NCBI GenBank assembly: GCA_017450525.1
Contig: JAFSTJ010000148.1
Span: 1 to 52,038 of the forward strand
Reading direction: 5' to 3'
DNA: 52,038 bases
Origin: Victivallales bacterium
GTDB lineage: Bacteria; Verrucomicrobiota; Lentisphaeria; Oligosphaerales; Oligosphaeraceae
Shown: positions 1 to 52,038 of the stretch, one piece after another
Layout of the letters: every line of letters starts with the position of its first letter
Numbering within the stretch: the first letter of the stretch is position 1
Program-made: the position numbers and the translations under genes
The notes under the pieces: generated by a model
The model's database searches: none
What the model was told of the DNA's origin: nothing
Seen by the model: only the letters and a program-made list of their open reading frames with translations

Positions 1-1180
1 GGCTGGTATCGTAGTAGTCGGGTAGGCCTTTGCCAGGCATGCCTGGCAAACCAAGGAATTCCCATGCGGAGGAAGCAGCTTCCACGGCAAGATATTCGCC
101 TTCAGTATCCATCCAGTCGTTGGGGCCGAAGCCTTCCACCAGCACACGGCGCGGCGCGATGGCAGCCAATAGCAGATGCTGGTCGAATGTCAGCAGTTCT
201 GGTGGATTAGGTGCGTATTTCGCGTATGCCTTGCAGTACCAGTGTGTGAACATACGAACTTCCGTGCCGATACACTCGCCAAAATCCCGCTTTGCAATGC
301 AGACACCGCCGCCACCGCATTGGTTGGGTACGCAAACGGCGAAGCGTTCGTCTCTTGCCGCCGCTAGGAACGCGGCTTTGCCTAGCCTGGAGCAGCCAGT
401 GACAACATTGCGCTTTGCATCCAATTCGGGTATGCGCTCGGCAAGATCTAGACCCCGTGAAAGCGCCCAGGCCCAGGCACCGATGGCGGTGGTGTTGTCA
501 TCACGTGTTTCATCACGTTTGCCCCACAGCGAAAATACGCCTGTATACGGGAATGTTGCCTGGCTGAAGGCAGGATTGGCCTCGTTCCAATCGGGGTCTG
601 GGGACACCTCGCAGTAGCAGGCGGTCAGTACCGCATAGCCACGGGCGATTATCATGCCTATCGGGAATGAGAAGGCGCTGTTCTGGTCCTGGAATTCGTG
701 TCCCCTGGCACTATCAAGCACCCTGTTGTTCTCCACATTAGCTCCGTTTCTGCTCCAGGCAGTCATTGGCGGCACTTCCACATCAGGCGTCAGTTCGAAG
801 TTGCCCCTGTAGTTCAGGAAGATTATTACAGGAACGGGGCCTTTTGCGTGTCGCGGGCGATACAGCAGCCAGTTTATGCAGGGGCCGCTTTTGTCCTCCT
901 TGAAATACATTTTGTATTGGCTTCTTACAGCAAAGCCTGCCAGTGCCACGCCTTCCTCCCAGCATTCTGTAATCGATGTGGCTGGCGTGGGAGGTTCCTG
1001 CCCATACATCTCCTTTGCAAATACATCCAGTATTTCGCGGCGCCTTCGCGGCCAGTCCTCGGGTCCTTTCAGTTTACTTCCGTCAAAGAATATCAGTGGG
1101 TCCTCCAGCGTGTAGGGTGCAATTTTGCTTGCATCGTAATTTGGCTGGTCGTAGTCTGGTCTGATGGGATTGCAGTTCAT
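1..1180 (-). CDS. Carbohydrate esterase family 15 (glucuronoyl esterase-like); C-terminus runs off the window start
   Basis: Absent from the ORF track because it is open at the window edge. My translation of the minus strand from ATG 1180..1178 is uninterrupted to position 1 (MNCNPIRPDYDQ...). It contains VTGCSRLGKAA, the G-C-S-R-x-G nucleophile motif of CE15. The + strand ORFs 30..617 and 698..1330 are antisense shadows. Confidence 0.8.
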   Translation of the reverse strand, partial: MNCNPIRPDYDQPNYDASKIAPYTLEDPLIFFDGSKLKGPEDWPRRRREILDVFAKEMYGQEPPTPATSITECWEEGVALAGFAVRSQYKMYFKEDKSGPCINWLLYRPRHAKGPVPVIIFLNYRGNFELTPDVEVPPMTAWSRNGANVENNRVLDSARGHEFQDQNSAFSFPIGMIIARGYAVLTACYCEVSPDPDWNEANPAFSQATFPYTGVFSLWGKRDETRDDNTTAIGAWAWALSRGLDLAERIPELDAKRNVVTGCSRLGKAAFLAAARDERFAVCVPNQCGGGGVCIAKRDFGECIGTEVRMFTHWYCKAYAKYAPNPPELLTFDQHLLLAAIAPRRVLVEGFGPNDWMDTEGEYLAVEAASSAWEFLGLPGMPGKGLPDYYDTS

Positions 1181-1331
1181 GTTGTTGTCACTCAATTGAA
1201 TTTTCCTGTGCCATTGGGCAAGTTTATGGATTTGAATGATGCCAATATACAAAAACAGGTGTCTTTTTCAATGGTGAATTGTTTTGAAAATGCGGAATTG
1301 CCTGCATATTATCCATACGAGGAAGAATGAC

Positions 1332-2015
1332 ATGGAAAGGATTGAAGATCTGGTGTTGATAATTGTCGCGGCTGGCACGTCGGAAAGGTTTGGCGGCAGG
1401 GAAAAGCAGCTGGAGTTGCTGGGTGGATTGCCTGTATTTCTCCATTCGGTGAAGAACCTTTCGCCTTTGGCAGGAGCATGCGTCATCGCAGTCCCTCAAG
1501 GCAAGCTTGCGCATTACAGGGATGTTGCCGTTAAATATGGATTTGCATCAGACAAACTGCATTTTGTGGAGGGGGGAAGCAGTAGAACTGCCTCTGTGCA
1601 CAATGCCTTGGCAAAGGCGGCTTCTCTGTTACAGGATGGTATAGTTGCCATTCATGATGCGGCAAGGCCCTTGGCCAGCCAGGAAATGCTGCGGTGTCTT
1701 GTAAAGACTGCACGTGATTTTGGCGGCGCCGCGCCAGGAAAAGAAGTCAGTGACACCATGCTACGCACTGATGAAAACGACAATATTGCGGAATACATCC
1801 CAAGGACGGGAATATGGCATGTGGCAACGCCACAGGTATTCAGATTGCAGGAGTTGCTCAATGCATACAATGCCGTGCAGAACCAAGCTTTCACAGACGA
1901 TACTCAGGTCTTTCTGCATAATGGGGGCAAGGTGCGTATGCTGCAGGAAAATGCCTGCAATATAAAGATAACGTATCAAGAAGACCTGGAACTGTGCCGC
2001 AGCCTTCTGCCTTAA
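1332..2015 (+). CDS. ispD: 2-C-methyl-D-erythritol 4-phosphate cytidylyltransferase
   Basis: ORF 1284..2015. Start placed at ATG 1332 (MERIEDLVLIIVAAGTSERFGG...), giving the glycine-rich cytidylyltransferase N-terminus and overall length typical of IspD. The upstream alternative start is 1284. Confidence 0.88.
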   Translation: MERIEDLVLIIVAAGTSERFGGREKQLELLGGLPVFLHSVKNLSPLAGACVIAVPQGKLAHYRDVAVKYGFASDKLHFVEGGSSRTASVHNALAKAASLLQDGIVAIHDAARPLASQEMLRCLVKTARDFGGAAPGKEVSDTMLRTDENDNIAEYIPRTGIWHVATPQVFRLQELLNAYNAVQNQAFTDDTQVFLHNGGKVRMLQENACNIKITYQEDLELCRSLLP

Positions 2016-2024
2016 GCAACTTGA

Positions 2025-2053
2025 GTGGTCCCCGCCTCGGGGACCACATTTTA
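2025..2053 (+). terminator. GC-rich hairpin after ispD; candidate terminator between convergent genes
   Basis: gtggtcccc(gcctc)ggggaccac, a 9-bp stem at 2025..2047, followed by atttta. A partial second copy (cgcccgcctcggggac) follows. It lies between the ispD stop (2015) and the stop of the minus-strand gene at 2076. Confidence 0.5.
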
Positions 2054-2075
2054 CGCCCGCCTCGGGGACTTGAAA

Positions 2076-3035
2076 CTATGGCGTTGAGAAGTATATGGAC
2101 TGCCTCTTGCCGCCTTTGTCCAGGGTAGACTCATTGATTGTGACAAATGTGCCCAGTTTGGTCAATTCCCTGTCTGTCATCAGGAAATCCAGCCTGTTGG
2201 CGGTTGCGTTTTTGATTATGAGTTCCTGAAGTATGGCCTGCTTTGCATATTCCACTATCATGATTTTCAGTCCTGTGGATTGTGCTTTCTTGAGATAGCG
2301 CAGGCTTTCCCTCATATCGCGGTCGCTGTTGAACTTGTTGCCGTCGGTAAATACATCTTCCGCGCCTATGCCGTCAAGCAGGCGCAGATAAGCATAGTCC
2401 ACCAGCATTGCAAGTGCGTTTTGCTGGAATATCAGAAATCTTGGGGATGTTCTTCTTGCATACCTGACCAGCGTAGCCACAAAGCGCTTCATGTCTTCCC
2501 TATATGGCCTTTGTGTTTCGCGGTTGATGCACATGTCCTTTCCATTCTCGAAGTATTCATAGCCGTCCACGATATCCAGATAGACACCGTCAAAGCCCTG
2601 TTGTATGATAGTATCAAGATACTTCATCACGATTTCCTGCCAGCGCTTGTTCCAATAGCGCACGCGGTAGTTGCCTTTCCATTCAGGATTCTCGTCCAGC
2701 AGAAAATCAGGACGCTTGCCCTTGAGCCAATCTGCCTTCCAATATGGACGATAGTTCTCTGCTTCGCCAATTGAAAGATATGCCAGGATTTTCCGTTTTT
2801 TATCGGCCTTTTTCATTGCGGCTAGCTCTTTGGACTGCCAAATACCATTTTCGCTGCCATCAAATGAATAGTCTATTATGACGAAATCCCTCCCGCTTTC
2901 ATTGATCTTCTTGATGAAGTCCGCCTTGTTCTTGGCAAACTTGTCTGCTTGAAGAATATAGGCAAAGGACGGACCAGCGCATAGCCCTGCTACGCCAATG
3001 AAAAATAGGCAAAGTAGCAATTTTACAATTTTCAT
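2076..3035 (-). CDS. GH114-like (endo-alpha-1,4-polygalactosaminidase / TM1410-type) putative secreted glycosidase
   Basis: ORF 2076..3206 trimmed to ATG 3035 (MKIVKLLLCLFFIGVAGLCAG..., signal or lipoprotein-like). The longer version would overlap ispG. Family-typical pattern read by eye: FVIIDYSFDG ... ILAYLSIGEAENYRPYW ... YWNKRWQEIV ... GFDGVYLDIVD. Confidence 0.7.
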   Translation of the reverse strand: MKIVKLLLCLFFIGVAGLCAGPSFAYILQADKFAKNKADFIKKINESGRDFVIIDYSFDGSENGIWQSKELAAMKKADKKRKILAYLSIGEAENYRPYWKADWLKGKRPDFLLDENPEWKGNYRVRYWNKRWQEIVMKYLDTIIQQGFDGVYLDIVDGYEYFENGKDMCINRETQRPYREDMKRFVATLVRYARRTSPRFLIFQQNALAMLVDYAYLRLLDGIGAEDVFTDGNKFNSDRDMRESLRYLKKAQSTGLKIMIVEYAKQAILQELIIKNATANRLDFLMTDRELTKLGTFVTINESTLDKGGKRQSIYFSTP

Positions 3036-3066
3036 GGTCGTGTGTGGTTCGTATTTTGTATTCTCC

Positions 3067-4119
3067 CTAAAGTTCCTTAAGCAGGGCGGGCAGCAATTCA
3101 CCAGCTTCCAGAGTGGTGATTTTGCGGCCTTTCCTGAAGAGGATGCCCTGTTTGTTGGCGGCGCCAGCGATGCCAATGTCCGCATTGGAGGCCTCGCCAG
3201 GGCCATTGACCTCGCAGCCCATGACGGCGATGCTACCGACTTTGAACTTATGCCCAGATGCCTTTAGTTCATCGATTGCCTTCTCCACCGCCGATACCAG
3301 CTGCATTAGGTCTATTCTTGTTCGCGCGCAGGTGGGGCATGAGATTATCTCAGGCTCTGCCTTGCGCAATCCAGTCGCCTCCAGGATGCGGAGCGCAGCC
3401 TTGATTTCCTCCACTGGCGGTGCAGTCAGGCTGACACGTATTGTGTCACCTATGCCCTCCAGCAGCAAGGCGCCAATGCCAACTGCGGATTTGACAATGC
3501 CGCAGGAGACAGGCCCAGCCTCCGTTATGCCCAGATGCAACGGAATATCCGTCTTCTCTGCAAACATGCGGCAGGCGCTTACGGTAGTTCGCACATCCGA
3601 GGCCTTCAGGCTTACCTTCAAAGCATGGCAGCCCTCCTCCTCGAACAGACGGACATACTGCAGTGCGCTTTCAACCATCGCCTTGGGTGTGCGCCCATAT
3701 CTTGCCTTGGCATTCTCTGAAAGGCTGCCCATGTTCACGCCGATGCGTATAGGACGCCCCATCTCTGCTGCCTTGTGCGCAACATCTCGGGCCGCCTTCT
3801 CGGAGAGAAGGTTGCCTGGATTGACACGCACACATGCCGCACCGCGTTCCAAGGCACCAATTGCCAATGTGTGGTCAAAATGTATATCCGCCACAATTGG
3901 AATTGGGCTTAGCCTGCATATTTCACCAAACGGCGTAAGCGCGTCGTGGTTCTGCACGGCGCAGCGTGCTATTTGGCAGCCTGCTGCGGCAAGCTGGTCA
4001 ATTTGGTGCAATGTGGCAACGCTGTCAGCAGTATCTGTATTGGTCATCGACTGAATAGAAACAGGAGTCCCCCCGCCGATTTTAACATTGCCTACTAGTA
4101 TTTGCCTGGTTTTGCGCAC
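3067..4119 (-). CDS. ispG: 4-hydroxy-3-methylbut-2-en-1-yl diphosphate synthase
   Basis: ORF 3067..4185 contains ILVGNVKIGGGTPVSIQSMTNTDT and the C-terminal Cys-containing IISCPTCAR / MGCEVNGPGE segments typical of IspG. The 4185 start is a TTG inside a promoter-like TTGCTA-n16/17-TACTAT stretch. I therefore prefer GTG 4119 (VRKTRQILVG) preceded by GGTG. Confidence 0.88.
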   Translation of the reverse strand: MRKTRQILVGNVKIGGGTPVSIQSMTNTDTADSVATLHQIDQLAAAGCQIARCAVQNHDALTPFGEICRLSPIPIVADIHFDHTLAIGALERGAACVRVNPGNLLSEKAARDVAHKAAEMGRPIRIGVNMGSLSENAKARYGRTPKAMVESALQYVRLFEEEGCHALKVSLKASDVRTTVSACRMFAEKTDIPLHLGITEAGPVSCGIVKSAVGIGALLLEGIGDTIRVSLTAPPVEEIKAALRILEATGLRKAEPEIISCPTCARTRIDLMQLVSAVEKAIDELKASGHKFKVGSIAVMGCEVNGPGEASNADIGIAGAANKQGILFRKGRKITTLEAGELLPALLKEL

Positions 4120-4221
4120 ACCGACACCTATAAAAGTGCTATATAGTATCCTGTATTTGTAATTTAGCAAGAGGGATGTCGCCAAAAAAATACAATTATT
4201 GTAAATTTCGAATACTTACGC

Positions 4222-4258
4222 TAAAAAGCCCTGCCATTCGCGGCAAATGGCAGGGCTT
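4222..4258 (-). terminator. Rho-independent terminator downstream of tRNA-Asn
   Basis: Perfect 12-bp stem agccctgccatt / aatggcagggct (4227..4238 and 4246..4257) with a 7-nt loop. On the minus strand it is followed by TTTTT (plus-strand aaaaa at 4223..4227). Confidence 0.75.
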
Positions 4259-4263
4259 GAAAA

Positions 4264-4338
4264 TGGCTCCAGCAGCTGGGCTCGAACCAGCGACCAAGTG
4301 GTTAACAGCCACCTACTCTACCGCTGAGCTATGCTGGA
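4264..4338 (-). tRNA. tRNA-Asn (anticodon GTT), CCA encoded
   Basis: Reverse complement reads TCCAGCATAGCTCAGCGGTAGAGTAGGTGGCTGTTAACCACTTGGTCGCTGGTTCGAGCCCAGCTGCTGGAGCCA. The 7-bp acceptor stem is TCCAGCA/TGCTGGA. D-loop AGCTCAGCGGTAGAG, anticodon loop CTGTTAA and T-arm GGTTCGAGCC are all present. Confidence 0.92.
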
Positions 4339-4466
4339 TTGTTGTTCTCTTTTGAAAAACAGCCATAATTTATGACTATTCGTGAAAAAAGCAAACTTGT
4401 TATGCCTTTTTTTCCAAAAAAATATGGCAAAAATAATTATTATTCGTATTTTGCAATATCAAAGAT

Positions 4467-5084
4467 ATGATGTATATTCACGACCCGTTCACAAAAAACT
4501 ACGATTTTATTACAATGATGGAAAAGAGCAAAAACAGTTCTATTTTTTTGATACCAATAGTGTTGATATTCCTGTTTGTTGCGGGGGCGGCATTGTGGCA
4601 TCATTTGAATCTCCGTGAGGTAAACAAGGCTCAGATAGACGCCATAGCGGAGGCCATGGCGGCGAAGCACAATGTCAAACCCGAGCTGGTGAAGGCGATT
4701 ATCTGGAAGGAGAGCCGCTACCATGTCAAGGCAGTAGGCAAGGCAGGTGAGGTGGGTCTTATGCAGATACATACTTCAGCCGTTCAGGAATGGAGCAACC
4801 GCACGAAGAACCCAATGCCCACGAGAACGCAGCTTTTCAATCCAGAGACCAACATTAATATTGGCGCCTGGTATCTTTCCTGGACTGGCAGCCATTGGAA
4901 GGGCTACAAATCAGCATTGGTATTGCAGATTTCTGAATACAATGCAGGATATGGCAATGTGACCAAGGGCTGGAAGCCCAAGTCGCCAGATGCCGAGGTC
5001 AAACTGGAGCAAATCAATATAACAAGCACCCGTAAATATGTGCACGATGTATTGAAGCGGATGGAGGCCATGTCGGAGAAATGA
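4467..5084 (+). CDS. Lytic transglycosylase (SLT/GH23 domain), membrane-anchored
   Basis: N-terminal hydrophobic segment IFLIPIVLIFLFVAGAALW. SLT-type motifs IIWKESRY, GEVGLMQI and EYNAGYGNV are present. The internal Met at 4515 is an alternative start. Confidence 0.85.
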   Translation: MMYIHDPFTKNYDFITMMEKSKNSSIFLIPIVLIFLFVAGAALWHHLNLREVNKAQIDAIAEAMAAKHNVKPELVKAIIWKESRYHVKAVGKAGEVGLMQIHTSAVQEWSNRTKNPMPTRTQLFNPETNINIGAWYLSWTGSHWKGYKSALVLQISEYNAGYGNVTKGWKPKSPDAEVKLEQINITSTRKYVHDVLKRMEAMSEK

Positions 5085-6001
5085 GCAATCTTATTGGCGC
5101 TTCAGATATCATGGGGCGGTTGAATGCCAGGTTGGAACGGCTAGCGGCATTGGAGGCAAACGTGCTGATTGAAGGCGAGACAGGCACTGGCAAGGAATTG
5201 GCGGCACGTAGCATCCACGCAAAATCCGCCCGTCGCAAAGGGCCGTTTGTGGCATTGAATTGCGGTGCTCTTCCCAGGACATTGCTGGAGAGCCAGCTTT
5301 TCGGCAGTGCAAAGGGCACCTTCACTGGCGCCAGTGAAGACAGGCGTGGCCTCTGCGAAGAGGCAAACAGCGGCATTCTCTTTCTCGATGAAATCGGCGA
5401 ATTGCCATTGGAGGCTCAGGCGGCACTCCTTCGCTTTCTGGACAGCGGCGAGATAATGCGCCTTGGCGAAAACCGCAGCCGCCGTTGCGACGTTCGCGTC
5501 ATCGCCGCCACTAACAGGAAACTGCAGTCAATGCTTGAGGCGGGAACATTTCGCCAGGATCTGTACTATAGGCTATCAGTGCTGAAGGTGAGCATGCCGC
5601 CTTTAGCCAGCCATATTGAGGACATAGGACAACTGGCAAGGCATTTCCTTTGCCAGATAGGACCTGGCTACCAGCTGTCAGACGAGGCTGTGGACGCTCT
5701 TTGCCATCGCCAATGGCCTGGCAACGTGCGGGAACTACGCAATGTGATGTGGCAGGCCGCCGAAATGGCGGAAAACCACCGCATCACCGCAAACTGCATA
5801 CCTGTGGATTATTGGAATTCAACCCTTACTTCTCCGACGCGTCAATGCACAAACATGACTGAGGCGATTGAACAACTGCAGGACAAAATGATACAGCAGG
5901 CATTGCAGGAATGCAAAGGAAATATGTGCTTGGCCGCCAAAAAACTCGGCATCCACCGAAACACACTCCGTAACCTCCTTCAACGCAAAGACGCCTTTTA
6001 A
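5081..6001 (+). CDS. Sigma-54-dependent transcriptional activator: AAA+ core plus Fis-type HTH, no N-terminal sensor/receiver domain
   Basis: Walker A GETGTGKE, GAFTGA-loop variant ESQLFGSAKGTFTGA, Walker B ILFLDEIGEL, RVIAATN, FRQDLYYRL, WPGNVRELRN. C-terminal HTH: NMCLAAKKLGIHRNTLRNLL. The ATG overlaps the upstream stop (ATGA at 5081..5084). Confidence 0.9.
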   Translation: MSNLIGASDIMGRLNARLERLAALEANVLIEGETGTGKELAARSIHAKSARRKGPFVALNCGALPRTLLESQLFGSAKGTFTGASEDRRGLCEEANSGILFLDEIGELPLEAQAALLRFLDSGEIMRLGENRSRRCDVRVIAATNRKLQSMLEAGTFRQDLYYRLSVLKVSMPPLASHIEDIGQLARHFLCQIGPGYQLSDEAVDALCHRQWPGNVRELRNVMWQAAEMAENHRITANCIPVDYWNSTLTSPTRQCTNMTEAIEQLQDKMIQQALQECKGNMCLAAKKLGIHRNTLRNLLQRKDAF

Positions 6002-6123
6002 CGCAGAGGCGCAAAGACGCAGAGACGCAGAGTTTTTTAGAGTTTTATGAGGTAATTGCAAAACTATTGGCGTTGCAAGCCTTTGCCGCTGGCTGAAGCC
6101 AGCGGCTCCGATAGTTTGCAGCG

Positions 6124-8397
6124 TTATGATTTGGCCCTGATGGCGGCGCGGCGTATCTTGCCGTTGACTGTCTTGGGCAATTCGCTTACGAATTCGATGA
6201 TGCGGGGATACTTGTATGGTGCGGTATGTGTCTTGACATATTCCTTGATCTCAGTGGCGAGTTGATCCGAAGGCTCCTTGCCCTTGACCAATACGACCGT
6301 TGCCTTGACGACTTTGCCGCGTGTCGGGTCAGGCACGCCAGTGACCGCGCATTCCAGGATATATGGCAGCTCCATAAGGACGCTCTCCACCTCGAATGGG
6401 CCCACCCTGTATCCAGATGTCTTGATTATGTCATCGGCGCGTCCTTGGTACCAGAAGTATCCTTTTTCGTCTTGCCATGCCTGGTCGCCTGTGTGGTAGT
6501 AGCCGTCATGCCATGCGGCTTTGGTGTCGTCAGGCGCGTCCATATAGCACTTGAACAGGCCGCAAGGATGGTTGGCATCATCCGCCTTGATGCATATCTC
6601 GCCAGTTTCGCCAGTCTTGACTGGCTTGCCTGCCTCGTCCAGCAATATCACATCATATTGCGGATTTGCCTTTCCCATGGAGCCAGGACAGGGCTTCATG
6701 TCCGAAAGGGTGCCGATGGTGAGCGTGGTCTCGGTCTGACCGAAACCCTCGTATGGCAGCTGTCCTGAAACACGAGCGAATGCCTCGCTGACTTCGGCAG
6801 GCATGGCTTCGCCAGCCGTGGTCACATGCTCCAGCGTGGAGAAGTCATACTGCGCGATGTCTTCCTTGACCATGAATCTGAATATGGTGGGCGGTGCACA
6901 GAATGTGGTGATGCCGAATTTCTTGAACATTGGGAGTATCTCGGCGGCATGGAAGCGGTCGAAGTCGTATGTGAATACGCCAGCTTCGCAGAGCCATTGA
7001 CCGTAGATTTTGCCCCACAGCGCCTTGCCCCAGCCAGTGTCAGCTATGGTGAAATGCAGACCATCTGGGTTTACTTTGTGCCAATGGCGGGCCGTCATGA
7101 TATGGCCCAGCGGATATGCGTAGTCATGCTCCACCATCTTGGGATAGCCTGTGGTGCCAGAACTGAAGAAGATCAGCATTGGGTCGCTGGTGCGCTGCTC
7201 CTCTGCGCGGGGGAAGTCTGGCTTGAAGTTGGGATACAGTTCGTCATAGTTTAGCCATCCATCATGCTTGCCGTTGACGACGAACTTCAGCCTCATTCCA
7301 TTGTAGTCTGCGCCGTCGATCTCGTTGCAGATATTGCCGTCCGCCGATGCGAAGATGTACTTGATGTTGGCTTTTTTGAAGCGGTATTCGAAGTCATGGG
7401 CGGTCATCTGGCAGGAGGCGGGAACCGCGACGGCGCCCAGGATATGCAGGGCATTCAGCACATACCAGAACTGATAATGCCTCTTCAGCACCAGCATGAC
7501 TCTGTCCCCTCTGCGCACGCCCATGGAATGCAGCAGATTGGCGGTACGCATTGCGTTGTCGCTGATTTCGCGGAATGTGAAGTCATGGAGCTCCTGGTTC
7601 TTGGAGAGCCAGCGCATGGCTATCTTATCGGGGCACTGGTCAGCCAGGCGCTTCAACACGTCATACGCGAAGTTGAAGTTGTCTGGCACCTTGAAGCTGA
7701 CTTTCTTCAGTGTGCTGTCCTCATTCCATTCTTCGTCCATGTATTCCTGATACAGCAGATGCCTTTGCGCGGCCTTGTTGGTGTCGGGAGCCTTCTTTGG
7801 TTCCATAGCGAACCTATCGGGCTTGCTGGCATCGTCGTTCTTGCCGTGCATCACTATGGAGAGGAACTTGCAGCCTTCTGGGCTTATGGCAGTCATGGCA
7901 TGTGGGTCCCTGCCGTCGAAATATATGCTGTCTCCCTGGTTGAGGATTTCTTCCTTGCCATCAAGGAACACCTTCAGCGTGCCTGAGATTATAAGGTCGA
8001 ATTCCTGGCCATTGTGCTCGGAATACTGGATAAGTTGGTCTTGTTTGCCGCAGGGAGCGGTGACGATGAAGGGTTCGCCTGTGCGCTCCTTCATGCGTAT
8101 TGCCTGGTGCAGATAGGAGAAGCCAGGTCTGCGTACAAAGGGGAAGCCCTCGCCATCCCTAGTGACTGTGTAGTGGGCGAGATTAGATTCCTCGCCACTG
8201 ATAACCGAGGACACATCCAGCCCAAAATACTCAGCAACATTGTAGTAGAACGAGAAGGGGGCCTGCTTTGTGCCGTCTTCGTAGGTCTGGTAGTTCTCTA
8301 CCGTCACGCCCAGGATTTCCGCCATCTGCTGCACGGTCAATCCTTTCTGCGTACGCAATTCGCGAACCCTCATTGCGATTTGTTCATTCTTTTCCAT
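6124..8397 (-). CDS. Fusion protein: XRE-type HTH + cupin + AMP-forming acyl-CoA synthetase/ligase
   Basis: N-terminal VRELRTQKGLTVQQMAEILGVTVENYQTYE (HTH_3-like). A cupin-like block follows (HNGQEFDLIISGTLKVFLDGKEEILNQGDSIYFDGRDPHAM). ANL-superfamily motifs are FFSSGTTGYPKMV, YGQTE-like GFGQTET, YHTGD, GRADDIIKTSGYRVGPFEVES and a terminal NGKIRR. Confidence 0.9.
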   Translation of the reverse strand: MEKNEQIAMRVRELRTQKGLTVQQMAEILGVTVENYQTYEDGTKQAPFSFYYNVAEYFGLDVSSVISGEESNLAHYTVTRDGEGFPFVRRPGFSYLHQAIRMKERTGEPFIVTAPCGKQDQLIQYSEHNGQEFDLIISGTLKVFLDGKEEILNQGDSIYFDGRDPHAMTAISPEGCKFLSIVMHGKNDDASKPDRFAMEPKKAPDTNKAAQRHLLYQEYMDEEWNEDSTLKKVSFKVPDNFNFAYDVLKRLADQCPDKIAMRWLSKNQELHDFTFREISDNAMRTANLLHSMGVRRGDRVMLVLKRHYQFWYVLNALHILGAVAVPASCQMTAHDFEYRFKKANIKYIFASADGNICNEIDGADYNGMRLKFVVNGKHDGWLNYDELYPNFKPDFPRAEEQRTSDPMLIFFSSGTTGYPKMVEHDYAYPLGHIMTARHWHKVNPDGLHFTIADTGWGKALWGKIYGQWLCEAGVFTYDFDRFHAAEILPMFKKFGITTFCAPPTIFRFMVKEDIAQYDFSTLEHVTTAGEAMPAEVSEAFARVSGQLPYEGFGQTETTLTIGTLSDMKPCPGSMGKANPQYDVILLDEAGKPVKTGETGEICIKADDANHPCGLFKCYMDAPDDTKAAWHDGYYHTGDQAWQDEKGYFWYQGRADDIIKTSGYRVGPFEVESVLMELPYILECAVTGVPDPTRGKVVKATVVLVKGKEPSDQLATEIKEYVKTHTAPYKYPRIIEFVSELPKTVNGKIRRAAIRAKS

Positions 8398-8975
8398 TGT
8401 GATTCAATCCTTTTTGGTTGGTGACTGTTGAATGCACAGGAAAATACGGGGAGCATAAGACGCCTGATACGGGGCATCCTCTGGACCACCCGTATCAGCC
8501 CGCACAAGGCACAATCGGGTGGTCTAACTAATTATGATAATAATGAAAGCAAAAACAACGGCAAAAATAGAGGCAACACGGAACGACAGCGCAAATCCTG
8601 TGCCGTTCTGCTTAACTTCGTGTGCTTTCGCCTGTGTCATATTCAATCTTTGCTCGTTTGAATGTGCGTAAATTTAGCACAGCATAAAAAAAACGCCAAT
8701 CGCCTATGCTGATTTTGTAACAGTTGCTGTAGTAGTGATGGCTTTAGCGACGGCGAGGACGCCGTCGCTACTTATACGGCAACTAGTGCGGCGAGGTGCG
8801 CTTCGCTAAAGCTGTCGCTACTATTACTTTCCCATGCGCGCGTACATTGTTTGGGATACATCCCCCACCCACCATCCGCGACTAACATAGCCCAGGAAAT
8901 AAGGGTTTGCAAGGGGGAAATCAAAGATGTCTTCATTACTACACTTTTTAGTAAATTCACTATAAAAACTAAACT

Positions 8976-9186
8976 TTTCCACCTGTACGGTTGGCGGTGG
9001 TAGCCAGCGCGTCTCGCGCTGGAAAGAACCGCTCACTCCGAATGTCGAAATTATTCGTTACTGAGATAGCTAGTGCGTCTTGAGGACGGAAAGACCTGCT
9101 TGGCAATTTGCGACAAGCAGTCCATGGCAATTGTAGTGTTTTTCCTCCAGCGCGGGACGCGCTGGCTACCTCCGTATAGGTGGAAA
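8976..9186. mobile_element. MITE-like element / long inverted-repeat structure
   Basis: The left arm tttccacctgtacgg..ggtagccagcgcgtctcgcgctgga (8976..9022) is the reverse complement of the right arm tccagcgcgggacgcgctggctacc..ccgtataggtggaaa (9146..9186). The exceptions are a few mismatches and a 7-nt insertion. AACTTT directly abuts both ends if the repeat is read as TCCACC.../...GGTGGA. Confidence 0.4.
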
Positions 9187-9455
9187 CTTTTTTAGGAAAG
9201 ACAGAACATTTTTAATGTGCTTGAATATCAATAGGTTAAGAATTTCTAACTGTTCAAAAAAAGTGCCCAAATCAAAAAAACTTGCTAGGCGACAAAGCGT
9301 TCTATTAAAATTGAAGAAGTCAATGTAGAGTATTTTTGTGTTTTATCTTCAGACTGGCGAATAATGATGATTTTATTATAATTTGGCAATGATGATTTTT
9401 GGGACAATAATGCTAGAATATTACCAATAACATAGCCAAAAGGAAAACCAGGAAA

Positions 9456-12400
9456 ATGAAGAGACGCATCGCATTGATTTTGTTTGCAGTCATATCGCTG
9501 ACTGCACTGGCGGTGGAACCAGATGTCGTGATATCCTTCAACAGAGGTATTCAGGCAGACGTGGGCGGCACGGGAAACGTAGGAACTGTGCTGGAGGGCT
9601 TCACTGACCCAATCGGCATGAAGGGAGCCATCTCCCCCATAGGCAAATTCAAGGAGGAGGCGCTTCTGGTTCCCTCGATTGAGGGAAAGGGTGTTCGCAT
9701 CGGAAAACTTGAAGATGGCAACATATACAAGATAATATACAAACCACTGCCCTCCTTGAGCAGGCTGGCTGGAACAGTGAGCGTATGGGTGCGACTGGAT
9801 GACTGGAAAGGTTCTGATGGCGAGTACCACACCTTCTTCTCCGCAGAAGGTTCAGGGCATCGCATTTTCCTGTACAAGACGCCAAGCAACGACATGGCGG
9901 TGTTCTATGGCGACCTGGCAAAAAAGACGCCTTCCACAGTCGCCAGATTTCCAGTCCGCAATTGGAAAAAGGGTGAATGGCATCACTTGTGCTTCGCATA
10001 CGATGAAAAGACACTTGAACTTCACATAGACGGCATCTCGCGGGCGCTTGTCCCCATGAATAAGTTGATGCCAGTTGACTTCAACACCATAGTCCTGGGG
10101 CAGCACTGGATGGGCAATCCTGGTGTCACAACAATTGACGACTTGCGCATATACAATGGAGTGCGCCTTAATGAGGACGCCATGAAGGCGGAATATGAAC
10201 GCCTGGCGAAGAACGGCGTCAGCGGCGCACCGCTGGAGTTCTGCGCCGCGCCACGCACGGCGCTTGCAGATGGCGAGGTGAAGGCGAACGAGTACTCCAT
10301 AAGCGGAAATGGCTTCCGCGCCACCAAGGAGAACTACTACTCATCCTTGCAAAGCACATGGAACCTTGCATACGATGAGCAGAACTTCTACTTGGGTATG
10401 ATATCGGACAAGGCCACCGCCACAACACAGTCTGGACGGGACAGCACACCTTACACGGATGACAGCGTGGAACTGTACATGACAGATATCTATGGCACGC
10501 AGCATGAATACCATTTCATCTTCAATTCAGGTACTGGCTTCTTTGATGCCAAAGACAATGACATCAACTGGAACAGCGAAGGCGTTGTGTTCAACAGCAA
10601 GACAATCGGTGGCAAATGGCACTTTGAGGCAGCGATTCCCTGGTCCAACTTTGGGGTGAAGCCAGAGGACGGTAAGGCATTGAGGCTGAATATATGCAGA
10701 ACATTTGTCGGCGCAGGTGAATTCACGCAGATTTCACCAAGCGGCAGATCATATTCTGACAAGACTCGCTTTGCACAGTTAAAACTGATGAAGAACGCAC
10801 CGCAAATAGATGTGACGGGCTTCGGGCAGCTTAATGCCGCTCAATTGGACTGTGCGCTCCACATAAAGTCTGAGGAGGATGATGTCATCTCATGGAAGAT
10901 GGAGGCCATGGACAACTACAAGCCCTTCATTTATTCCAAGGATTTGAAAGTCACCAAAGGCGTGGAATTCACGGAAAAATGTACTAGAACACTGCCAAAG
11001 GACAGATTCCTGGACATCACGGTTCTGTCGAAAAAGCATGGCATGCTATATCACAACTCCATAGACTACCACAACGCAATTGCGCTGGTGCACAGTTTCA
11101 TTTACACAGACATACCCAAGGACAAGCTGGTGTTCGTGTATAGAAACAACTCGCTTGGTTCAGGAAAGCATAAGCTGCACGCCACATTCCTGCGCAAGGA
11201 CAAAAGCGTGGAATATGAGGAAACTGTGGACATACCCGATGATTCATCGGTCACGCACGGTAAAATTGATGTGTCGAAATTGACGCCTGGCGCGGTCTAT
11301 GACGTTAAATTCCAGGTGACCGCTCCAGATGGCAAAAAGATTATCGAGGGCCAGGAGGAATACGGCTATTACAAGAATGGCGGTCCCTGGACTGGGACGC
11401 AATACGGTATTGAAAATGTTGACGCCACCCTACCCCCATGGCCTCCAGTGAAGGCACTTGGGGACAGCGTTTTCCAATGCTGGGGCCGTGAATGCACATT
11501 CGGCGGCGCGGGCATCATCTCCAGCTTCGTCAGCCAGAAGAAAGAATTGCTTACCGCACCAATTGCCCTGATCGCCAACGGCAGCCCCGTCCAATTCAAG
11601 GCAAAGTTGGACAGCGTATGCGACGCACGTGCAATCTACACCCTCAAGTCCACAGGCGCTTTGCCAATAGAGGTAAATGTCCGTGCCGAATTTGACGGAA
11701 TGATGTATTTTGAAGTGGAACTTGGCGAGGGTGACTACCAGTCACTTCAACTCAAGGTACCAATGGACAGGGAGCATACAGATGCCTTTGACGACTGCAG
11801 CAGCATCTTTGAGAAAATCAGTTTCAGGGACAATCCCAAGGCGCACTACGACATCAACTTCGTTCAGAAGCCATTCTGGTGGTGTGGCGGTGACGAGGTG
11901 GGCCTTATGGGCGGCACCCAGAGCAAGCGTGGTTGGCGCATAAAGGACAAGGCTAAGTCCATGTCAATTGACCTGGATGCAAAAACTGCCTTGCTGACGA
12001 TGAACATGATTGACACGCCAATCAAACTCAATGGGAAGAGGAAACTCACGTTCTACTTGGATGGCACGCCTGTCAAGCCAAAGAGAAAGGGCACGGAGCG
12101 AGCACGTGAAAGGCACAATCTCGTGCATGTGGCTGTCTCTGGCAAGTACTTTGGCTACGTGCAGCCAGGATACCTCGACACATTCGCCAACTGGATCAAG
12201 AACCGCTTAAGAAGCGACAATCGCGCTGACTTGGACAAGATGCAGTACTTCGCGTATGTCCCGCCAAAGGGCTCATCCGTATTTTCGCCTGGCTGGCACT
12301 ACTATGCCTCCCTGTGGACGAATCCGCCGCCGCCATTGGGCTCTTTCAGCGTAAATCCTGGAGTATTCCGTCTCCCCTTCAGTTGGACCTGGACTTGCAT

Positions 12401-13346
12401 GAACGAACCTTCCCATTTTGACATGCAGATATCATGCATCCAGACCATACTCACCCCACATGAACTAAATTTCTGCAATGCGGGATTCTATTTTGACTTG
12501 TCCTGGCCGCGAGCCTGCGGAAATACGCTGCATGGCTGCGCGTGGACAGATGAGTTCGGGGATATGCAGCAGGACAATGATTTGTACAAACTAAGGGAAT
12601 ACTACATACGCGCATACAGAATGTTGAAGAGGGCACGTCCCGATGCATATTTTTATGCGCATTTGTATATGACAAGGACTCCTGTCGATTCATTCTTTGA
12701 CCTATGCGTTGCTGGCGAGATGTATGACCGCTACCTTGCGAAGCACGGTGCATACTATGATGTACTGTATCCAGAACTCATGCGTATCGCATACGCATCC
12801 CACGTAGGCGAGCATTCCATATCCCTAATACCGCAGTTCCTGCGTGGCCTTCAAGGCTACAATCCAGAAAACATCTCCTCATACAATCCCATGAAGCCCG
12901 AATGGGACAAGCCTTTGCGGCACTTCCTGGCATATTTGCAATTGCACAAAATGTATCCTATACTAGATTTCTGGATGCAAAATGAAAAACTGCCGCCCAA
13001 AGGCGAAGGCCATGTTGACAAACTATACGATGCATTGGAGACCTTTGGCTGGGAGGATGTGAAATTCTATGGCTACTTCAAGAAGGACAAGCCAGTGGTG
13101 TGCATTCCAGAGCATCCAAGGGTGATGTCCTCAGTTTATACTAATGGAAATAAGCTATTTTTGGTGGCGTTGAATGACACTGACCAGGCGCAAAAGGTGC
13201 AGGTCAAACTGAATGCCCCGCAGTTGGCATCCTTCAGGAACCTGTCTGGCGCAGATGTGTTCAACAAGAAGAACTACAGACTTGAGAACGGAACTCTCAC
13301 CTTGGTGCTTGAGGGAAGAGATTCCGCTTTCATCCTTTTCAAGTAA
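9456..13346 (+). CDS. Large secreted LamG (concanavalin-like) + CBM9-like domain protein with uncharacterised C-terminal half; putative glycan-active enzyme
   Basis: Signal peptide MKRRIALILFAVISLTALA. LamG-type pattern: VSVWVRLDDW ... WHHLCFAYDEKTLELHIDG ... IDDLRIYNGVRL. CBM9-like pattern: DDSVELYM ... WHFEAAIPWSNFG ... ALRLNICR. The function of the C-terminal roughly 800 aa cannot be recognised by eye. Confidence 0.8.
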   Translation: MKRRIALILFAVISLTALAVEPDVVISFNRGIQADVGGTGNVGTVLEGFTDPIGMKGAISPIGKFKEEALLVPSIEGKGVRIGKLEDGNIYKIIYKPLPSLSRLAGTVSVWVRLDDWKGSDGEYHTFFSAEGSGHRIFLYKTPSNDMAVFYGDLAKKTPSTVARFPVRNWKKGEWHHLCFAYDEKTLELHIDGISRALVPMNKLMPVDFNTIVLGQHWMGNPGVTTIDDLRIYNGVRLNEDAMKAEYERLAKNGVSGAPLEFCAAPRTALADGEVKANEYSISGNGFRATKENYYSSLQSTWNLAYDEQNFYLGMISDKATATTQSGRDSTPYTDDSVELYMTDIYGTQHEYHFIFNSGTGFFDAKDNDINWNSEGVVFNSKTIGGKWHFEAAIPWSNFGVKPEDGKALRLNICRTFVGAGEFTQISPSGRSYSDKTRFAQLKLMKNAPQIDVTGFGQLNAAQLDCALHIKSEEDDVISWKMEAMDNYKPFIYSKDLKVTKGVEFTEKCTRTLPKDRFLDITVLSKKHGMLYHNSIDYHNAIALVHSFIYTDIPKDKLVFVYRNNSLGSGKHKLHATFLRKDKSVEYEETVDIPDDSSVTHGKIDVSKLTPGAVYDVKFQVTAPDGKKIIEGQEEYGYYKNGGPWTGTQYGIENVDATLPPWPPVKALGDSVFQCWGRECTFGGAGIISSFVSQKKELLTAPIALIANGSPVQFKAKLDSVCDARAIYTLKSTGALPIEVNVRAEFDGMMYFEVELGEGDYQSLQLKVPMDREHTDAFDDCSSIFEKISFRDNPKAHYDINFVQKPFWWCGGDEVGLMGGTQSKRGWRIKDKAKSMSIDLDAKTALLTMNMIDTPIKLNGKRKLTFYLDGTPVKPKRKGTERARERHNLVHVAVSGKYFGYVQPGYLDTFANWIKNRLRSDNRADLDKMQYFAYVPPKGSSVFSPGWHYYASLWTNPPPPLGSFSVNPGVFRLPFSWTWTCMNEPSHFDMQISCIQTILTPHELNFCNAGFYFDLSWPRACGNTLHGCAWTDEFGDMQQDNDLYKLREYYIRAYRMLKRARPDAYFYAHLYMTRTPVDSFFDLCVAGEMYDRYLAKHGAYYDVLYPELMRIAYASHVGEHSISLIPQFLRGLQGYNPENISSYNPMKPEWDKPLRHFLAYLQLHKMYPILDFWMQNEKLPPKGEGHVDKLYDALETFGWEDVKFYGYFKKDKPVVCIPEHPRVMSSVYTNGNKLFLVALNDTDQAQKVQVKLNAPQLASFRNLSGADVFNKKNYRLENGTLTLVLEGRDSAFILFK

Positions 13347-13356
13347 GGAGAACGCA

Positions 13357-14760
13357 ATGTTCAAGCATTTGTTTTTTGATGACACCAGGTTGCTGAAGCG
13401 CGAGAATCTGGCACGCGATTACGGGAAACCCGTTTCATGCGGCACATTTATCGATCCCAGAGTATCCTGCGGCTATGCCTGGGCATTTGCCACGCGGGGA
13501 CCTGATGGACGTTTCTATCTCTTGTATCATGGATATTTGGATGGACAGAAGAAAATAGTGCCAGCCTTGGCTGTAAGCGATGATGGCGTCTCGTTCAAAG
13601 CAGCAGAAATCCCCGAGGATGCTTTACCGAAGCAACCAGCATTGCCTAATCAATTGGACATTCCGCTGCCGAACAATTCTGAGATAGCCACTTTGTTTGA
13701 CGACCCCACGGCCCCTAAGTCAGAACGGTATAAAATACTGCTCTCTGACCATACTGATTTGTACCCGAAAAGATTCATTGATGACTATGTTCTCTCCTCG
13801 CCAGACCTGTTCCACTGGACACGTATGGCGGATAGTTGCTGGAACACCAGGGGCACTGAGCCAGTCACAGGATGTTTCCATAACCCAATCTACAAGACAA
13901 ATGTCGTCCTTACCAGACCCGACTGGGGCCAGCGGCGCTTCGCCATCACGGAGACTGTGGACTGGCACCGATACTCCCCAATGGAACTCTGTATGCAGGC
14001 GGATTCGGAGGACTTGCCGCTGGCTGAAATATATGGCATGACGGCATTGGAATTGGATGGCTGGTTCATTGGCTTCCCGCTCATATACACTGGCTTCCCA
14101 CAATCATTTGAACACAAGTTCCGTGGAGGAACTATGGGCGTGCAATTGGCTTATTCGCTGAATGGGCGGCATTGGCAGCGTTCCCTCCGAAAGTATTTTC
14201 TTGGGCCTGAACTCGATGTTGGTGATGGCCTGTGGCAAATGACCTTTCCCACATCCTACTTGAAACAGGAAGACGGCTCATGGCTGATTTATACTGGAAG
14301 CAGCCATGCGCCCCATGGCTCTACGCCTGAAGAAATCCTGGGAATGACTGCCGTTAGGATACTCCGCCTCAGAAAAGATGGCTTCATTTGCCTGAAGACG
14401 GAAAAGGCCGATGAACCCTCGCTTCTCGCATTGAGGGAGGCAGTCTGGAATGGCGGCGACTTGACGATAAATCTTGTGGCTGAGAATGCGACCTGCGCGA
14501 TTTATGACACCACTGATGGCGTTCCCACAATGGTGCGCTCTCATGAAGACTGCATCCCATTCAGTGGTGATTCCACAAATTGGACGCCACAGTGGAAAAA
14601 TGGCAATCTTGACGATTTCAAGAAGAAAACCCTTATAGTGGAAATCGCCATGACCAATGGAAAACTCTTCTCAATTGAGTACGATGCCATCCCATTGATG
14701 ACCTTGGAGGGAATACGCTATAGGGAATTGGGTATTTTGGAACAGCATCCTGGTTTCTGA
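13357..14760 (+). CDS. Hypothetical protein, possibly beta-propeller glycoside-hydrolase-like with a C-terminal beta-sandwich
   Basis: ORF 13213..14760 trimmed to ATG 13357 (MFKHLFFDD...), preceded by AAGGAG at 13345..13350. The longer form overlaps the upstream gene. Pattern RFYLLYHG ... AVSDDGVSF ... SWLIYTGSS, then LRLRKDGFICLK ... LTINL. The functional call is weak. Confidence 0.55.
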   Translation: MFKHLFFDDTRLLKRENLARDYGKPVSCGTFIDPRVSCGYAWAFATRGPDGRFYLLYHGYLDGQKKIVPALAVSDDGVSFKAAEIPEDALPKQPALPNQLDIPLPNNSEIATLFDDPTAPKSERYKILLSDHTDLYPKRFIDDYVLSSPDLFHWTRMADSCWNTRGTEPVTGCFHNPIYKTNVVLTRPDWGQRRFAITETVDWHRYSPMELCMQADSEDLPLAEIYGMTALELDGWFIGFPLIYTGFPQSFEHKFRGGTMGVQLAYSLNGRHWQRSLRKYFLGPELDVGDGLWQMTFPTSYLKQEDGSWLIYTGSSHAPHGSTPEEILGMTAVRILRLRKDGFICLKTEKADEPSLLALREAVWNGGDLTINLVAENATCAIYDTTDGVPTMVRSHEDCIPFSGDSTNWTPQWKNGNLDDFKKKTLIVEIAMTNGKLFSIEYDAIPLMTLEGIRYRELGILEQHPGF

Positions 14761-14778
14761 TTCATTGGAGGACAATAA

Positions 14779-15552
14779 ATGAAAGTCAACAATTTAGAGG
14801 CATTCCGCCGCACAATTGCGTCCGGAAAAACTGCGTATGGCATGGTAATCACCATGTTCGACCCAAGCATGACTGAACTTGCCGCTGAAAACGGCATGGA
14901 TTTCGTTTGGATAGACATGGAACATTCACCAATGGTGATCACAGATGTCCAGAACATGCTTATGGCTGTAAAGGGAACAAATTGCGCGGCGTTTGTGCGT
15001 GTGCCGTGGAGCGTTAATTATCTGTTGAAGCCGATACTTGATTTGGGGCCTGCGGGCGTAATCATCCCGATGGTCAACAATGCAGAGATTGCGAGGCAGG
15101 CTGTAAGTGCCTGCAGATATCCCGTGCACGGCGGTGAACGTGGTTTTGCGACGCGACGCCAGAATGGATACAATGCCATTTCCATTTCTGAATACGTCGC
15201 ATTGTCAGAGCATGACCCGATGGTGATTGTTCAGATAGAGCACAAGGAGGCCGTGGAGAACATTGACGATATACTTGCTGTGCCTGGCATTGACAGTGTC
15301 TGCATCGGTCCATACGATCTTTCCACTTCATACGGCAAGCCTGGCTGTTTTGACGACCCTGAAATCATCGCCGCAATAGACCACGTTCGAGAAAGGACAA
15401 AGGCAGCTGGCGTGATGCTCGGTGGCTTCTGCGGAAATCAGGATTTCTGGCAAAATCGCCCCATGGATTGGAAGGCGATCTTTGATGATGCAGGTTTCTT
15501 TGCCGCACAAATACGCAAGCAACTTGCTGAAGTCAGAAAAGATCTTCCATGA
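14779..15552 (+). CDS. HpcH/HpaI-family aldolase (2-keto-3-deoxy-sugar-acid aldolase type)
   Basis: GGAGGA RBS upstream of the ATG. Family-typical GMVITMFDPSMTELAAENGMDFVWIDMEHSP ... FVRVP ... LDLGPAGVIIPMV ... CRYPVHGGERGF ... QIEHKEAVENIDDILAVPGIDSVCIGPYDLS. Confidence 0.8.
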   Translation: MKVNNLEAFRRTIASGKTAYGMVITMFDPSMTELAAENGMDFVWIDMEHSPMVITDVQNMLMAVKGTNCAAFVRVPWSVNYLLKPILDLGPAGVIIPMVNNAEIARQAVSACRYPVHGGERGFATRRQNGYNAISISEYVALSEHDPMVIVQIEHKEAVENIDDILAVPGIDSVCIGPYDLSTSYGKPGCFDDPEIIAAIDHVRERTKAAGVMLGGFCGNQDFWQNRPMDWKAIFDDAGFFAAQIRKQLAEVRKDLP

Positions 15553-15589
15553 CAAGAATCTCTGGGAATTAGCCCGCTGCCATACAGAT

Positions 15590-16846
15590 TTACATTGTTA
15601 ACGTGGGCAGTTCTGCAAGGTATTTCCGCAGTATTTTCTGGGAGAAGCCGTTGTTTTCTATGATTTCCTTGTAGAAATATGCGCTTGACTTAGGCGTGCG
15701 CTTGAAGTTCTCGAAATCAACATCCACAAGGCCGAAGCGCGGCAGGAAGCTGCTCCACTCGTAGTTGTCCATCAGTGACCAGTACAGGTATCCGCGCAGA
15801 TCCACGCCACGCTTCAGCGCGTCATGCAAGGCGGAGAGGTACAGCACGATATAGACGATGCGGAAACGGTCGTCATTGCAGCAACAGCCGTTTTCAGTCA
15901 TATAGACGGGATAGTCCCTGAAGCGCTCTATCATGGCGGTGCATCCCTCGGGGAAGAATTCCTCAAAGTAGAATGGCTTGTTTATCAAGGGCAGGAATTT
16001 GTGGGGGAAACGCGGTGCACGCAAGTTCTTCTTGCGGGCATCCACCAATTCCCTGGTGTATAAGTTCAGCGCCCAGAAATCCACAGCGCCCTTTGCCTCG
16101 GGGCAGTCCTCGCCTTCCTCGTGCGGCGCTATGAGTTCACCTGTTCTGATGGCATGCAGAAAGGCGCCATTTGTCTGGAAATCCTTGTATGCCGCCATTG
16201 TGTTGTCCAGTTCGTCATAGTACCTGTATGGCCAGTATTGCAATGCCATGTGTGCCGAACTGACTGGCGCCTTGCTAAGCGTCTTGATGAGGCGATAGGT
16301 TTCGGCATGAAGCCTAATGAAATTCAGGCCATCTGGCAGCAGCGTGTGCGTCTTTTCGTTCAGCACCAGCCAGAAGTCCACCAGGCCATCGTAACGCTTC
16401 ACGGCTTTTTCCGCGAAGCGCATGAAATACTTGAAGTTGTCTTTTTTGCTGACGCCGCCTAGTTCCTCGAACCATTGGGGCCATGTGAAATGGGTTAGTG
16501 TGACGAATGTCTTTATGCCCAGTTTCTTGTATAGCTGAAGTTCTTGCTCGTAATGCAGGAAGGCATCCTCGTCCCAAGTACCGCAGATTGGCTCCATGCG
16601 GCTCCATTCCAGCGACATTCTGTATGCCTGGTGCCCCAGGTCATGTACCATCTGCGCATCCTGCTTGAACAGCTGGTAGTGGTTGCAGGCTTTTCCTGAT
16701 GGAACGCCATCGAAGTCAGGCTGATGTTCTTCATGCCACCGCTGCGAATTGGTGTTGTCGCCTTCTATCTGGTGACCCGCCGTGGCGCTGCCCCAAAGAA
16801 AGCCCTTTGGAAACGTGAAGTCAGGTACGTTAAATACATCATACAT
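15590..16846 (-). CDS. Glycoside hydrolase family 1 (beta-glucosidase/beta-galactosidase type)
   Basis: FLWGSATAGHQIEGDN at the N-terminus. An NE(P)-type acid/base region reads VLNEKT, and the nucleophile motif is YMTENG. AAGGAG RBS upstream of ATG 16846. Confidence 0.85.
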   Translation of the reverse strand: MYDVFNVPDFTFPKGFLWGSATAGHQIEGDNTNSQRWHEEHQPDFDGVPSGKACNHYQLFKQDAQMVHDLGHQAYRMSLEWSRMEPICGTWDEDAFLHYEQELQLYKKLGIKTFVTLTHFTWPQWFEELGGVSKKDNFKYFMRFAEKAVKRYDGLVDFWLVLNEKTHTLLPDGLNFIRLHAETYRLIKTLSKAPVSSAHMALQYWPYRYYDELDNTMAAYKDFQTNGAFLHAIRTGELIAPHEEGEDCPEAKGAVDFWALNLYTRELVDARKKNLRAPRFPHKFLPLINKPFYFEEFFPEGCTAMIERFRDYPVYMTENGCCCNDDRFRIVYIVLYLSALHDALKRGVDLRGYLYWSLMDNYEWSSFLPRFGLVDVDFENFKRTPKSSAYFYKEIIENNGFSQKILRKYLAELPTLTM

Positions 16847-16888
16847 ATTGCAAACTCCTTACACACATTGCCGCCAAAGACGCCATTT

Positions 16889-16925
16889 CCGCTAAGGCAA
16901 CCAGAGGGGGCGCCGCCTCGGCGCC
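16889..16925. repeat. REP-like element: CCGCTAAGGCAACC + GC hairpin (copy 1)
   Basis: The 14-mer ccgctaaggcaacc (16889..16902) recurs at 35204..35217. Here it is followed by ggcgcc(gcctc)ggcgcc (16909..16925). It lies between the leuA stop and the GH1 start. Confidence 0.6.
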
Positions 16926-16930
16926 ACACT

Positions 16931-18427
16931 TCATCGCTTGAACTTGTTGATGCAGTCGATATATGCCTCCAATGAGGCGGTGACGATATCCGTGGAAGCG
17001 CCGAAACCGTAATATGTGTTGCCTTCGCACTCCAGCAGGATGTGTACCTTTGCGATGTCATCCGAGCCGCTGCTTATTGACTGTATCGTGAATTCCCGTA
17101 TCGTCATGCTGCGGCGTATTATTCGTTTCAGTGCGCAGACTGCGGCATCCACAGGGCCGTTGCCAGTGGCGGTGGCGTCAAAACGCTCGCCAGAAATGCT
17201 CAATTCAAGATAGGCAACTGCCTTCAGGTCCTTGCCGCTGGACACCTGCAGATGCTCCAGCTTTATGGTGTGGTTCTGCTTGTTCTGGACGCCAGCGATA
17301 ATCAACAGGTCATCGTCCGTAATGTCCTTCTTGCGGTCGGCCAGCTTCAGGAATTTGTCGTATGCGGTGGTGAGTTGCTGCTCGTCCAACGTAACGCCGA
17401 GTAGTTGCAGGTGATGGCCCAGTGCGGCGCGACCGCTGCGTGCGGTCAGTACCAGGTTGTTGTCGTCTATGCCCACGTCCCTTGGGTCAATGATTTCGTA
17501 GGTGAGTTTGTTCTTCAGGATGCCGTCCTGGTGTATGCCAGAGGAGTGCGCAAATGCGTTACGCCCCACGATTGCCTTGTTTGCCTGTACGGGCATATTC
17601 ATCAGTTCTGTCACCATTCTGCTGGTGTTGAAGATATTGCGTGTATTGATATTTGTCTGCAATGCAATATCATTGCGGCATTTCACAATCATTGCAATTT
17701 CCTCCAGGCTGGCATTGCCTGCACGTTCGCCAATGCCGTTGATGGTGACCTCGACCTGACGTGCCCCATTCATAACGCCAGCCATTGTATTTGCGGTGGC
17801 AAGTCCCAGGTCATCATGGCAATGGACGGAGATGATGGTGTTCTCGATGCCACGCACATGGTCACGCAGGTATTTGATTTTCGCACCGAATTCCTCGGGC
17901 AGGCAGTATCCTGTTGTATCAGGGATGTTTATGATGGTTGCGCCTGCGGCAATGGCCGCTTCGATGACCTTCGCCAGATATTCATTGTCGGTGCGTCCTG
18001 CGTCCTCAGCGTAGAATTCCACCTCGTCCACCAGGTTTCTGGCGAACTTCACCGCCGCCACCGCCTGTTCTATTATGGCCTCCCTGGTGGAGTTGAATTT
18101 GTATTTGATGTGCAGATCGCTGGTGCCAATGCCGGTGTGAATGCGCTTGCGCTTCGCGTATTTCAGGGCATCCGCCGCCAATTGAATGTCATTCTCCAAT
18201 GCACGGGACAAGGCGCATACAGTGGGCCATGTCACAGCCTTGGATATCTCAACCACCGAATGGAAGTCCCCTGGACTGGAGGCGGGGAAACCCGCCTCGA
18301 TGACATCAACGCCCAACAGCTCCAATTGCTTGGCAATCTTGATTTTCTCCACGGTGTTGAGCTGACAGCCAGGCACCTGCTCTCCGTCCCTCAACGTGGT
18401 GTCAAATATGTACAGTTGCTCGCTCAT
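16931..18427 (-). CDS. leuA: 2-isopropylmalate synthase
   Basis: [29 protein letters not shown], and a C-terminal LeuA regulatory-domain-length tail; 498 aa. Confidence 0.9.
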
Positions 18428-18431
18428 GTTC

Positions 18432-19358
18432 TTATTTCAGGAAGCCGTTGATGATTTGCTCCTCGGCCTCTTGCTCTGTGAGGCCCAGTGTCATTAATTT
18501 AATAAGTTGGTCGCCAGCGATTTTGCCGATTGCGGCCTCGTGGACCAAGGCGGCGTCCACATCGTTCGCCTCAAGACCTGGCACGGCGAGAATCTTGCCT
18601 TCGTCCATGATGATGGAATCGCATTCGGTATGGCCAGTGCAGGGGGCGTTGCCCACCAGCTTGGCGTCAAATCTTTGGAATGAATGTTCCTTTGCAACGG
18701 AGCGGGACACCACGTCAGCGCTGGAGCCTTCTCCATTCAGATATACTACGTATGTGCTGATTGCCCTCTGCTCGCCATGGGTCATAAGCCTTTCCCGCAC
18801 AACCAGTTTTGCGTTGGCGGCAAGTTCGGCCTTAGTGGTGCGCTCCGTATCATCCACACCGCGTATCTGCACCATTTCCATTTCCATGCTGCTTCCTTCC
18901 TGCTGATATACCTCAGTTACTGGGTTCAGGATGCGCTTGCCCTTTCCATCGCCAGCGCCAACGTGCTTCTCCACGTATTTGACGGAGGCGTTCTTCTCAA
19001 GCCAGAAACGGTGAATGCCATCGTGCTGTGAATCCTGCGCGCCGCAATTGTGAATGCCGCAGCCAGCCACGATGACTATTTTGGCGCCCTCTCCGATGTG
19101 GAAGTCGTTGTACACAGTCTCCTTCAGGCCGCTTTTTGTCATCACCACTGGGATGTGCACCTTGTCATCAACGGTGCCTGGCTCCACATAGATGTCCAGC
19201 CCGCTGCCATTTTCCTTTGGCACGATTTTTATCTTGTCTGTGGACTGCCTGCCAGCGGACTGGCTGTTTGCCCGAACGTTGAAGGCACCGTCCTCCATTT
19301 TGCCACCGCCGATGAGTTCGCGGAGCATCTTCAGTTGTGTTTCATCAAGATTCAGCAT
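18432..19358 (-). CDS. SufB/SufD-family Fe-S cluster assembly protein
   Basis: ORF 18432..19373 begins with GTG. ATG 19358 (MLNLDETQ...) overlaps the sufC stop (ATGCTGA). The C-terminal [35 protein letters not shown] is typical of the SufB/D family. Confidence 0.8.
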
Positions 19359-20104
19359 TGTGCAGCCCCCCACATTCCGCCGCTTTTGCAGCAGCCCATA
19401 TTTCCCAGCCCAGAGCCTGCCAGGCTAGGCAGGATGAGTTCCCTCGGCCCGAATTTGTCCACCAGGCCCTCCTTAAGCACCACGATTTCATCCGCGATGT
19501 TGAGGATGCGCTCCTGGTGCGAGATTATCATTATGGAACTGCCGTGGATGTTCTGTCTCATATTCTGGAACAGCCGTATCAGGTTCTGGAAACTCCACAG
19601 ATCTATGCCTGCCTCTGGTTCGTCGAATATTGATATTTGCGAGCCTTTTGCAAAAACAGTGGCTATTTCGATGCGTTTAAGTTCGCCGCCAGAAAGGCTG
19701 GCATTCACTTCGCGATTCACATAATCCTTCGCGCACAGGCCAACTTCTGAAAGAAAGTCGCAGGCCTCGTGCACGCTGAGTTCCTTGCCAGCGGCCAGCC
19801 TCAGCAAATCCAGAACGCGTATCCCCTTGAAGCGCACTGGTTGCTGGAAGGCAAAGCCAATTCCCGCCTTGGCGCGCTCGGTGATACTCTTGTCCGTTAT
19901 GTCAACGCCATTCAGCAGTATGCGTCCCGATGTGGGCATGGAAATGCCCGCTATAAGACGTGCCAATGTGGACTTTCCACCGCCGTTGGGACCCGTTATG
20001 ACCGTCAGATGTCCCGCTGGCAGACTTAAGGTCACATCCTTGATAATGGTCTTTTCCTGCCCATTGTCGGACACCTTGAATGATATGTTTTCCAAACTAA
20101 GCAT
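19352..20104 (-). CDS. sufC: Fe-S cluster assembly ATPase (ABC-type)
   Basis: Walker A GPNGGGKST, ABC signature LSGGELKRIEI, Walker B ISIFDEPEAGID. It is directly coupled to the SufB/D-family gene. Confidence 0.85.
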   Translation of the reverse strand: MLSLENISFKVSDNGQEKTIIKDVTLSLPAGHLTVITGPNGGGKSTLARLIAGISMPTSGRILLNGVDITDKSITERAKAGIGFAFQQPVRFKGIRVLDLLRLAAGKELSVHEACDFLSEVGLCAKDYVNREVNASLSGGELKRIEIATVFAKGSQISIFDEPEAGIDLWSFQNLIRLFQNMRQNIHGSSIMIISHQERILNIADEIVVLKEGLVDKFGPRELILPSLAGSGLGNMGCCKSGGMWGAAQC

Positions 20105-20383
20105 TTTCTCGCCTCAATTGTACGGGAATATAACTTAATGTACAACATTTTCCACCAAAACGGTTGAAAAGTGGATAGTGTGTTCCAAGGCAAAGGACAG
20201 CGGTTGGATAATCGCTGGATTTCATGTTCTAGGCATTTAACTGTCTATTTTTCAACTGTCAAGGTGTAATATTTTCTATCTTATGACACAAAAGGCGCAG
20301 GTACAGCGGGGAAAATCCACAAGTTGAAATCCGTAAAAAGTCCCGTGTGCGCCTACGCCTTTGTGCCTAAAGGATGCAATCTT

Positions 20384-20833
20384 TTAGGCGTTGTTCTCTT
20401 GTTTGGCCTTTTCTTCCTTGGATTTGTATTCCTCCCAATCCTGCACAGCTTTCTTATGGTCTTTCAATGCCACGCAGAACGTATATATGCAGGTGATTAC
20501 ATAATACAAAAACGAGAGTATGAAAAAAGTCACCAGGCAAGCTATGGCCTTGTCCTCGAATGTATTTTCTGCAATGCAGAGCTTGTAAATCAAACTGCCC
20601 AGCACGATCAAGTACAAGACATATATGAGAATCATCACAACACCAGCGAAGGGTCTGCCAAGATAGAACATTCCTGCCCCTGGGTATTTGTAGCTCCAGA
20701 TCAACGCTACTAATGGCTGGCGGTTCAAGCGCCTTTGGAGTTCCACCTCCGTATTCCACTTTTGTGCGACGGTTCCTTCCTGCTTGCGAGCCTTCTTGAA
20801 TGCCTCTACGGGGTCTTCATATTTGATTGCCAT
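20384..20833 (-). CDS. Small membrane protein, TM2-domain-like
   Basis: 149 aa with a charged N-terminus and tail and two or three hydrophobic helices. GAGMFYLGRPFAGVVMILIY resembles the TM2-domain (x)FYLG motif. The family call is weak. Confidence 0.6.
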   Translation of the reverse strand: MAIKYEDPVEAFKKARKQEGTVAQKWNTEVELQRRLNRQPLVALIWSYKYPGAGMFYLGRPFAGVVMILIYVLYLIVLGSLIYKLCIAENTFEDKAIACLVTFFILSFLYYVITCIYTFCVALKDHKKAVQDWEEYKSKEEKAKQENNA

Positions 20834-20861
20834 TTAACTTGTTCCTTAACATTAAAAGTGC

Positions 20862-21341
20862 TTATTTTATGGATGATTGCTCTTTAAGCCAGCGGGCACC
20901 TTCCTCTGCATTGTGGAAAATATGAACCTCTGACGGCTTTGGGGAGCAGCAGGGCAGACTTTTGCCCCAAGCTCTCTCGAATATGACATCATATTCATCT
21001 GGATGCCCTATACGATGAAGCACAGTGCGCACTACCAGCCTATGGCATGGCGCGCCCATGAAATCCTTGAAAGAGTCGTAATGCAGGGAAGCACTATTGC
21101 GTCGATATAGGACATAATAGGTTTTAAGCTTCAGTGGGTAGCTTAAATGCAGTTTTATTGCCGAAACAAGGAGTATGATAAAGGCAATCCCAGGAAACAG
21201 GCACCAGACATAATGCCCCCCGCGAAGAAGAAAATATGTGCCTGCCCCGCTCGCAAGTACAAACGCATCCAGAAGAAATGCGTATGTATTGAGAATAATC
21301 CAAAGCGGCAGAGCAGGCAACAGATGTTTGGCTATGTCCAC
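20862..21341 (-). CDS. Hypothetical membrane protein with a Cys/His-containing cytoplasmic tail
   Basis: 159 aa. The GTG start at 21341 immediately follows the stop of the upstream gene (TAAGTG). N-terminal hydrophobic helices are followed by GAPCHRLVVRTVLHRIGHPDEYD ... LPCCSP. No family recognised. Confidence 0.6.
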   Translation of the reverse strand: MDIAKHLLPALPLWIILNTYAFLLDAFVLASGAGTYFLLRGGHYVWCLFPGIAFIILLVSAIKLHLSYPLKLKTYYVLYRRNSASLHYDSFKDFMGAPCHRLVVRTVLHRIGHPDEYDVIFERAWGKSLPCCSPKPSEVHIFHNAEEGARWLKEQSSIK

Positions 21342-21761
21342 TTATTCAATGCTGCTGAAGATTGCATTGGCAATCGAGCTGGCTTCGGCCTCGCCGCCTT
21401 TCAGATAGAAACCTATTGAATCGCCGCTATTGGGAGTGACCGTCAAGGCATATTTACGGCAGAGGCCGCATACGCACATGGCCTTGAAGCCATATTGCAC
21501 GCTTGAAATGCCTGTGAAGGGTATGGACGTGAAATAGGCCCCGCTGGGAATGCACCAGAATGTAAGTGATTTGACTTCCAGCACAACGCGCTTGTTCGTC
21601 ACAACAAGCTGTCCTTGGGTCCTGGAGCCCGTCAAGAACAAGAGGAACTGGATAATCTTCATAACAAAATTAAGAAGCAGATTGGTGGACGTTGAGAACA
21701 TCTCGCCTTCCAGAATCGCCTGAATTTCTTCGTCTTGAACAAGCACTAGTGAACTTTTCAT
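21342..21761 (-). CDS. Bacterial PH-domain-like small protein
   Basis: ORF 21342..21836 starts at a TTG. ATG 21761 (MKSSLVLVQ...) is preferred. A hydrophobic segment is followed by GQLVVTNKRVVLEV ... ISSVQYGF ... YALTVTPNSGDSIGFYLKG and a terminal helix. This matches the bPH 'TNKRvv' pattern. Confidence 0.55.
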   Translation of the reverse strand: MKSSLVLVQDEEIQAILEGEMFSTSTNLLLNFVMKIIQFLLFLTGSRTQGQLVVTNKRVVLEVKSLTFWCIPSGAYFTSIPFTGISSVQYGFKAMCVCGLCRKYALTVTPNSGDSIGFYLKGGEAEASSIANAIFSSIE

Positions 21762-22076
21762 TTTTTTCCCTTTTTGTTTTTGTTGTTTATTTACTTTTTT
21801 TGGCAAGAAGAATTCTATGCCAAAATTCAATTCCAAATATGATTTCAGGTAGCGTCAATTAATAATGATTGAACGTTATCTGTCAAGATTGTAGAGGGTA
21901 TTGCAAAACTGGTGTGTCAAGGGCTTACGCACTTGATTTCCATCTTGGACAAGGTCGAGGACGACCTTGCCACACCAAACTTTGCAATATCCCCTATAAA
22001 GGAAAAATCAAACCAAAAATGCTTCAACCAGCCTTCGTTTCCTTGAACCGACAGTGATGTATAGCTGCCAAAATTG

Positions 22077-22262
22077 TCAAAGCACAGCAAAATCCTTCTT
22101 CTCCGCATTGCGCTGACGCACCAATGTAGCGGCGGATACGATTTTGGGTTTTCCTGACTTGTCACTTACAACAGCCTTGTACCCTAGTTTAGCCTTGCGC
22201 TCCAGCTCCTCGTCTACAGCCTCTTGCAAACAGGCAAGTGCCATTTCCATGTCTTTACTCAT
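22077..22262 (-). CDS. Small charged protein, translationally coupled downstream of the zeta-like ATPase (candidate antitoxin or partner)
   Basis: MSKDMEMALACLQEAVDEELERKAKLGYK... Its ATG lies inside ATGAGTAA, which also carries the upstream gene's TAA stop (8-nt overlap). Confidence 0.5.
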   Translation of the reverse strand: MSKDMEMALACLQEAVDEELERKAKLGYKAVVSDKSGKPKIVSAATLVRQRNAEKKDFAVL

Positions 22263-22845
22263 TTCTTGCAAGCTCCTTCAGGTGTGAAAATACCTGCTGC
22301 TCATAGATGAAATAATCCGTGTCCAACCTTTTCTCGAAAATCGGCCTTATGCGTTCCTGAGAATTGTCAAAGCAGAATGTGCTGTCACAAATCTCCGCAT
22401 AATCGAACAGGTTCTTCACGGTACGCGGGAAGCGTCTGATGATGGTTTCTTCTGGTACATTGTGTCCTCCTTGTTGAACTCGCAGCGCAACACGTTGTGC
22501 GGAGAATTCCGCACTGGGCAGATATAGGAACCATAGAGACACTTGCCAGCCCTGTTTGCGCCACTCCCGTATGCGTGACAGGTACACCCGCCCCGCAAGG
22601 GTTGTCTCAAATGCAAATGTCTCCCTATTGTTGATTTTTTGCTCAAGTTCGCAAAGGAACAGCTTGCTTGCCTGGAGCTGGCCTGCCGTGAAATCCAGCG
22701 GGGAAATGCCCTTTGCAATTTCATCCGCATTGATGAAATTCTTGCACGAGACTATGCTGGGCAGATACTTCATTGCAAAAGTCGTCTTGCCCGAGCCATT
22801 AGGTCCCGCCACAATATGGCAAGTTGGCTGTTCAATCCGCGACAT
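22255..22845 (-). CDS. Zeta-toxin-family / COG4185-type P-loop kinase-like ATPase
   Basis: ORF 22255..22851 starts at a TTG. ATG 22845 gives MSRIEQPTCHIVAGPNGSGKTTFAMKYL (Walker A). Followed by NADEIAKG, FAFETTLAG and GGHNVPEETIIRRF, typical of the zeta/AAA_33-like fold. Confidence 0.75.
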   Translation of the reverse strand: MSRIEQPTCHIVAGPNGSGKTTFAMKYLPSIVSCKNFINADEIAKGISPLDFTAGQLQASKLFLCELEQKINNRETFAFETTLAGRVYLSRIREWRKQGWQVSLWFLYLPSAEFSAQRVALRVQQGGHNVPEETIIRRFPRTVKNLFDYAEICDSTFCFDNSQERIRPIFEKRLDTDYFIYEQQVFSHLKELARNE

Positions 22846-22943
22846 TGTCAAAAAACCTCGTAGAGTATCGCTTAATTTACCCCAAGATGTTCATATTTCA
22901 AGAAATATTCTAAAACCTTAGCGGGAAGTACCTCCCCTGACCA

Positions 22944-23069
22944 GTAATGGGGCACTCCCTCTGGGACAAATGGGACTAATGGGACTAATGGGACGAATGG
23001 GAAATTGCATCGCATCTGTCGCATAAGTCGCATCTGTCGCATCTGTCGCAGATGGAGTTGCCCCATTAC
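22944..23069. repeat. Two abutting 9-nt tandem arrays bracketed by an 11-bp inverted repeat
   Basis: Array A 22963..23007: gggacaaat gggactaat gggactaat gggacgaat gggaaattg. Array B 23009..23053: atcgcatct gtcgcataa gtcgcatct gtcgcatct gtcgcagat. They are bracketed by gtaatggggca (22944..22954) and tgccccattac (23059..23069). cataaaaat x2 follows. Confidence 0.9.
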
Positions 23070-23108
23070 CACATAAAAATCATAAAAATCAGAAATATGG
23101 AATTTCGG

Positions 23109-23137
23109 TTAGCAAAACGAGTAAAAAGGGGTATATT
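23109..23137 (+). promoter_or_regulatory. Sigma-70-like promoter candidate for the oadGAB-type operon
   Basis: TTAGCA (23109..23114), a 17-nt spacer, then TATATT (23132..23137), about 60 nt upstream of the oadG-like ATG. Confidence 0.35.
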
Positions 23138-23197
23138 CTCGCAATTTTAATTTGTTTTTTAAATGACAATGCAAAAAGGAAGGATGGTAGATTTGCT

Positions 23198-23458
23198 ATG
23201 AATCCCAATGATGTCACGTTGATAAAGTCGGCGTTCATCCTGCTGTTAGCGGGAATGGGAATGACCTTTGTGTTCCTGATTGTGCAGATATTCTGCACGA
23301 AATTGTCCTCTTTGGTGACAAAGAACTTCAATCATCTTGTACCAGAACCCGAGGTCAAGGCCAAGAAGCCCGCCGCAAAGCCTGCTGCAAAGAAAGATGA
23401 CGACGAGGATGAGATCGTGGCCGCTATTGCTGCTGTATTACATCATAATTCCAGATAA
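23198..23458 (+). CDS. oadG: Na+-translocating decarboxylase gamma subunit (OadG-like)
   Basis: 86 aa with one N-terminal TM (AFILLLAGMGMTFVFLIVQIF). A Lys/Ala/Pro linker KKPAAKPAAKK and an acidic tail with IVAAIAAVL follow. It sits directly upstream of the alpha and beta subunits. Confidence 0.75.
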   Translation: MNPNDVTLIKSAFILLLAGMGMTFVFLIVQIFCTKLSSLVTKNFNHLVPEPEVKAKKPAAKPAAKKDDDEDEIVAAIAAVLHHNSR

Positions 23459-23478
23459 AACACAAGGAGTAACAAAGA

Positions 23479-25296
23479 ATGACACGTAAAATCCGTTTTA
23501 TGGACACCTCCTTCAGGGATGGTTTCCAGTCGGTAATTGGCGCGCGAGTGATAACTGCGGACTTTCTGCCCGCAGTGCAGGCGGCTGTCGAGGCAGGCTT
23601 TACGCACTTGGAAGTAGGCGGTGGCGCACGTTTCCAGAGCCCCTTCTTCTACTGCGGCGAAAATGCATTCGATTCAATGGACACTATCCGCAAGACAGTG
23701 GGACCAGATGTGAACCTGCAGACACTTGCGCGCGGCGTCAATGTGGTGGGGCTTTCATCGCAGTCCAGCGACATCATTGATTTGCATGCCAAGATGTTCA
23801 AGAAGCACGGCATGACAACCATCCGCAACTTCGACGCTTTGAACGACATCAGGAACATCAGCTACTCTGGCACCTGCATCCACAATGCAGGCCTCAAGCA
23901 CCAGACCACCATCACAATGATGGGCCTCCCGCCGAACATGGACACAGAGGCGCATTCGCCTAAATTCTACTGCCGCATACTGGAGGACATTTTGGCGTCT
24001 GGAATGCCATTCGACTCACTGTGCTTCAAGGATGCATCAGGCACCTGTCCGCCATCCGTTATTAAGGAAACCGTGAAGCGTACCCGCGAGATGCTGGACG
24101 CTGCGGGCAAGAAGGACTGCCCCATTGAAATGCATACCCACGACACCGCAGACATGTCAGTCGCCTGCTACATGGCGGCTATTGAGGGCGGCGCCGAAAT
24201 CATAGACCTTTCCATGCAGCCGATGTCAGGTGGCACTGGCCAGCCGGACATCCTTACCATGTGGCATGCTTTCAAGGGCACGGACTATACGCTGGACATC
24301 GATCCAGACAAGATACTCAAGGTTGAGGCAGTGTTCAAGGACTGCATGGCAAAGTATATGATGCCACCAGAGGCAACCGCCACCAACCCGCTCATTACAA
24401 TGTGCCCCCTGCCTGGTGGCGCATTGACCGCGAATACCCAGATGATGAGAGACAACAAGTGCCTGGACAGGTTCCCCGAAGTGGTCGCCGCCATGCGCGA
24501 AGTCGTGGAGAAGGGCGGTTTCGGCACCTCTGTCACCCCAGTCTCGCAGTTCTATTTCCAGCAGGCATTTGCAAACGTGATGCAGGGCCCATGGAAGAAG
24601 ATTACGCCTGGATACGGCAAGATGGTGCTGGGCTACTTTGGCAAGACGCCAGCAGAACCAGATCCAGAAGTAGTAAAACTGGCTGCGGAGCAGCTGGGCA
24701 TGGAACCCACAACGGAGAATCCAAGAGACCTGAACGACCGCAATCCCAAGCTGGGACGCAAGCACGCTGAGCAGGTGCTCAAGGAGAACGGCCTGGAAAT
24801 CACAGACGAGAACGTGATGATCATCGCAACCTGCGATGAGGCTGCAGACCCCAAGGGCCTGAAGTTCCTGAAGGGCGCACGTCCGATGGGATGCCGTTTT
24901 GTAACTGACAAGAAAGAAGAAACCAAAGCAAATAAGGAAGGCAATATGAACAATGCAGCAGGATCTTATACAGTAGTGGTCAATGGTAAGAATTATCGCG
25001 TGGACGTACTTCCAGCAGGCGCGGCTCCAGTGGTGACAGCGGCACCAGCGGCGGCCCCCGCAGCGGCAGCGGCACCAGCGGCAGGCGGCACTGAAATCAA
25101 GGCCCCAATGCCAGGCACTGTGCTCCGCGTTCTGGTGAATGTGGGCGATGCCGTAAAGAAGGGCGATGACATCATCATGATCGAGGCTATGAAGATGGAG
25201 CAGTCCATCAAGGCAACAGCGGATGGCAAGGTGTCCGCCATCAATGTGGCGCAGGGCGATACCGTGGAAAGCGACCAGGTCGTGGCTGTTATCTAA
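23479..25296 (+). CDS. oadA: Oxaloacetate decarboxylase alpha subunit / pyruvate carboxylase subunit B type (carboxyltransferase + biotinyl domain)
   Basis: FMDTSFRDGFQS at the N-terminus, an Ala/Pro linker, and the biotin attachment motif IEAMKMEQ near the C-terminus. AAGGAG RBS at 23464..23469. Confidence 0.88.
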   Translation: MTRKIRFMDTSFRDGFQSVIGARVITADFLPAVQAAVEAGFTHLEVGGGARFQSPFFYCGENAFDSMDTIRKTVGPDVNLQTLARGVNVVGLSSQSSDIIDLHAKMFKKHGMTTIRNFDALNDIRNISYSGTCIHNAGLKHQTTITMMGLPPNMDTEAHSPKFYCRILEDILASGMPFDSLCFKDASGTCPPSVIKETVKRTREMLDAAGKKDCPIEMHTHDTADMSVACYMAAIEGGAEIIDLSMQPMSGGTGQPDILTMWHAFKGTDYTLDIDPDKILKVEAVFKDCMAKYMMPPEATATNPLITMCPLPGGALTANTQMMRDNKCLDRFPEVVAAMREVVEKGGFGTSVTPVSQFYFQQAFANVMQGPWKKITPGYGKMVLGYFGKTPAEPDPEVVKLAAEQLGMEPTTENPRDLNDRNPKLGRKHAEQVLKENGLEITDENVMIIATCDEAADPKGLKFLKGARPMGCRFVTDKKEETKANKEGNMNNAAGSYTVVVNGKNYRVDVLPAGAAPVVTAAPAAAPAAAAAPAAGGTEIKAPMPGTVLRVLVNVGDAVKKGDDIIMIEAMKMEQSIKATADGKVSAINVAQGDTVESDQVVAVI

Positions 25297-25297
25297 T

Positions 25298-25327
25298 CCA
25301 CAGATTATCACAGATTCTCACGGATTT
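25298..25327. repeat. Three 10-nt-phased CAC(A/G)GATT units
   Basis: tccacagatta tcacagattc tcacggattt lies between the oadA stop (25296) and the oadB start (25360). The same CACAGATT word builds the arms of the 51178..51393 palindrome. Confidence 0.85.
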
Positions 25328-25359
25328 TTAGACTGTAATAATTAACAAGGAAGACAACC

Positions 25360-27048
25360 ATGAAGAATAGCGTTTCTTTTCTTCTTGTTGCGTTGATGAT
25401 GTGCTGTTCATTATTCGCCGTGGCGGATGTTGCAGCACCCAACAGCGATGGGAAAACGCTGGAAAAACCTCTTGCAGAAGGGGCATATAACAGCGGTAGC
25501 CTGCAGACTATGACGCAGGACAGCGTGTTCCGCGTGGAACAGGAAAACGGCTTGTTGCAAGTCAAATACGTATGGCCGACGCCCGCAGTGGTTTATCAGG
25601 TCTCCACACGCGTTGGAATGAACCTGAATCCAGGGCGCACAATGTGCATCCTTAAAATCAAGAAGGGCGATGAAGCAGTCCTCAAGGCAAATGGGCTAGA
25701 GAATGATGTGAAGCCACGCAGCAAGGCAGAAGTCAAGGCTGCAATGGGCTGCAATGTGCGTAAGGTCAATATCTCCGCAGGCCAGACCATCTACCAGGGC
25801 ACAGTCATGTTCGAAATGGTGCCGCAGGTGATCTCACATGATTCGGTCACTCCTGGAAACAATGTGGAAATCAAGCCAACGGAAATGTTCCTGAAGTTGT
25901 GGAGGGATACTGGCATATGCGAATTCATCCGTCAGACCCAGTTGGAATGGACTTTGGGTGTGGGACGCATCATTATGATCCTGGTGGGACTGGTGCTGAT
26001 TTATCTTGCCATTATCAAGGGCTTCGAGCCACTGCTGCTGCTCCCCATCGGATTCGGCGCAGTCATGTCCAACATCCCATTGGCGGGCATTGCCGAGCCA
26101 GACGGCATTTTGGGCATGCTCTTCAACGGCGTCAACTGGGGTATCTACCCATTGCTCATTTTCCTGGGCATCGGCGCAATGACGGACTTTGGCCCCCTGA
26201 TTGCAAATCCAATCACCTGCCTTCTTGGCGGTGCGGCGCAGCTTGGCATATTCGCCGCATTGTTCGGCGCAGTGCTCATCAGTTCACTCACGCCTGACAG
26301 CGTTATCAACTTCTCAATCAAGGACGCCGCTTCCATCGGCATCATCGGTGGCGCTGACGGGCCTACCGCCATCTTCCTTTCCAGCCGCCTTTCACCGAAT
26401 CTGCTGGGGTCCATCGCAGTGGCGGCTTATTCCTATATGGCGCTGGTTCCAATCATCCAGCCGCCCATCATCAAGGCGCTCACCACAAAGCAGGAGCGTG
26501 TAATACGCATGAGCCAGTTGCGCAAGGTCAGCAAGCTGGAGAAGATTGTGTTCCCAATCGTAATTACCCTGCTGTGCTGCCTGCTTCTGCCTTCCGCGGC
26601 ACCGCTGATCTCCATGCTGATGCTTGGCAACCTGCTGAAGGAATCCATGTGCACAGACCGCCTCAGCGACACGGCGCAAAACGCACTCATCAACATCGTC
26701 ACCATTTTCCTGGGACTGTCTGTGGGCTCTAAGCTCTCTGCGGACAAATTCCTCAACTTCGAGACCTTGGGCATCCTGTTGCTTGGTCTTGTCGCGTTCG
26801 CAGTCGGCACCGCTGGCGGTGTGATTATGGGCAAGATCATGTGCAAGCTCTCAGGCGGCAAGATCAACCCAATGATTGGCGCGGCTGGCGTCTCAGCTGT
26901 TCCAATGGCGGCCCGCGTCGTCAACAAGATTGGTCTTGAGGAAGATCCACAGAACTTCCTGCTGATGCACGCAATGGGACCCAATGTGTCTGGTGTTATC
27001 GGTTCAGCCGTTGCCGCAGGCGTCCTTCTCTGCGCACTTGGCAGCTAA
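25360..27048 (+). CDS. oadB: Na+-translocating decarboxylase beta subunit (OadB/GcdB/MmdB family) with an N-terminal extension of about 177 aa carrying a signal peptide
   Basis: The canonical beta-subunit core starts near [37 protein letters not shown] and continues to the end. Upstream, in the same frame, are [27 protein letters not shown] and a non-membrane segment. Confidence 0.85.
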
Positions 27049-27058
27049 TTGCCTAATT

Positions 27059-27125
27059 GCCTGCGGCTTTTCGCCGCAGGCGTGGAACGGTTTTATGCGC
27101 GGCGCGGCAAGCGCCGCGTTTTTTT
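27059..27125 (+). terminator. Tandem hairpins ending in a classic rho-independent terminator after oadB
   Basis: Hairpin 1: gcctgcggc(ttttc)gccgcaggc, 27059..27081. Hairpin 2: cgcggcgc(ggcaa)gcgccgcg, 27098..27118, followed by T7 (27119..27125). Confidence 0.85.
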
Positions 27126-27128
27126 ATT

Positions 27129-27563
27129 ATGCAATACAAATTCAAACTTGGAGCAAGGGCATACATATATCCCCTGGTGGCATTGGCGGTCTGCTTCTTC
27201 ATGTACATGCATTCCCGCAAGGCGGGACAGGCATACAGGCAGGAACCCAGGCAAGTGCAGAAATCAAGCCTTCCAGCGGGCACGGAACTTTCCGGCGCGG
27301 TCGATATGGACTTGCCAGCCCTGTATCTCTTTGGCACTGAACAGGATATTGCCTTTGCCGATGAATTGCGTACTGCATTGTCAGGGCGCTGTTCTGTCTT
27401 GCATATCAAGAATGCAGGTGATGATGTTCGTAGCTACTTTGGCGTTTCCCAGTTGCCATGTGCAGTGCTTTTCAATAAGGACAGGGATAAAATAGCGGAT
27501 TTTGCCCCCTTGCCTTCCAAGGATGAGCTGTTGTCTAAAGTGCAGGATTCTCTGGGTAAATAA
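27129..27563 (+). CDS. Membrane-anchored thioredoxin-fold-like protein lacking a CxxC motif
   Basis: ORF 27057..27563 trimmed to ATG 27129, because 27057..27125 is the terminator. N-terminal TM YIYPLVALAVCFFMYM. The C-terminal LPALYLFGTE ... YFGVSQLPCAVLFNKDRDKIADF resembles a thioredoxin-like fold. The functional call is weak. Confidence 0.55.
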   Translation: MQYKFKLGARAYIYPLVALAVCFFMYMHSRKAGQAYRQEPRQVQKSSLPAGTELSGAVDMDLPALYLFGTEQDIAFADELRTALSGRCSVLHIKNAGDDVRSYFGVSQLPCAVLFNKDRDKIADFAPLPSKDELLSKVQDSLGK

Positions 27564-27775
27564 GTGGGGATTCACTTGAGGGCCAACGTTCTTTGAAATG
27601 CCTAGGGACGATATTTACCAGGGCTAAGATTATTAGTACCAGCATTTAACATATAGAACCTTATATATTGAATGGTGGAACCAGGACCGCTTTTCTTCTC
27701 AAGCATCAAAAATTTCCCGTTCCCCCAAGACCATAGAAGTCTCCCAATCCCCCAAGGCGCTAATTAGTGTATTCG

Positions 27776-28564
27776 CTAGCACCAAAGCGTTTCAATAGGC
27801 CTGTTTTGGTGTGCGACCTGCAAGACGATGTCTGGCCTGTCAATGTTCTGGAGGCATTGCTGTGCCCTGTCGAAAGCGATTTTCTCCTTGTTGCACTCTC
27901 TGCTGATGTGTGCTAGGATGACGTTCCTAGTGCAGTCGGAAGCCACGTCGGCAAGAAGCTGTGCGCTGGCTTCGTTGCTGAGGTGCCCCTGCCTGCTCAT
28001 TATTCTCTGCTTGAGATGCCATGGGCGAGATGAAGCGGCCAGCATATCCAGGTCATGGTTGCTTTCCAATACAAGCGCCGTACACTCCCTTAGCTGGTAT
28101 TCCACCATAGAGCTGGCGTAGCCAATGTCGGTTGCTATGGCGATTTTCCTGTTACCGCAGATGAATGAGAATGCTACGGGGTCCGAGGCGTCATGTGGAA
28201 TGGAGAATGGGCAAACTGTGATGGAGCCTATGTCAAATGTCCCGCCTGGCGCGAATGTCGCCATTTGGCGCAGGCGCTCGTCTTTGCAGCGCATTTTCTG
28301 TGCGCATTTCATGGAGGCGAATATAGGAGCGTCAAGAGTTTTTGCACATACGCGCAGGCCCTTTACATGGTCGTCATGCTCATGGGTGACAAGAATCGCG
28401 TTTATGCGCAGTCCTTCCAGGCCAGCCAGTTGCAGGCGTCTTTGGGTTTCCCGTGCGCTGAAGCCAGCGTCCACCATTATTGCCGTGCCGCCGTATTGGA
28501 TAATCGTGCAATTTCCAGAACTGCCACTGCCCAAAACTGTTATGCCAATGTTGTCTTCGCTCAT
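27776..28564 (-). CDS. MBL-fold metallo-hydrolase
   Basis: GITVLGSGSSGN ... VDAGFS ... ILVTHEHDDHVKG (HxHxDH motif) ... LAHIS. The ATG overlaps the lpxB stop (ATGA at 28561..28564). Confidence 0.85.
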   Translation of the reverse strand: MSEDNIGITVLGSGSSGNCTIIQYGGTAIMVDAGFSARETQRRLQLAGLEGLRINAILVTHEHDDHVKGLRVCAKTLDAPIFASMKCAQKMRCKDERLRQMATFAPGGTFDIGSITVCPFSIPHDASDPVAFSFICGNRKIAIATDIGYASSMVEYQLRECTALVLESNHDLDMLAASSRPWHLKQRIMSRQGHLSNEASAQLLADVASDCTRNVILAHISRECNKEKIAFDRAQQCLQNIDRPDIVLQVAHQNRPIETLWC

Positions 28565-29712
28565 AAGTCCCCTGCCCTGCCCTCAAGCAGCTCGATAACG
28601 GCTTCTGCCGCCCTGGCGCTTGCCTTTGTGTCTTCTCCAAGCATTTTCACGCATTTTTCAATGCCCTCCAGGCAAGTCTGTCTTCTGGCCCCGCCTGGAA
28701 GAATGTCCTCAAGTGCGCTCGCAAGTTTGTCTGGCACAGCGTCATATTGAAGTCTTTCCTCATATACTGTCTGCCCTGTAACGAGGTTTGCAATCGTGAT
28801 TGACGGCAGTTTGACCAGTGCCTTTGCCACTTGATATGTGAGCCAGCTGACCTTGTAGGATACAACCAATGGCAAGCCCAGCATGGCGGCTTCCACGGTA
28901 ACTGTTCCGCTGGCGGCAATACCTGCGATTGCCTTTTTCATCTGTTGCCTGGTATCGCCTACGCTTATCTGGAAGCATTTTATTTGTTCTTCATTGAGAT
29001 TGCACTCCTCCAAGAGCCGTTCCGCAAGTTTTCTTGTTTTTTCGCGAGGCAGCGGGATTACGAAATGCAGTTCTTGGTGTTTTTCCTTGAGAAGCAAGGC
29101 TGTTTGCACAAAGGTCTTAAGCAGTGCCTTGAGTTCGTTGGAGCGGCTTCCTGGTAGCAGTAGCACGAGTTTTTCATCGCGCTGGATATCGCTTTTGCGT
29201 AGAGGTGCTAGTATATCCAGCAAGGGATGACCGATGAATTTGACGTCAAGCCCAGTCCCATCATAGACAGCTGGCTCAAACGGGAATATGCAAAGCATTC
29301 TGCGCACGCATTTCGCGATGGTCTTTATCCTGCCTTTCTTCCATGCCCAGACCTGGGGGCTGATGTAGTAAATCACAGGGATACCTGCTTTATGAAGGCG
29401 TTGTGCCAGTCGCAGGTTGAAGCCAGGATAGTCAATCAGAATCACAGCGTCTGGGCGTTCCTCGGCGGCACGCCGTGCCATGTCTTTCAGTAGTCTTATA
29501 AAAAAGAAAATGCTTTTGAGAACCTCGACTATGCCCACCACGCCTAGTTCAGTGGAATCCACCATTATTTCGACGCCTGCTTTGCGCATTGCGGCGCCGC
29601 CCATTCCCTTTATGGTCAGTCCTGGCTGGCGTTCCCAAAGCTCCTTTGCGAGAGCGGCCCCGTACATGTCGCCAGAAGTCTCGCCGCTGATTATCCAGAT
29701 AGTCCTTGACAT
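28561..29712 (-). CDS. lpxB: Lipid-A-disaccharide synthase (GT19)
   Basis: IWIISGETSGDMYGAALAKEL, VILIDYPGFNLRLA, YYISPQVWAWKKGR, LLPGSRSNE, SGTVTVEAAMLGLPLVV: the LpxB pattern along the full length. Confidence 0.9.
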   Translation of the reverse strand: MSRTIWIISGETSGDMYGAALAKELWERQPGLTIKGMGGAAMRKAGVEIMVDSTELGVVGIVEVLKSIFFFIRLLKDMARRAAEERPDAVILIDYPGFNLRLAQRLHKAGIPVIYYISPQVWAWKKGRIKTIAKCVRRMLCIFPFEPAVYDGTGLDVKFIGHPLLDILAPLRKSDIQRDEKLVLLLPGSRSNELKALLKTFVQTALLLKEKHQELHFVIPLPREKTRKLAERLLEECNLNEEQIKCFQISVGDTRQQMKKAIAGIAASGTVTVEAAMLGLPLVVSYKVSWLTYQVAKALVKLPSITIANLVTGQTVYEERLQYDAVPDKLASALEDILPGGARRQTCLEGIEKCVKMLGEDTKASARAAEAVIELLEGRAGDL

Positions 29713-29726
29713 TGTAGGAACACCTG

Positions 29727-30812
29727 TTAGTTGTTTGCCAGCGAGGGAAGCGTGATGTTATTTGTTTTTGCCCAGTCTTTTATCCTTAGGAGAAGTCCCT
29801 GGCTGCTGTTTATGCGCAGATCTCTTCTGGGTATTGTGCAGTCCCTTATTATTTCCTGCAATTCTGGATAATCGTCCAGTTCAGGGATATCCAGAATGCT
29901 TGGTCTGTTGTCTTTTTCAAGGTGGTATTTTGCATCGGTTCGGAATTGTTTCTGCACCAGGCTGCTTTGAGGCTGGTTAAGCGGCTTTGCGCCGAAGAAC
30001 ACGGCAAATGCCACCCCTAGTGCAAACACATCCGTTGCGCCGTTGAGTGGTGCCTTGCATATTTGTTCAGGCGAGAGGTAGCCACCTGTTCCTGTTATTG
30101 CCATAGGCTTGAAGCCGTCTCCCACTGAAACACCGAAGTCAATCAGCTTGACGCGCCCGTTGTTGAGAATGAAGTTTGAGGGCTTTATGTCCAGATGTAT
30201 GAGGCGTTTGCTGTGGAAATAGCATATTGCCTTAACTGCCTGTGCAAACACATCTATCTTGTCCTCTACAGAAAGGCTCTTTGTCAATGCCTTGTCCGCC
30301 AAGTCATGCCCTGTAAGATATTCCATTATCAGATCGTATCCTACTTCCAGGCCGAATTTCTTGACTTTGCGCAGGGCGTAGATATGGACAAGTGGTGTGT
30401 CCTCGGTATCTGTGCAGACAAGTTTTGACACCTCGTATTCATTCATTATGTGCCTGACCTTGGTGCGGTAGGATACTTTTTCAAGCCTCTCCTCCTGGCG
30501 TCTAGTAGCGCTGTCACCGATAATTTTATTCAGAAAGCCTCTGACGCACTTGATGCAGACCTGTTGTCCCTGCAAATCACCAATGTACAGGACGCTTTCC
30601 GCGCCTTTTGCCAATTCGCTTTCTATGGTGTATGGCTTCTCCTGTGCATTGCGTTTGATGGCCGCATGGTCGATTGTCTTCTTTCTGGTTGAGATATATT
30701 GCCTGCCTCCCTTGGGGGCCATTACCTTTGTCTTGTCCTCAAGCTCCACATTTCTTGCAGTCAGGCTCTGCGAGGTCATGCTCGCATCTATTCTTTCAGT
30801 ATCTGTCTTCAT
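29727..30812 (-). CDS. Hanks-type Ser/Thr protein kinase, soluble
   Basis: VCIKCV (VAIK-like Lys), catalytic loop HLDIKPSNFIL, DFGVS, activation segment GTGGYLSPEQ, DVFALGV. The Gly-rich loop is degenerate (LAKGAESV). There are 14 nt to the lpxB start and 15 nt from the upstream stop. Confidence 0.85.
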   Translation of the reverse strand: MKTDTERIDASMTSQSLTARNVELEDKTKVMAPKGGRQYISTRKKTIDHAAIKRNAQEKPYTIESELAKGAESVLYIGDLQGQQVCIKCVRGFLNKIIGDSATRRQEERLEKVSYRTKVRHIMNEYEVSKLVCTDTEDTPLVHIYALRKVKKFGLEVGYDLIMEYLTGHDLADKALTKSLSVEDKIDVFAQAVKAICYFHSKRLIHLDIKPSNFILNNGRVKLIDFGVSVGDGFKPMAITGTGGYLSPEQICKAPLNGATDVFALGVAFAVFFGAKPLNQPQSSLVQKQFRTDAKYHLEKDNRPSILDIPELDDYPELQEIIRDCTIPRRDLRINSSQGLLLRIKDWAKTNNITLPSLANN

Positions 30813-30827
30813 TTCACGAGCCGAGCC

Positions 30828-31928
30828 TTATAGTTTTCCAATACGACGCAATGTTGCGAGCACGTCTTCCTGGACGTCTGTCCGTTTGCTGACGGCCTTC
30901 TTGGCTTCGTCCTCCATGTTTACTGCAAGCTTTGGCATCGGGACATACTGATCAAGAGACTTCTTCACCTTCACCTGCGCGTGATGTTCACTGATCCTGT
31001 TGAAGTCTTCCAGCAATTCATCAGGCTTACGTGAATAAAGCAGCGAAACTGTAATGAACGGCTTCTTCAATGAGGGATTCTCTATCACGCTGTATATAGG
31101 TGTCACGTCCTTGCTGTTGAAATAACGCAGCACGCTGTAGAAGATCGTGGGGTCTCCGCCTTGTGGTATCTCCAGCAGGAACATTGCCTCAATTGCATTG
31201 TCTGGCTCCAGAAGCAATGTGTTCATATTTGCGTCAAGTTGCGCCTCGAAGTCCTTGGAAGGCTCGTAGTCAAAGCTTGTGAAGTAATTGAAATAGGGCT
31301 TTGAAATGTACAGTGCGAAGTCTTCATGGTCGATATGCCCGTCTCTCAGGCGGTACATTTCGTTCTTGTCAGGTATTGCAAGGAACACCTTGAGTGAATC
31401 TATCAGCATTGTGTTGAACACATCTTCCGCTATTTCTTTCTCGAACTTTTCCTTGTTGCTGAAAAGCACTATGTTTCCAGTGTTTCCGCTGTCAATTGCC
31501 TCAGTAAGCGGCCCTGTAAGGAAGTCGATGGTATTGTCCACGAATTCCGATGATTCAAGCCCTGCGTATGGAAGAACGATGCCGAAAAATGTCTTGTCAG
31601 ATGTGCTAATGTTTTCCGCTTTTGCAAGATCGTTGAGTATCCCTGATGTTATACCGTTTCCAGTACCACCGCCTGTAGAGCTGAACACCTTGTTGCCTCG
31701 TATGGCGGCCTGAAGCTCTCTCTTGATTGATTCGTATGCGTCATGCCCAATTTCAGGGTTCTTCCTGGAGCCGCGGAATTGACCATGCTCCGCCCTTACG
31801 GTGGCTAATATTCTCTCCGAGCCTCCCTGGACCTTGTTAAGCTCCACCTGGGACACGTTCACCAGAATTGCCTCATTGTCGAGTTCCACGGCTAATTTGC
31901 AGCCTGCACCGCCGATGCCAATTGTCAT
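30828..31928 (-). CDS. Divergent FtsZ/tubulin-superfamily GTPase (TubZ/FtsZ-like)
   Basis: In order: MTIGIGGAGCK (T1 G-box), GSRKNPEIGHDA (cf. FtsZ GAGxNPxxG), SSTGGGTGNGITSG (tubulin signature GGGTG[ST]G), VLFSNKEKF (cf. FtsZ IPND region), GHIDHEDF (T7-like acid pair). The ATG overlaps the upstream stop (ATGA, 31925..31928). Confidence 0.8.
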   Translation of the reverse strand: MTIGIGGAGCKLAVELDNEAILVNVSQVELNKVQGGSERILATVRAEHGQFRGSRKNPEIGHDAYESIKRELQAAIRGNKVFSSTGGGTGNGITSGILNDLAKAENISTSDKTFFGIVLPYAGLESSEFVDNTIDFLTGPLTEAIDSGNTGNIVLFSNKEKFEKEIAEDVFNTMLIDSLKVFLAIPDKNEMYRLRDGHIDHEDFALYISKPYFNYFTSFDYEPSKDFEAQLDANMNTLLLEPDNAIEAMFLLEIPQGGDPTIFYSVLRYFNSKDVTPIYSVIENPSLKKPFITVSLLYSRKPDELLEDFNRISEHHAQVKVKKSLDQYVPMPKLAVNMEDEAKKAVSKRTDVQEDVLATLRRIGKL

Positions 31929-32284
31929 TGCAAGTTCTCCAGATATGCCGATGCCTGTGGCTTGAATAGGTCTCTTTTGACCATCATTTCTAGCGCACGG
32001 GCACCATAGCGGGTTATGTATATGTTCTTTCTGTTATGCTCGTCCCTAATGTCAATGAAACACAATGTCGAAAGGGCAAAGACGGATGAGACTGCGGTCT
32101 GCTTTGTGCGTGTCAGCCCTGCCTGTTTCATGTCGTCAAAGGCATTGGTTATGTTGTATTTATAACCGCGCCCTTCACTCTGCGTAGCCCAATACAGGAT
32201 CATGAAATGACTTTCCTGTAGCCGTAGCACCTGTTCCTCAAACAGAGGTCCAAGTTCATCTACCATGGCGACGTTCTTTTTCAT
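31925..32284 (-). CDS. Small winged-helix DNA-binding protein (TubR-like position)
   Basis: 119 aa. Helix-turn-helix-like GLTRTKQTAVSSVFALSTLCFI is followed by a wing-like RDEHNRKNIYITRYG. AGGA RBS upstream of ATG 32284. Fold assignment is by eye only. Confidence 0.6.
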   Translation of the reverse strand: MKKNVAMVDELGPLFEEQVLRLQESHFMILYWATQSEGRGYKYNITNAFDDMKQAGLTRTKQTAVSSVFALSTLCFIDIRDEHNRKNIYITRYGARALEMMVKRDLFKPQASAYLENLQ

Positions 32285-32415
32285 TCGTGTTCCTAATTAT
32301 TTACCTGCGTACGCGTGTTTCATATATATTTAATCAAAAAATTTGCCGTAAGATAACCCAATCGCCGCATTTTGCAAATTCACCTTGGCTTCTACTCCTC
32401 CTCGCATGATAATAT

Positions 32416-32460
32416 TACACTATACTACACTACACTATAATACATTATATTACATTATAG
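32416..32460. promoter_or_regulatory. 10-bp-phased iteron-like array in the divergent promoter region
   Basis: tacactatac tacactacac (tataa) tacattatat tacattatag. It lies about 130 nt upstream of the wHTH gene start, in a very AT-rich stretch. The 8-bp palindrome gcgtacgc sits at about 32307..32314. Confidence 0.55.
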
Positions 32461-32629
32461 TTTAATATAGTAATGGCAGTGTCGGCAGGTATGGAGCCTA
32501 AATGGGCAATAGCATATTTAGTTAGAAATAAGAAATGTTAATGAAATTATAAAATATTATACAAGAAAATCATATTAATTACGTTATATAATAGATTGAG
32601 AAAGGGAATAATACAATAAAAACATAATA

Positions 32630-34099
32630 GTGAAAGAGATAGGAAAGCAAAAGATGGAAAATCTAGTAGAGAAATACAAGATATACAGGTATGCGGCGAA
32701 AATAGCAGGTGAAAGAAAAGCAAAGGAATTGAATACCGTGATGGAGAATATGGCACTGGACTTTGATTTCAATGAAAGGTTTATCCAGACAATATGGAAT
32801 GAACAAAAGTTGGAAGGGGAATTAACGACAGAAGAGGGAAGTATTATAAAGGTATTATCGAATGGAATATGGAACAATGGGGCTGGGCCAGACTTCCATA
32901 ATGCATCGATGTTGATAGACGGGAAATTTTGCAGTGGAGATGTGGAGATTCATAAAAAAAGAAGTGATTGGTACAAGCACGGACACGAAGGAGATGAACG
33001 CTACGGAAATGTGATATTGCATGTGGTATGGGAGAATGACATGCAGCAGGTGCCTGGAAAAATGCCGATTGTTGTAATAAGCAAATATGTGAACGAGGAT
33101 TGGAGGAGGCTGCTTTGGGAACTTGAGGAATCTAGATATTCATACGCAGATAAAATAGGAAAAGGAGAATGTGTATTGAGATGGGCGATGACAGAGGATG
33201 GTAAGGTTAGAAGGTTGTTAGAAGCGGCTGGAATTGCCAGATACGGTTCAAAAGTCAGTAATATGAGGCGTGAGATTGAAAAGAAGGGAGAAGAGAGGGC
33301 ATTGTTAGAGGGGATATTTGATGTATTGGGATATAAGAACAATAGGAAACAATTTCATCAAATAGCTGAGGCATTGGAAATTGGCGTGTTACAGTCAAGT
33401 GAAATAGGAAATCTAGAAAAAGAAGCATTGATATTTGGAACAGCAAATATGATACCAGATACAACAAGGTGCAGGATAAATGAGCAAATGGCAGAATATG
33501 TAGATTTACTATGGGATGCATGGTGGAGAATAGGGCAGAGGAGAAAACTTGTTATTGAGTGGGATAATACAGAAAGCAGACCATATAACAGGCCGTGGAG
33601 GCGTTTGGTAGCAGGAATTGAGTTGTTGAAGATTACAGATTGGATGCCAAATACGTGGGTAAGAAGTCTAGCGGCGAGTTGTGCTTCGTCACAGGAATTG
33701 TTTAAGGGAATAAATGCATTAAACAACAAAAACACGATATTCAGGGATTATACAAGTTTTGAGAGCATTATCAAACCTGGAGCAGATTTGCTGGGGAGGG
33801 AAAGAATTGCGGACTTGGCCTGCAATGTATTGCTGCCATTCATTACGGCAATCGGCGAGATTGAGAGAAACGAGAAATATATGGATTTGGGAAGGAAAAC
33901 ATATATGTCAATGTCGTCAAGACAGGGAAACAGGCTGACTAAAGAGGCTAGTGCCAGGTTTTTGACGCCGCCTAGCAGAATCAAGGACCTGGTGAAAAGC
34001 ACATGTCAGCAACAGGGATTGTTGGACATATACAAGAACTTCTGTCTTGCGTTAGACAATAATTGCACATTGTGCCCATTCTCAGGCAATAATGGTTAA
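32630..34099 (+). CDS. DUF2851-family protein
   Basis: FIQTIWNEQKL ... GAGPDFHNASMLIDGKFCSGDVEIHKKRSDWYKHGHEGDERYGNVILHVVWEND matches the DUF2851 core as I remember it. The start is uncertain (GTG 32630, or ATG 32654, 32741 or 32750). Confidence 0.7.
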   Translation: MKEIGKQKMENLVEKYKIYRYAAKIAGERKAKELNTVMENMALDFDFNERFIQTIWNEQKLEGELTTEEGSIIKVLSNGIWNNGAGPDFHNASMLIDGKFCSGDVEIHKKRSDWYKHGHEGDERYGNVILHVVWENDMQQVPGKMPIVVISKYVNEDWRRLLWELEESRYSYADKIGKGECVLRWAMTEDGKVRRLLEAAGIARYGSKVSNMRREIEKKGEERALLEGIFDVLGYKNNRKQFHQIAEALEIGVLQSSEIGNLEKEALIFGTANMIPDTTRCRINEQMAEYVDLLWDAWWRIGQRRKLVIEWDNTESRPYNRPWRRLVAGIELLKITDWMPNTWVRSLAASCASSQELFKGINALNNKNTIFRDYTSFESIIKPGADLLGRERIADLACNVLLPFITAIGEIERNEKYMDLGRKTYMSMSSRQGNRLTKEASARFLTPPSRIKDLVKSTCQQQGLLDIYKNFCLALDNNCTLCPFSGNNG

Positions 34100-34116
34100 T
34101 AAAGGAGAAATAGGAG

Positions 34117-35175
34117 ATGGCTAATATCGAAGATAGTAAAAAAAGACGACCAGTTGATATTGCATCAAAGATGTTCTTTGGACAGCCAATTGTGGCAGCG
34201 GATGTAATAAATATATGTATTCGAGATCAAATCGGAAAAGGGAAAATACTTCCTGAATATTTAACAAGACTTGATCCGGCACACTATAATGTGCTGGTTG
34301 AGAAAGACGGTAAAATTAAAAGTGACAATCGGTACAGGGACCTGTTGTTCAAATGCAAGATTCCAGAAAAGGAGGGGAAATATATATATGTAGGGATTGA
34401 ATTGCAGACGAAAAAGGACAAGAACATGCTTGAGAGATGCTGGGAATATGACTTGAGATTTTATATAGAGCAGAAACATGACATAGCAGGGCGAGGTAGT
34501 TATGAAAGAATCCCTATTGTGAATATTGTATTATATCTTGGATATGACAAATGGAATGAGAAAATGTCATTGTTCGAGAAGCCATTTAATTTTCCAAAGG
34601 GAGTAATGTCTATATGTCCGAATTACTTCATCAATGTGTTCAACATGGTGGATTTGGCAAGAAAATCTGAGGTGGCTGATAGCGAAGAGTTGCGGGTTGT
34701 GCTAAATTGCTATCGCTTTATAAAAAACAAGAGAAAGTTGGAGACAATTATAAAGACAGGTATGCCCCTCGGCGTTTACAGCCTAAATGCCGCTATTCTC
34801 ATTAATGTATGCCTGAGACTGAAACTTAAGTTAAAAGTAGAAAATGGGAGAGTGGACATGTGCAAGGCAATGGACGATTGGAGAAAAGAGATTGAGAGAA
34901 AGGCCGAGAAGAGGGGTGAGAAGAGGGGTGAGAAGAGGGGTGAGAAGAGGGGAGTGATTATTGGCAAAGAAATTGGCAAAGAAATTGGCAAGGAAATTGG
35001 TAAGGCAATGGCTGATAGAAGGGCAGAGAAGCGAGGCAAGGAAAATACAATTATCAGCATTGTCCAGAGAATGCTTATTGGTGGGGTTTCTATCCGTGAT
35101 ATAGCAAAATACACTGGCTCGTCAAGCGCGAAAGTTAGAGCAATTGCTGCAGCGCAGAATCTTGCCCTGAATTGA
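34117..35175 (+). CDS. Rpn-family recombination-promoting nuclease / putative transposase (PD-(D/E)xK, YhgA-like) with internal tandem repeats
   Basis: N-terminal DIASKMFFGQP ... RYRDLLFKC ... YIYVGIELQTKKDKNMLERCWEY follows the YhgA/Transposase_31 pattern. In-frame repeats (GEKR)x4 and (GKEI)x4 are present, and the C-terminus has an HTH-like GVSIRDIAKYTGSSSAKVRAI. Confidence 0.7.
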   Translation: MANIEDSKKRRPVDIASKMFFGQPIVAADVINICIRDQIGKGKILPEYLTRLDPAHYNVLVEKDGKIKSDNRYRDLLFKCKIPEKEGKYIYVGIELQTKKDKNMLERCWEYDLRFYIEQKHDIAGRGSYERIPIVNIVLYLGYDKWNEKMSLFEKPFNFPKGVMSICPNYFINVFNMVDLARKSEVADSEELRVVLNCYRFIKNKRKLETIIKTGMPLGVYSLNAAILINVCLRLKLKLKVENGRVDMCKAMDDWRKEIERKAEKRGEKRGEKRGEKRGVIIGKEIGKEIGKEIGKAMADRRAEKRGKENTIISIVQRMLIGGVSIRDIAKYTGSSSAKVRAIAAAQNLALN

Positions 35176-35203
35176 GGAAAATGCAATTTCCCAAAGAATT
35201 ATC

Positions 35204-35244
35204 CCGCTAAGGCAACCTGTGTGGGCGCAACAGGCGCCCACACA
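35204..35244. repeat. REP-like element: CCGCTAAGGCAACC + GC hairpin (copy 2)
   Basis: The same 14-mer as at 16889 is followed by a perfect 11-bp stem tgtgtgggcgc(aacag)gcgcccacaca (35218..35244), directly after the Rpn gene stop. Confidence 0.65.
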
Positions 35245-35639
35245 AACCAAACTAACGCCACAGGCGTGTTCCCGCCAGTGCGACCTGAATGGGCGCTGCT
35301 GGCAACCACAATCCTTCCACGGGGCTGTATACGAAGATGATATCCCTGGGGATATTTCCTGGCGTGGAGGGCAGGGCAGTTTGCACTGAATCCGCCAGTC
35401 TTCCTAGAAATACGCGGCAAGGGACTTGGAATACAAAATTACAATACGTTGAAACACTTGATTCTGGAAGAAGCATAAAAATGGCAATTCTACGTGATTT
35501 TGCTGGGATTGACTGCAGCAGCATTGACATTGCCGGATGAAGTGGCATGGTATCCGCTACATGACGGCAAAGTCACCTAAGCAACGGATGGATTGGACTG
35601 GCTGCCAACAGTTCGTTATGTACGTGTGCAGCCACTACA

Positions 35640-36461
35640 TTACAACAGTTTCTTTTGCATCCACTGACGGGGGGATTCGTTAATATTACGCTTGAAGAAT
35701 CGTGAGAAGACGTATTCGCTGCTGAAGTTCATTAGCGTGGCGATTTCCTTTGAGGAGCGACCGTTTTGAAGCAATTCCAGGCAGCGTCCTGTTATCACTC
35801 GGTCTATAAGTTGTTTTGGGGTGATGCCAGTGCGTTCCTTGAAATGGCGTGTGAAGCATTCCCTGCTTTCGCCACATATTGATGCAAGTTCACTGACGGA
35901 TGTCTGTGCATCCCCTTGTTTTACGAGATAATCTGTGAGGTGCATGTATTGCTTCAGGGACAAAGGTCCCTGGAATGCCTCCTCGTCGTATGATGACAAA
36001 AGCCTAGCCATGATGGAGAAGGCAAGGCCGCCTACTTTAGCCGCTGCGATGCAATTATTGTCCGTGGAGGAAAACAGTTCAAGCAATTCCTGGAATTCAG
36101 GCTGCTGGGGCAACTCAAGCATGTGATTGCAGGCTGAAAATAACTCCACTCCAGGAAAAATGTAAAGGTTGGTGTGGACGGAAAGGAACTGCAACTCCTC
36201 GTCAAGCAGGAAAATCACAGGCAGGTATGCGGGCACAAAATAGAAACGGCCTGGCACCATTGTGTAACTCTTGAAGTGGTCGGCAATATAATTGTCCTCG
36301 CCATTTGGATTTTGCAAGGGAAAAAACAGGCGGTTTACAGGCATGGCCTTGTATTCTTGCTTTCGGTAAGGATAGGTGCCTTTTGCGTAATGCCTAACAT
36401 AAAATCTTGAATTATTGATGATTTTAAGCAGGTCATCCCTGTCTATGTGTGTTATTCCCAT
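35640..36461 (-). CDS. AraC-family transcriptional regulator
   Basis: The C-terminal double HTH (SELASICGESRECFTRHFKERTGITPKQLI ... IATLMNFSSEYVFSRFFKRNINESPRQW) is characteristic. It is divergent from the glycyl-radical enzyme gene. Confidence 0.88.
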   Translation of the reverse strand: MGITHIDRDDLLKIINNSRFYVRHYAKGTYPYRKQEYKAMPVNRLFFPLQNPNGEDNYIADHFKSYTMVPGRFYFVPAYLPVIFLLDEELQFLSVHTNLYIFPGVELFSACNHMLELPQQPEFQELLELFSSTDNNCIAAAKVGGLAFSIMARLLSSYDEEAFQGPLSLKQYMHLTDYLVKQGDAQTSVSELASICGESRECFTRHFKERTGITPKQLIDRVITGRCLELLQNGRSSKEIATLMNFSSEYVFSRFFKRNINESPRQWMQKKLL

Positions 36462-36606
36462 GGTCAGTTTCTCCAGTCATTGCTCACTAACATAGTGCAG
36501 AAAATCTTATTTTAAATCACAAATTGCTAAATAATAATTTTTTTTGCTATAGTAAATAATTGTAAAAAGTATATTTTATACGCAAGTGAAATAAGGAGGT
36601 GTATGT

Positions 36607-38664
36607 ATGGAATACGCCAGTTTTGATGAAATAAGGCCTCGTCTGGAAAAGCAATACGAGAATGCAGAGTATTGCATGGAAGGCGCCTGGGACGAGCAGA
36701 GGATGCGCATGGAATGGACCGCATGGCAGGCGGACAATCCAAATGAATACCGCGGTTTGCAGCGTGCAATGTTGACGAAGATGCTGCTGGAGCATGCGCC
36801 AATCGCCATTGAGAAGTGGAATCCTTTTCCTGGCAAGTTCAAGTGCTACAACCTTCCAATGGAGGATGTTAATGCACATTACAAGACGGCGGATGAAGTT
36901 GTGCCTGGCGTGGAACCTTACAAGATGGATTTCCAAAGAGGATTGGGATGGATGGTGGACAAAAGCCACGCAGCCCCAGACTGGAAAAGGGTGCTCGAAC
37001 TTGGCATTCCTGGTATGCTTGAGCAGGTTGCTGGGCGGGATACGCCATTCTATAAAGCGCTTGCCATTAGCCTGGAGGCGGTGAAGTGCTTCTGCCATCG
37101 TGTTGCTCGCCTCAATGATAACCCCGTGTATGATGAGATAGCGGAGCACGCGCCAAAGACCTTGCACGAGGCATTTGCCCTTGCATTTGTCCTCCACGAT
37201 GTGATAGAGATATGCCAGTGTGAGCAGATGCGCACCATGGGACGCTTTGATTCACTTTACATTGACTTCTACAGGAATGATCTGGCGGCTGGACGCTTGA
37301 CCAGAGATAGCGCAAAGGAACTCATAAAGTTCTTTTGGATTGTGTTTTATGCACGTTTCCAGGGGCTGCGCTTCGGCAAGAACTTCTGCTTTGGCCCCAA
37401 GTTCAACGAACTGTCGTACCTCGCCATGGAGGCGTATTATGAGATGAACATACAGGACCCCAAACTGTCTATTCTTGTTACGGAGGACATGCCACAGGAC
37501 TTCGCGGAATTGTATGCAAAATGCATCCGCGATGGGCGCACGGCGATAGTATCCCTGAACTATGAAGTGATTGTGGAAGGGCTTGTAAAGGATGGGCGCA
37601 CCAAGGAGGATGCGGAGAATTTCGTGCCCATAGGCTGCTACGAGCCTGCCGTGGCGGGCAAGGAGATGTCTTGCTCTGGGGCCACGCATTTGTTTATGCC
37701 CGTTATACTGCTGGCACTCCTTGAAGAAGACAGGCAATACGCCTCCTTTGAAGAACTTAAGAACGACTATCTTAGGAAAATCGGAGATACCATAAAACTA
37801 CTGCAGGAGAAACAGATACCCTGCGACAAGGTGTGGAGCCACATAAATCCAGTTCCGCTGCTGTCCGCTACATTTACGTCCTGTGTGGAAAGGGGACTGG
37901 ACGTATCGGAGGCGGGCGCAGTCTATAATTCCACAGGCACAGTTGTTTCCTACACCGCCGATGCCGTTGATTCACTGGCTGCAATACGTTATCTGGTGTT
38001 CGAGAAAAAACTTTGTACACTGGATGAATTGAGGGCAATCCTTGCAGACAACTGGCAGGGGCATGAACGTCTCAGGCGAATTGCCTTGACCAAGCCGCCT
38101 AAATGGGGTAACAACGACCAGAGGGCAGATGCCCTGGCTGTGGAGATAGCGGATTTTGCCTCTAAACGGCTGAAGGAGACCGCCAATGGACGCGGAGGGC
38201 ATTTCTTCCCGTCCATCTATGGACAGAGGGTGGTGGAGAATGGCCGCGAAATCGCCGCTCTGCCATCGGGACGATTGTCTGGCGAGCCTATGTCAAAGAA
38301 TATGGACGCTGTAATCGGAATGGACAGGCACGGCATAACCGGGCTCATGGAATCCGTGCTAAAAATTGACATGACTGCCTTCCCCTGCGGCACATGCCTG
38401 GATTTGATGCTGCATCCCACCTCGGTCAAGGGTAGTGAAGGCGTTCCGCTTCTGGTGTCCATAATTCGGAGATTCATTGCCCAAGGCGGCAGCGGAATAC
38501 AGTTCAATATATTCGATGCGAATGTGCTGAAGGATGCCCAGAAGCACCCTGAGAAGTACGAGAATCTTCAGGTGCGCGTCTGCGGCTGGAATGTGAAATT
38601 CAATGATTTGGAACCTGATGCCCAGGAGACTTTCATACGCCAGGCGGAAGAATTGATTAGTTGA
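36607..38664 (+). CDS. Glycyl radical enzyme (PFL-like fold, eliminase/dehydratase-type active-site loop), unusually short at 685 aa
   Basis: C-terminal glycyl-radical motif LQVRVCGWNVKFNDL. A Cys loop VPIGCYEPAVAG (GC-x-E type) is present. AAGGAGGT RBS at 36594..36600. Confidence 0.85.
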   Translation: MEYASFDEIRPRLEKQYENAEYCMEGAWDEQRMRMEWTAWQADNPNEYRGLQRAMLTKMLLEHAPIAIEKWNPFPGKFKCYNLPMEDVNAHYKTADEVVPGVEPYKMDFQRGLGWMVDKSHAAPDWKRVLELGIPGMLEQVAGRDTPFYKALAISLEAVKCFCHRVARLNDNPVYDEIAEHAPKTLHEAFALAFVLHDVIEICQCEQMRTMGRFDSLYIDFYRNDLAAGRLTRDSAKELIKFFWIVFYARFQGLRFGKNFCFGPKFNELSYLAMEAYYEMNIQDPKLSILVTEDMPQDFAELYAKCIRDGRTAIVSLNYEVIVEGLVKDGRTKEDAENFVPIGCYEPAVAGKEMSCSGATHLFMPVILLALLEEDRQYASFEELKNDYLRKIGDTIKLLQEKQIPCDKVWSHINPVPLLSATFTSCVERGLDVSEAGAVYNSTGTVVSYTADAVDSLAAIRYLVFEKKLCTLDELRAILADNWQGHERLRRIALTKPPKWGNNDQRADALAVEIADFASKRLKETANGRGGHFFPSIYGQRVVENGREIAALPSGRLSGEPMSKNMDAVIGMDRHGITGLMESVLKIDMTAFPCGTCLDLMLHPTSVKGSEGVPLLVSIIRRFIAQGGSGIQFNIFDANVLKDAQKHPEKYENLQVRVCGWNVKFNDLEPDAQETFIRQAEELIS

Positions 38665-38667
38665 ACA

Positions 38668-39570
38668 ATGAAAACTGCACCATACATTGACATAAAGCGC
38701 TTTGCAGTTCATGACGGGCCAGGAATCAGGACGACGCTGTTCCTGAAGGGCTGTAGCCTGCGCTGCATCTGGTGTCACAATCCAGAGAGTCGTGAATTGC
38801 GTCCTGAACTGGCTTTCCGCGAGATGAAATGCGCCCTTTGCGGAGAGTGCGCAAAAGTCTGCCACTACCACGTCATTGAGACTGGAAAGCATTTATTCAA
38901 GCGCGAGGAAAGCCAAGGCTGTGGCAGATGCGAGCAGGCATGTTTGTTTGGCGCACTGGAGTTGTATGGCAAGCAGATTTCCGTGGAGGAGGCAGCCAGC
39001 GTCCTGCTGGAGGACCGCAACTTCTACGGCGATGATGGAGGCATTACGATTTCGGGTGGTGAGCCATTGATGCACAGCAAGTTTTGCTCAGAGTTGTTTG
39101 CGCGTATTAAAGAAGAGGGCATCCACACCGCCTGCGACACTTGTGGAAACGTGCCCTGGAGCGCATTCGAGGAAGTGCTGCCAAACTGCGATGTGTTCCT
39201 CTACGACTTCAAATGCGCGAATACGGAACTACACAAGCGCCTGACTGGCTCGGGAAATGAACTCATACTTGAAAATCTTGAACGACTTTCACACACGGGC
39301 AAGGCGATAGAGATACGCATGGTAATGGTGCCGCAGCACAACATGGATATGGAAAATATCAGAAATGCAGCTACATTCCTTATGAGGCTTGACAACATTA
39401 CCGCTGTCAGGCTTCTTGCATACCATTCCATGGCAAGATCTAAATTCAAAGCAATCGGACATAAGGATACCATGCCTGACGTGCCACCTCCAACAGAACA
39501 AGAAATGGAGCAGGTCGAAAGGGTATTGGCGTCATACGGCTTGAATGTCATCAACACCTTGAGGAATTAA
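38668..39570 (+). CDS. Glycyl-radical enzyme activating protein (radical SAM)
   Basis: CSLRCIWCHNPES (Cx3Cx2C) plus two ferredoxin-like Cys clusters (CALCGECAKVCH, CGRCEQACLFGA). ITISGGEPL is also present. It starts 3 nt after the GRE stop. Confidence 0.9.
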   Translation: MKTAPYIDIKRFAVHDGPGIRTTLFLKGCSLRCIWCHNPESRELRPELAFREMKCALCGECAKVCHYHVIETGKHLFKREESQGCGRCEQACLFGALELYGKQISVEEAASVLLEDRNFYGDDGGITISGGEPLMHSKFCSELFARIKEEGIHTACDTCGNVPWSAFEEVLPNCDVFLYDFKCANTELHKRLTGSGNELILENLERLSHTGKAIEIRMVMVPQHNMDMENIRNAATFLMRLDNITAVRLLAYHSMARSKFKAIGHKDTMPDVPPPTEQEMEQVERVLASYGLNVINTLRN

Positions 39571-39621
39571 AATAAAAGTTTAATTTAGATAATTAGGTTT
39601 CCATCATAGGCACGGGAGAAA

Positions 39622-40374
39622 ATGCAAATGAGAACACGCAAAAAGGAATTTTCATTCAGTTTCACGCTGATTGAATTACTGGTTGTCATCGCAATCATCG
39701 CCATACTGGCGGCAATGCTGCTGCCTGCGTTGAGCAAGGCACGCGAGAAGGCGCGCGCCACGAGTTGCACTAACAACTTGAAGCAGTGCATGCTCTCGTC
39801 TCTTCTGTACGGTGATGACTATGAAGGCGAGATTTATATGACATACACGAACTCCAGCAACATGTATTGGCTTTTATACTACAAGAACATGAAATACCTC
39901 AACGACCCCCAAATGGCGGTATGCCCGTCCACCTTGCCACACGCATTCGTTGAAGGCACCACCAACTGCTGGTACAAAACCTACGGCATACGCGGGCACC
40001 ACAGCCGTGTCAATCTTGATCATATCCTAGTCAGACTTGGCCCCTCCGCCACGGACAGAACCTACATTTTGAGCAGCAAGCAGGTTACCCGCGTAAGTTC
40101 CTTCCCAGTATATGCTGATGCGGCGGACAGCAACCTCAGCCAGGTGGCGAACATAAACGATGCGAAGGATGCAGGAACCTACTACGAGGCGCATTCAGGC
40201 AAAGTCAATGCCGCTTTCCTTGACGGCCATGTGGAATCCCAGGGAGGGCGCCAGCTTCTGCAGAAGCACAGCGTGGAAATCGTTCTAAACGCAGCCAGCA
40301 ACCACAAATGGCAGACCTGTGGCTGGCTTGATGCATACGGCATAAGGCAATATGCCAACTTCTTTGGTGAATAA
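39622..40374 (+). CDS. Prepilin-type N-terminal cleavage/methylation domain protein (pseudopilin-like, H-x9-DG class)
   Basis: [42 protein letters not shown] at the N-terminus and [17 protein letters not shown] near the C-terminus. GGGAGA RBS. Confidence 0.88.
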
Positions 40375-40385
40375 GAGTTGTAAAT

Positions 40386-40518
40386 GGACAGTGGACAGTG
40401 GACAGTGGATAGTGGACAGTGGACAATTTGGTGGCCTCGGCGAAAAGCCGCAGGCAGAACTGTGTCTTCCAAACGCAGGTGAAAACGCCAGCGCCCAGAA
40501 CAGTCCACAGTCCACAGT
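40386..40518. repeat. Heptamer tandem array and its imperfect inverted partner flanking a REP-like hairpin
   Basis: Six units at 40386..40427: ggacagt x3, ggatagt, ggacagt, ggacaat. The partner cagtccacagtccacagt sits at 40501..40518 and pairs with one A-A mismatch per 7 nt. Between them lies gcctcggcgaaaagccgcaggc (40434..40455). Confidence 0.9.
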
Positions 40519-40543
40519 TCAATTTTAAAACAAGGAGATTAAT

Positions 40544-43495
40544 ATGAACAGATTAGTTATTGGCATTGCATTTCTTTTGTCTGGCGTTCTGCTGGCACAG
40601 AACTTAATCAAGGATCCTGAGTTCGACACGGGTAAATTCGTTGACTGCCAGTTCACCTCCAACAAGGGGACGATGAAAGCAGAGATTGTCACGGAGGACG
40701 GCAACTGGAACAAGTGCCTCCGTATAGAGAAGATCGCCCAGCATGTTGACCCAAAGACAGGGAAGAAAGGCGACCATATAGCTGTCACATTCGGCAATGA
40801 CGGAAAGGATGGAGGCAAGCATCCTGGCTTCACGGTAAAGCCCCACACGGTATATGAATTCCAGTTTGAACTTAAAGGAAACGTGGTGCCCATCATACGA
40901 CATGTTGAATGGGATGGGGATGACTACTGGAAGAACATGGGAGATACGCCTAAGGCAAACATACCGAAGAAGCCCGTCGTCTCCGATGAATGGCAAATTG
41001 TGAAGGGCACGTTCAGAATCGGTCCCAAGGCTAAATATGCTGGATTGCAGCTGTTTATTTGGGGAGTCGAAAAATGGAATAACGTAAAGCCCGTCGGCTC
41101 ATATTTCATGGTGGACAAGGTACAGATACGCCAGCAGGCGGCTCTGCTGCCTGAAGCTAAGACGGACAATGGCAGCGTCAAGGAGAAGCAAGTCGATACT
41201 CCATGCATAATTCCTGGAGAAACCTACAATGGCTTCACGAAACTCAGGACAAAGGATCCAGCTCAGGCTGACACCAGTTACACCTACCAGTTCAAAGACG
41301 GAAAAGTGCTGCTCACGGTCCGCTGCAATGAGCCATTCATGGACAAGTTGAAGGCCAACATCAAGGACGATAACGGCAGCGTGTGGAAGGACGACTGCGT
41401 GGAGATTTTCTTCAATTCCAAAGTCAGCGGAAGAAAACTGAACCAGTTTGTGGTAAGCGCGGGCGGCGGGCGCTGGATGGGAAGAGGCAACGCGGAGAAT
41501 GTCGCGGAATATTCCTCCTGGAAGGCTAGCGTCGCACAGGAGAAGGACGCCTGGATTATCAATGCGGAAATACCACTCAGTTTATTGGGATGGAATGAGC
41601 CTCCCAAGGCAGACGAGGCATTGCGCGTGCTTATCGGGCGCAACCGCACACCTGTAAAAGAAACCACCTCCTCCACATTCACGAAGGACGGCTTCCACGA
41701 AATCGATGACTGGGCGTATCTCTTCCCCAATGGCGCAAAGGTCTGGGGCGAAGCGCAGAAACCGCTTCTTCTTGCCAAGGCAAAGAAGTTTGACAAGATT
41801 GTCAAGGAAATCAACGAATGGAAACCCTCTGACAAGCCAGCCGAGAATCTGGCGAAAGTCAATTACTTCAAGGACAAGATGCTTGCGGAGGAACTGGCAG
41901 GACGCAAGTTCGTGCTTACGCATAACCCCATCACTACCGATACGCAGATTCCATTTTTGCCAGAAACGCTGGCGAACCCGCCTGATTCCATCTCCGACAG
42001 GGCGGCTGGAAACGAATTGCACTGCATGGCTCTGGCAATCACAAACTTGACCGAGCAGGTGGAGGAATACAGAATTGTCCTTAGCGCAATAAACGAGGAA
42101 ACCTCCGAGAAATGGGTGCTGGAGACCAAGGACGGCAAAAGTTATCCACCTGAAAAAATCACCATGTTCAGAGCGATTCGCGTTAAGGACGGCGAAGAAG
42201 CCTCCCATGGCCGCCGTTATGATCCGCTGGTGCCAATGGACGTGTCACAGACAGTTGTGGTGCCGCCTCGTGAATCGGCGCCCATATTCGTTCAGTTCGA
42301 CACCACGGATGTCGCGCCTGGGTTGTACCAGGGTGTTGTGCGCGTGATTCCATTAGGCGAAGAGGGAACTCTTCAAAAGAAGAATCCAAGTTATAGGGAT
42401 ATACCCTTCTCCTTTGAAGTGCTGCCCTTCCAACTTTCCAAGAAGCAGGGTGTTCGCCACTTCATGTACCAGGAGGCACGCAACAAGGAGGACTTCAAGA
42501 TAATGATTGATGCTGGCGTGAATGTATTCCAGATCAATACCTGGACGGCCTCCTTCAAGTTCGCCGATGATGGTTCCATTATCGCAAAGGACACCAAAAA
42601 TATGGAAGCGAAAATCAAGGACTACATGGCGTGGGCGAAGGAATATGGCGTGGAGGACAGGCTTGAGATATGCCTCCACTATGCCGTCTATTATCATTAT
42701 ATTGAGCGCTTCACCAATAACAGGTTCAAGCCATTCACACCAGCCTGGGAAAAGGCCTGGGTGAATTGCATATTGGAGTTGGACGCGGTCCGCGAGAAGT
42801 GCGGATTCCCCAACGACAAGTGGATATATGAAATCGAGGACGAGCCAAAGGAGTCCCGTTTCCCAATATTTACCAGAGCCTTGGAACTTGCCTGCAAGGC
42901 AAAGCCAAGCCTCAGGTTCATGATTACACTTGGCGCACATGAAGTATCCTGCGAAACACTTATGAAGTTGGTGCCGTACGTACATGAGTGGTGCTTCTGG
43001 AACATACGCTTCTTCCTGCAGAAAGAAATGAAACCCCTGCTTGCCAGGTTGCGCAAGGAGAACAAGATAATCTCCACATACACCTGCAACACTAGTATGC
43101 GCTCCAGCCTGCAACTCTACTACCGTCAAGTGCCATGGACCGTGCCATATTTCAATCTGGATTCACACAACTTTTACGAGCATTCCTCCCACAAGTACAG
43201 GACCCGCTCATGGCGCGAGGCTACTTGCGGCGAGGTCGTCATATACTCCAATGGCCATCCTGTCACGACAATCCGCAACGAATGCCTGAAGTCAGGCCTC
43301 ATTGACCTGAAATACCTTGCCGTGCTGAAACAATGCCAGGAGAAGGTGGGCAAGGACAGCGAACTTGGCAAGAAAATCGGCACTTTCATTGAAAAGACAA
43401 CTTATGCCGTAATTATGAATCCTCCTGAAGATCCTCTTCATTTCGAGAAGATTCGCAAGGAAATGATAAATCTTATTCTGGAGGCACAGAAATGA
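40544..43495 (+). CDS. Large secreted CBM4/9-like + CBM9-like multidomain protein with an uncharacterised, possibly catalytic, C-terminal half
   Basis: Signal peptide MNRLVIGIAFLLSGVLLAQ. NLIKDPEFDTG ... YFMVDKVQI resembles a CBM_4_9-type sandwich. DDCVEIFFNS ... WIINAEIPLSLLGW ... LRVLIGRN resembles CBM9 and is paralogous to the segment in 9456..13346. Confidence 0.8.
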   Translation: MNRLVIGIAFLLSGVLLAQNLIKDPEFDTGKFVDCQFTSNKGTMKAEIVTEDGNWNKCLRIEKIAQHVDPKTGKKGDHIAVTFGNDGKDGGKHPGFTVKPHTVYEFQFELKGNVVPIIRHVEWDGDDYWKNMGDTPKANIPKKPVVSDEWQIVKGTFRIGPKAKYAGLQLFIWGVEKWNNVKPVGSYFMVDKVQIRQQAALLPEAKTDNGSVKEKQVDTPCIIPGETYNGFTKLRTKDPAQADTSYTYQFKDGKVLLTVRCNEPFMDKLKANIKDDNGSVWKDDCVEIFFNSKVSGRKLNQFVVSAGGGRWMGRGNAENVAEYSSWKASVAQEKDAWIINAEIPLSLLGWNEPPKADEALRVLIGRNRTPVKETTSSTFTKDGFHEIDDWAYLFPNGAKVWGEAQKPLLLAKAKKFDKIVKEINEWKPSDKPAENLAKVNYFKDKMLAEELAGRKFVLTHNPITTDTQIPFLPETLANPPDSISDRAAGNELHCMALAITNLTEQVEEYRIVLSAINEETSEKWVLETKDGKSYPPEKITMFRAIRVKDGEEASHGRRYDPLVPMDVSQTVVVPPRESAPIFVQFDTTDVAPGLYQGVVRVIPLGEEGTLQKKNPSYRDIPFSFEVLPFQLSKKQGVRHFMYQEARNKEDFKIMIDAGVNVFQINTWTASFKFADDGSIIAKDTKNMEAKIKDYMAWAKEYGVEDRLEICLHYAVYYHYIERFTNNRFKPFTPAWEKAWVNCILELDAVREKCGFPNDKWIYEIEDEPKESRFPIFTRALELACKAKPSLRFMITLGAHEVSCETLMKLVPYVHEWCFWNIRFFLQKEMKPLLARLRKENKIISTYTCNTSMRSSLQLYYRQVPWTVPYFNLDSHNFYEHSSHKYRTRSWREATCGEVVIYSNGHPVTTIRNECLKSGLIDLKYLAVLKQCQEKVGKDSELGKKIGTFIEKTTYAVIMNPPEDPLHFEKIRKEMINLILEAQK

Positions 43496-44496
43496 GAAGT
43501 TCAAGCGTACCGCAATTTGAGACACCTTCTTTTATAAAAAAGCACCCAGCCAATCCTTTGCTGAAGGCGGACATGATACCATACCCGTCCGTGCTCACAT
43601 TCAATGCTGGCATTACCAAATACAATGGCAAGTATGTGATGGTTTTCCGCAATGACTACAACATCAGTCCAGAGACAATATATCAGAGGAGTGGGGACAT
43701 CAACCTGGGTCTCGCCACCAGCGATGACGGCATTAATTGGAGCGTGGCTCCTAAGCCATGTTGGGAAATGCACACCGATGAAATAATACGCATTTATGAC
43801 CCGCGCCTGACAGTAATCGAGGGCAAATGCTATGTTTGCTTTGCAATGGATACATTCCATGGTCTGCGCGGCGGCGTAGCGGTGACAGAGGACTTCGACA
43901 AGTTCGAGGTGCTGTCCCTCTCCGCTCCTGACAACCGCAACATGGTGCTTTTCCCCGAAAAGATTAACGGCAGGTTCCTGCGCCTTGAAAGGCCGCTTCC
44001 GGTATATAGCAGAGGTGTAAATCAGAAAGAGTCCTTTGACCTTTGGGGCTCTTTCTCGCCAGACTGCCGCTACTGGGGTGATACAGCGCTGGTGCTCGGT
44101 GCGGAAAAGGTACCGTATGCCAACAGCAAGATTGGTCCTGGCGCCCCGCCAATCAAGACCAAGGACGGCTGGCTGTGTACAATTCACGCAGTGTATAAAG
44201 TTGATTCGGATTTGCCTTGCTGGCATCGCGACTGGCGCAAAGTGTACATGGGCGGCCTGATGCTGCTGGACCTGGAAGACCCCACCAAGATACTCAGCCT
44301 GGCTCAGAAACCACTTCTGGTGCCCGAGGAGCAATACGAAACACACGGCTTTCGTGGCAGCGTGATATTCCCTGGCGGAATGATACTTGAGGATACAGGC
44401 GAAGTCAAGATTTATTATGGCTCAGCCGATACCGTGGAATGCCTTGCCACCGCAGATGTGGACGATCTCGTTAGATTCGCCAAGAACGAGATCTGA
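43492..44496 (+). CDS. GH130-family glycoside phosphorylase/hydrolase (beta-mannoside type)
   Basis: NPLLKADMIPYPSVLTFNAGITKYNGKYVMVFRND ... LATSDDGINW ... IYDPRLTVIEGKCYVCFA ... DNRNMVLFPEKINGRFLRLERP ... IYYGSADT. The ATG overlaps the upstream stop (ATGA). Confidence 0.85.
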   Translation: MRSSSVPQFETPSFIKKHPANPLLKADMIPYPSVLTFNAGITKYNGKYVMVFRNDYNISPETIYQRSGDINLGLATSDDGINWSVAPKPCWEMHTDEIIRIYDPRLTVIEGKCYVCFAMDTFHGLRGGVAVTEDFDKFEVLSLSAPDNRNMVLFPEKINGRFLRLERPLPVYSRGVNQKESFDLWGSFSPDCRYWGDTALVLGAEKVPYANSKIGPGAPPIKTKDGWLCTIHAVYKVDSDLPCWHRDWRKVYMGGLMLLDLEDPTKILSLAQKPLLVPEEQYETHGFRGSVIFPGGMILEDTGEVKIYYGSADTVECLATADVDDLVRFAKNEI

Positions 44497-44515
44497 TTTT
44501 GTGGAGTGCGCGTTT

Positions 44516-44542
44516 ATGTGGGCGCCGAGGCGGCGCCCACAT
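44516..44542. repeat. REP-like GC hairpin with a CCGAGGCGG core
   Basis: atgtgggcgcc(gaggc)ggcgcccacat, a perfect 11-bp stem with no U-tract after it. The same core (or its complement CCGCCTCGG) occurs at 2031..2040, 2058..2066 and 16913..16921. Confidence 0.65.
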
Positions 44543-44716
44543 ACTTGCACCTACGAATTTGCAATTATACGTATTTGTCTTAAATTATGCACTAGTTTTT
44601 GATGGCAGGCTTTGTGAATGCCTGTTAATCACGTTGCAGGTCCTTTAATGGAATATCTTAGCATTCAAAAATTAAACTAGCCTGCAATTTCTTACGATTT
44701 TCTGGAATTGAATCAG

Positions 44717-45304
44717 ATGGCATTGATCGCTGTAACTGGCGGCATTGGCGCTGGAAAGACCACGCTGATGCATAAATTCCTTGCACTTGGCCAATCAACT
44801 GCTGACGCTGACGACATTGCACACAATCTGTACGAACCCGGGCGAGAGGCATATCTCCGTATGGTCGAACGTTGGGGCAAAGGCATATTGCTGGATGATG
44901 GGCGCATATCTAGGTCAGTTGTTGCGGGCATTGTTTTCACCAGGCATTCTGAACTGGAATGGCTGAATGCATTGCTCCATCCGTTGGCCCGCAGGGAGAT
45001 ACGTGAGCTTTCCCGCGGGAAAACACTGTTCTGCGCCATACCGCTTTTGTATGAGGGCGGCTGGGAGGAGGACTGCGATGCCGTGGTGGCCGTATGGTGC
45101 CCGAAAGATGTGCAGTATTCTCGGTTGCGGCAACGCGGGTGGGATGACAATGAAATCAGAAGACGTCTGGAAAGTCAGATTTCCATGGATGATAAAATGG
45201 TCAGGGCTGATTACGCCATAATTACAGATTGCGATTGGGATTGCCTTGAAAGGCAATGCAGGTATTTGCTGAATGACCTTGGCATAACAGTTTCCAGTTG
45301 TTGA
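44717..45304 (+). CDS. coaE: Dephospho-CoA kinase
   Basis: ORF 44708..45304 starts with TTG. ATG 44717 gives MALIAVTGGIGAGKTT (P-loop). The length and GILLDDGRISR ... LLHPL pattern are typical of CoaE. Confidence 0.85.
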   Translation: MALIAVTGGIGAGKTTLMHKFLALGQSTADADDIAHNLYEPGREAYLRMVERWGKGILLDDGRISRSVVAGIVFTRHSELEWLNALLHPLARREIRELSRGKTLFCAIPLLYEGGWEEDCDAVVAVWCPKDVQYSRLRQRGWDDNEIRRRLESQISMDDKMVRADYAIITDCDWDCLERQCRYLLNDLGITVSSC

Positions 45305-45406
45305 AACAGTTCCTTTAGCATTAACTTTTTCCACATAATGGCGACATTTCAATGTCGCGTCAGAGGCAGAAGCCTCATCATAGATATAAAGCAATAAATA
45401 AATCAG

Positions 45407-47377
45407 GTGAAAATGAGTTACGATGATGACACATCTTTGAGCAGTGCACCCCAAAACGACGGTGAGGCTCCAATCAAGAGACGCAGGGGGAGGCCGCCGA
45501 AGGCAAGTGCCGCCCAGTCTCAGGAAGCAGGGGCGGTGGTCCCACCACCCGCACCTGAACCAGTAGCGCCGCCAGCTGACAATTTTGAGCAGCCGCCTCA
45601 AAGAAATGAATATGTGCCTCGCTTTTTAACGAGGCGAGACTTGCAGCCCCGAACCATGACCGAGGCACCCGAGGGCTATGAAAACAAGTCTTATCCCAGA
45701 CCTAATGTACAGCCAAGTTTCCAATCCACTGTTCAGCCACGCGATACAACAGCCCAGGATGGCATGGGATATCGCAACGCAGGCTCAGCATATCGCCAGC
45801 AGAACAACATGCGCAATCCGATGTACCGCAATCAAGGTGGCAACACTGGTCTGCGTCGTCCTGCCAATGGCAATATGATGCGCAGTTCCAATATGCGTCA
45901 AACAGGCGATGACGGCGAACTTTCGGAAAACGGCGGGCGCAACAAGATGGCAATGCAGCGCAACCAGAGGAATCGCCGTCGCACGAGCAGAGGCCCAATC
46001 GACTACACGAACAGAAATCCCCGAATTGATGACATCAGGGAGATGGAGCGCTTCAGTGAAAGCGAGAGGCAGCGCATGGAGGAATCTGGCATTGCCGAAC
46101 CAAGGCGCATCAAGTTCGAGGATATGCAGCATCTGGGCAAGGATGACATGCTTGCACTAGGCCAGAAGCTCAACATGGAGAATGTGGAAACCGCCACCCG
46201 TCTGGAAATATTGCTTCATGCGGCCCGTCATTATGGCGCGGACCCGAGCATTTACATCGAAGTGCGCGGCGTGTTGCAGATACTTGGGGATGGCTTTGGC
46301 TTCCTGCGCGGTGTTCGCAAGAGCTATACCATCGACTGCGAGGACATATTCGTAAGCCCAGCCATGATCAAGAAATATTTGCTGAAGACAGGCGATACCA
46401 TCGTAGGCAGAATGAGGCAGCCCACAATTGTGGAGCAGTGTTTCTCGCTGATGAGCATTGAGACCATCAATGGCGATGATCCTGAACGCAAGAAGCATAT
46501 CACCCCCTTTGAGCAGTTGACGCCGTATTTCCCCACAAAACGCCTCATTTTGGAGCATGACCCTGATGAAATGTCCACCCGTATAATCGATATGGTTACG
46601 CCTATTGGACGTGGACAGCGCGGTCTAATCGTGGCTGGTCCACGTACAGGCAAGACCGTTATAATGCAGAAGATAGCCAATAGCATTATTGCCAACGATC
46701 CTGACGTGGAAGTCATAATCATGCTGATTGACGAGCGTCCCGAGGAAGTTACGGACATGAAGCGCGAGGTCAAGGCAGAAGTGGTGAGTTCCACCTTTGA
46801 TGAGACACCTGAAAAGCATGTCCAGGTTGCGGAGATGGTGATAGAGAAGGCTAAGCGCTTGGTTGAGCATGGAAAGCATGTTCTGATCATGCTGGATTCC
46901 ATAACTAGGCTTGCCAGGGCGTACAATACCTTGCAGCCCCAGAGTGGGCGCATCCTGTCTGGTGGTGTGGATTCAAATGCTCTTCACAAGCCGAAGCGCT
47001 TCTTCGGTGCGGCACGCAACATCGAAAACGGCGGCAGCCTCACCATCATTGCAACTGCGCTGGTGGATACTGGCAGCAAGATGGACGAGGTTATCTTTGA
47101 GGAATTCAAGGGCACAGGAAACATGGAACTGCGTCTGGATCATCATCTGGTGGACAAGAGACTGTATCCTGCCATCGATGTGGAGGCCAGCGGCACCAGA
47201 CGAGAGGAACTTCTGGTGCACGAGGACGAGCTGAAGAGGCTTTGGGCATTGCGTCGCGCATTCTGTGCACTTACAAGCACGGAGGCCATGGACGAGCTGC
47301 TTAAGCGCCTTAAGAAATTCAAGTCCAACATTGAATTCCTGCTGTCGCTCAAGATGCCTAATGAAAATGAGGAGTAA
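45407..47377 (+). CDS. rho: Transcription termination factor Rho with a low-complexity N-terminal extension of about 230 aa
   Basis: [16 protein letters not shown] (RNA-binding domain), Walker [67 protein letters not shown]. Start is GTG 45407 or ATG 45413 (AGGTGA just upstream). Confidence 0.92.
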
Positions 47378-47525
47378 GGGCAAAGTTTGTGCAAGCAGGA
47401 TTCCGCATAGATAGCAAGCCTGAAACGCTGCTGGCGCTTGACAGAAGAGGGCTTCTGGCAGGCGCCAGTGAAGGCGTGGAGGTTACCTTGCCCGCATCAG
47501 GAAGCTGCAAGGCAATATCAATGCA

Positions 47526-48266
47526 ATGGAAGATGCCTTGTCCAAGGACGGGCATTATGAAGTTGAGGGCATAGAGGTGCTTTCCAGAGACCGCATCAAA
47601 CCCTCCTTCTTTGAAAACGCCAATGCGCAATGCCTGGACTTATTTGGCTTTGCGGCGGACTGGGTGCCCGCCTTCTTCATAAATCCCAGTTTCTCCTACT
47701 TGTTTGGTGGCTGTTCGTTTTCATTTTTGCCTGATTTCTTTGCGATGTTCATTATCAGGCGTACTTTCAAGAACAGCCAGCGCTGGTTGTTCTATGGACG
47801 GGACGAACTCATGGCGCATGAAATGTGCCATGTGGCCCGCGCTCCTCTCATGTCCAATGCATACGAGGAAACCTTTGCATACTGCACATCGCAATCCTCT
47901 TTTAGAAAGTGTATCGGCGGTATTTTCCTAAGCCAGTGGGACAGTTTCCTGCTGCTGGGCTCCACATTTGTCCTGCTTCTTGCCCAGATATGCAATATCT
48001 TTTTAATGCAACTGCCAATGTGGATTTTCTGGCTGCTGCCGCCAATCGTGCTTGCCTGGCTTGTTCTGCGCTATTGGAAACTGCGCAGGCGCATGTCAAA
48101 GGCGCATTCCACATTGGAGACAAAATACGGCAAGAACGCAACGAAGGTGCTTTTCCGCTGCAGCGACGATGAGATAGATGCACTGGCAAATGGAACAATT
48201 CCAGATGCCTTGACTGCGCCAAATACGGCGCGGGCTATTGTACTGCAGCAATGGGAAATGCAGTAG
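47526..48266 (+). CDS. Hypothetical membrane protein with an HExxH motif (putative metallopeptidase)
   Basis: AHEMCHVARA (HExxH) is followed by hydrophobic helices (FLLLGSTFVLLLAQICNIFLM, MWIFWLLPPIVLAWLVL). No family recognised by eye. Confidence 0.55.
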   Translation: MEDALSKDGHYEVEGIEVLSRDRIKPSFFENANAQCLDLFGFAADWVPAFFINPSFSYLFGGCSFSFLPDFFAMFIIRRTFKNSQRWLFYGRDELMAHEMCHVARAPLMSNAYEETFAYCTSQSSFRKCIGGIFLSQWDSFLLLGSTFVLLLAQICNIFLMQLPMWIFWLLPPIVLAWLVLRYWKLRRRMSKAHSTLETKYGKNATKVLFRCSDDEIDALANGTIPDALTAPNTARAIVLQQWEMQ

Positions 48267-48320
48267 TGCTTTGCCGAATAACTCTGTTTCATAAGAGGAC
48301 ATTGTAAAAGACTGTGTGAC

Positions 48321-49475
48321 ATGCAGGAATGGAATGATTCATATTGCACACTGGCGGAGGTGAACGATGCAATTGCCGTAATCGCGGAATGCAGGATACC
48401 CGAGGGCCTTGCTGGTTGCCCATATCCTGCCTACTCGCCTGGCGGTCTATATGGCGAGCGCTGGTGGAGTCTTGACTATGCCTTGACAATGGAGGCGGTC
48501 AAGTGGCTTGATTTCGGAGAGGCGCTGGCATTCATAGACAATTTGGAGGGGATGCAAAAGGAGGATGGACGCATTCCTCTTTATAGTGATGACAATTACA
48601 GGCCATTCCCCTTCATACGCGAGCCAGTTGGCTCTTTGCCGAAATTCTTCCAAGTCGCATTTGACATAGCGGAGATGAGCGGTGATGCAAATGTGAAGCG
48701 AAAGGTGTTGGGCATTTTCCAACGGAATCTGGATTGGTGGTTCAAGAAACGCCTGGACAGTGGGACAGGCTTGATCACAGCGGTTTTCGAAGAGACGTTC
48801 ATACCGTTCACTCAGGGGTGGACGGGCTTGTATGCGCCAGTGGATACCAACGTGCAGGTGCTTGTCGGCTGCTGGAATGCGGCCTGTCTGGCAAAAGAAA
48901 TTGGTGCTTTAGACGCGGCAAATGTCCTTGGAGGCAAGGCGCATGAACTGGAGAAAGCCATTTTCAGTCATCTTTGGGATGAGGCGGAGGGCTGTTACAT
49001 GCCATACCTTGTGAAGGAAAAGCGGTTGCACAACTGCAAGATGGCATCCATGTTCCTGGGCTTTTATCTTCCAGACATGGGGCGGCACAAACGTCTTTTG
49101 GAGCATCTGCTGGATCCGAATGATTTCAATTGGGGCGCCATACCATTGACCACTGTCTCTAAAAAGGACCAAATCTTCCAGACCGTCGAGGGAAACTACA
49201 ATGGAAATCCTTCCTGGAGCGGCAGTGTTTGGGCGCTTTCAAACGATGCAGCCATAAAGGCGCTGAAGCATGCAGGTCTTGACAAATACGCAAAAGAACT
49301 TGCAACGGCAACGGTGAAGGCATTCCGCGGTAACTATGCGGAATTCCTACATCCCTTCACAGGGGATGGACATGGCGTGAAAAGATATGCTTGGACTGCC
49401 GCAATATTCTTGCGCATCCTGATTGAAGAACTCCATTTATTGGAGCCTGGTTCTATGAAATTACCTCTTAATTAA
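48321..49475 (+). CDS. Six-hairpin (alpha/alpha)6 glycoside hydrolase-like protein (GH63/GH37/MGH1-like)
   Basis: Pattern ERWWSLDYALTMEAV ... QKEDGRIPLY ... VDTNVQVL ... HLWDEAEGCY ... NGNPSWSGSVWALSND ... EFLHPFTGDGHG ... YAWTAAIFL follows the glucosidase/trehalase-type six-hairpin layout. No signal peptide. Confidence 0.6.
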   Translation: MQEWNDSYCTLAEVNDAIAVIAECRIPEGLAGCPYPAYSPGGLYGERWWSLDYALTMEAVKWLDFGEALAFIDNLEGMQKEDGRIPLYSDDNYRPFPFIREPVGSLPKFFQVAFDIAEMSGDANVKRKVLGIFQRNLDWWFKKRLDSGTGLITAVFEETFIPFTQGWTGLYAPVDTNVQVLVGCWNAACLAKEIGALDAANVLGGKAHELEKAIFSHLWDEAEGCYMPYLVKEKRLHNCKMASMFLGFYLPDMGRHKRLLEHLLDPNDFNWGAIPLTTVSKKDQIFQTVEGNYNGNPSWSGSVWALSNDAAIKALKHAGLDKYAKELATATVKAFRGNYAEFLHPFTGDGHGVKRYAWTAAIFLRILIEELHLLEPGSMKLPLN

Positions 49476-49493
49476 CATGGGAGATTAAATGCT

Positions 49494-50993
49494 ATGCTGA
49501 AACTGAATCTGAATACGTACAGGGACAAGGTTCTGGGGTGCTGGATGGGTAAGAACATCGGTGGCACACTAGGGGGTCCATTCGAGGGCAAGCGTGAAAT
49601 GAACAACGCCACCTTCTATGTGCAGAAGATGGATGGCAAACCCCTGCCCAATGATGATTTAGATTTGCAGTTGCTATGGCTTCGCGCCGCTGAGGAAAAG
49701 GGACTTCTGCGCCTGAATGAAAGGGTGCTTGCCGAGTACTGGTCCTACGAAAACATAGGACCTTGGAATGAATATGGCGTGTCGAAATGCAATATTGCCC
49801 GCGGTTTCATGCCGCCTCTTTCTGGTTCCTGCAACAATGACATCTGGAAGTGGAGCAACGGTGCCTGGATTCGCTCCGAAATCTGGGCATGCTTCTTCCC
49901 TGGAATGCCTGACCTTGCCTGCAAATACGCATACTACGATTCATGTATCGACCATTGTGGCGAAGGCATCTATGCTGAAATGTTCACCGCCTCCATGGAA
50001 TCAGCCGCATTCCTGCTGGACGATGTGCGCAGCGTCATTGAATTTGGCGTGGCACGCATTCCAGAAGACAGCCGTGTGGCGCGGGCGGTAAGGCTTGCGT
50101 GCGACTGCTATGACAAACACGTGCCATTTGCCGAGGCCCGGGAGAAGATAGTCCAGGACAGCGCAGATCTGGGCTGGTTCCAGGCCCCAGGCAACCTGGG
50201 CTTCACTACATTGGGGCTTTTGTACGGCGAAGGCGACTTTGGGAAAGCGGTCTGCCTTGCGGCGAATTGCGGCGATGACACGGATTGCACCGCAGGCACG
50301 GCTGGCGCCGTGATGGGCATTATGCTTGGATGTAGCAGCATTCCCGAAAAGTGGACCAAGCCTATCGGTGATTCCATTCAGACATGCTGCATTCTTCCAA
50401 ATGCGAATTGCCACCTTGGCGGTGACATTCCCCACACCGTCACAGAGTTGACCGAGCGCACAATCAGGCAGGCAAAACTCTATTCCATGAGCACCATCGC
50501 CGAGGCCGTCCAATTCACCGATGGTCCAACTGAAATACCCGAGGGATATGTGGAGAAGCAGAAGTCAAGTGATTTTGTCAGAAAAGAGATAATTTCTCGT
50601 CCTCCGTATAGGATGGGCTATGACTTGCCGTTCGGCGTGGTTTTCGTGCGCTTTGACCAGTGCCCCGAAGTAGAGCCTGGCAAGCCAATCACAATGTATT
50701 TCAGCATGAGTTACTCATTCTTCATCGAGACAATGGTAAGCATAAAGTTGGAATTGCCTGACGGATGGAAGGCCTCGCCATCGGATGAGTGCTGCATGGT
50801 CAACAAAGCGTGCCTTAGTGATCCCGCAACTGGAAGCCGTAAGGCAGAGTGCGCGTTCACCGTCATTCCTGGTGAATTCTCTGGAGCAATGTTCTACCTG
50901 AAAGCGACTATCACGCTCAGGGGACGCACCCTGCCTTATACGATAAGCATCCCGCTCCAGAAAAAGGGCAGTGCCGTCTTGGATTACAAGTAA
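49494..50993 (+). CDS. ADP-ribosylglycohydrolase-family protein with an extra C-terminal domain
   Basis: DKVLGCWMGKNIGGTLGGPFEG ... DDLDLQLLWL ... AANCGDDTDCTAGTAGAVMGIMLG: the N- and C-terminal metal-binding motifs of the ARH fold. About 150 additional C-terminal residues follow. Confidence 0.8.
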   Translation: MLKLNLNTYRDKVLGCWMGKNIGGTLGGPFEGKREMNNATFYVQKMDGKPLPNDDLDLQLLWLRAAEEKGLLRLNERVLAEYWSYENIGPWNEYGVSKCNIARGFMPPLSGSCNNDIWKWSNGAWIRSEIWACFFPGMPDLACKYAYYDSCIDHCGEGIYAEMFTASMESAAFLLDDVRSVIEFGVARIPEDSRVARAVRLACDCYDKHVPFAEAREKIVQDSADLGWFQAPGNLGFTTLGLLYGEGDFGKAVCLAANCGDDTDCTAGTAGAVMGIMLGCSSIPEKWTKPIGDSIQTCCILPNANCHLGGDIPHTVTELTERTIRQAKLYSMSTIAEAVQFTDGPTEIPEGYVEKQKSSDFVRKEIISRPPYRMGYDLPFGVVFVRFDQCPEVEPGKPITMYFSMSYSFFIETMVSIKLELPDGWKASPSDECCMVNKACLSDPATGSRKAECAFTVIPGEFSGAMFYLKATITLRGRTLPYTISIPLQKKGSAVLDYK

Positions 50994-51177
50994 CGAATGA
51001 AGAGGCATTTATTTATGGGGGCCTGCCATCCGCCGTCAGCGTTCCGCCATAGAAAAAACTGCTGAAACACTGTTTCTTCAAATTTCCAGTCATAAGCAAC
51101 AGGCGGCGATTGCACCAGTTGCATTTGTGATATCCGTGGAGGCAAAGTAAACCGCCTTCTTCAAAGCCAATTTCTTA

Positions 51178-51393
51178 TTTTTATCCACAGATTATCGCAG
51201 ATTACCACAGATTGCGCTTGTTATACATTCATTTCAATTAAGTGCTATATGAGCACAGATCCCACATTTATCTTGCACTAGAAAGCATAAAATGCTTTCT
51301 AGTGCAAGATAAATGATGAATCTATGTCCATTTAGGACATTTAATTGAAATGAAACTAATCTGTGCTAATCTGTGTGAATCTGTGGATAAAAA
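51178..51393. repeat. 216-bp nested palindrome between convergent genes
   Basis: The outer arms are built from three 10-nt CACAGATT-type units (51178..51213 versus 51358..51393). Middle arms are attcatttcaattaa / ttaattgaaatgaa. The centre is a perfect 24-bp-arm palindrome catttatcttgcactagaaagcat aaa atgctttctagtgcaagataaatg (51265..51315). Confidence 0.9.
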
Positions 51394-51405
51394 AGTTTAA
51401 CCTCT

Positions 51406-52038
51406 TCAATTGCCCTGGGGCGCTGGCTTGAAGTCATACACGCATTCTACTGTCGCCTTGAGTACAGGTTTGCCCAGTTTGATGCCAATACGCGTTGGAG
51501 AAATGCGTTTTGGATTCTCAATGGATTCCTTTTCCAGCGTCCATTCAGCACCAGTGACGGCAATGTTGGCTGTCACAATGGACTTCTTGTCATGGAAATC
51601 CACATTTGAATTGGAATTTATCGTGCAATCGGAGTAGGTTATGATTGCATCCTCAAAGGTCTGAGGGCTGCTGAATTCCACGCTGTCTGTTACGATTACC
51701 TTTCGCGCGGCATGGTCAAATGTGAAGCGCCGTGTAAGTGAAACCAGTTCCGCCACATCGTAGCAGGAAGTCATGTCCATAAGAATGGAACTTTTCTCGG
51801 AAGTGAAGGTGCTTTCCTTGATGACGCCTTTCGCACTGGCCCCTTTCAACTGAAGCTTGCCTGCGACAACTGGCACATCATGGCCGTATGAATTGAGGAC
51901 CTTACTTTCATAGCGTTCAGGGCTGAAAGTCCTGCTGGTATATACCTCGCCGCCTGGGTCGCAGATGAATGGCACCTTGTTTGCGACGATTACGTATGAA
52001 CCAACATCATTGTGGTTGTGTGCCTCATTATTGTGCCC
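51406..52038 (-). CDS. Heparinase II/III-family (polysaccharide lyase-like) protein, C-terminal part; N-terminus beyond the window end
   Basis: The frame stays open from 52038 in phase with ORF 51406..51975. Translation reads GHNNNEAHNHNDVGSYVIVANKVPFICDPGGEVYTSRTF ... NSYGHDVPVVAGKLQ, the H-x-H-x-D ... D-x-G ... Y pattern of heparinase II/III C-terminal domains. Confidence 0.75.
   Translation of the reverse strand, partial: GHNNEAHNHNDVGSYVIVANKVPFICDPGGEVYTSRTFSPERYESKVLNSYGHDVPVVAGKLQLKGASAKGVIKESTFTSEKSSILMDMTSCYDVAELVSLTRRFTFDHAARKVIVTDSVEFSSPQTFEDAIITYSDCTINSNSNVDFHDKKSIVTANIAVTGAEWTLEKESIENPKRISPTRIGIKLGKPVLKATVECVYDFKPAPQGN

Follow-up and report, generated by a model that had tools for sequence, protein, structure and literature searches.

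A chromosomal gene module of Lentisphaerota and Kiritimatiellota as a candidate counterpart of type III (TubZRC) DNA-segregation systems

A conserved module in Lentisphaerota and Kiritimatiellota, made up of a pentamer repeat array, a gene for a small predicted winged-helix protein and a gene for a divergent FtsZ/tubulin-fold GTPase, is proposed here, with moderate confidence and on the strength of sequence comparisons and structural models, to be a chromosomal, vertically inherited counterpart of the type III (TubZRC) system that is kinase-regulated in one clade. In the best reading, what is new is a chromosomal TubZRC-like module with a clade-specific kinase, type III systems being known from plasmids and phages of Firmicutes. 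Bacteria that carry the module may move or organize chromosomal DNA by means of a tubulin-family filament. The handling of bacterial chromosomes is generally attributed to ParABS, SMC and entropy-driven mechanisms, and we know of no type III system that acts on a chromosome. If our reading is true, this module, conserved at a housekeeping level in two phyla of the PVC group with the pentamer motif kept upstream of it throughout, would be the first candidate for a system in which a tubulin-family protein handles a bacterial chromosome. The Hanks-type kinase encoded within the operon would make it a concrete, testable case of a phospho-regulated prokaryotic cytomotive filament. Even without a DNA cargo, it would add to the FtsZ/tubulin superfamily a strongly conserved branch not described before, which comes with a defined, predicted partner protein and DNA site. 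Because a cultured type strain, Oligosphaera ethanolica DSM 24202 (locus L004), carries the module, these predictions are open to direct test.

The locus analyzed here lies in a 52,038-nucleotide stretch of DNA from a Victivallales bacterium (the window), where the genes of the module are all on the minus strand. The open reading frame for the predicted TubR-like winged-helix DNA-binding protein (119 aa; 31925..32284), for which an AlphaFold model and profile and Foldseek searches suggest this identity, shares an ATGA overlap with that for the candidate TubZ-like GTPase of FtsZ/tubulin fold (366 aa; 30828..31928), examined by the same three approaches. After a gap of 15 nt follows the open reading frame for a soluble Hanks-type Ser/Thr kinase (361 aa; 29727..30812; Pfam PF00069), and after another 14 nt lpxB (28561-29712; Pfam LpxB, 3.9e-89), which overlaps by 4 nt the gene for an MBL-fold hydrolase (27776-28564). 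The last two genes are co-directional with the module, also on the minus strand, and in the window they are probably co-transcribed with it. The three reading frames, the overlap and both gaps are as given in the preliminary description. Upstream of the small gene is an AT-rich divergent intergenic region (32285..32629; not assigned to a strand) that contains the repeat array, a presumed promoter and the conserved blocks GGGTTATCTTACGGC and TATGAAACACGCGTACGCAGG, and an intergenic region of ∼350–550 bp also lies 5′ of the small gene in loci L088–L091.

The array, which we describe as tubC-like (32412..32461, minus strand), consists of about ten in-phase 5-bp units that read ARTRT on the gene strand and AYAYT on the plus strand, and it is located 128–177 nt upstream of the small gene in the window. 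Repeats had been noticed here before; their existence stands, but they are better taken as 5-bp units than as four 10-bp units at 32416-32460. Tandem Repeats Finder returned periods of 5, 10 and 15. Three consecutive ARTRT units, with no more than one mismatch allowed, were matched eight times as compared with 0.09 expected; all eight matches fell inside the array, the remainder of the 52-kb window having none. The array block is identical at 57 of 60 positions in the relatives L085/L087 and the flanks on both sides have diverged, and by this comparison the array is a conserved footprint, an island between diverged flanks. Equivalent AYACT/ARTRT arrays, comprising 6–18 iterons, were present 5′ of the orthologous small gene in most loci. 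Across 1.23 Mb of locus sequence, the 700 bp preceding the small gene showed a 260–730-fold enrichment of these pentamer arrays, and the best pentamer-array window of the whole locus was found less than 700 bp upstream of that gene in 76 of 84 loci. Type III centromeres are likewise upstream of tubR and split into blocks, and that of phage c-st is composed of 5-bp iterons (PMC6009700). Iterons ahead of the small winged-helix gene are seen in the window and in most of the related loci.

No Pfam family matched the 119-aa protein. Its AlphaFold model is a winged helix (pLDDT 94.3) with the topology H-H-H-H-E-E-H, and the alignment of orthologues revealed an invariant YNITN..FDD..K...TRTKQT helix-turn-helix and an E.NR...YI wing (NRKNIY in the window). 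TubR of pBM400 (4asn_A) was both the top PDB profile match, weak (E 0.049) and nearly full length, and the best by TM-score among the top Foldseek matches (TMt 0.80, rmsd 2.6 Å), with MarR/ArsR-type proteins reaching similar Foldseek E-values; the fold is common to many such regulators. The small-protein profile had no detectable similarity to an 83-aa putative TubR encoded 5′ of a typical TubZ_C_3 gene (locus L084). The earlier assignment of the small protein as winged-helix and TubR-like is consistent with both the profile and the TM-score, the profile match being borderline.

The 366-aa protein matched the Pfam Tubulin family (PF00091) below threshold (27.3 vs 33 bits, residues 20-104). The GTPase motifs T1 (GIGGAG), T4 (GGGTGNG) and a T7-like GHIDxEDF are invariant in 40 homologues, in which G4, G6, G7, G9, G86-G92 and D200/E202/D203 are fixed; they align with T1 and T4 of FtsZ and with the TubZ-type GNIDxxE motif, and the acidic T7-type catalytic residues are intact. 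Foldseek comparison of the AlphaFold model (pLDDT 86.7, pTM 0.81) with the PDB gave 602 matches at E≤0.001 over ∼320 aligned columns, led by FtsZ, TubZ and CetZ: FtsZ reached E 2e-16, TubZ of phage c-st TMt 0.74–0.75, and TubZ of B. thuringiensis (2xka) the highest TMq, 0.69–0.70. The modeled fold is that of the two-domain FtsZ/tubulin proteins, as the preliminary description had proposed, and comprises a GTPase domain, a C-terminal domain, a long helix (302-327) and a tail, in which a low-confidence and likely flexible linker (328-337) is followed by the conserved sequence DVLxxLRRLGKL.

By sequence, the GTPase family stood isolated when 1.84 billion representative proteins were scanned in full with HMMER. 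Ten of its remote matches were sampled (E about 4e-6 to 6e-4): all ten contain the Pfam Tubulin domain, eight of them also have one of the Pfam domains for the TubZ C terminus, TubZ_C_3 or TubZ-like_C, and FtsZ_C is present in none. When the family was aligned by hhalign with 14 remote matches, including eight with a confirmed TubZ C-terminal domain, residues 4-326 were matched over 289 columns (99.3%, E 4.6e-20). In a profile search of the PDB, RepX/TubZ of pXO1 (E 3.5e-6) gave the longest matched stretch, and the Pfam TubZ C-terminal models did not match the 366-aa protein of the window itself. These comparisons support the view that the nearest relatives beyond the family itself are TubZ-type proteins. 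PHROGs and PADLOC searches with the GTPase and the small protein yielded nothing useful. No description of this GTPase family was found in the literature searched.

The module was found in at least 107 species genomes, from which 80 loci, each from a different assembly, were kept. The small gene and the GTPase gene were adjacent and on the same strand in all 84 loci (84/84), with a spacing of −4 to +10 nt. GTPase identity to the query was 49–71% among the loci that the genome scan returned from Lentisphaerota and Kiritimatiellota, clustering of the family at 50% identity left about three full-length clusters, and the GTPase tree groups the loci broadly by taxon. Carriers include a 5.73-Mb contig of Oligosphaera ethanolica and a 3.08-Mb Victivallales chromosome; the genes flanking the module are housekeeping genes that differ from locus to locus, and no relatives of the module were detected in 72,556 plasmids, 50,697 phage records or IMG/VR. 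The chromosomal context that had been suggested for the window is thus well founded, and the comparisons indicate a module that is chromosomal, old and vertically inherited in the two phyla. As for the earlier suggestion of a domesticated partition module, recent domestication is unlikely because the plasmid and phage searches gave no relative. GC skew on either side of the module, compared in 26 long loci, displayed no consistent sign change, so that proximity to ori or ter is not indicated, and neither dnaA nor parAB was present in the annotated neighborhoods.

The kinase is a later addition to this core. The 361-aa protein matched PF00069 (Pkinase) with 88.7 bits against a cut-off of 31.7; its N-terminal region is variable and its catalytic core intact, with K88, HLDIKPSN, DFG and SPE invariant across 41 orthologues, and from these residues it is apparently an active enzyme. 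In 41 loci, which make up a single clade of the GTPase tree, an orthologue was located directly 3′ of the GTPase gene; the only two members of this clade that lack the gene are both on truncated contigs, and the gene is absent from the other clades of the module. This distribution shows, as far as gene content and the tree can, that the kinase was acquired once, by one large clade. The proposed association of repeats, winged-helix gene, GTPase gene and kinase gene accordingly applies to those 41 loci, about half of the total, and does not extend to a universal core with a kinase. No Ser/Thr position in either partner protein was fixed in the kinase clade and absent elsewhere; the sole position that switched with the clade was residue 142, where the kinase clade has Ala and the other clades have Ser. 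In PADLOC the kinase matched the generic defence-kinase models mad6 and PD-T4-6, which we read as family-level similarity and not as evidence of a role in defence.

[quoted passage not shown] For the module we infer DNA binding, polymerization, contact between the tail and the TubR-like protein, the substrates of the kinase and the cellular cargo. The TubR-like protein would bind cooperatively to the 5-bp iteron array 5′ of its own gene, and the resulting segrosome-like complex would repress the operon and mark a chromosomal site. The TubZ-like protein would polymerize with GTP into dynamic filaments, and its conserved C-terminal tail would engage the complex of TubR-like protein and DNA, thereby moving or anchoring the chromosomal region. 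The kinase, probably co-transcribed, would most likely tune filament assembly or binding of the TubR-like protein to DNA through Ser/Thr phosphorylation. That such a filament, attached to an array centromere and kinase-controlled in one clade, segregates or positions the chromosome in Lentisphaerota and Kiritimatiellota is a tentative proposal that we consider possible but by no means probable; if true, it would amount, in the PVC group, to a bacterial parallel to mitosis as driven by tubulin and regulated by kinases.

A different explanation, which we judge rather unlikely but take seriously, is that the GTPase is a lineage-specific cytoskeletal element acting in cell shape, division or the organization of the envelope, with filaments that the tail anchors to the membrane or FtsA, the winged-helix protein serving as an autoregulator on a repeat operator, and the kinase linking assembly to the cell cycle. 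The 49–71% identity to the query is very high, as is typical of housekeeping cytoskeletal proteins. The tail DVLxxLRRLGKL is amphipathic and basic like the targeting sequences of MinD and FtsA, and we take it to resemble a membrane-targeting amphipathic helix or the C-terminal peptide of FtsZ, other partners being conceivable. There are also mreC genes directly upstream in L088 and ∼6 kb away in L002, and lipid A genes near the module in the window, L088 and L090; Ser/Thr kinases phosphorylate FtsZ, and kinases are linked with FtsZl1 genes (PMC2875224). However, conservation is limited to the repeats and the winged-helix and GTPase genes and does not extend to their neighbors. Moreover, 6–18 iterons far exceed a simple operator and match the architecture of type III centromeres (PMC6009700), and the closest relatives appear to be TubZ-type partition proteins.

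Two further explanations are much less probable than the type III-like reading. Type III systems are otherwise known only from Bacillus plasmids and Clostridium phages (PMC9871819, PMC6009700), and a YhgA-like transposase gene 1.8 kb upstream, in a low-GC segment with strong GC skew, might suggest a remnant partition cassette, without host function, from a plasmid, prophage or similar mobile element that had integrated. This we regard as very improbable and close to refuted: the module occurs in at least 107 species genomes with a GTPase tree that follows taxonomy broadly and with the identity given above, its flanks are housekeeping and locus-specific, and we reject a mobile element because the plasmid, phage and IMG/VR searches gave no relatives. 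Equally hard to credit is the idea that the 366-aa protein is the organism's divergent canonical FtsZ, for which one could cite that FtsZ was the best PDB-sequence match by E-value, that Foldseek E-values were slightly better for FtsZ than for TubZ, and that most PVC bacteria are stated in a review to be without FtsZ (PMC5945725). Against it, the protein scored 14 bits with the ftsZ equivalog TIGR00065, whose cut-off is 295.2, and has no FtsZ_C domain; its gene never adjoins dcw ftsA, ftsQ or mur genes in annotated loci and is always coupled to the winged-helix gene; and FtsZ or ftsZ has been reported in Kiritimatiella glycovorans, Lentisphaera araneosa and reference genomes of Lentisphaerota and Kiritimatiellota (PMC5148204, PMC5147048, PMC12283558). 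We conclude that the protein is almost certainly not the canonical FtsZ, a possibility that the preliminary description had raised. An E. coli FtsZ query (approximate sequence) retrieved only TubZ-like genes from the 1.23 Mb of loci, a sample far too small to judge canonical FtsZ.

Compared with the TubZRC systems of pBtoxis, pXO1 (RepX), pBM400 and pBsph and with TubZRY of C. botulinum phage c-st, the module has the same order of iteron centromere, small winged-helix protein and GTPase with tightly coupled genes, a long C-terminal helix with a tail after a low-confidence linker, profile and structural links to TubZ and TubR, and a likeness to centromeres that are split or blocked, with 5-bp iterons in c-st (PMC6009700). 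It differs in being chromosomal and vertically inherited in Lentisphaerota and Kiritimatiellota, whereas TubZRC resides on plasmids and phages of Firmicutes, and the latest broad survey of the superfamily lists TubZ as "plasmidic, found in Firmicutes" (PMC9871819). The module is also far more conserved, its iteron is AYACT/ARTRT, its third gene encodes a Hanks-type kinase (in one clade only) and not TubY, and its similarity to characterized TubZ and TubR sequences is remote. On the whole, the comparisons support the core of the original type III-like description, namely repeats, a small winged-helix protein and a tubulin-like GTPase in a chromosomal setting with a kinase added.

The FtsZl1/Tubulin_2 proteins are also divergent FtsZ-superfamily paralogues that coexist with FtsZ and frequently have Ser/Thr kinases linked to them (Makarova and Koonin 2010, PMC2875224), and in Planctomycetes FtsZl1 the kinase is fused to the protein (PMC9871819). 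In contrast to FtsZl1, the module GTPase has a complete C-terminal domain and is accompanied by a winged-helix partner and a repeat array, both of which FtsZl1 lacks. Membership in this family was rejected, as PF13809 did not match the window GTPase at E≤1, and none of the vWA, OmpA and P-loop GTPase partners of FtsZl1 was found in the annotated module neighborhoods. Canonical FtsZ shares with the module GTPase the two-domain fold, the GGGTGxG signature, the T7 acidic residues and the best Foldseek E-values, but the module protein is only 16–20% identical to it, fails the equivalog, has no FtsZ_C domain, and is encoded outside a dcw cluster in a gene pair with a DNA-binding protein. In Actinobacteria, the Hanks-type kinases PknA and PknB act on FtsZ and ParB, a comparable pairing of such kinases with cytoskeletal or centromere-binding proteins; the module kinase, unlike these, is small and soluble, is encoded in the module's own operon and is kept throughout a large clade.

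The earlier statement that no replication, integrase or phage genes are nearby needs one correction, for a YhgA-like Transposase_31 gene at 34117-35175 and a Zeta-toxin-like open reading frame at 22255-22851. Beyond these and the module, the 52-kb window encodes housekeeping functions (IspD, IspG, LeuA, SufBD, Rho). Among the loci, lpxB follows the kinase gene only in the window and in L010, L012 and L030 (all Victivallales), with the same order in the near-identical relatives L085/L086. Since the linkage of lpxB and the MBL gene is limited to these few loci, we do not count the two genes as parts of the module, and the envelope-related context that had been deduced from them is unsupported.

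The ORF list agreed with the gene order, overlap and gaps read earlier from the sequence: on the minus strand, the gene for the 119-aa small winged-helix protein (31925-32284) shares an ATGA with the 366-aa GTPase gene (30828-31928), which is followed after 15 nt by the 361-aa kinase gene (29727-30812), after a further 14 nt by lpxB (28561-29712; Pfam LpxB, 3.9e-89), and then by a gene for an MBL-fold hydrolase (27776-28564) that overlaps lpxB by 4 nt. The remainder of the window is ordinary chromosome, with genes for IspD, IspG, LeuA, SufBD, oxaloacetate decarboxylase, Rho and glycoside hydrolases.

The 366-aa protein had been proposed to be FtsZ/tubulin-like, and its predicted structure bore this out. 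The AlphaFold model, built with an alignment of 40 homologues (pLDDT 86.7, pTM 0.81), has a two-domain core, a long helix (302-327), a low-confidence and likely flexible linker, and short tail helices. A Foldseek search of this model against the PDB found FtsZ (E 2e-16), phage c-st TubZ (TMt 0.74-0.75) and CetZ, with the highest TMq (0.69-0.70) for B. thuringiensis TubZ. In the same alignment the T1 motif GIGGAG, the tubulin signature GGGTGNG and the T7-like motif GHIDxEDF are invariant or nearly so, and the C-terminal tail DVLxxLRRLGKL is conserved, with L360, R362 and K365 invariant. Searched against PDB sequences, the GTPase profile matched Odinarchaeal FtsZ1 (1.8e-6) and, over the longest stretch (residues 15-209), RepX/TubZ of pXO1 (3.5e-6).

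Only 71 matches were obtained when the profile was searched exhaustively against 1.84 billion representative proteins, and the family itself makes up about three full-length clusters at 50% identity. Beyond it lies a gap, followed by full-length remote matches at E values of about 4e-6 to 1e-3. All ten of the remote matches scanned carry Pfam Tubulin and eight carry TubZ_C_3 or TubZ-like_C; FtsZ_C was found in none of the ten. Aligned with hhalign to 14 remote matches (TubZ C-terminal domain confirmed in eight), the family alignment scored 99.3% (E 4.6e-20) over 289 columns, covering residues 4-326. Two other identities for the GTPase were rejected: it scores 14 bits against a cut-off of 295 for the ftsZ equivalog, and it has no Pfam match to Tubulin_2, as FtsZl1 would. 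That module-carrying genomes also have a canonical ftsZ is presumed from the literature, which reports FtsZ for Kiritimatiella glycovorans (PMC5148204) and for Lentisphaera araneosa (PMC5147048), as well as ftsZ orthogroups for Lentisphaerota and Kiritimatiellota (PMC12283558).

The small protein has no Pfam family. Its AlphaFold model (pLDDT 94.3) is a winged helix-turn-helix with N- and C-terminal helices, as the preliminary description had anticipated. An alignment of small-protein homologues (57 were found) contains an invariant segment, YNITN..FDD..K...TRTKQT, and an invariant wing, E.NR...YI (NRKNIY in the window). In the PDB this profile matched TubR of pBM400 (4asn_A) first, over almost the full length (E 0.049), and the same structure gave the best TMt (0.80) and rmsd (2.6 Å) in Foldseek, with pBtoxis TubR at a TMt of 0.70. 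MarR/ArsR-type proteins matched the model at E-values comparable to those of TubR. Together, profile and model support a TubR-like protein well but not decisively.

Scanning one genome per species, we found relatives of the module in at least 107 genomes and kept 80 loci, from Lentisphaeria, Victivallales, Oligosphaerales and Kiritimatiellales/Pontiellaceae/Tichowtungia. In every one of the 84 loci compared (the window and 83 others), the GTPase gene is directly preceded on its strand by the small gene, with −4 to +10 nt between the stop of the latter and the GTPase start. Among the carriers are the cultured Oligosphaera ethanolica DSM 24202, with the module on a 5.73-Mb contig, and a Victivallales bacterium, with it on a 3.08-Mb chromosome. 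Because the flanking genes are housekeeping genes that vary from locus to locus, and no relative was found in 72,556 plasmids, 50,697 phage records or IMG/VR, we conclude that the module is chromosomal and vertically inherited, and reject a recent insertion. Four module-carrying genomes are labelled Bacteroidaceae, Anaerovoracaceae, Myxococcota or Myxococcales (L041, L051, L055 and L081). Placed on the GTPase tree, L041 and L055 cluster with L056, a locus labelled Lentisphaeraceae, and L051 and L081 pair up beside another (L080), which points to mis-binned or mislabelled MAGs rather than to horizontal transfer.

The small gene of the window is preceded by an AT-rich divergent intergenic region of 345 bp. 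The phased repeat array noted there is real, but about ten 5-bp units in phase, reading ARTRT on the gene strand (32412-32461, minus strand), describe it better than four 10-bp units; Tandem Repeats Finder returned periods of 5, 10 and 15. Three consecutive ARTRT units (≤1 mismatch) matched eight times, against 0.09 expected, all within the array and nowhere else in the 52-kb window. When whole loci (up to 21 kb each) were searched, the best pentamer-array window fell <700 bp upstream of the small gene in 76 of 84, and the density of pentamer sites in that interval was 260-730 times that of the remaining 1.18 Mb. Arrays comprise about 5-18 in-phase units, at a median of ~200 nt before the small gene; that of one relative, L008, reads ACACT ACACT ATACT AAACT ATACT TTACT AT AGTGT AGTGT AGTGA. 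Compared with two close relatives (L085 and L087), the window keeps 57 of 60 positions of the array block, and both flanks have diverged. The pentamer repeats are a conserved cis element.

In L004-L008 a further conserved site, AGTGTAGTATGCTATACT, is promoter-proximal, about 100-200 nt upstream of the small gene (around 9340-9360 in L004, the O. ethanolica locus). It consists of inverted pentamers, AGTAT..ATACT, overlapping an extended −10-like sequence, TGCTATACT, and, in a split centromere, may be the half that acts as operator; a pattern search found no equivalent in the window. Two other intergenic blocks of the window, GGGTTATCTTACGGC (32290-32350) and TATGAAACACGCGTACGCAGG (32350-32375, both minus strand), are identical in L085 and L087 amid diverged surroundings; a promoter, a 5′UTR or another binding site are possibilities.

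The third gene of the proposed trio is more restricted. The 361-aa protein matches Pfam Pkinase (88.7 bits), and orthologues of it (phmmer E 1e-71 to 1e-123) are encoded 11-252 nt downstream of the GTPase gene, on its strand, at 41 of the 84 loci, with an overlap of the GTPase ORF only in L049 by our ORF calls. The small gene-GTPase pair is co-located throughout, but the kinase is missing from other clades. The 41 kinase-bearing loci form one clade of the neighbour-joining GTPase tree, whose only two members without a kinase are contigs that end 530-627 nt past the GTPase gene; in Kiritimatiellota and the remaining Lentisphaerota clades the kinase is absent, and the genes that follow the GTPase gene vary. 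K88, HLDIKPSN, DFG and SPE are invariant in the 295-aa kinase core, and the N-terminal 44-251 residues differ in length (ORF starts may be over-extended). From this pattern and the invariant core we conclude that the kinase, which is outside the universal core of the module, was gained once and then retained, and its retention argues for a functional link. Two proteins without a Pfam match, of 851 aa in L091 (8103-10658, 8 nt downstream of the GTPase gene) and 209 aa in L001 (11233-11862, closely after it), both from clades without the kinase, may be alternative third components.

The operon had also been described as running on into lpxB and the MBL hydrolase and hence as envelope-related. 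The lpxB order is real in the window; because lpxB follows the kinase only there, in L010, L012 and L030 of the genome scan, and in the close relatives L085/L086, the envelope connection is incidental. Near the module, lipid A genes (lpxB, lpxK, a Lip_A_acyltrans gene) turn up repeatedly, in the window, L088 and L090, and mreC is immediately upstream in L088 (5396-6247) and ~6 kb off in L002 (7585-8433), a linkage not consistent enough to call. The MBL-fold hydrolase weakly matches anti-Pycsar Apyc1 (15.4 bits, cut-off 50), and two paralogous copies in L085/L086 (L085 1618-2394 and 13363-14151) are listed as Apyc1 in precomputed Pfam, probably reflecting generic MBL similarity.

The module is best read as a variant of the type III TubZRC system that resides on the chromosome. 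Its proposed TubC/TubR/TubZ-like organisation gained support from the TubZ C-terminal domains of the remote relatives, the first rank of TubR in the PDB profile search and the conserved upstream arrays. [quoted passage not shown] The module likewise has repeats upstream of a small winged-helix gene, as in tubC/tubR, in 5-bp units, as in phage c-st. The chief alternative gives the module a cytoskeletal role in shape, division or the envelope and limits the winged-helix protein to autoregulation. It is favored by mreC adjoining the module in some loci and by the amphipathic, basic tail DVLxxLRRLGKL, which resembles membrane-targeting sequences and the FtsZ C-terminal peptide. Under the type III reading, which extends the observed homology, organisation and conservation to putative DNA binding, polymerisation, substrates and cargo, the TubR-like protein would assemble on the pentamer array into a segrosome-like complex, autoregulate the operon, and couple the site to GTP-dependent TubZ-like filaments via the conserved tail; in the window's clade, the system would be modulated by a kinase that is probably co-transcribed.

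Full-text searches found no paper tying TubZ, TubR or any tubulin-like paralogue to Lentisphaerota/Kiritimatiellota, and a 2023 superfamily survey describes TubZ as plasmidic and from Firmicutes (PMC9871819). What would be new here is a chromosomal type III-like system, shared by two phyla and, in one clade, coupled to a kinase. The family may have been overlooked because the window GTPase falls below the Pfam gathering threshold, its sole match being Tubulin/FtsZ GTPase at 27.3 versus 33 bits. PF00091 appears in the precomputed Pfam column for about half of the members listed, and is faint wherever locus context listings mark it. The GTPase has 320 homologues; the 120 listed (56-94% identity) are all unnamed "hypothetical proteins", and those that bear a taxon label all come from Lentisphaeria or Victivallales.

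Adjoining the module and divergent from it (32630-35175, plus strand) are genes for a DUF2851 protein (489 aa) and a YhgA-like Transposase_31/PD-(D/E)XK protein (352 aa) with short tandem peptide repeats (EKRG ×4, GKEI ×3), in a stretch where GC content is low (0.38-0.42) and GC skew is unusually strong (+0.35 to +0.41); in L085, L086 and L087, all close relatives, both genes flank the module too. Elsewhere in the window, a 198-aa ORF (22255-22851, minus strand) matches Zeta_toxin and AAA_33 (5e-9) and may be a toxin-like kinase, and at 35640-39570 the gene for an AraC-family regulator diverges from that for a glycyl-radical enzyme (685 aa, PFL-like and Gly_radical), which is followed by a 300-aa ORF, probably for its activase. 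The Rho termination factor (45407-47377, plus strand; 656 aa) has an N-terminal extension of ~280 aa ahead of the RNA-binding domain.

Follow-up and report, generated by a model that had tools for sequence, protein, structure and literature searches.

A TubZ-like GTPase gene in a Lentisphaerota chromosome lies in a cassette resembling type III DNA-partition systems

To our knowledge, DNA segregation by tubulin-family proteins (type III, or TubZRC, systems) is limited to a small number of Bacillus plasmids and Clostridium phages, and the chromosomes of bacteria are generally assumed to depend on ParABS, SMC and entropic mechanisms. In TubZRC systems the centromere is always located upstream of tubR and consists of separate blocks of short direct repeats that cover the promoter (PMC6009700), and TubZ binds TubRC by an unstructured tail that accompanies its helix H11 (PMC5322520). 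The system of the Clostridium botulinum prophage c-st (TubZ structures 3V3T and 4XCQ) shares several features with the locus described here, namely a TubZ of about 360 amino acids with a tubulin/FtsZ fold, H11 and flexible tail, a tubR gene immediately upstream of tubZ, and split iterons of 4–5 bp upstream of tubR that cover the promoter (PMC6009700, PMC5322520). The Bacillus plasmid systems (pBtoxis, 2XKA and 3M8E; pBM400, 4ASN; pXO1 RepX, 4EI7) have the same tubC–tubR–tubZ order. They differ in a longer TubZ (about 420–480 amino acids), which shows only 13% identity to the present GTPase in structural alignments, in 12-bp iterons and in being plasmid-borne.

The window analysed here is a stretch of 52,038 nucleotides from a Victivallales bacterium. 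The features discussed are as follows.

30828..31928, minus strand: TubZ-like tubulin/FtsZ-superfamily GTPase (ORF, 366 amino acids)
31896..31922, minus strand: T1 loop IGIGGAGCK, residues 3–11 of the GTPase (translation)
31653..31676, minus strand: T4 tubulin signature TGGGTGNG, within residues 83–103 (translation)
31317..31343, minus strand: T7 loop and start of H8, DGHIDHEDF, residues 196–204 (translation)
30831..30872, minus strand: conserved C-terminal peptide of the GTPase, QEDVLATLRRIGKL (translation, conservation)
31925..32284, minus strand: TubR-like winged helix-turn-helix protein, 119 amino acids (AlphaFold2, Foldseek, profile search)
32405..32478, minus strand: tubC-like element of AT-rich, 5-bp-periodic TAGTR/YACTA units (repeat matches, comparative analysis)
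29727..30812, minus strand: cytoplasmic Ser/Thr protein kinase, 361 amino acids (Pfam Pkinase, E 5.5e-25)

The GTPase gene is translationally coupled to a TubR-like gene upstream, which is itself preceded by conserved iterons. This context, absent from the initial annotation, points to a three-part cassette of the TubZRC kind rather than to a lone, aberrant FtsZ. The ORF is probably the motor of a chromosomal, vertically inherited cassette like a type III DNA-partition system.

The GTPase and its relatives

The initial annotation had identified a tubulin/FtsZ-superfamily ORF at 30828–31928. The ORF stands, on the minus strand, and the superfamily assignment agrees with the AlphaFold2 model, with Foldseek and hhalign alignments and with the conserved loops. 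All five motif strings listed at that stage are found by translation in the order given, including FRGSRKNPEIGHDAYES at residues 51–67 and IVLFSNKEKF at residues 153–162. In an alignment of 36 homologues with identities of only 56–71%, no variation is observed at G4, G6, G7 and G9 of T1, at G86–G90 and G92 of T4, at N158, or at D200, E202, D203 and F204 of T7/H8; the retention of these residues at such identities indicates that the motifs are beyond chance. The two T7 acidic residues noted earlier correspond to the invariant D200 and D203, and hhalign superimposes the GHIDxED segment on the GNxDxx[DE] T7 loop of c-st-type TubZ proteins. The two-domain fold and the order and spacing of T1, T4, the asparagine in S6 and the T7 acids are also those of bacterial FtsZ. 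As T1, T4 and both T7 acids are kept, GTP-dependent head-to-tail polymerization, with the GTPase activation suggested in the initial annotation, is a reasonable inference from sequence and model.

The AlphaFold2 model (pLDDT 86, pTM 0.79) is predicted to comprise a GTPase domain (residues 1–165), helix H7 (168–191), a C-terminal domain (193–300), an H11-like helix (302–326), a linker (327–352) and a terminal peptide (353–366). The C-terminal half had been regarded as unrecognizable and as unalignable with known family members. The latter holds for simple sequence searches and fails for structures and profiles; the former is contradicted by the model, in which residues 193–300 adopt the usual β-sheet/helix C-terminal domain with a pLDDT above 90, by Foldseek alignments of 316–325 columns with FtsZ structures and by an hhalign alignment of 295 columns. 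In the predicted structure the C-terminal half is thus a standard tubulin/FtsZ C-terminal domain, to which a TubZ-like H11 helix and a tail are appended. An H11-like helix preceding a flexible tail, as expected of a TubZ, is present in the model and is an addition relative to bacterial FtsZ.

The linker is modelled with a pLDDT of 48–57, and a terminal helix (residues 355–362) follows the low-confidence segment 327–352. The final 12 residues, D-[VI]-L-x-x-L-[KR]-R-[LI]-G-K-[LI], are near-invariant among the 36 homologues, with L360, R362 and K365 invariant and D355, L357, G364 and L366 conserved in at least 90%. The initial annotation had seen no FtsA/ZipA-binding C-terminal peptide pattern; a conserved terminal peptide is nevertheless present. 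This strong conservation of the peptide is a difference from c-st TubZ; the succession of globular core, linker and conserved terminal peptide is shared with bacterial FtsZ. The FtsZ C-terminal peptide has the consensus D-I-P-x-F-L-R-K, which D-[VI]-L-x-x-L-[KR]-R resembles without its proline and aromatic residue. Given this resemblance, FtsA or the membrane could be the partner of the peptide instead of a DNA-bound complex.

Among the Pfam families named in the initial annotation, Tubulin (PF00091) is detected by hmmscan over residues 20–104 only, at 27.3 bits and below its cut-off of 33, and neither FtsZ_C (PF12327, E up to 1) nor the TubZ_C families give a direct match. The missing TubZ_C match is a further difference from c-st TubZ. 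Two representatives of the GTPase family narrowly exceed the Tubulin cut-off (34.6 and 35.2 bits). Likewise in hmmscan, no match was obtained with Tubulin_2 (PF13809), the Pfam family of FtsZl-1 and FtsZl-2 (Makarova & Koonin 2010), at E up to 1 or with Tubulin_C; one relative reaches 21.8 bits with Tubulin_2, below the cut-off of 27. PHROGs profiles yielded nothing meaningful for the GTPase or for the TubR-like protein.

When 1.84 billion representative proteins were searched exhaustively with a profile, only three full-length clusters at 50% identity were recovered before an abrupt rise in E from 1e-115 to about 2.5e-6, which delimits an isolated family. The 20 nearest proteins beyond it that exceed 250 amino acids match Pfam Tubulin in all cases, TubZ_C_3 in seven, TubZ-like_C in two and FtsZ_C in only one. 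Their contigs are phage-like, some being about 220 kb long and labelled Caudoviricetes. The GTPase family aligns with the profile of these outsiders at an hhalign probability of 99.6% (E 1.2e-23, 295 columns, residues 2–320), and the outsider profile in turn matches C. botulinum c-st TubZ (3v3t) with E 1.4e-75, so that by way of this bridge c-st TubZ is the closest characterized sequence relative. By comparison, only 91 N-terminal columns are alignable with Escherichia coli FtsZ. RepX of pXO1 (4EI7) ranks second among the profile matches of the family, with the longest coverage of all (residues 15–210). Judged by profile comparison, phage c-st-type TubZ proteins are the nearest relatives of the GTPase. 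The most FtsZ-like outsiders were also considered as a route to a PVC FtsZ and rejected, their composition looking more archaeal or CPR than PVC.

Structural comparison is less discriminating. Foldseek aligns about 320 residues of the GTPase model with FtsZ, CetZ and TubZ at E values of 1e-14 to 1e-16, and it does not separate TubZ from FtsZ or CetZ; CetZ structures score no better. TubZ structures 3v3t, 4xcq and 2xka give E of about 1e-14, with a TMt of 0.75 for c-st TubZ (3v3t) and a TMq of 0.67–0.70 for Bacillus thuringiensis TubZ (2xka). Phage tubulins in BFVD match at E 1e-10 to 1e-16; PhuZ, the phiKZ TubZ and jumbo-phage 'CetZ-like' proteins likewise combine a tubulin/FtsZ fold and a C-terminal tail. 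PhuZ, however, centres phage nuclei and has no TubR/tubC adaptor, whereas the GTPase of the window is cellular, chromosomal and accompanied by a winged-helix partner.

The best Foldseek E values belong to FtsZ structures, as do the best single-sequence PDB matches (phmmer, E about 0.01, residues 3–103 only), as would be expected if the protein were simply an ordinary FtsZ of diverged sequence, or a paralogue of FtsZl-1/FtsZl-2 or CetZ type, in an unremarkable context. Such an identity is nevertheless very improbable: the NCBIfam ftsZ equivalog model TIGR00065 gives only 14 bits where its cut-off is 295.2, all FtsZ models remain below their cut-offs, FtsZ_C and Tubulin_2 are not matched, the family forms an isolated clade, and the gene lacks a dcw context and has a TubR-like gene and iterons conserved beside it. 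The neighbourhoods also differ from the membrane-remodelling operons of FtsZl-1/FtsZl-2 type. By its sequence the GTPase is not an ordinary FtsZ.

The TubR-like gene and the candidate centromere

The stop codon of the small gene overlaps the start codon of the GTPase gene in the window as ATGA, and a winged-helix gene with a product of 110–119 amino acids lies immediately upstream of the GTPase gene in all 127 informative loci. The divergences of the two proteins are correlated (Pearson 0.77). The AlphaFold2 model of the small protein (pLDDT 93.6) has the H-H-H-H-β-β-H winged-helix topology, for which Foldseek finds the best geometry in TubR of pBM400 (4asn_A; TMt 0.80, r.m.s.d. 2.7 Å), with B. 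thuringiensis TubR (3m8e, 3m9a) at TMt 0.68–0.73. The same pBM400 TubR is the top match when all PDB sequences are searched by profile, with a weak E of 0.043 over residues 9–102. Two segments are invariant, TRTKQ (residues 58–62) at the N-terminus of the predicted recognition helix and NRxN (84–87) at the wing. Winged-helix folds are widespread, and the small protein could be an autorepressor only. The predicted structure, which by geometry matches TubR best, and the weak sequence tie (E 0.043) together suggest that it is TubR-like.

The core of the array upstream, TATAGTGTAGTGTAGTATAGTGTA at 32419–32436, is located about 150 nt from the ATG of the small gene. A scan for TGTAGTATAGT allowing up to two mismatches gave 12 matches in the whole window versus 4.9 expected, a number reached in none of 100 shuffles, and six of the matches cluster within 32419–32471. 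Across the family, TAGTR arrays occur upstream of the small gene or operon in 98 of 107 loci. TAGTR runs have a density of 3.3 per kb there versus 0.029 per kb elsewhere (more than 100-fold enrichment), with about 125 of 132 runs falling in the 750 nt that precede the small gene, and AGTATAGT is present in 57 of 82 upstream regions versus 1 of 77 controls. The arrays are split: a proximal block overlaps a TTGACA-N17-TAnnnT promoter in the comparative analysis, lying about 17 nt past a TTGACA in GC-rich genomes, and distal arrays 150–750 nt upstream reach 10–13 units. A scan of 27500–32700 for consensus promoters and terminators returned counts at chance level, and the promoter was instead deduced from homologous loci of GC-rich genomes. 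An Rfam scan of the window detected one tRNA only, leaving the leader without an RNA element. These repeats form a candidate centromere-like tubC, judging from their sequence and placement. The TAGTR unit differs from that of the c-st system, where TTGAC and A/TGAA iterons are found.

Gene neighbourhood, inheritance and alternative roles

The kinase gene begins 15 nt past the stop codon of the GTPase gene and is probably in one operon with it. In 62 of 105 loci an orthologous kinase (42–58% identity) is the next gene downstream, in the same orientation, and it is the sole recurring partner on that side. The search for a conserved third gene returned this kinase only and no homologue of TubY, which distinguishes the cassette from the c-st system. 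In the window the cassette genes are flanked by the kinase and by genes for LpxB, an MBL-fold protein and DUF2851; the neighbours differ from lineage to lineage, and ftsA, ftsQ and mur genes never adjoin the GTPase gene in 144 loci. The absence of a dcw neighbourhood reported in the initial annotation thus extends to the other loci examined.

The GTPase family is confined to chromosomes of Lentisphaerota and some Kiritimatiellota. An Oligosphaera ethanolica contig of 5.7 Mb and one complete chromosome of 3.08 Mb contain the cassette, as does a group of MAGs with the label Kiritimatiellales. Genomes that carry it include O. ethanolica DSM 24202 (NZ_JAUSVL01) and the Victivallales chromosome OZ245791.1. 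The clades of the family mirror taxonomy, and the neighbours of the cassette are housekeeping genes. A location on low-copy plasmids or prophages, a defining trait of the known type III systems, is not observed. Searches of 50,697 phage and 72,556 plasmid records and of IMG/VR returned no relatives, and a mobile-element origin was rejected on these results. The best reading of these sequences is that the cassette is chromosomal and vertically inherited, and phylum-wide, in contrast to the prophage-borne c-st system. GC skew was also examined for signs of proximity to oriC or ter. Its shift in the window, at about 32 kb, matches a low-GC island and the orientation of the genes rather than a clean replication switch, and was discarded as evidence.

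The cassette could instead derive from the partition module of an integrated plasmid or prophage that has been domesticated or is decaying. Its filament would no longer be tied to DNA movement and would serve, for example, as a cytoskeletal or shape element or as a kinase-controlled filament in stress or development, with the iterons as operators only. The phage-borne TubZ-like proteins that are nearest to the GTPase would fit such an origin, as would a third gene that in about 60% of loci encodes a kinase and not TubY; the overlap of the proximal iterons with the promoter is compatible with plain autoregulation. The three parts are, however, retained in essentially every lineage and the loops and tail are strongly constrained, which argues against decay. 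Distal arrays of up to 10–13 units exceed the needs of a simple operator, and mobile-element genes are not conserved around the cassette in the loci examined. A remnant is accordingly judged improbable.

A role in cell division is somewhat easier to entertain, yet also unlikely. The GTPase, as a TubZ-type or an extremely diverged FtsZ-type protein, would then be a working Lentisphaerota division tubulin that replaces FtsZ or shares its role in the Z-ring, the FtsZ-like terminal peptide would bind FtsA and the winged-helix protein would be an autoregulator only. The family is single-copy and phylum-wide with identities of 56–94%, which fits an essential housekeeping gene, and the literature on canonical FtsZ in Lentisphaerota is contradictory. 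A supplementary table of PMC5147048 lists FtsZ of Lentisphaera araneosa as NA and FtsA at 7e-86, and the FtsZ-bearing PVC groups named in PMC5945725 are Verrucomicrobia and Omnitrophica only, whereas PMC5147048 in its main text, and also PMC12283558, report FtsZ and dcw genes in Lentisphaerae, which speaks against a division role. So does the presence of the cassette in Kiritimatiellales-labelled MAGs, since the cultured member of that phylum encodes FtsZ (PMC5148204). A tblastn search with E. coli FtsZ, CPR FtsZ and, for ParA and ParB, Bacillus subtilis Soj and Spo0J found no match in 1.42 Mb of sequence; covering about 10 kb around each cassette, this result is uninformative.

Two further observations disfavour a division tubulin: the closest relatives of the GTPase are phage TubZ proteins, and its gene is never found beside ftsA, ftsQ or mur genes. 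Moreover, we know of no division FtsZ with an invariant, translationally coupled DNA-binding partner and centromere-like split iterons; the obligate partner gene and the iteron arrays of this cassette are foreign to bacterial FtsZ.

Proposed mechanism and significance

For the favoured TubZRC-like cassette, a function in DNA positioning is inferred by analogy with the plasmid and phage systems. The winged-helix protein would coat the iterons, repressing the operon and forming a nucleoprotein complex. The GTPase would polymerize head-to-tail with GTP, the T7 loop of one subunit activating hydrolysis in the next, and its C-terminal peptide may tether the filament to the DNA-bound complex. Treadmilling filaments would then move or position the chromosomal locus of the cassette, so that the cargo would be the cassette-bearing region of the chromosome and not a plasmid or phage. 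One short centromere for a chromosome of 3–6 Mb would be unusual, which counts against this function. Where a Ser/Thr kinase is co-encoded, as in about 60% of lineages, it probably phosphorylates components of the system and so tunes assembly or the binding of DNA.

A more far-reaching and tentative possibility is that Lentisphaerota and some Kiritimatiellota possess a working, vertically inherited and kinase-regulated tubulin-based centromere system for the chromosome. In this 'mitotic' apparatus a TubZ-like cytomotive filament would move a TubR-like protein bound to a chromosomal tubC-like site. Under the same chromosomal-centromere reading, classical FtsZ may be degenerate in the phylum and the GTPase may also feed into division.

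The cassette offers defined parts for experiments, namely the protein pair, the terminal peptide and a 5-bp iteron, together with a cultured host, O. ethanolica DSM 24202. It is fixed in the chromosome, conserved throughout a PVC phylum and often accompanied by a eukaryote-type Ser/Thr kinase, and it bears on the long-standing question of division in PVC bacteria whose FtsZ is reduced or doubtful. Such a cassette would be a first candidate in bacteria for the positioning of chromosomal DNA by a tubulin-family protein.

GTPase gene and predicted fold

The cassette consists of tubC-like repeats, a small TubR-like gene and the GTPase gene, often with a kinase gene third.

32405-32478, upstream of the small gene: AT-rich array whose units repeat with a 5-bp period (core TATAGTGTAGTGTAGTATAGTGTA at 32419-32436)
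31925..32284, minus strand: small winged-helix ORF, 119 aa, immediately upstream of the GTPase gene, its stop overlapping the GTPase start as ATGA
30828..31928, minus strand: TubZ-like GTPase ORF, ATG to stop, 366 aa
29727..30812, minus strand: cytoplasmic Ser/Thr kinase, starting 15 nt past the GTPase stop

The five motif strings quoted for the GTPase in the initial annotation were all found (residues 3-11, 51-67, 83-103, 153-162 and 195-204), and the coordinates of T1, T4, T7 and the C-terminus were checked via translation. Simple sequence searches cover only the N-terminal third of the protein: Pfam Tubulin scores 27.3 bits over residues 20-104, below its cut-off of 33, NCBIfam ftsZ reaches 14 bits (cut-off 295), phmmer against the PDB matches FtsZ chains over residues 3-103 only (E ~0.01-0.1) and the Pfam search gave no FtsZ_C or TubZ_C match. 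The reported difficulty in recognizing the C-terminal half is thus reproducible at the sequence level, but it does not extend to the predicted structure. The AlphaFold2 model obtained with a 36-homologue alignment (mean pLDDT 86, pTM 0.79, almost all of residues 1-300 above 90) contains a Rossmann-like GTPase domain, a long helix H7 (168-191) and a C-terminal domain predicted as beta-sheet and helix (193-300). Beyond these come an extra helix of 25 residues (302-326), a linker predicted with low confidence and a short terminal helix. Foldseek aligns the model with FtsZ structures in the PDB over 316-325 columns (E = 1e-15 to 1e-16), and CetZ and TubZ match equally well (TubZ of the C. botulinum prophage c-st, 3v3t, TMt 0.75; B. 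thuringiensis TubZ, 2xka, TMq 0.67-0.70), indicating that the C-terminal half, as modelled, is the standard superfamily domain and not a new one.

Approximately 320 homologues were found; the best 120 of these are full length (~365 aa) with 56-94% identity, and the named entries among them carry the label 'hypothetical protein' and come from Lentisphaeria or Victivallales MAGs. The T1 glycines, the GGGTG signature, N158 and T7 residues D200, E202 and D203 are invariant across the 36 aligned homologues. The last 12 residues are nearly invariant in the same alignment (D-[VI]-L-x-x-L-[KR]-R-[LI]-G-K-[LI]), which contradicts the earlier statement that there is no C-terminal peptide.

Within the family, P0071 (locus L034, Victivallales) carries a highly charged 27-residue insertion, KPSKYEIDEDLKGEEREKAIEKRNAKA, in a C-terminal-domain loop (columns ~226-252 of A1, the GTPase family alignment), and in P0056 four residues are inserted further along; these sites are tolerated surface loops and could serve as a guide for tagging. 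A metagenome contig of 10.8 kb (L090, JAEEGL010595055.1), probably from the same species as the window, encodes a copy of the TubZ-like gene that is 99% identical.

Relationship to TubZ and FtsZ

In an exhaustive HMMER search of 1.84 billion representative proteins with the family profile, the family forms no more than three full-length clusters at 50% identity, besides fragments, after which there is a gap to E ~2.5e-6. The next 20 matches longer than 250 aa, the nearest proteins beyond the family, all match Pfam Tubulin (20/20), with TubZ_C_3 in seven, TubZ-like_C in two, FtsZ_C in only one and weak Tubulin_2 matches in 13. Their genes lie on phage-like contigs, some of ~220 kb and labelled Caudoviricetes, and their profile matches c-st TubZ (3V3T) with an E of 1.4e-75. 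A profile-profile search had been suggested in the initial annotation; the family and these outsiders match over 295 columns (99.6% probability, E 1.2e-23, residues 2-320), a range that takes in the extra helix as well as the C-terminal domain, whereas hhalign of the family against E. coli FtsZ covers 91 N-terminal columns only (79% probability), the latter being a single sequence, against which a comparison carries less weight than against a profile. When the family profile itself was searched against the PDB, it matched FtsZ N-termini and the TubZ-like RepX of pXO1, the RepX match being the longest (residues 15-210). The gap and the TubZ matches, compared with the short FtsZ alignment, suggest from sequence comparison that the GTPase family is an isolated clade with mobile-element TubZ proteins as its nearest relatives. 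An ordinary FtsZ or an FtsZl paralogue would be a worse fit to the data and seems very improbable.

That the GTPase forms the division ring, or has a part in it, is the main alternative and is considered rather unlikely; the similarity of its terminal peptide to the FtsZ C-terminal peptide speaks for it, as does an inconsistent literature on FtsZ in Lentisphaerae. The main text of one study (PMC5147048) has Lentisphaera araneosa encoding FtsZ, whereas its Supplementary Table 1 gives NA in the FtsZ column with FtsA present (7e-86); the only entry near that column (gi 149140528, E = 0.006) falls by position in the LpoB column. Another account names Verrucomicrobia and Omnitrophica only as FtsZ-bearing PVC groups (PMC5945725), a reviewer in 2008 referred to a 'non-functional' ftsZ homologue in Lentisphaera, and dcw genes are reported as conserved in Lentisphaerota (PMC12283558).

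TubR-like gene, repeats and kinase

The small gene lies next to the GTPase gene and in the same orientation in 88/88 loci of the initial set and, after the addition of metagenome contigs, in 127/127 loci with enough sequence among 144 distinct loci; GTPase and small-protein distances co-vary (Pearson 0.77). Its product lacks any Pfam or NCBIfam match and is predicted by AlphaFold2 to be a winged helix-turn-helix (pLDDT 93.6). The best geometry of all Foldseek matches is that of B. megaterium pBM400 TubR (4asn_A; TMt 0.80, rmsd 2.7 A, 21% identity), with B. thuringiensis TubR entries next (TMt 0.68-0.73), mixed with generic MarR and ArsR proteins. The pBM400 TubR also ranks first, full-length and at a borderline E of 0.043, for the small-protein profile among 177,635 distinct PDB sequences. 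TubR contacts DNA through the N-terminus of its recognition helix and the wing; an invariant TRTKQ (58-62) and an invariant N-R-x-N (84-87), respectively, occupy these positions in the predicted structure.

The TAGTR repeat motif of the window recurs in unrelated genomes, even at 60-68% GC, and 98/107 loci are repeat-positive. The octamer AGTATAGT occurs in 57 of 82 upstream regions versus one of 77 downstream controls, and runs of three or more AGT or ACT triplets in a 5-nt register amount to 3.3 per kb upstream versus 0.029 per kb elsewhere in the loci; almost all of the latter simply lie 400-750 nt upstream. The typical proximal block is ~17 nt past a TTGACA and so overlaps the -10 region; one or more distal blocks, often inverted and of up to 10-13 units, lie 150-750 nt upstream.

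A kinase orthologue is directly downstream of the GTPase gene in 62/105 loci, concentrated in one major subclade. Comparison of downstream genes across loci revealed nothing else conserved, so the cassette is without a TubY analogue. A published survey notes that some 'FtsZ-like' Tubulin_2 proteins of Planctomycetes are fusions with kinase domains (PMC9871819), and the kinase-tubulin association may be a recurring one in PVC bacteria.

Chromosomal setting and interpretation

The window is ordinary chromosome, with leuA-like, suf, oxaloacetate decarboxylase, lpxB, rho, coaE and glycyl-radical enzyme genes. In GTDB contigs (one genome per species), the family is encoded on 107 stretches. Among the 80 loci retained are a 5.7-Mb contig of Oligosphaera ethanolica DSM 24202, a cultured strain, a complete Victivallales chromosome of 3.08 Mb, MAGs of Lentisphaerales and MAGs with the labels Kiritimatiellales, Pontiellaceae or Tichowtungia that form a coherent clade. 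The flanking genes vary from lineage to lineage, and no relatives of the cassette were found by tblastn in 50,697 phage and 72,556 plasmid records or in an IMG/VR scan. Together with the co-varying distances, these observations make the cassette look ancestral and vertically inherited rather than recently inserted. A domesticated remnant, used for something besides DNA movement, fits the data less well and is quite improbable.

Abutting the tubC-like region, 32630-35175 has low GC (0.40-0.43) and strongly positive GC skew (+0.2 to +0.29) and carries genes for a 489-aa DUF2851 protein and a 352-aa YhgA-like PD-(D/E)XK 'Transposase_31' protein, the latter with tandem peptide repeats (EKRG x4, IGKE x3). 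The segment resembles an inserted island; DUF2851 adjoins the cassette in none of the other loci. A minus-strand stretch of lower GC (0.44) at 20862-22851, with a Zeta-toxin/AAA_33-like protein (198 aa, 22255-22851) and two adjacent ORFs (159 and 164 aa) that have no Pfam match, may represent a toxin-antitoxin system or another kind of accessory module. The Rho termination factor (45407-47377, 656 aa) has an RNA-binding domain that starts only at residue 287 and so a long N-terminal extension. A 983-aa ORF without a Pfam match at E up to 1e-4 (40544-43495) is flanked by the genes of a DUF1559/N-methyl pilin-like protein and a GH130 phosphorylase. Region 36607-39570 encodes a glycyl-radical enzyme (PFL-like plus Gly_radical) and its radical-SAM activase and is preceded by a divergent AraC-type regulator (35640-36461), and a minus-strand tRNA gene (4267-4338) is the only Rfam family at gathering score in the window.

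The published type III architecture matches the layout of this cassette, whose anatomy shows a TubZRC-like form. In type III systems the centromere invariably precedes tubR, is divided into blocks of short direct repeats and extends over the promoter, and the iterons of c-st are only 4-5 bp (PMC6009700); TubZ has, after helix H11, an unstructured tail through which it binds TubRC (PMC5322520). A TubZRC-like mechanism is the reading we favour and is reasonably probable: by binding to the iterons, the small protein would bring about autorepression and assemble a nucleoprotein complex. The GTPase would polymerize with GTP into polar filaments, the ends of which would be attached to the DNA complex through the GTPase's terminal peptide, with the kinase acting as a modulator. 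A literature search found no paper connecting TubZ or TubR with Lentisphaerae or a chromosomal system, and the cassette is absent from a 2023 survey of the family. TubZRC systems are carried by plasmids or phages, whereas this cassette is chromosomal; it is this failure of one defining property that gives the case its interest. We would regard the cassette as a TubZRC-type module in a chromosomal, phylum-wide and kinase-linked form.
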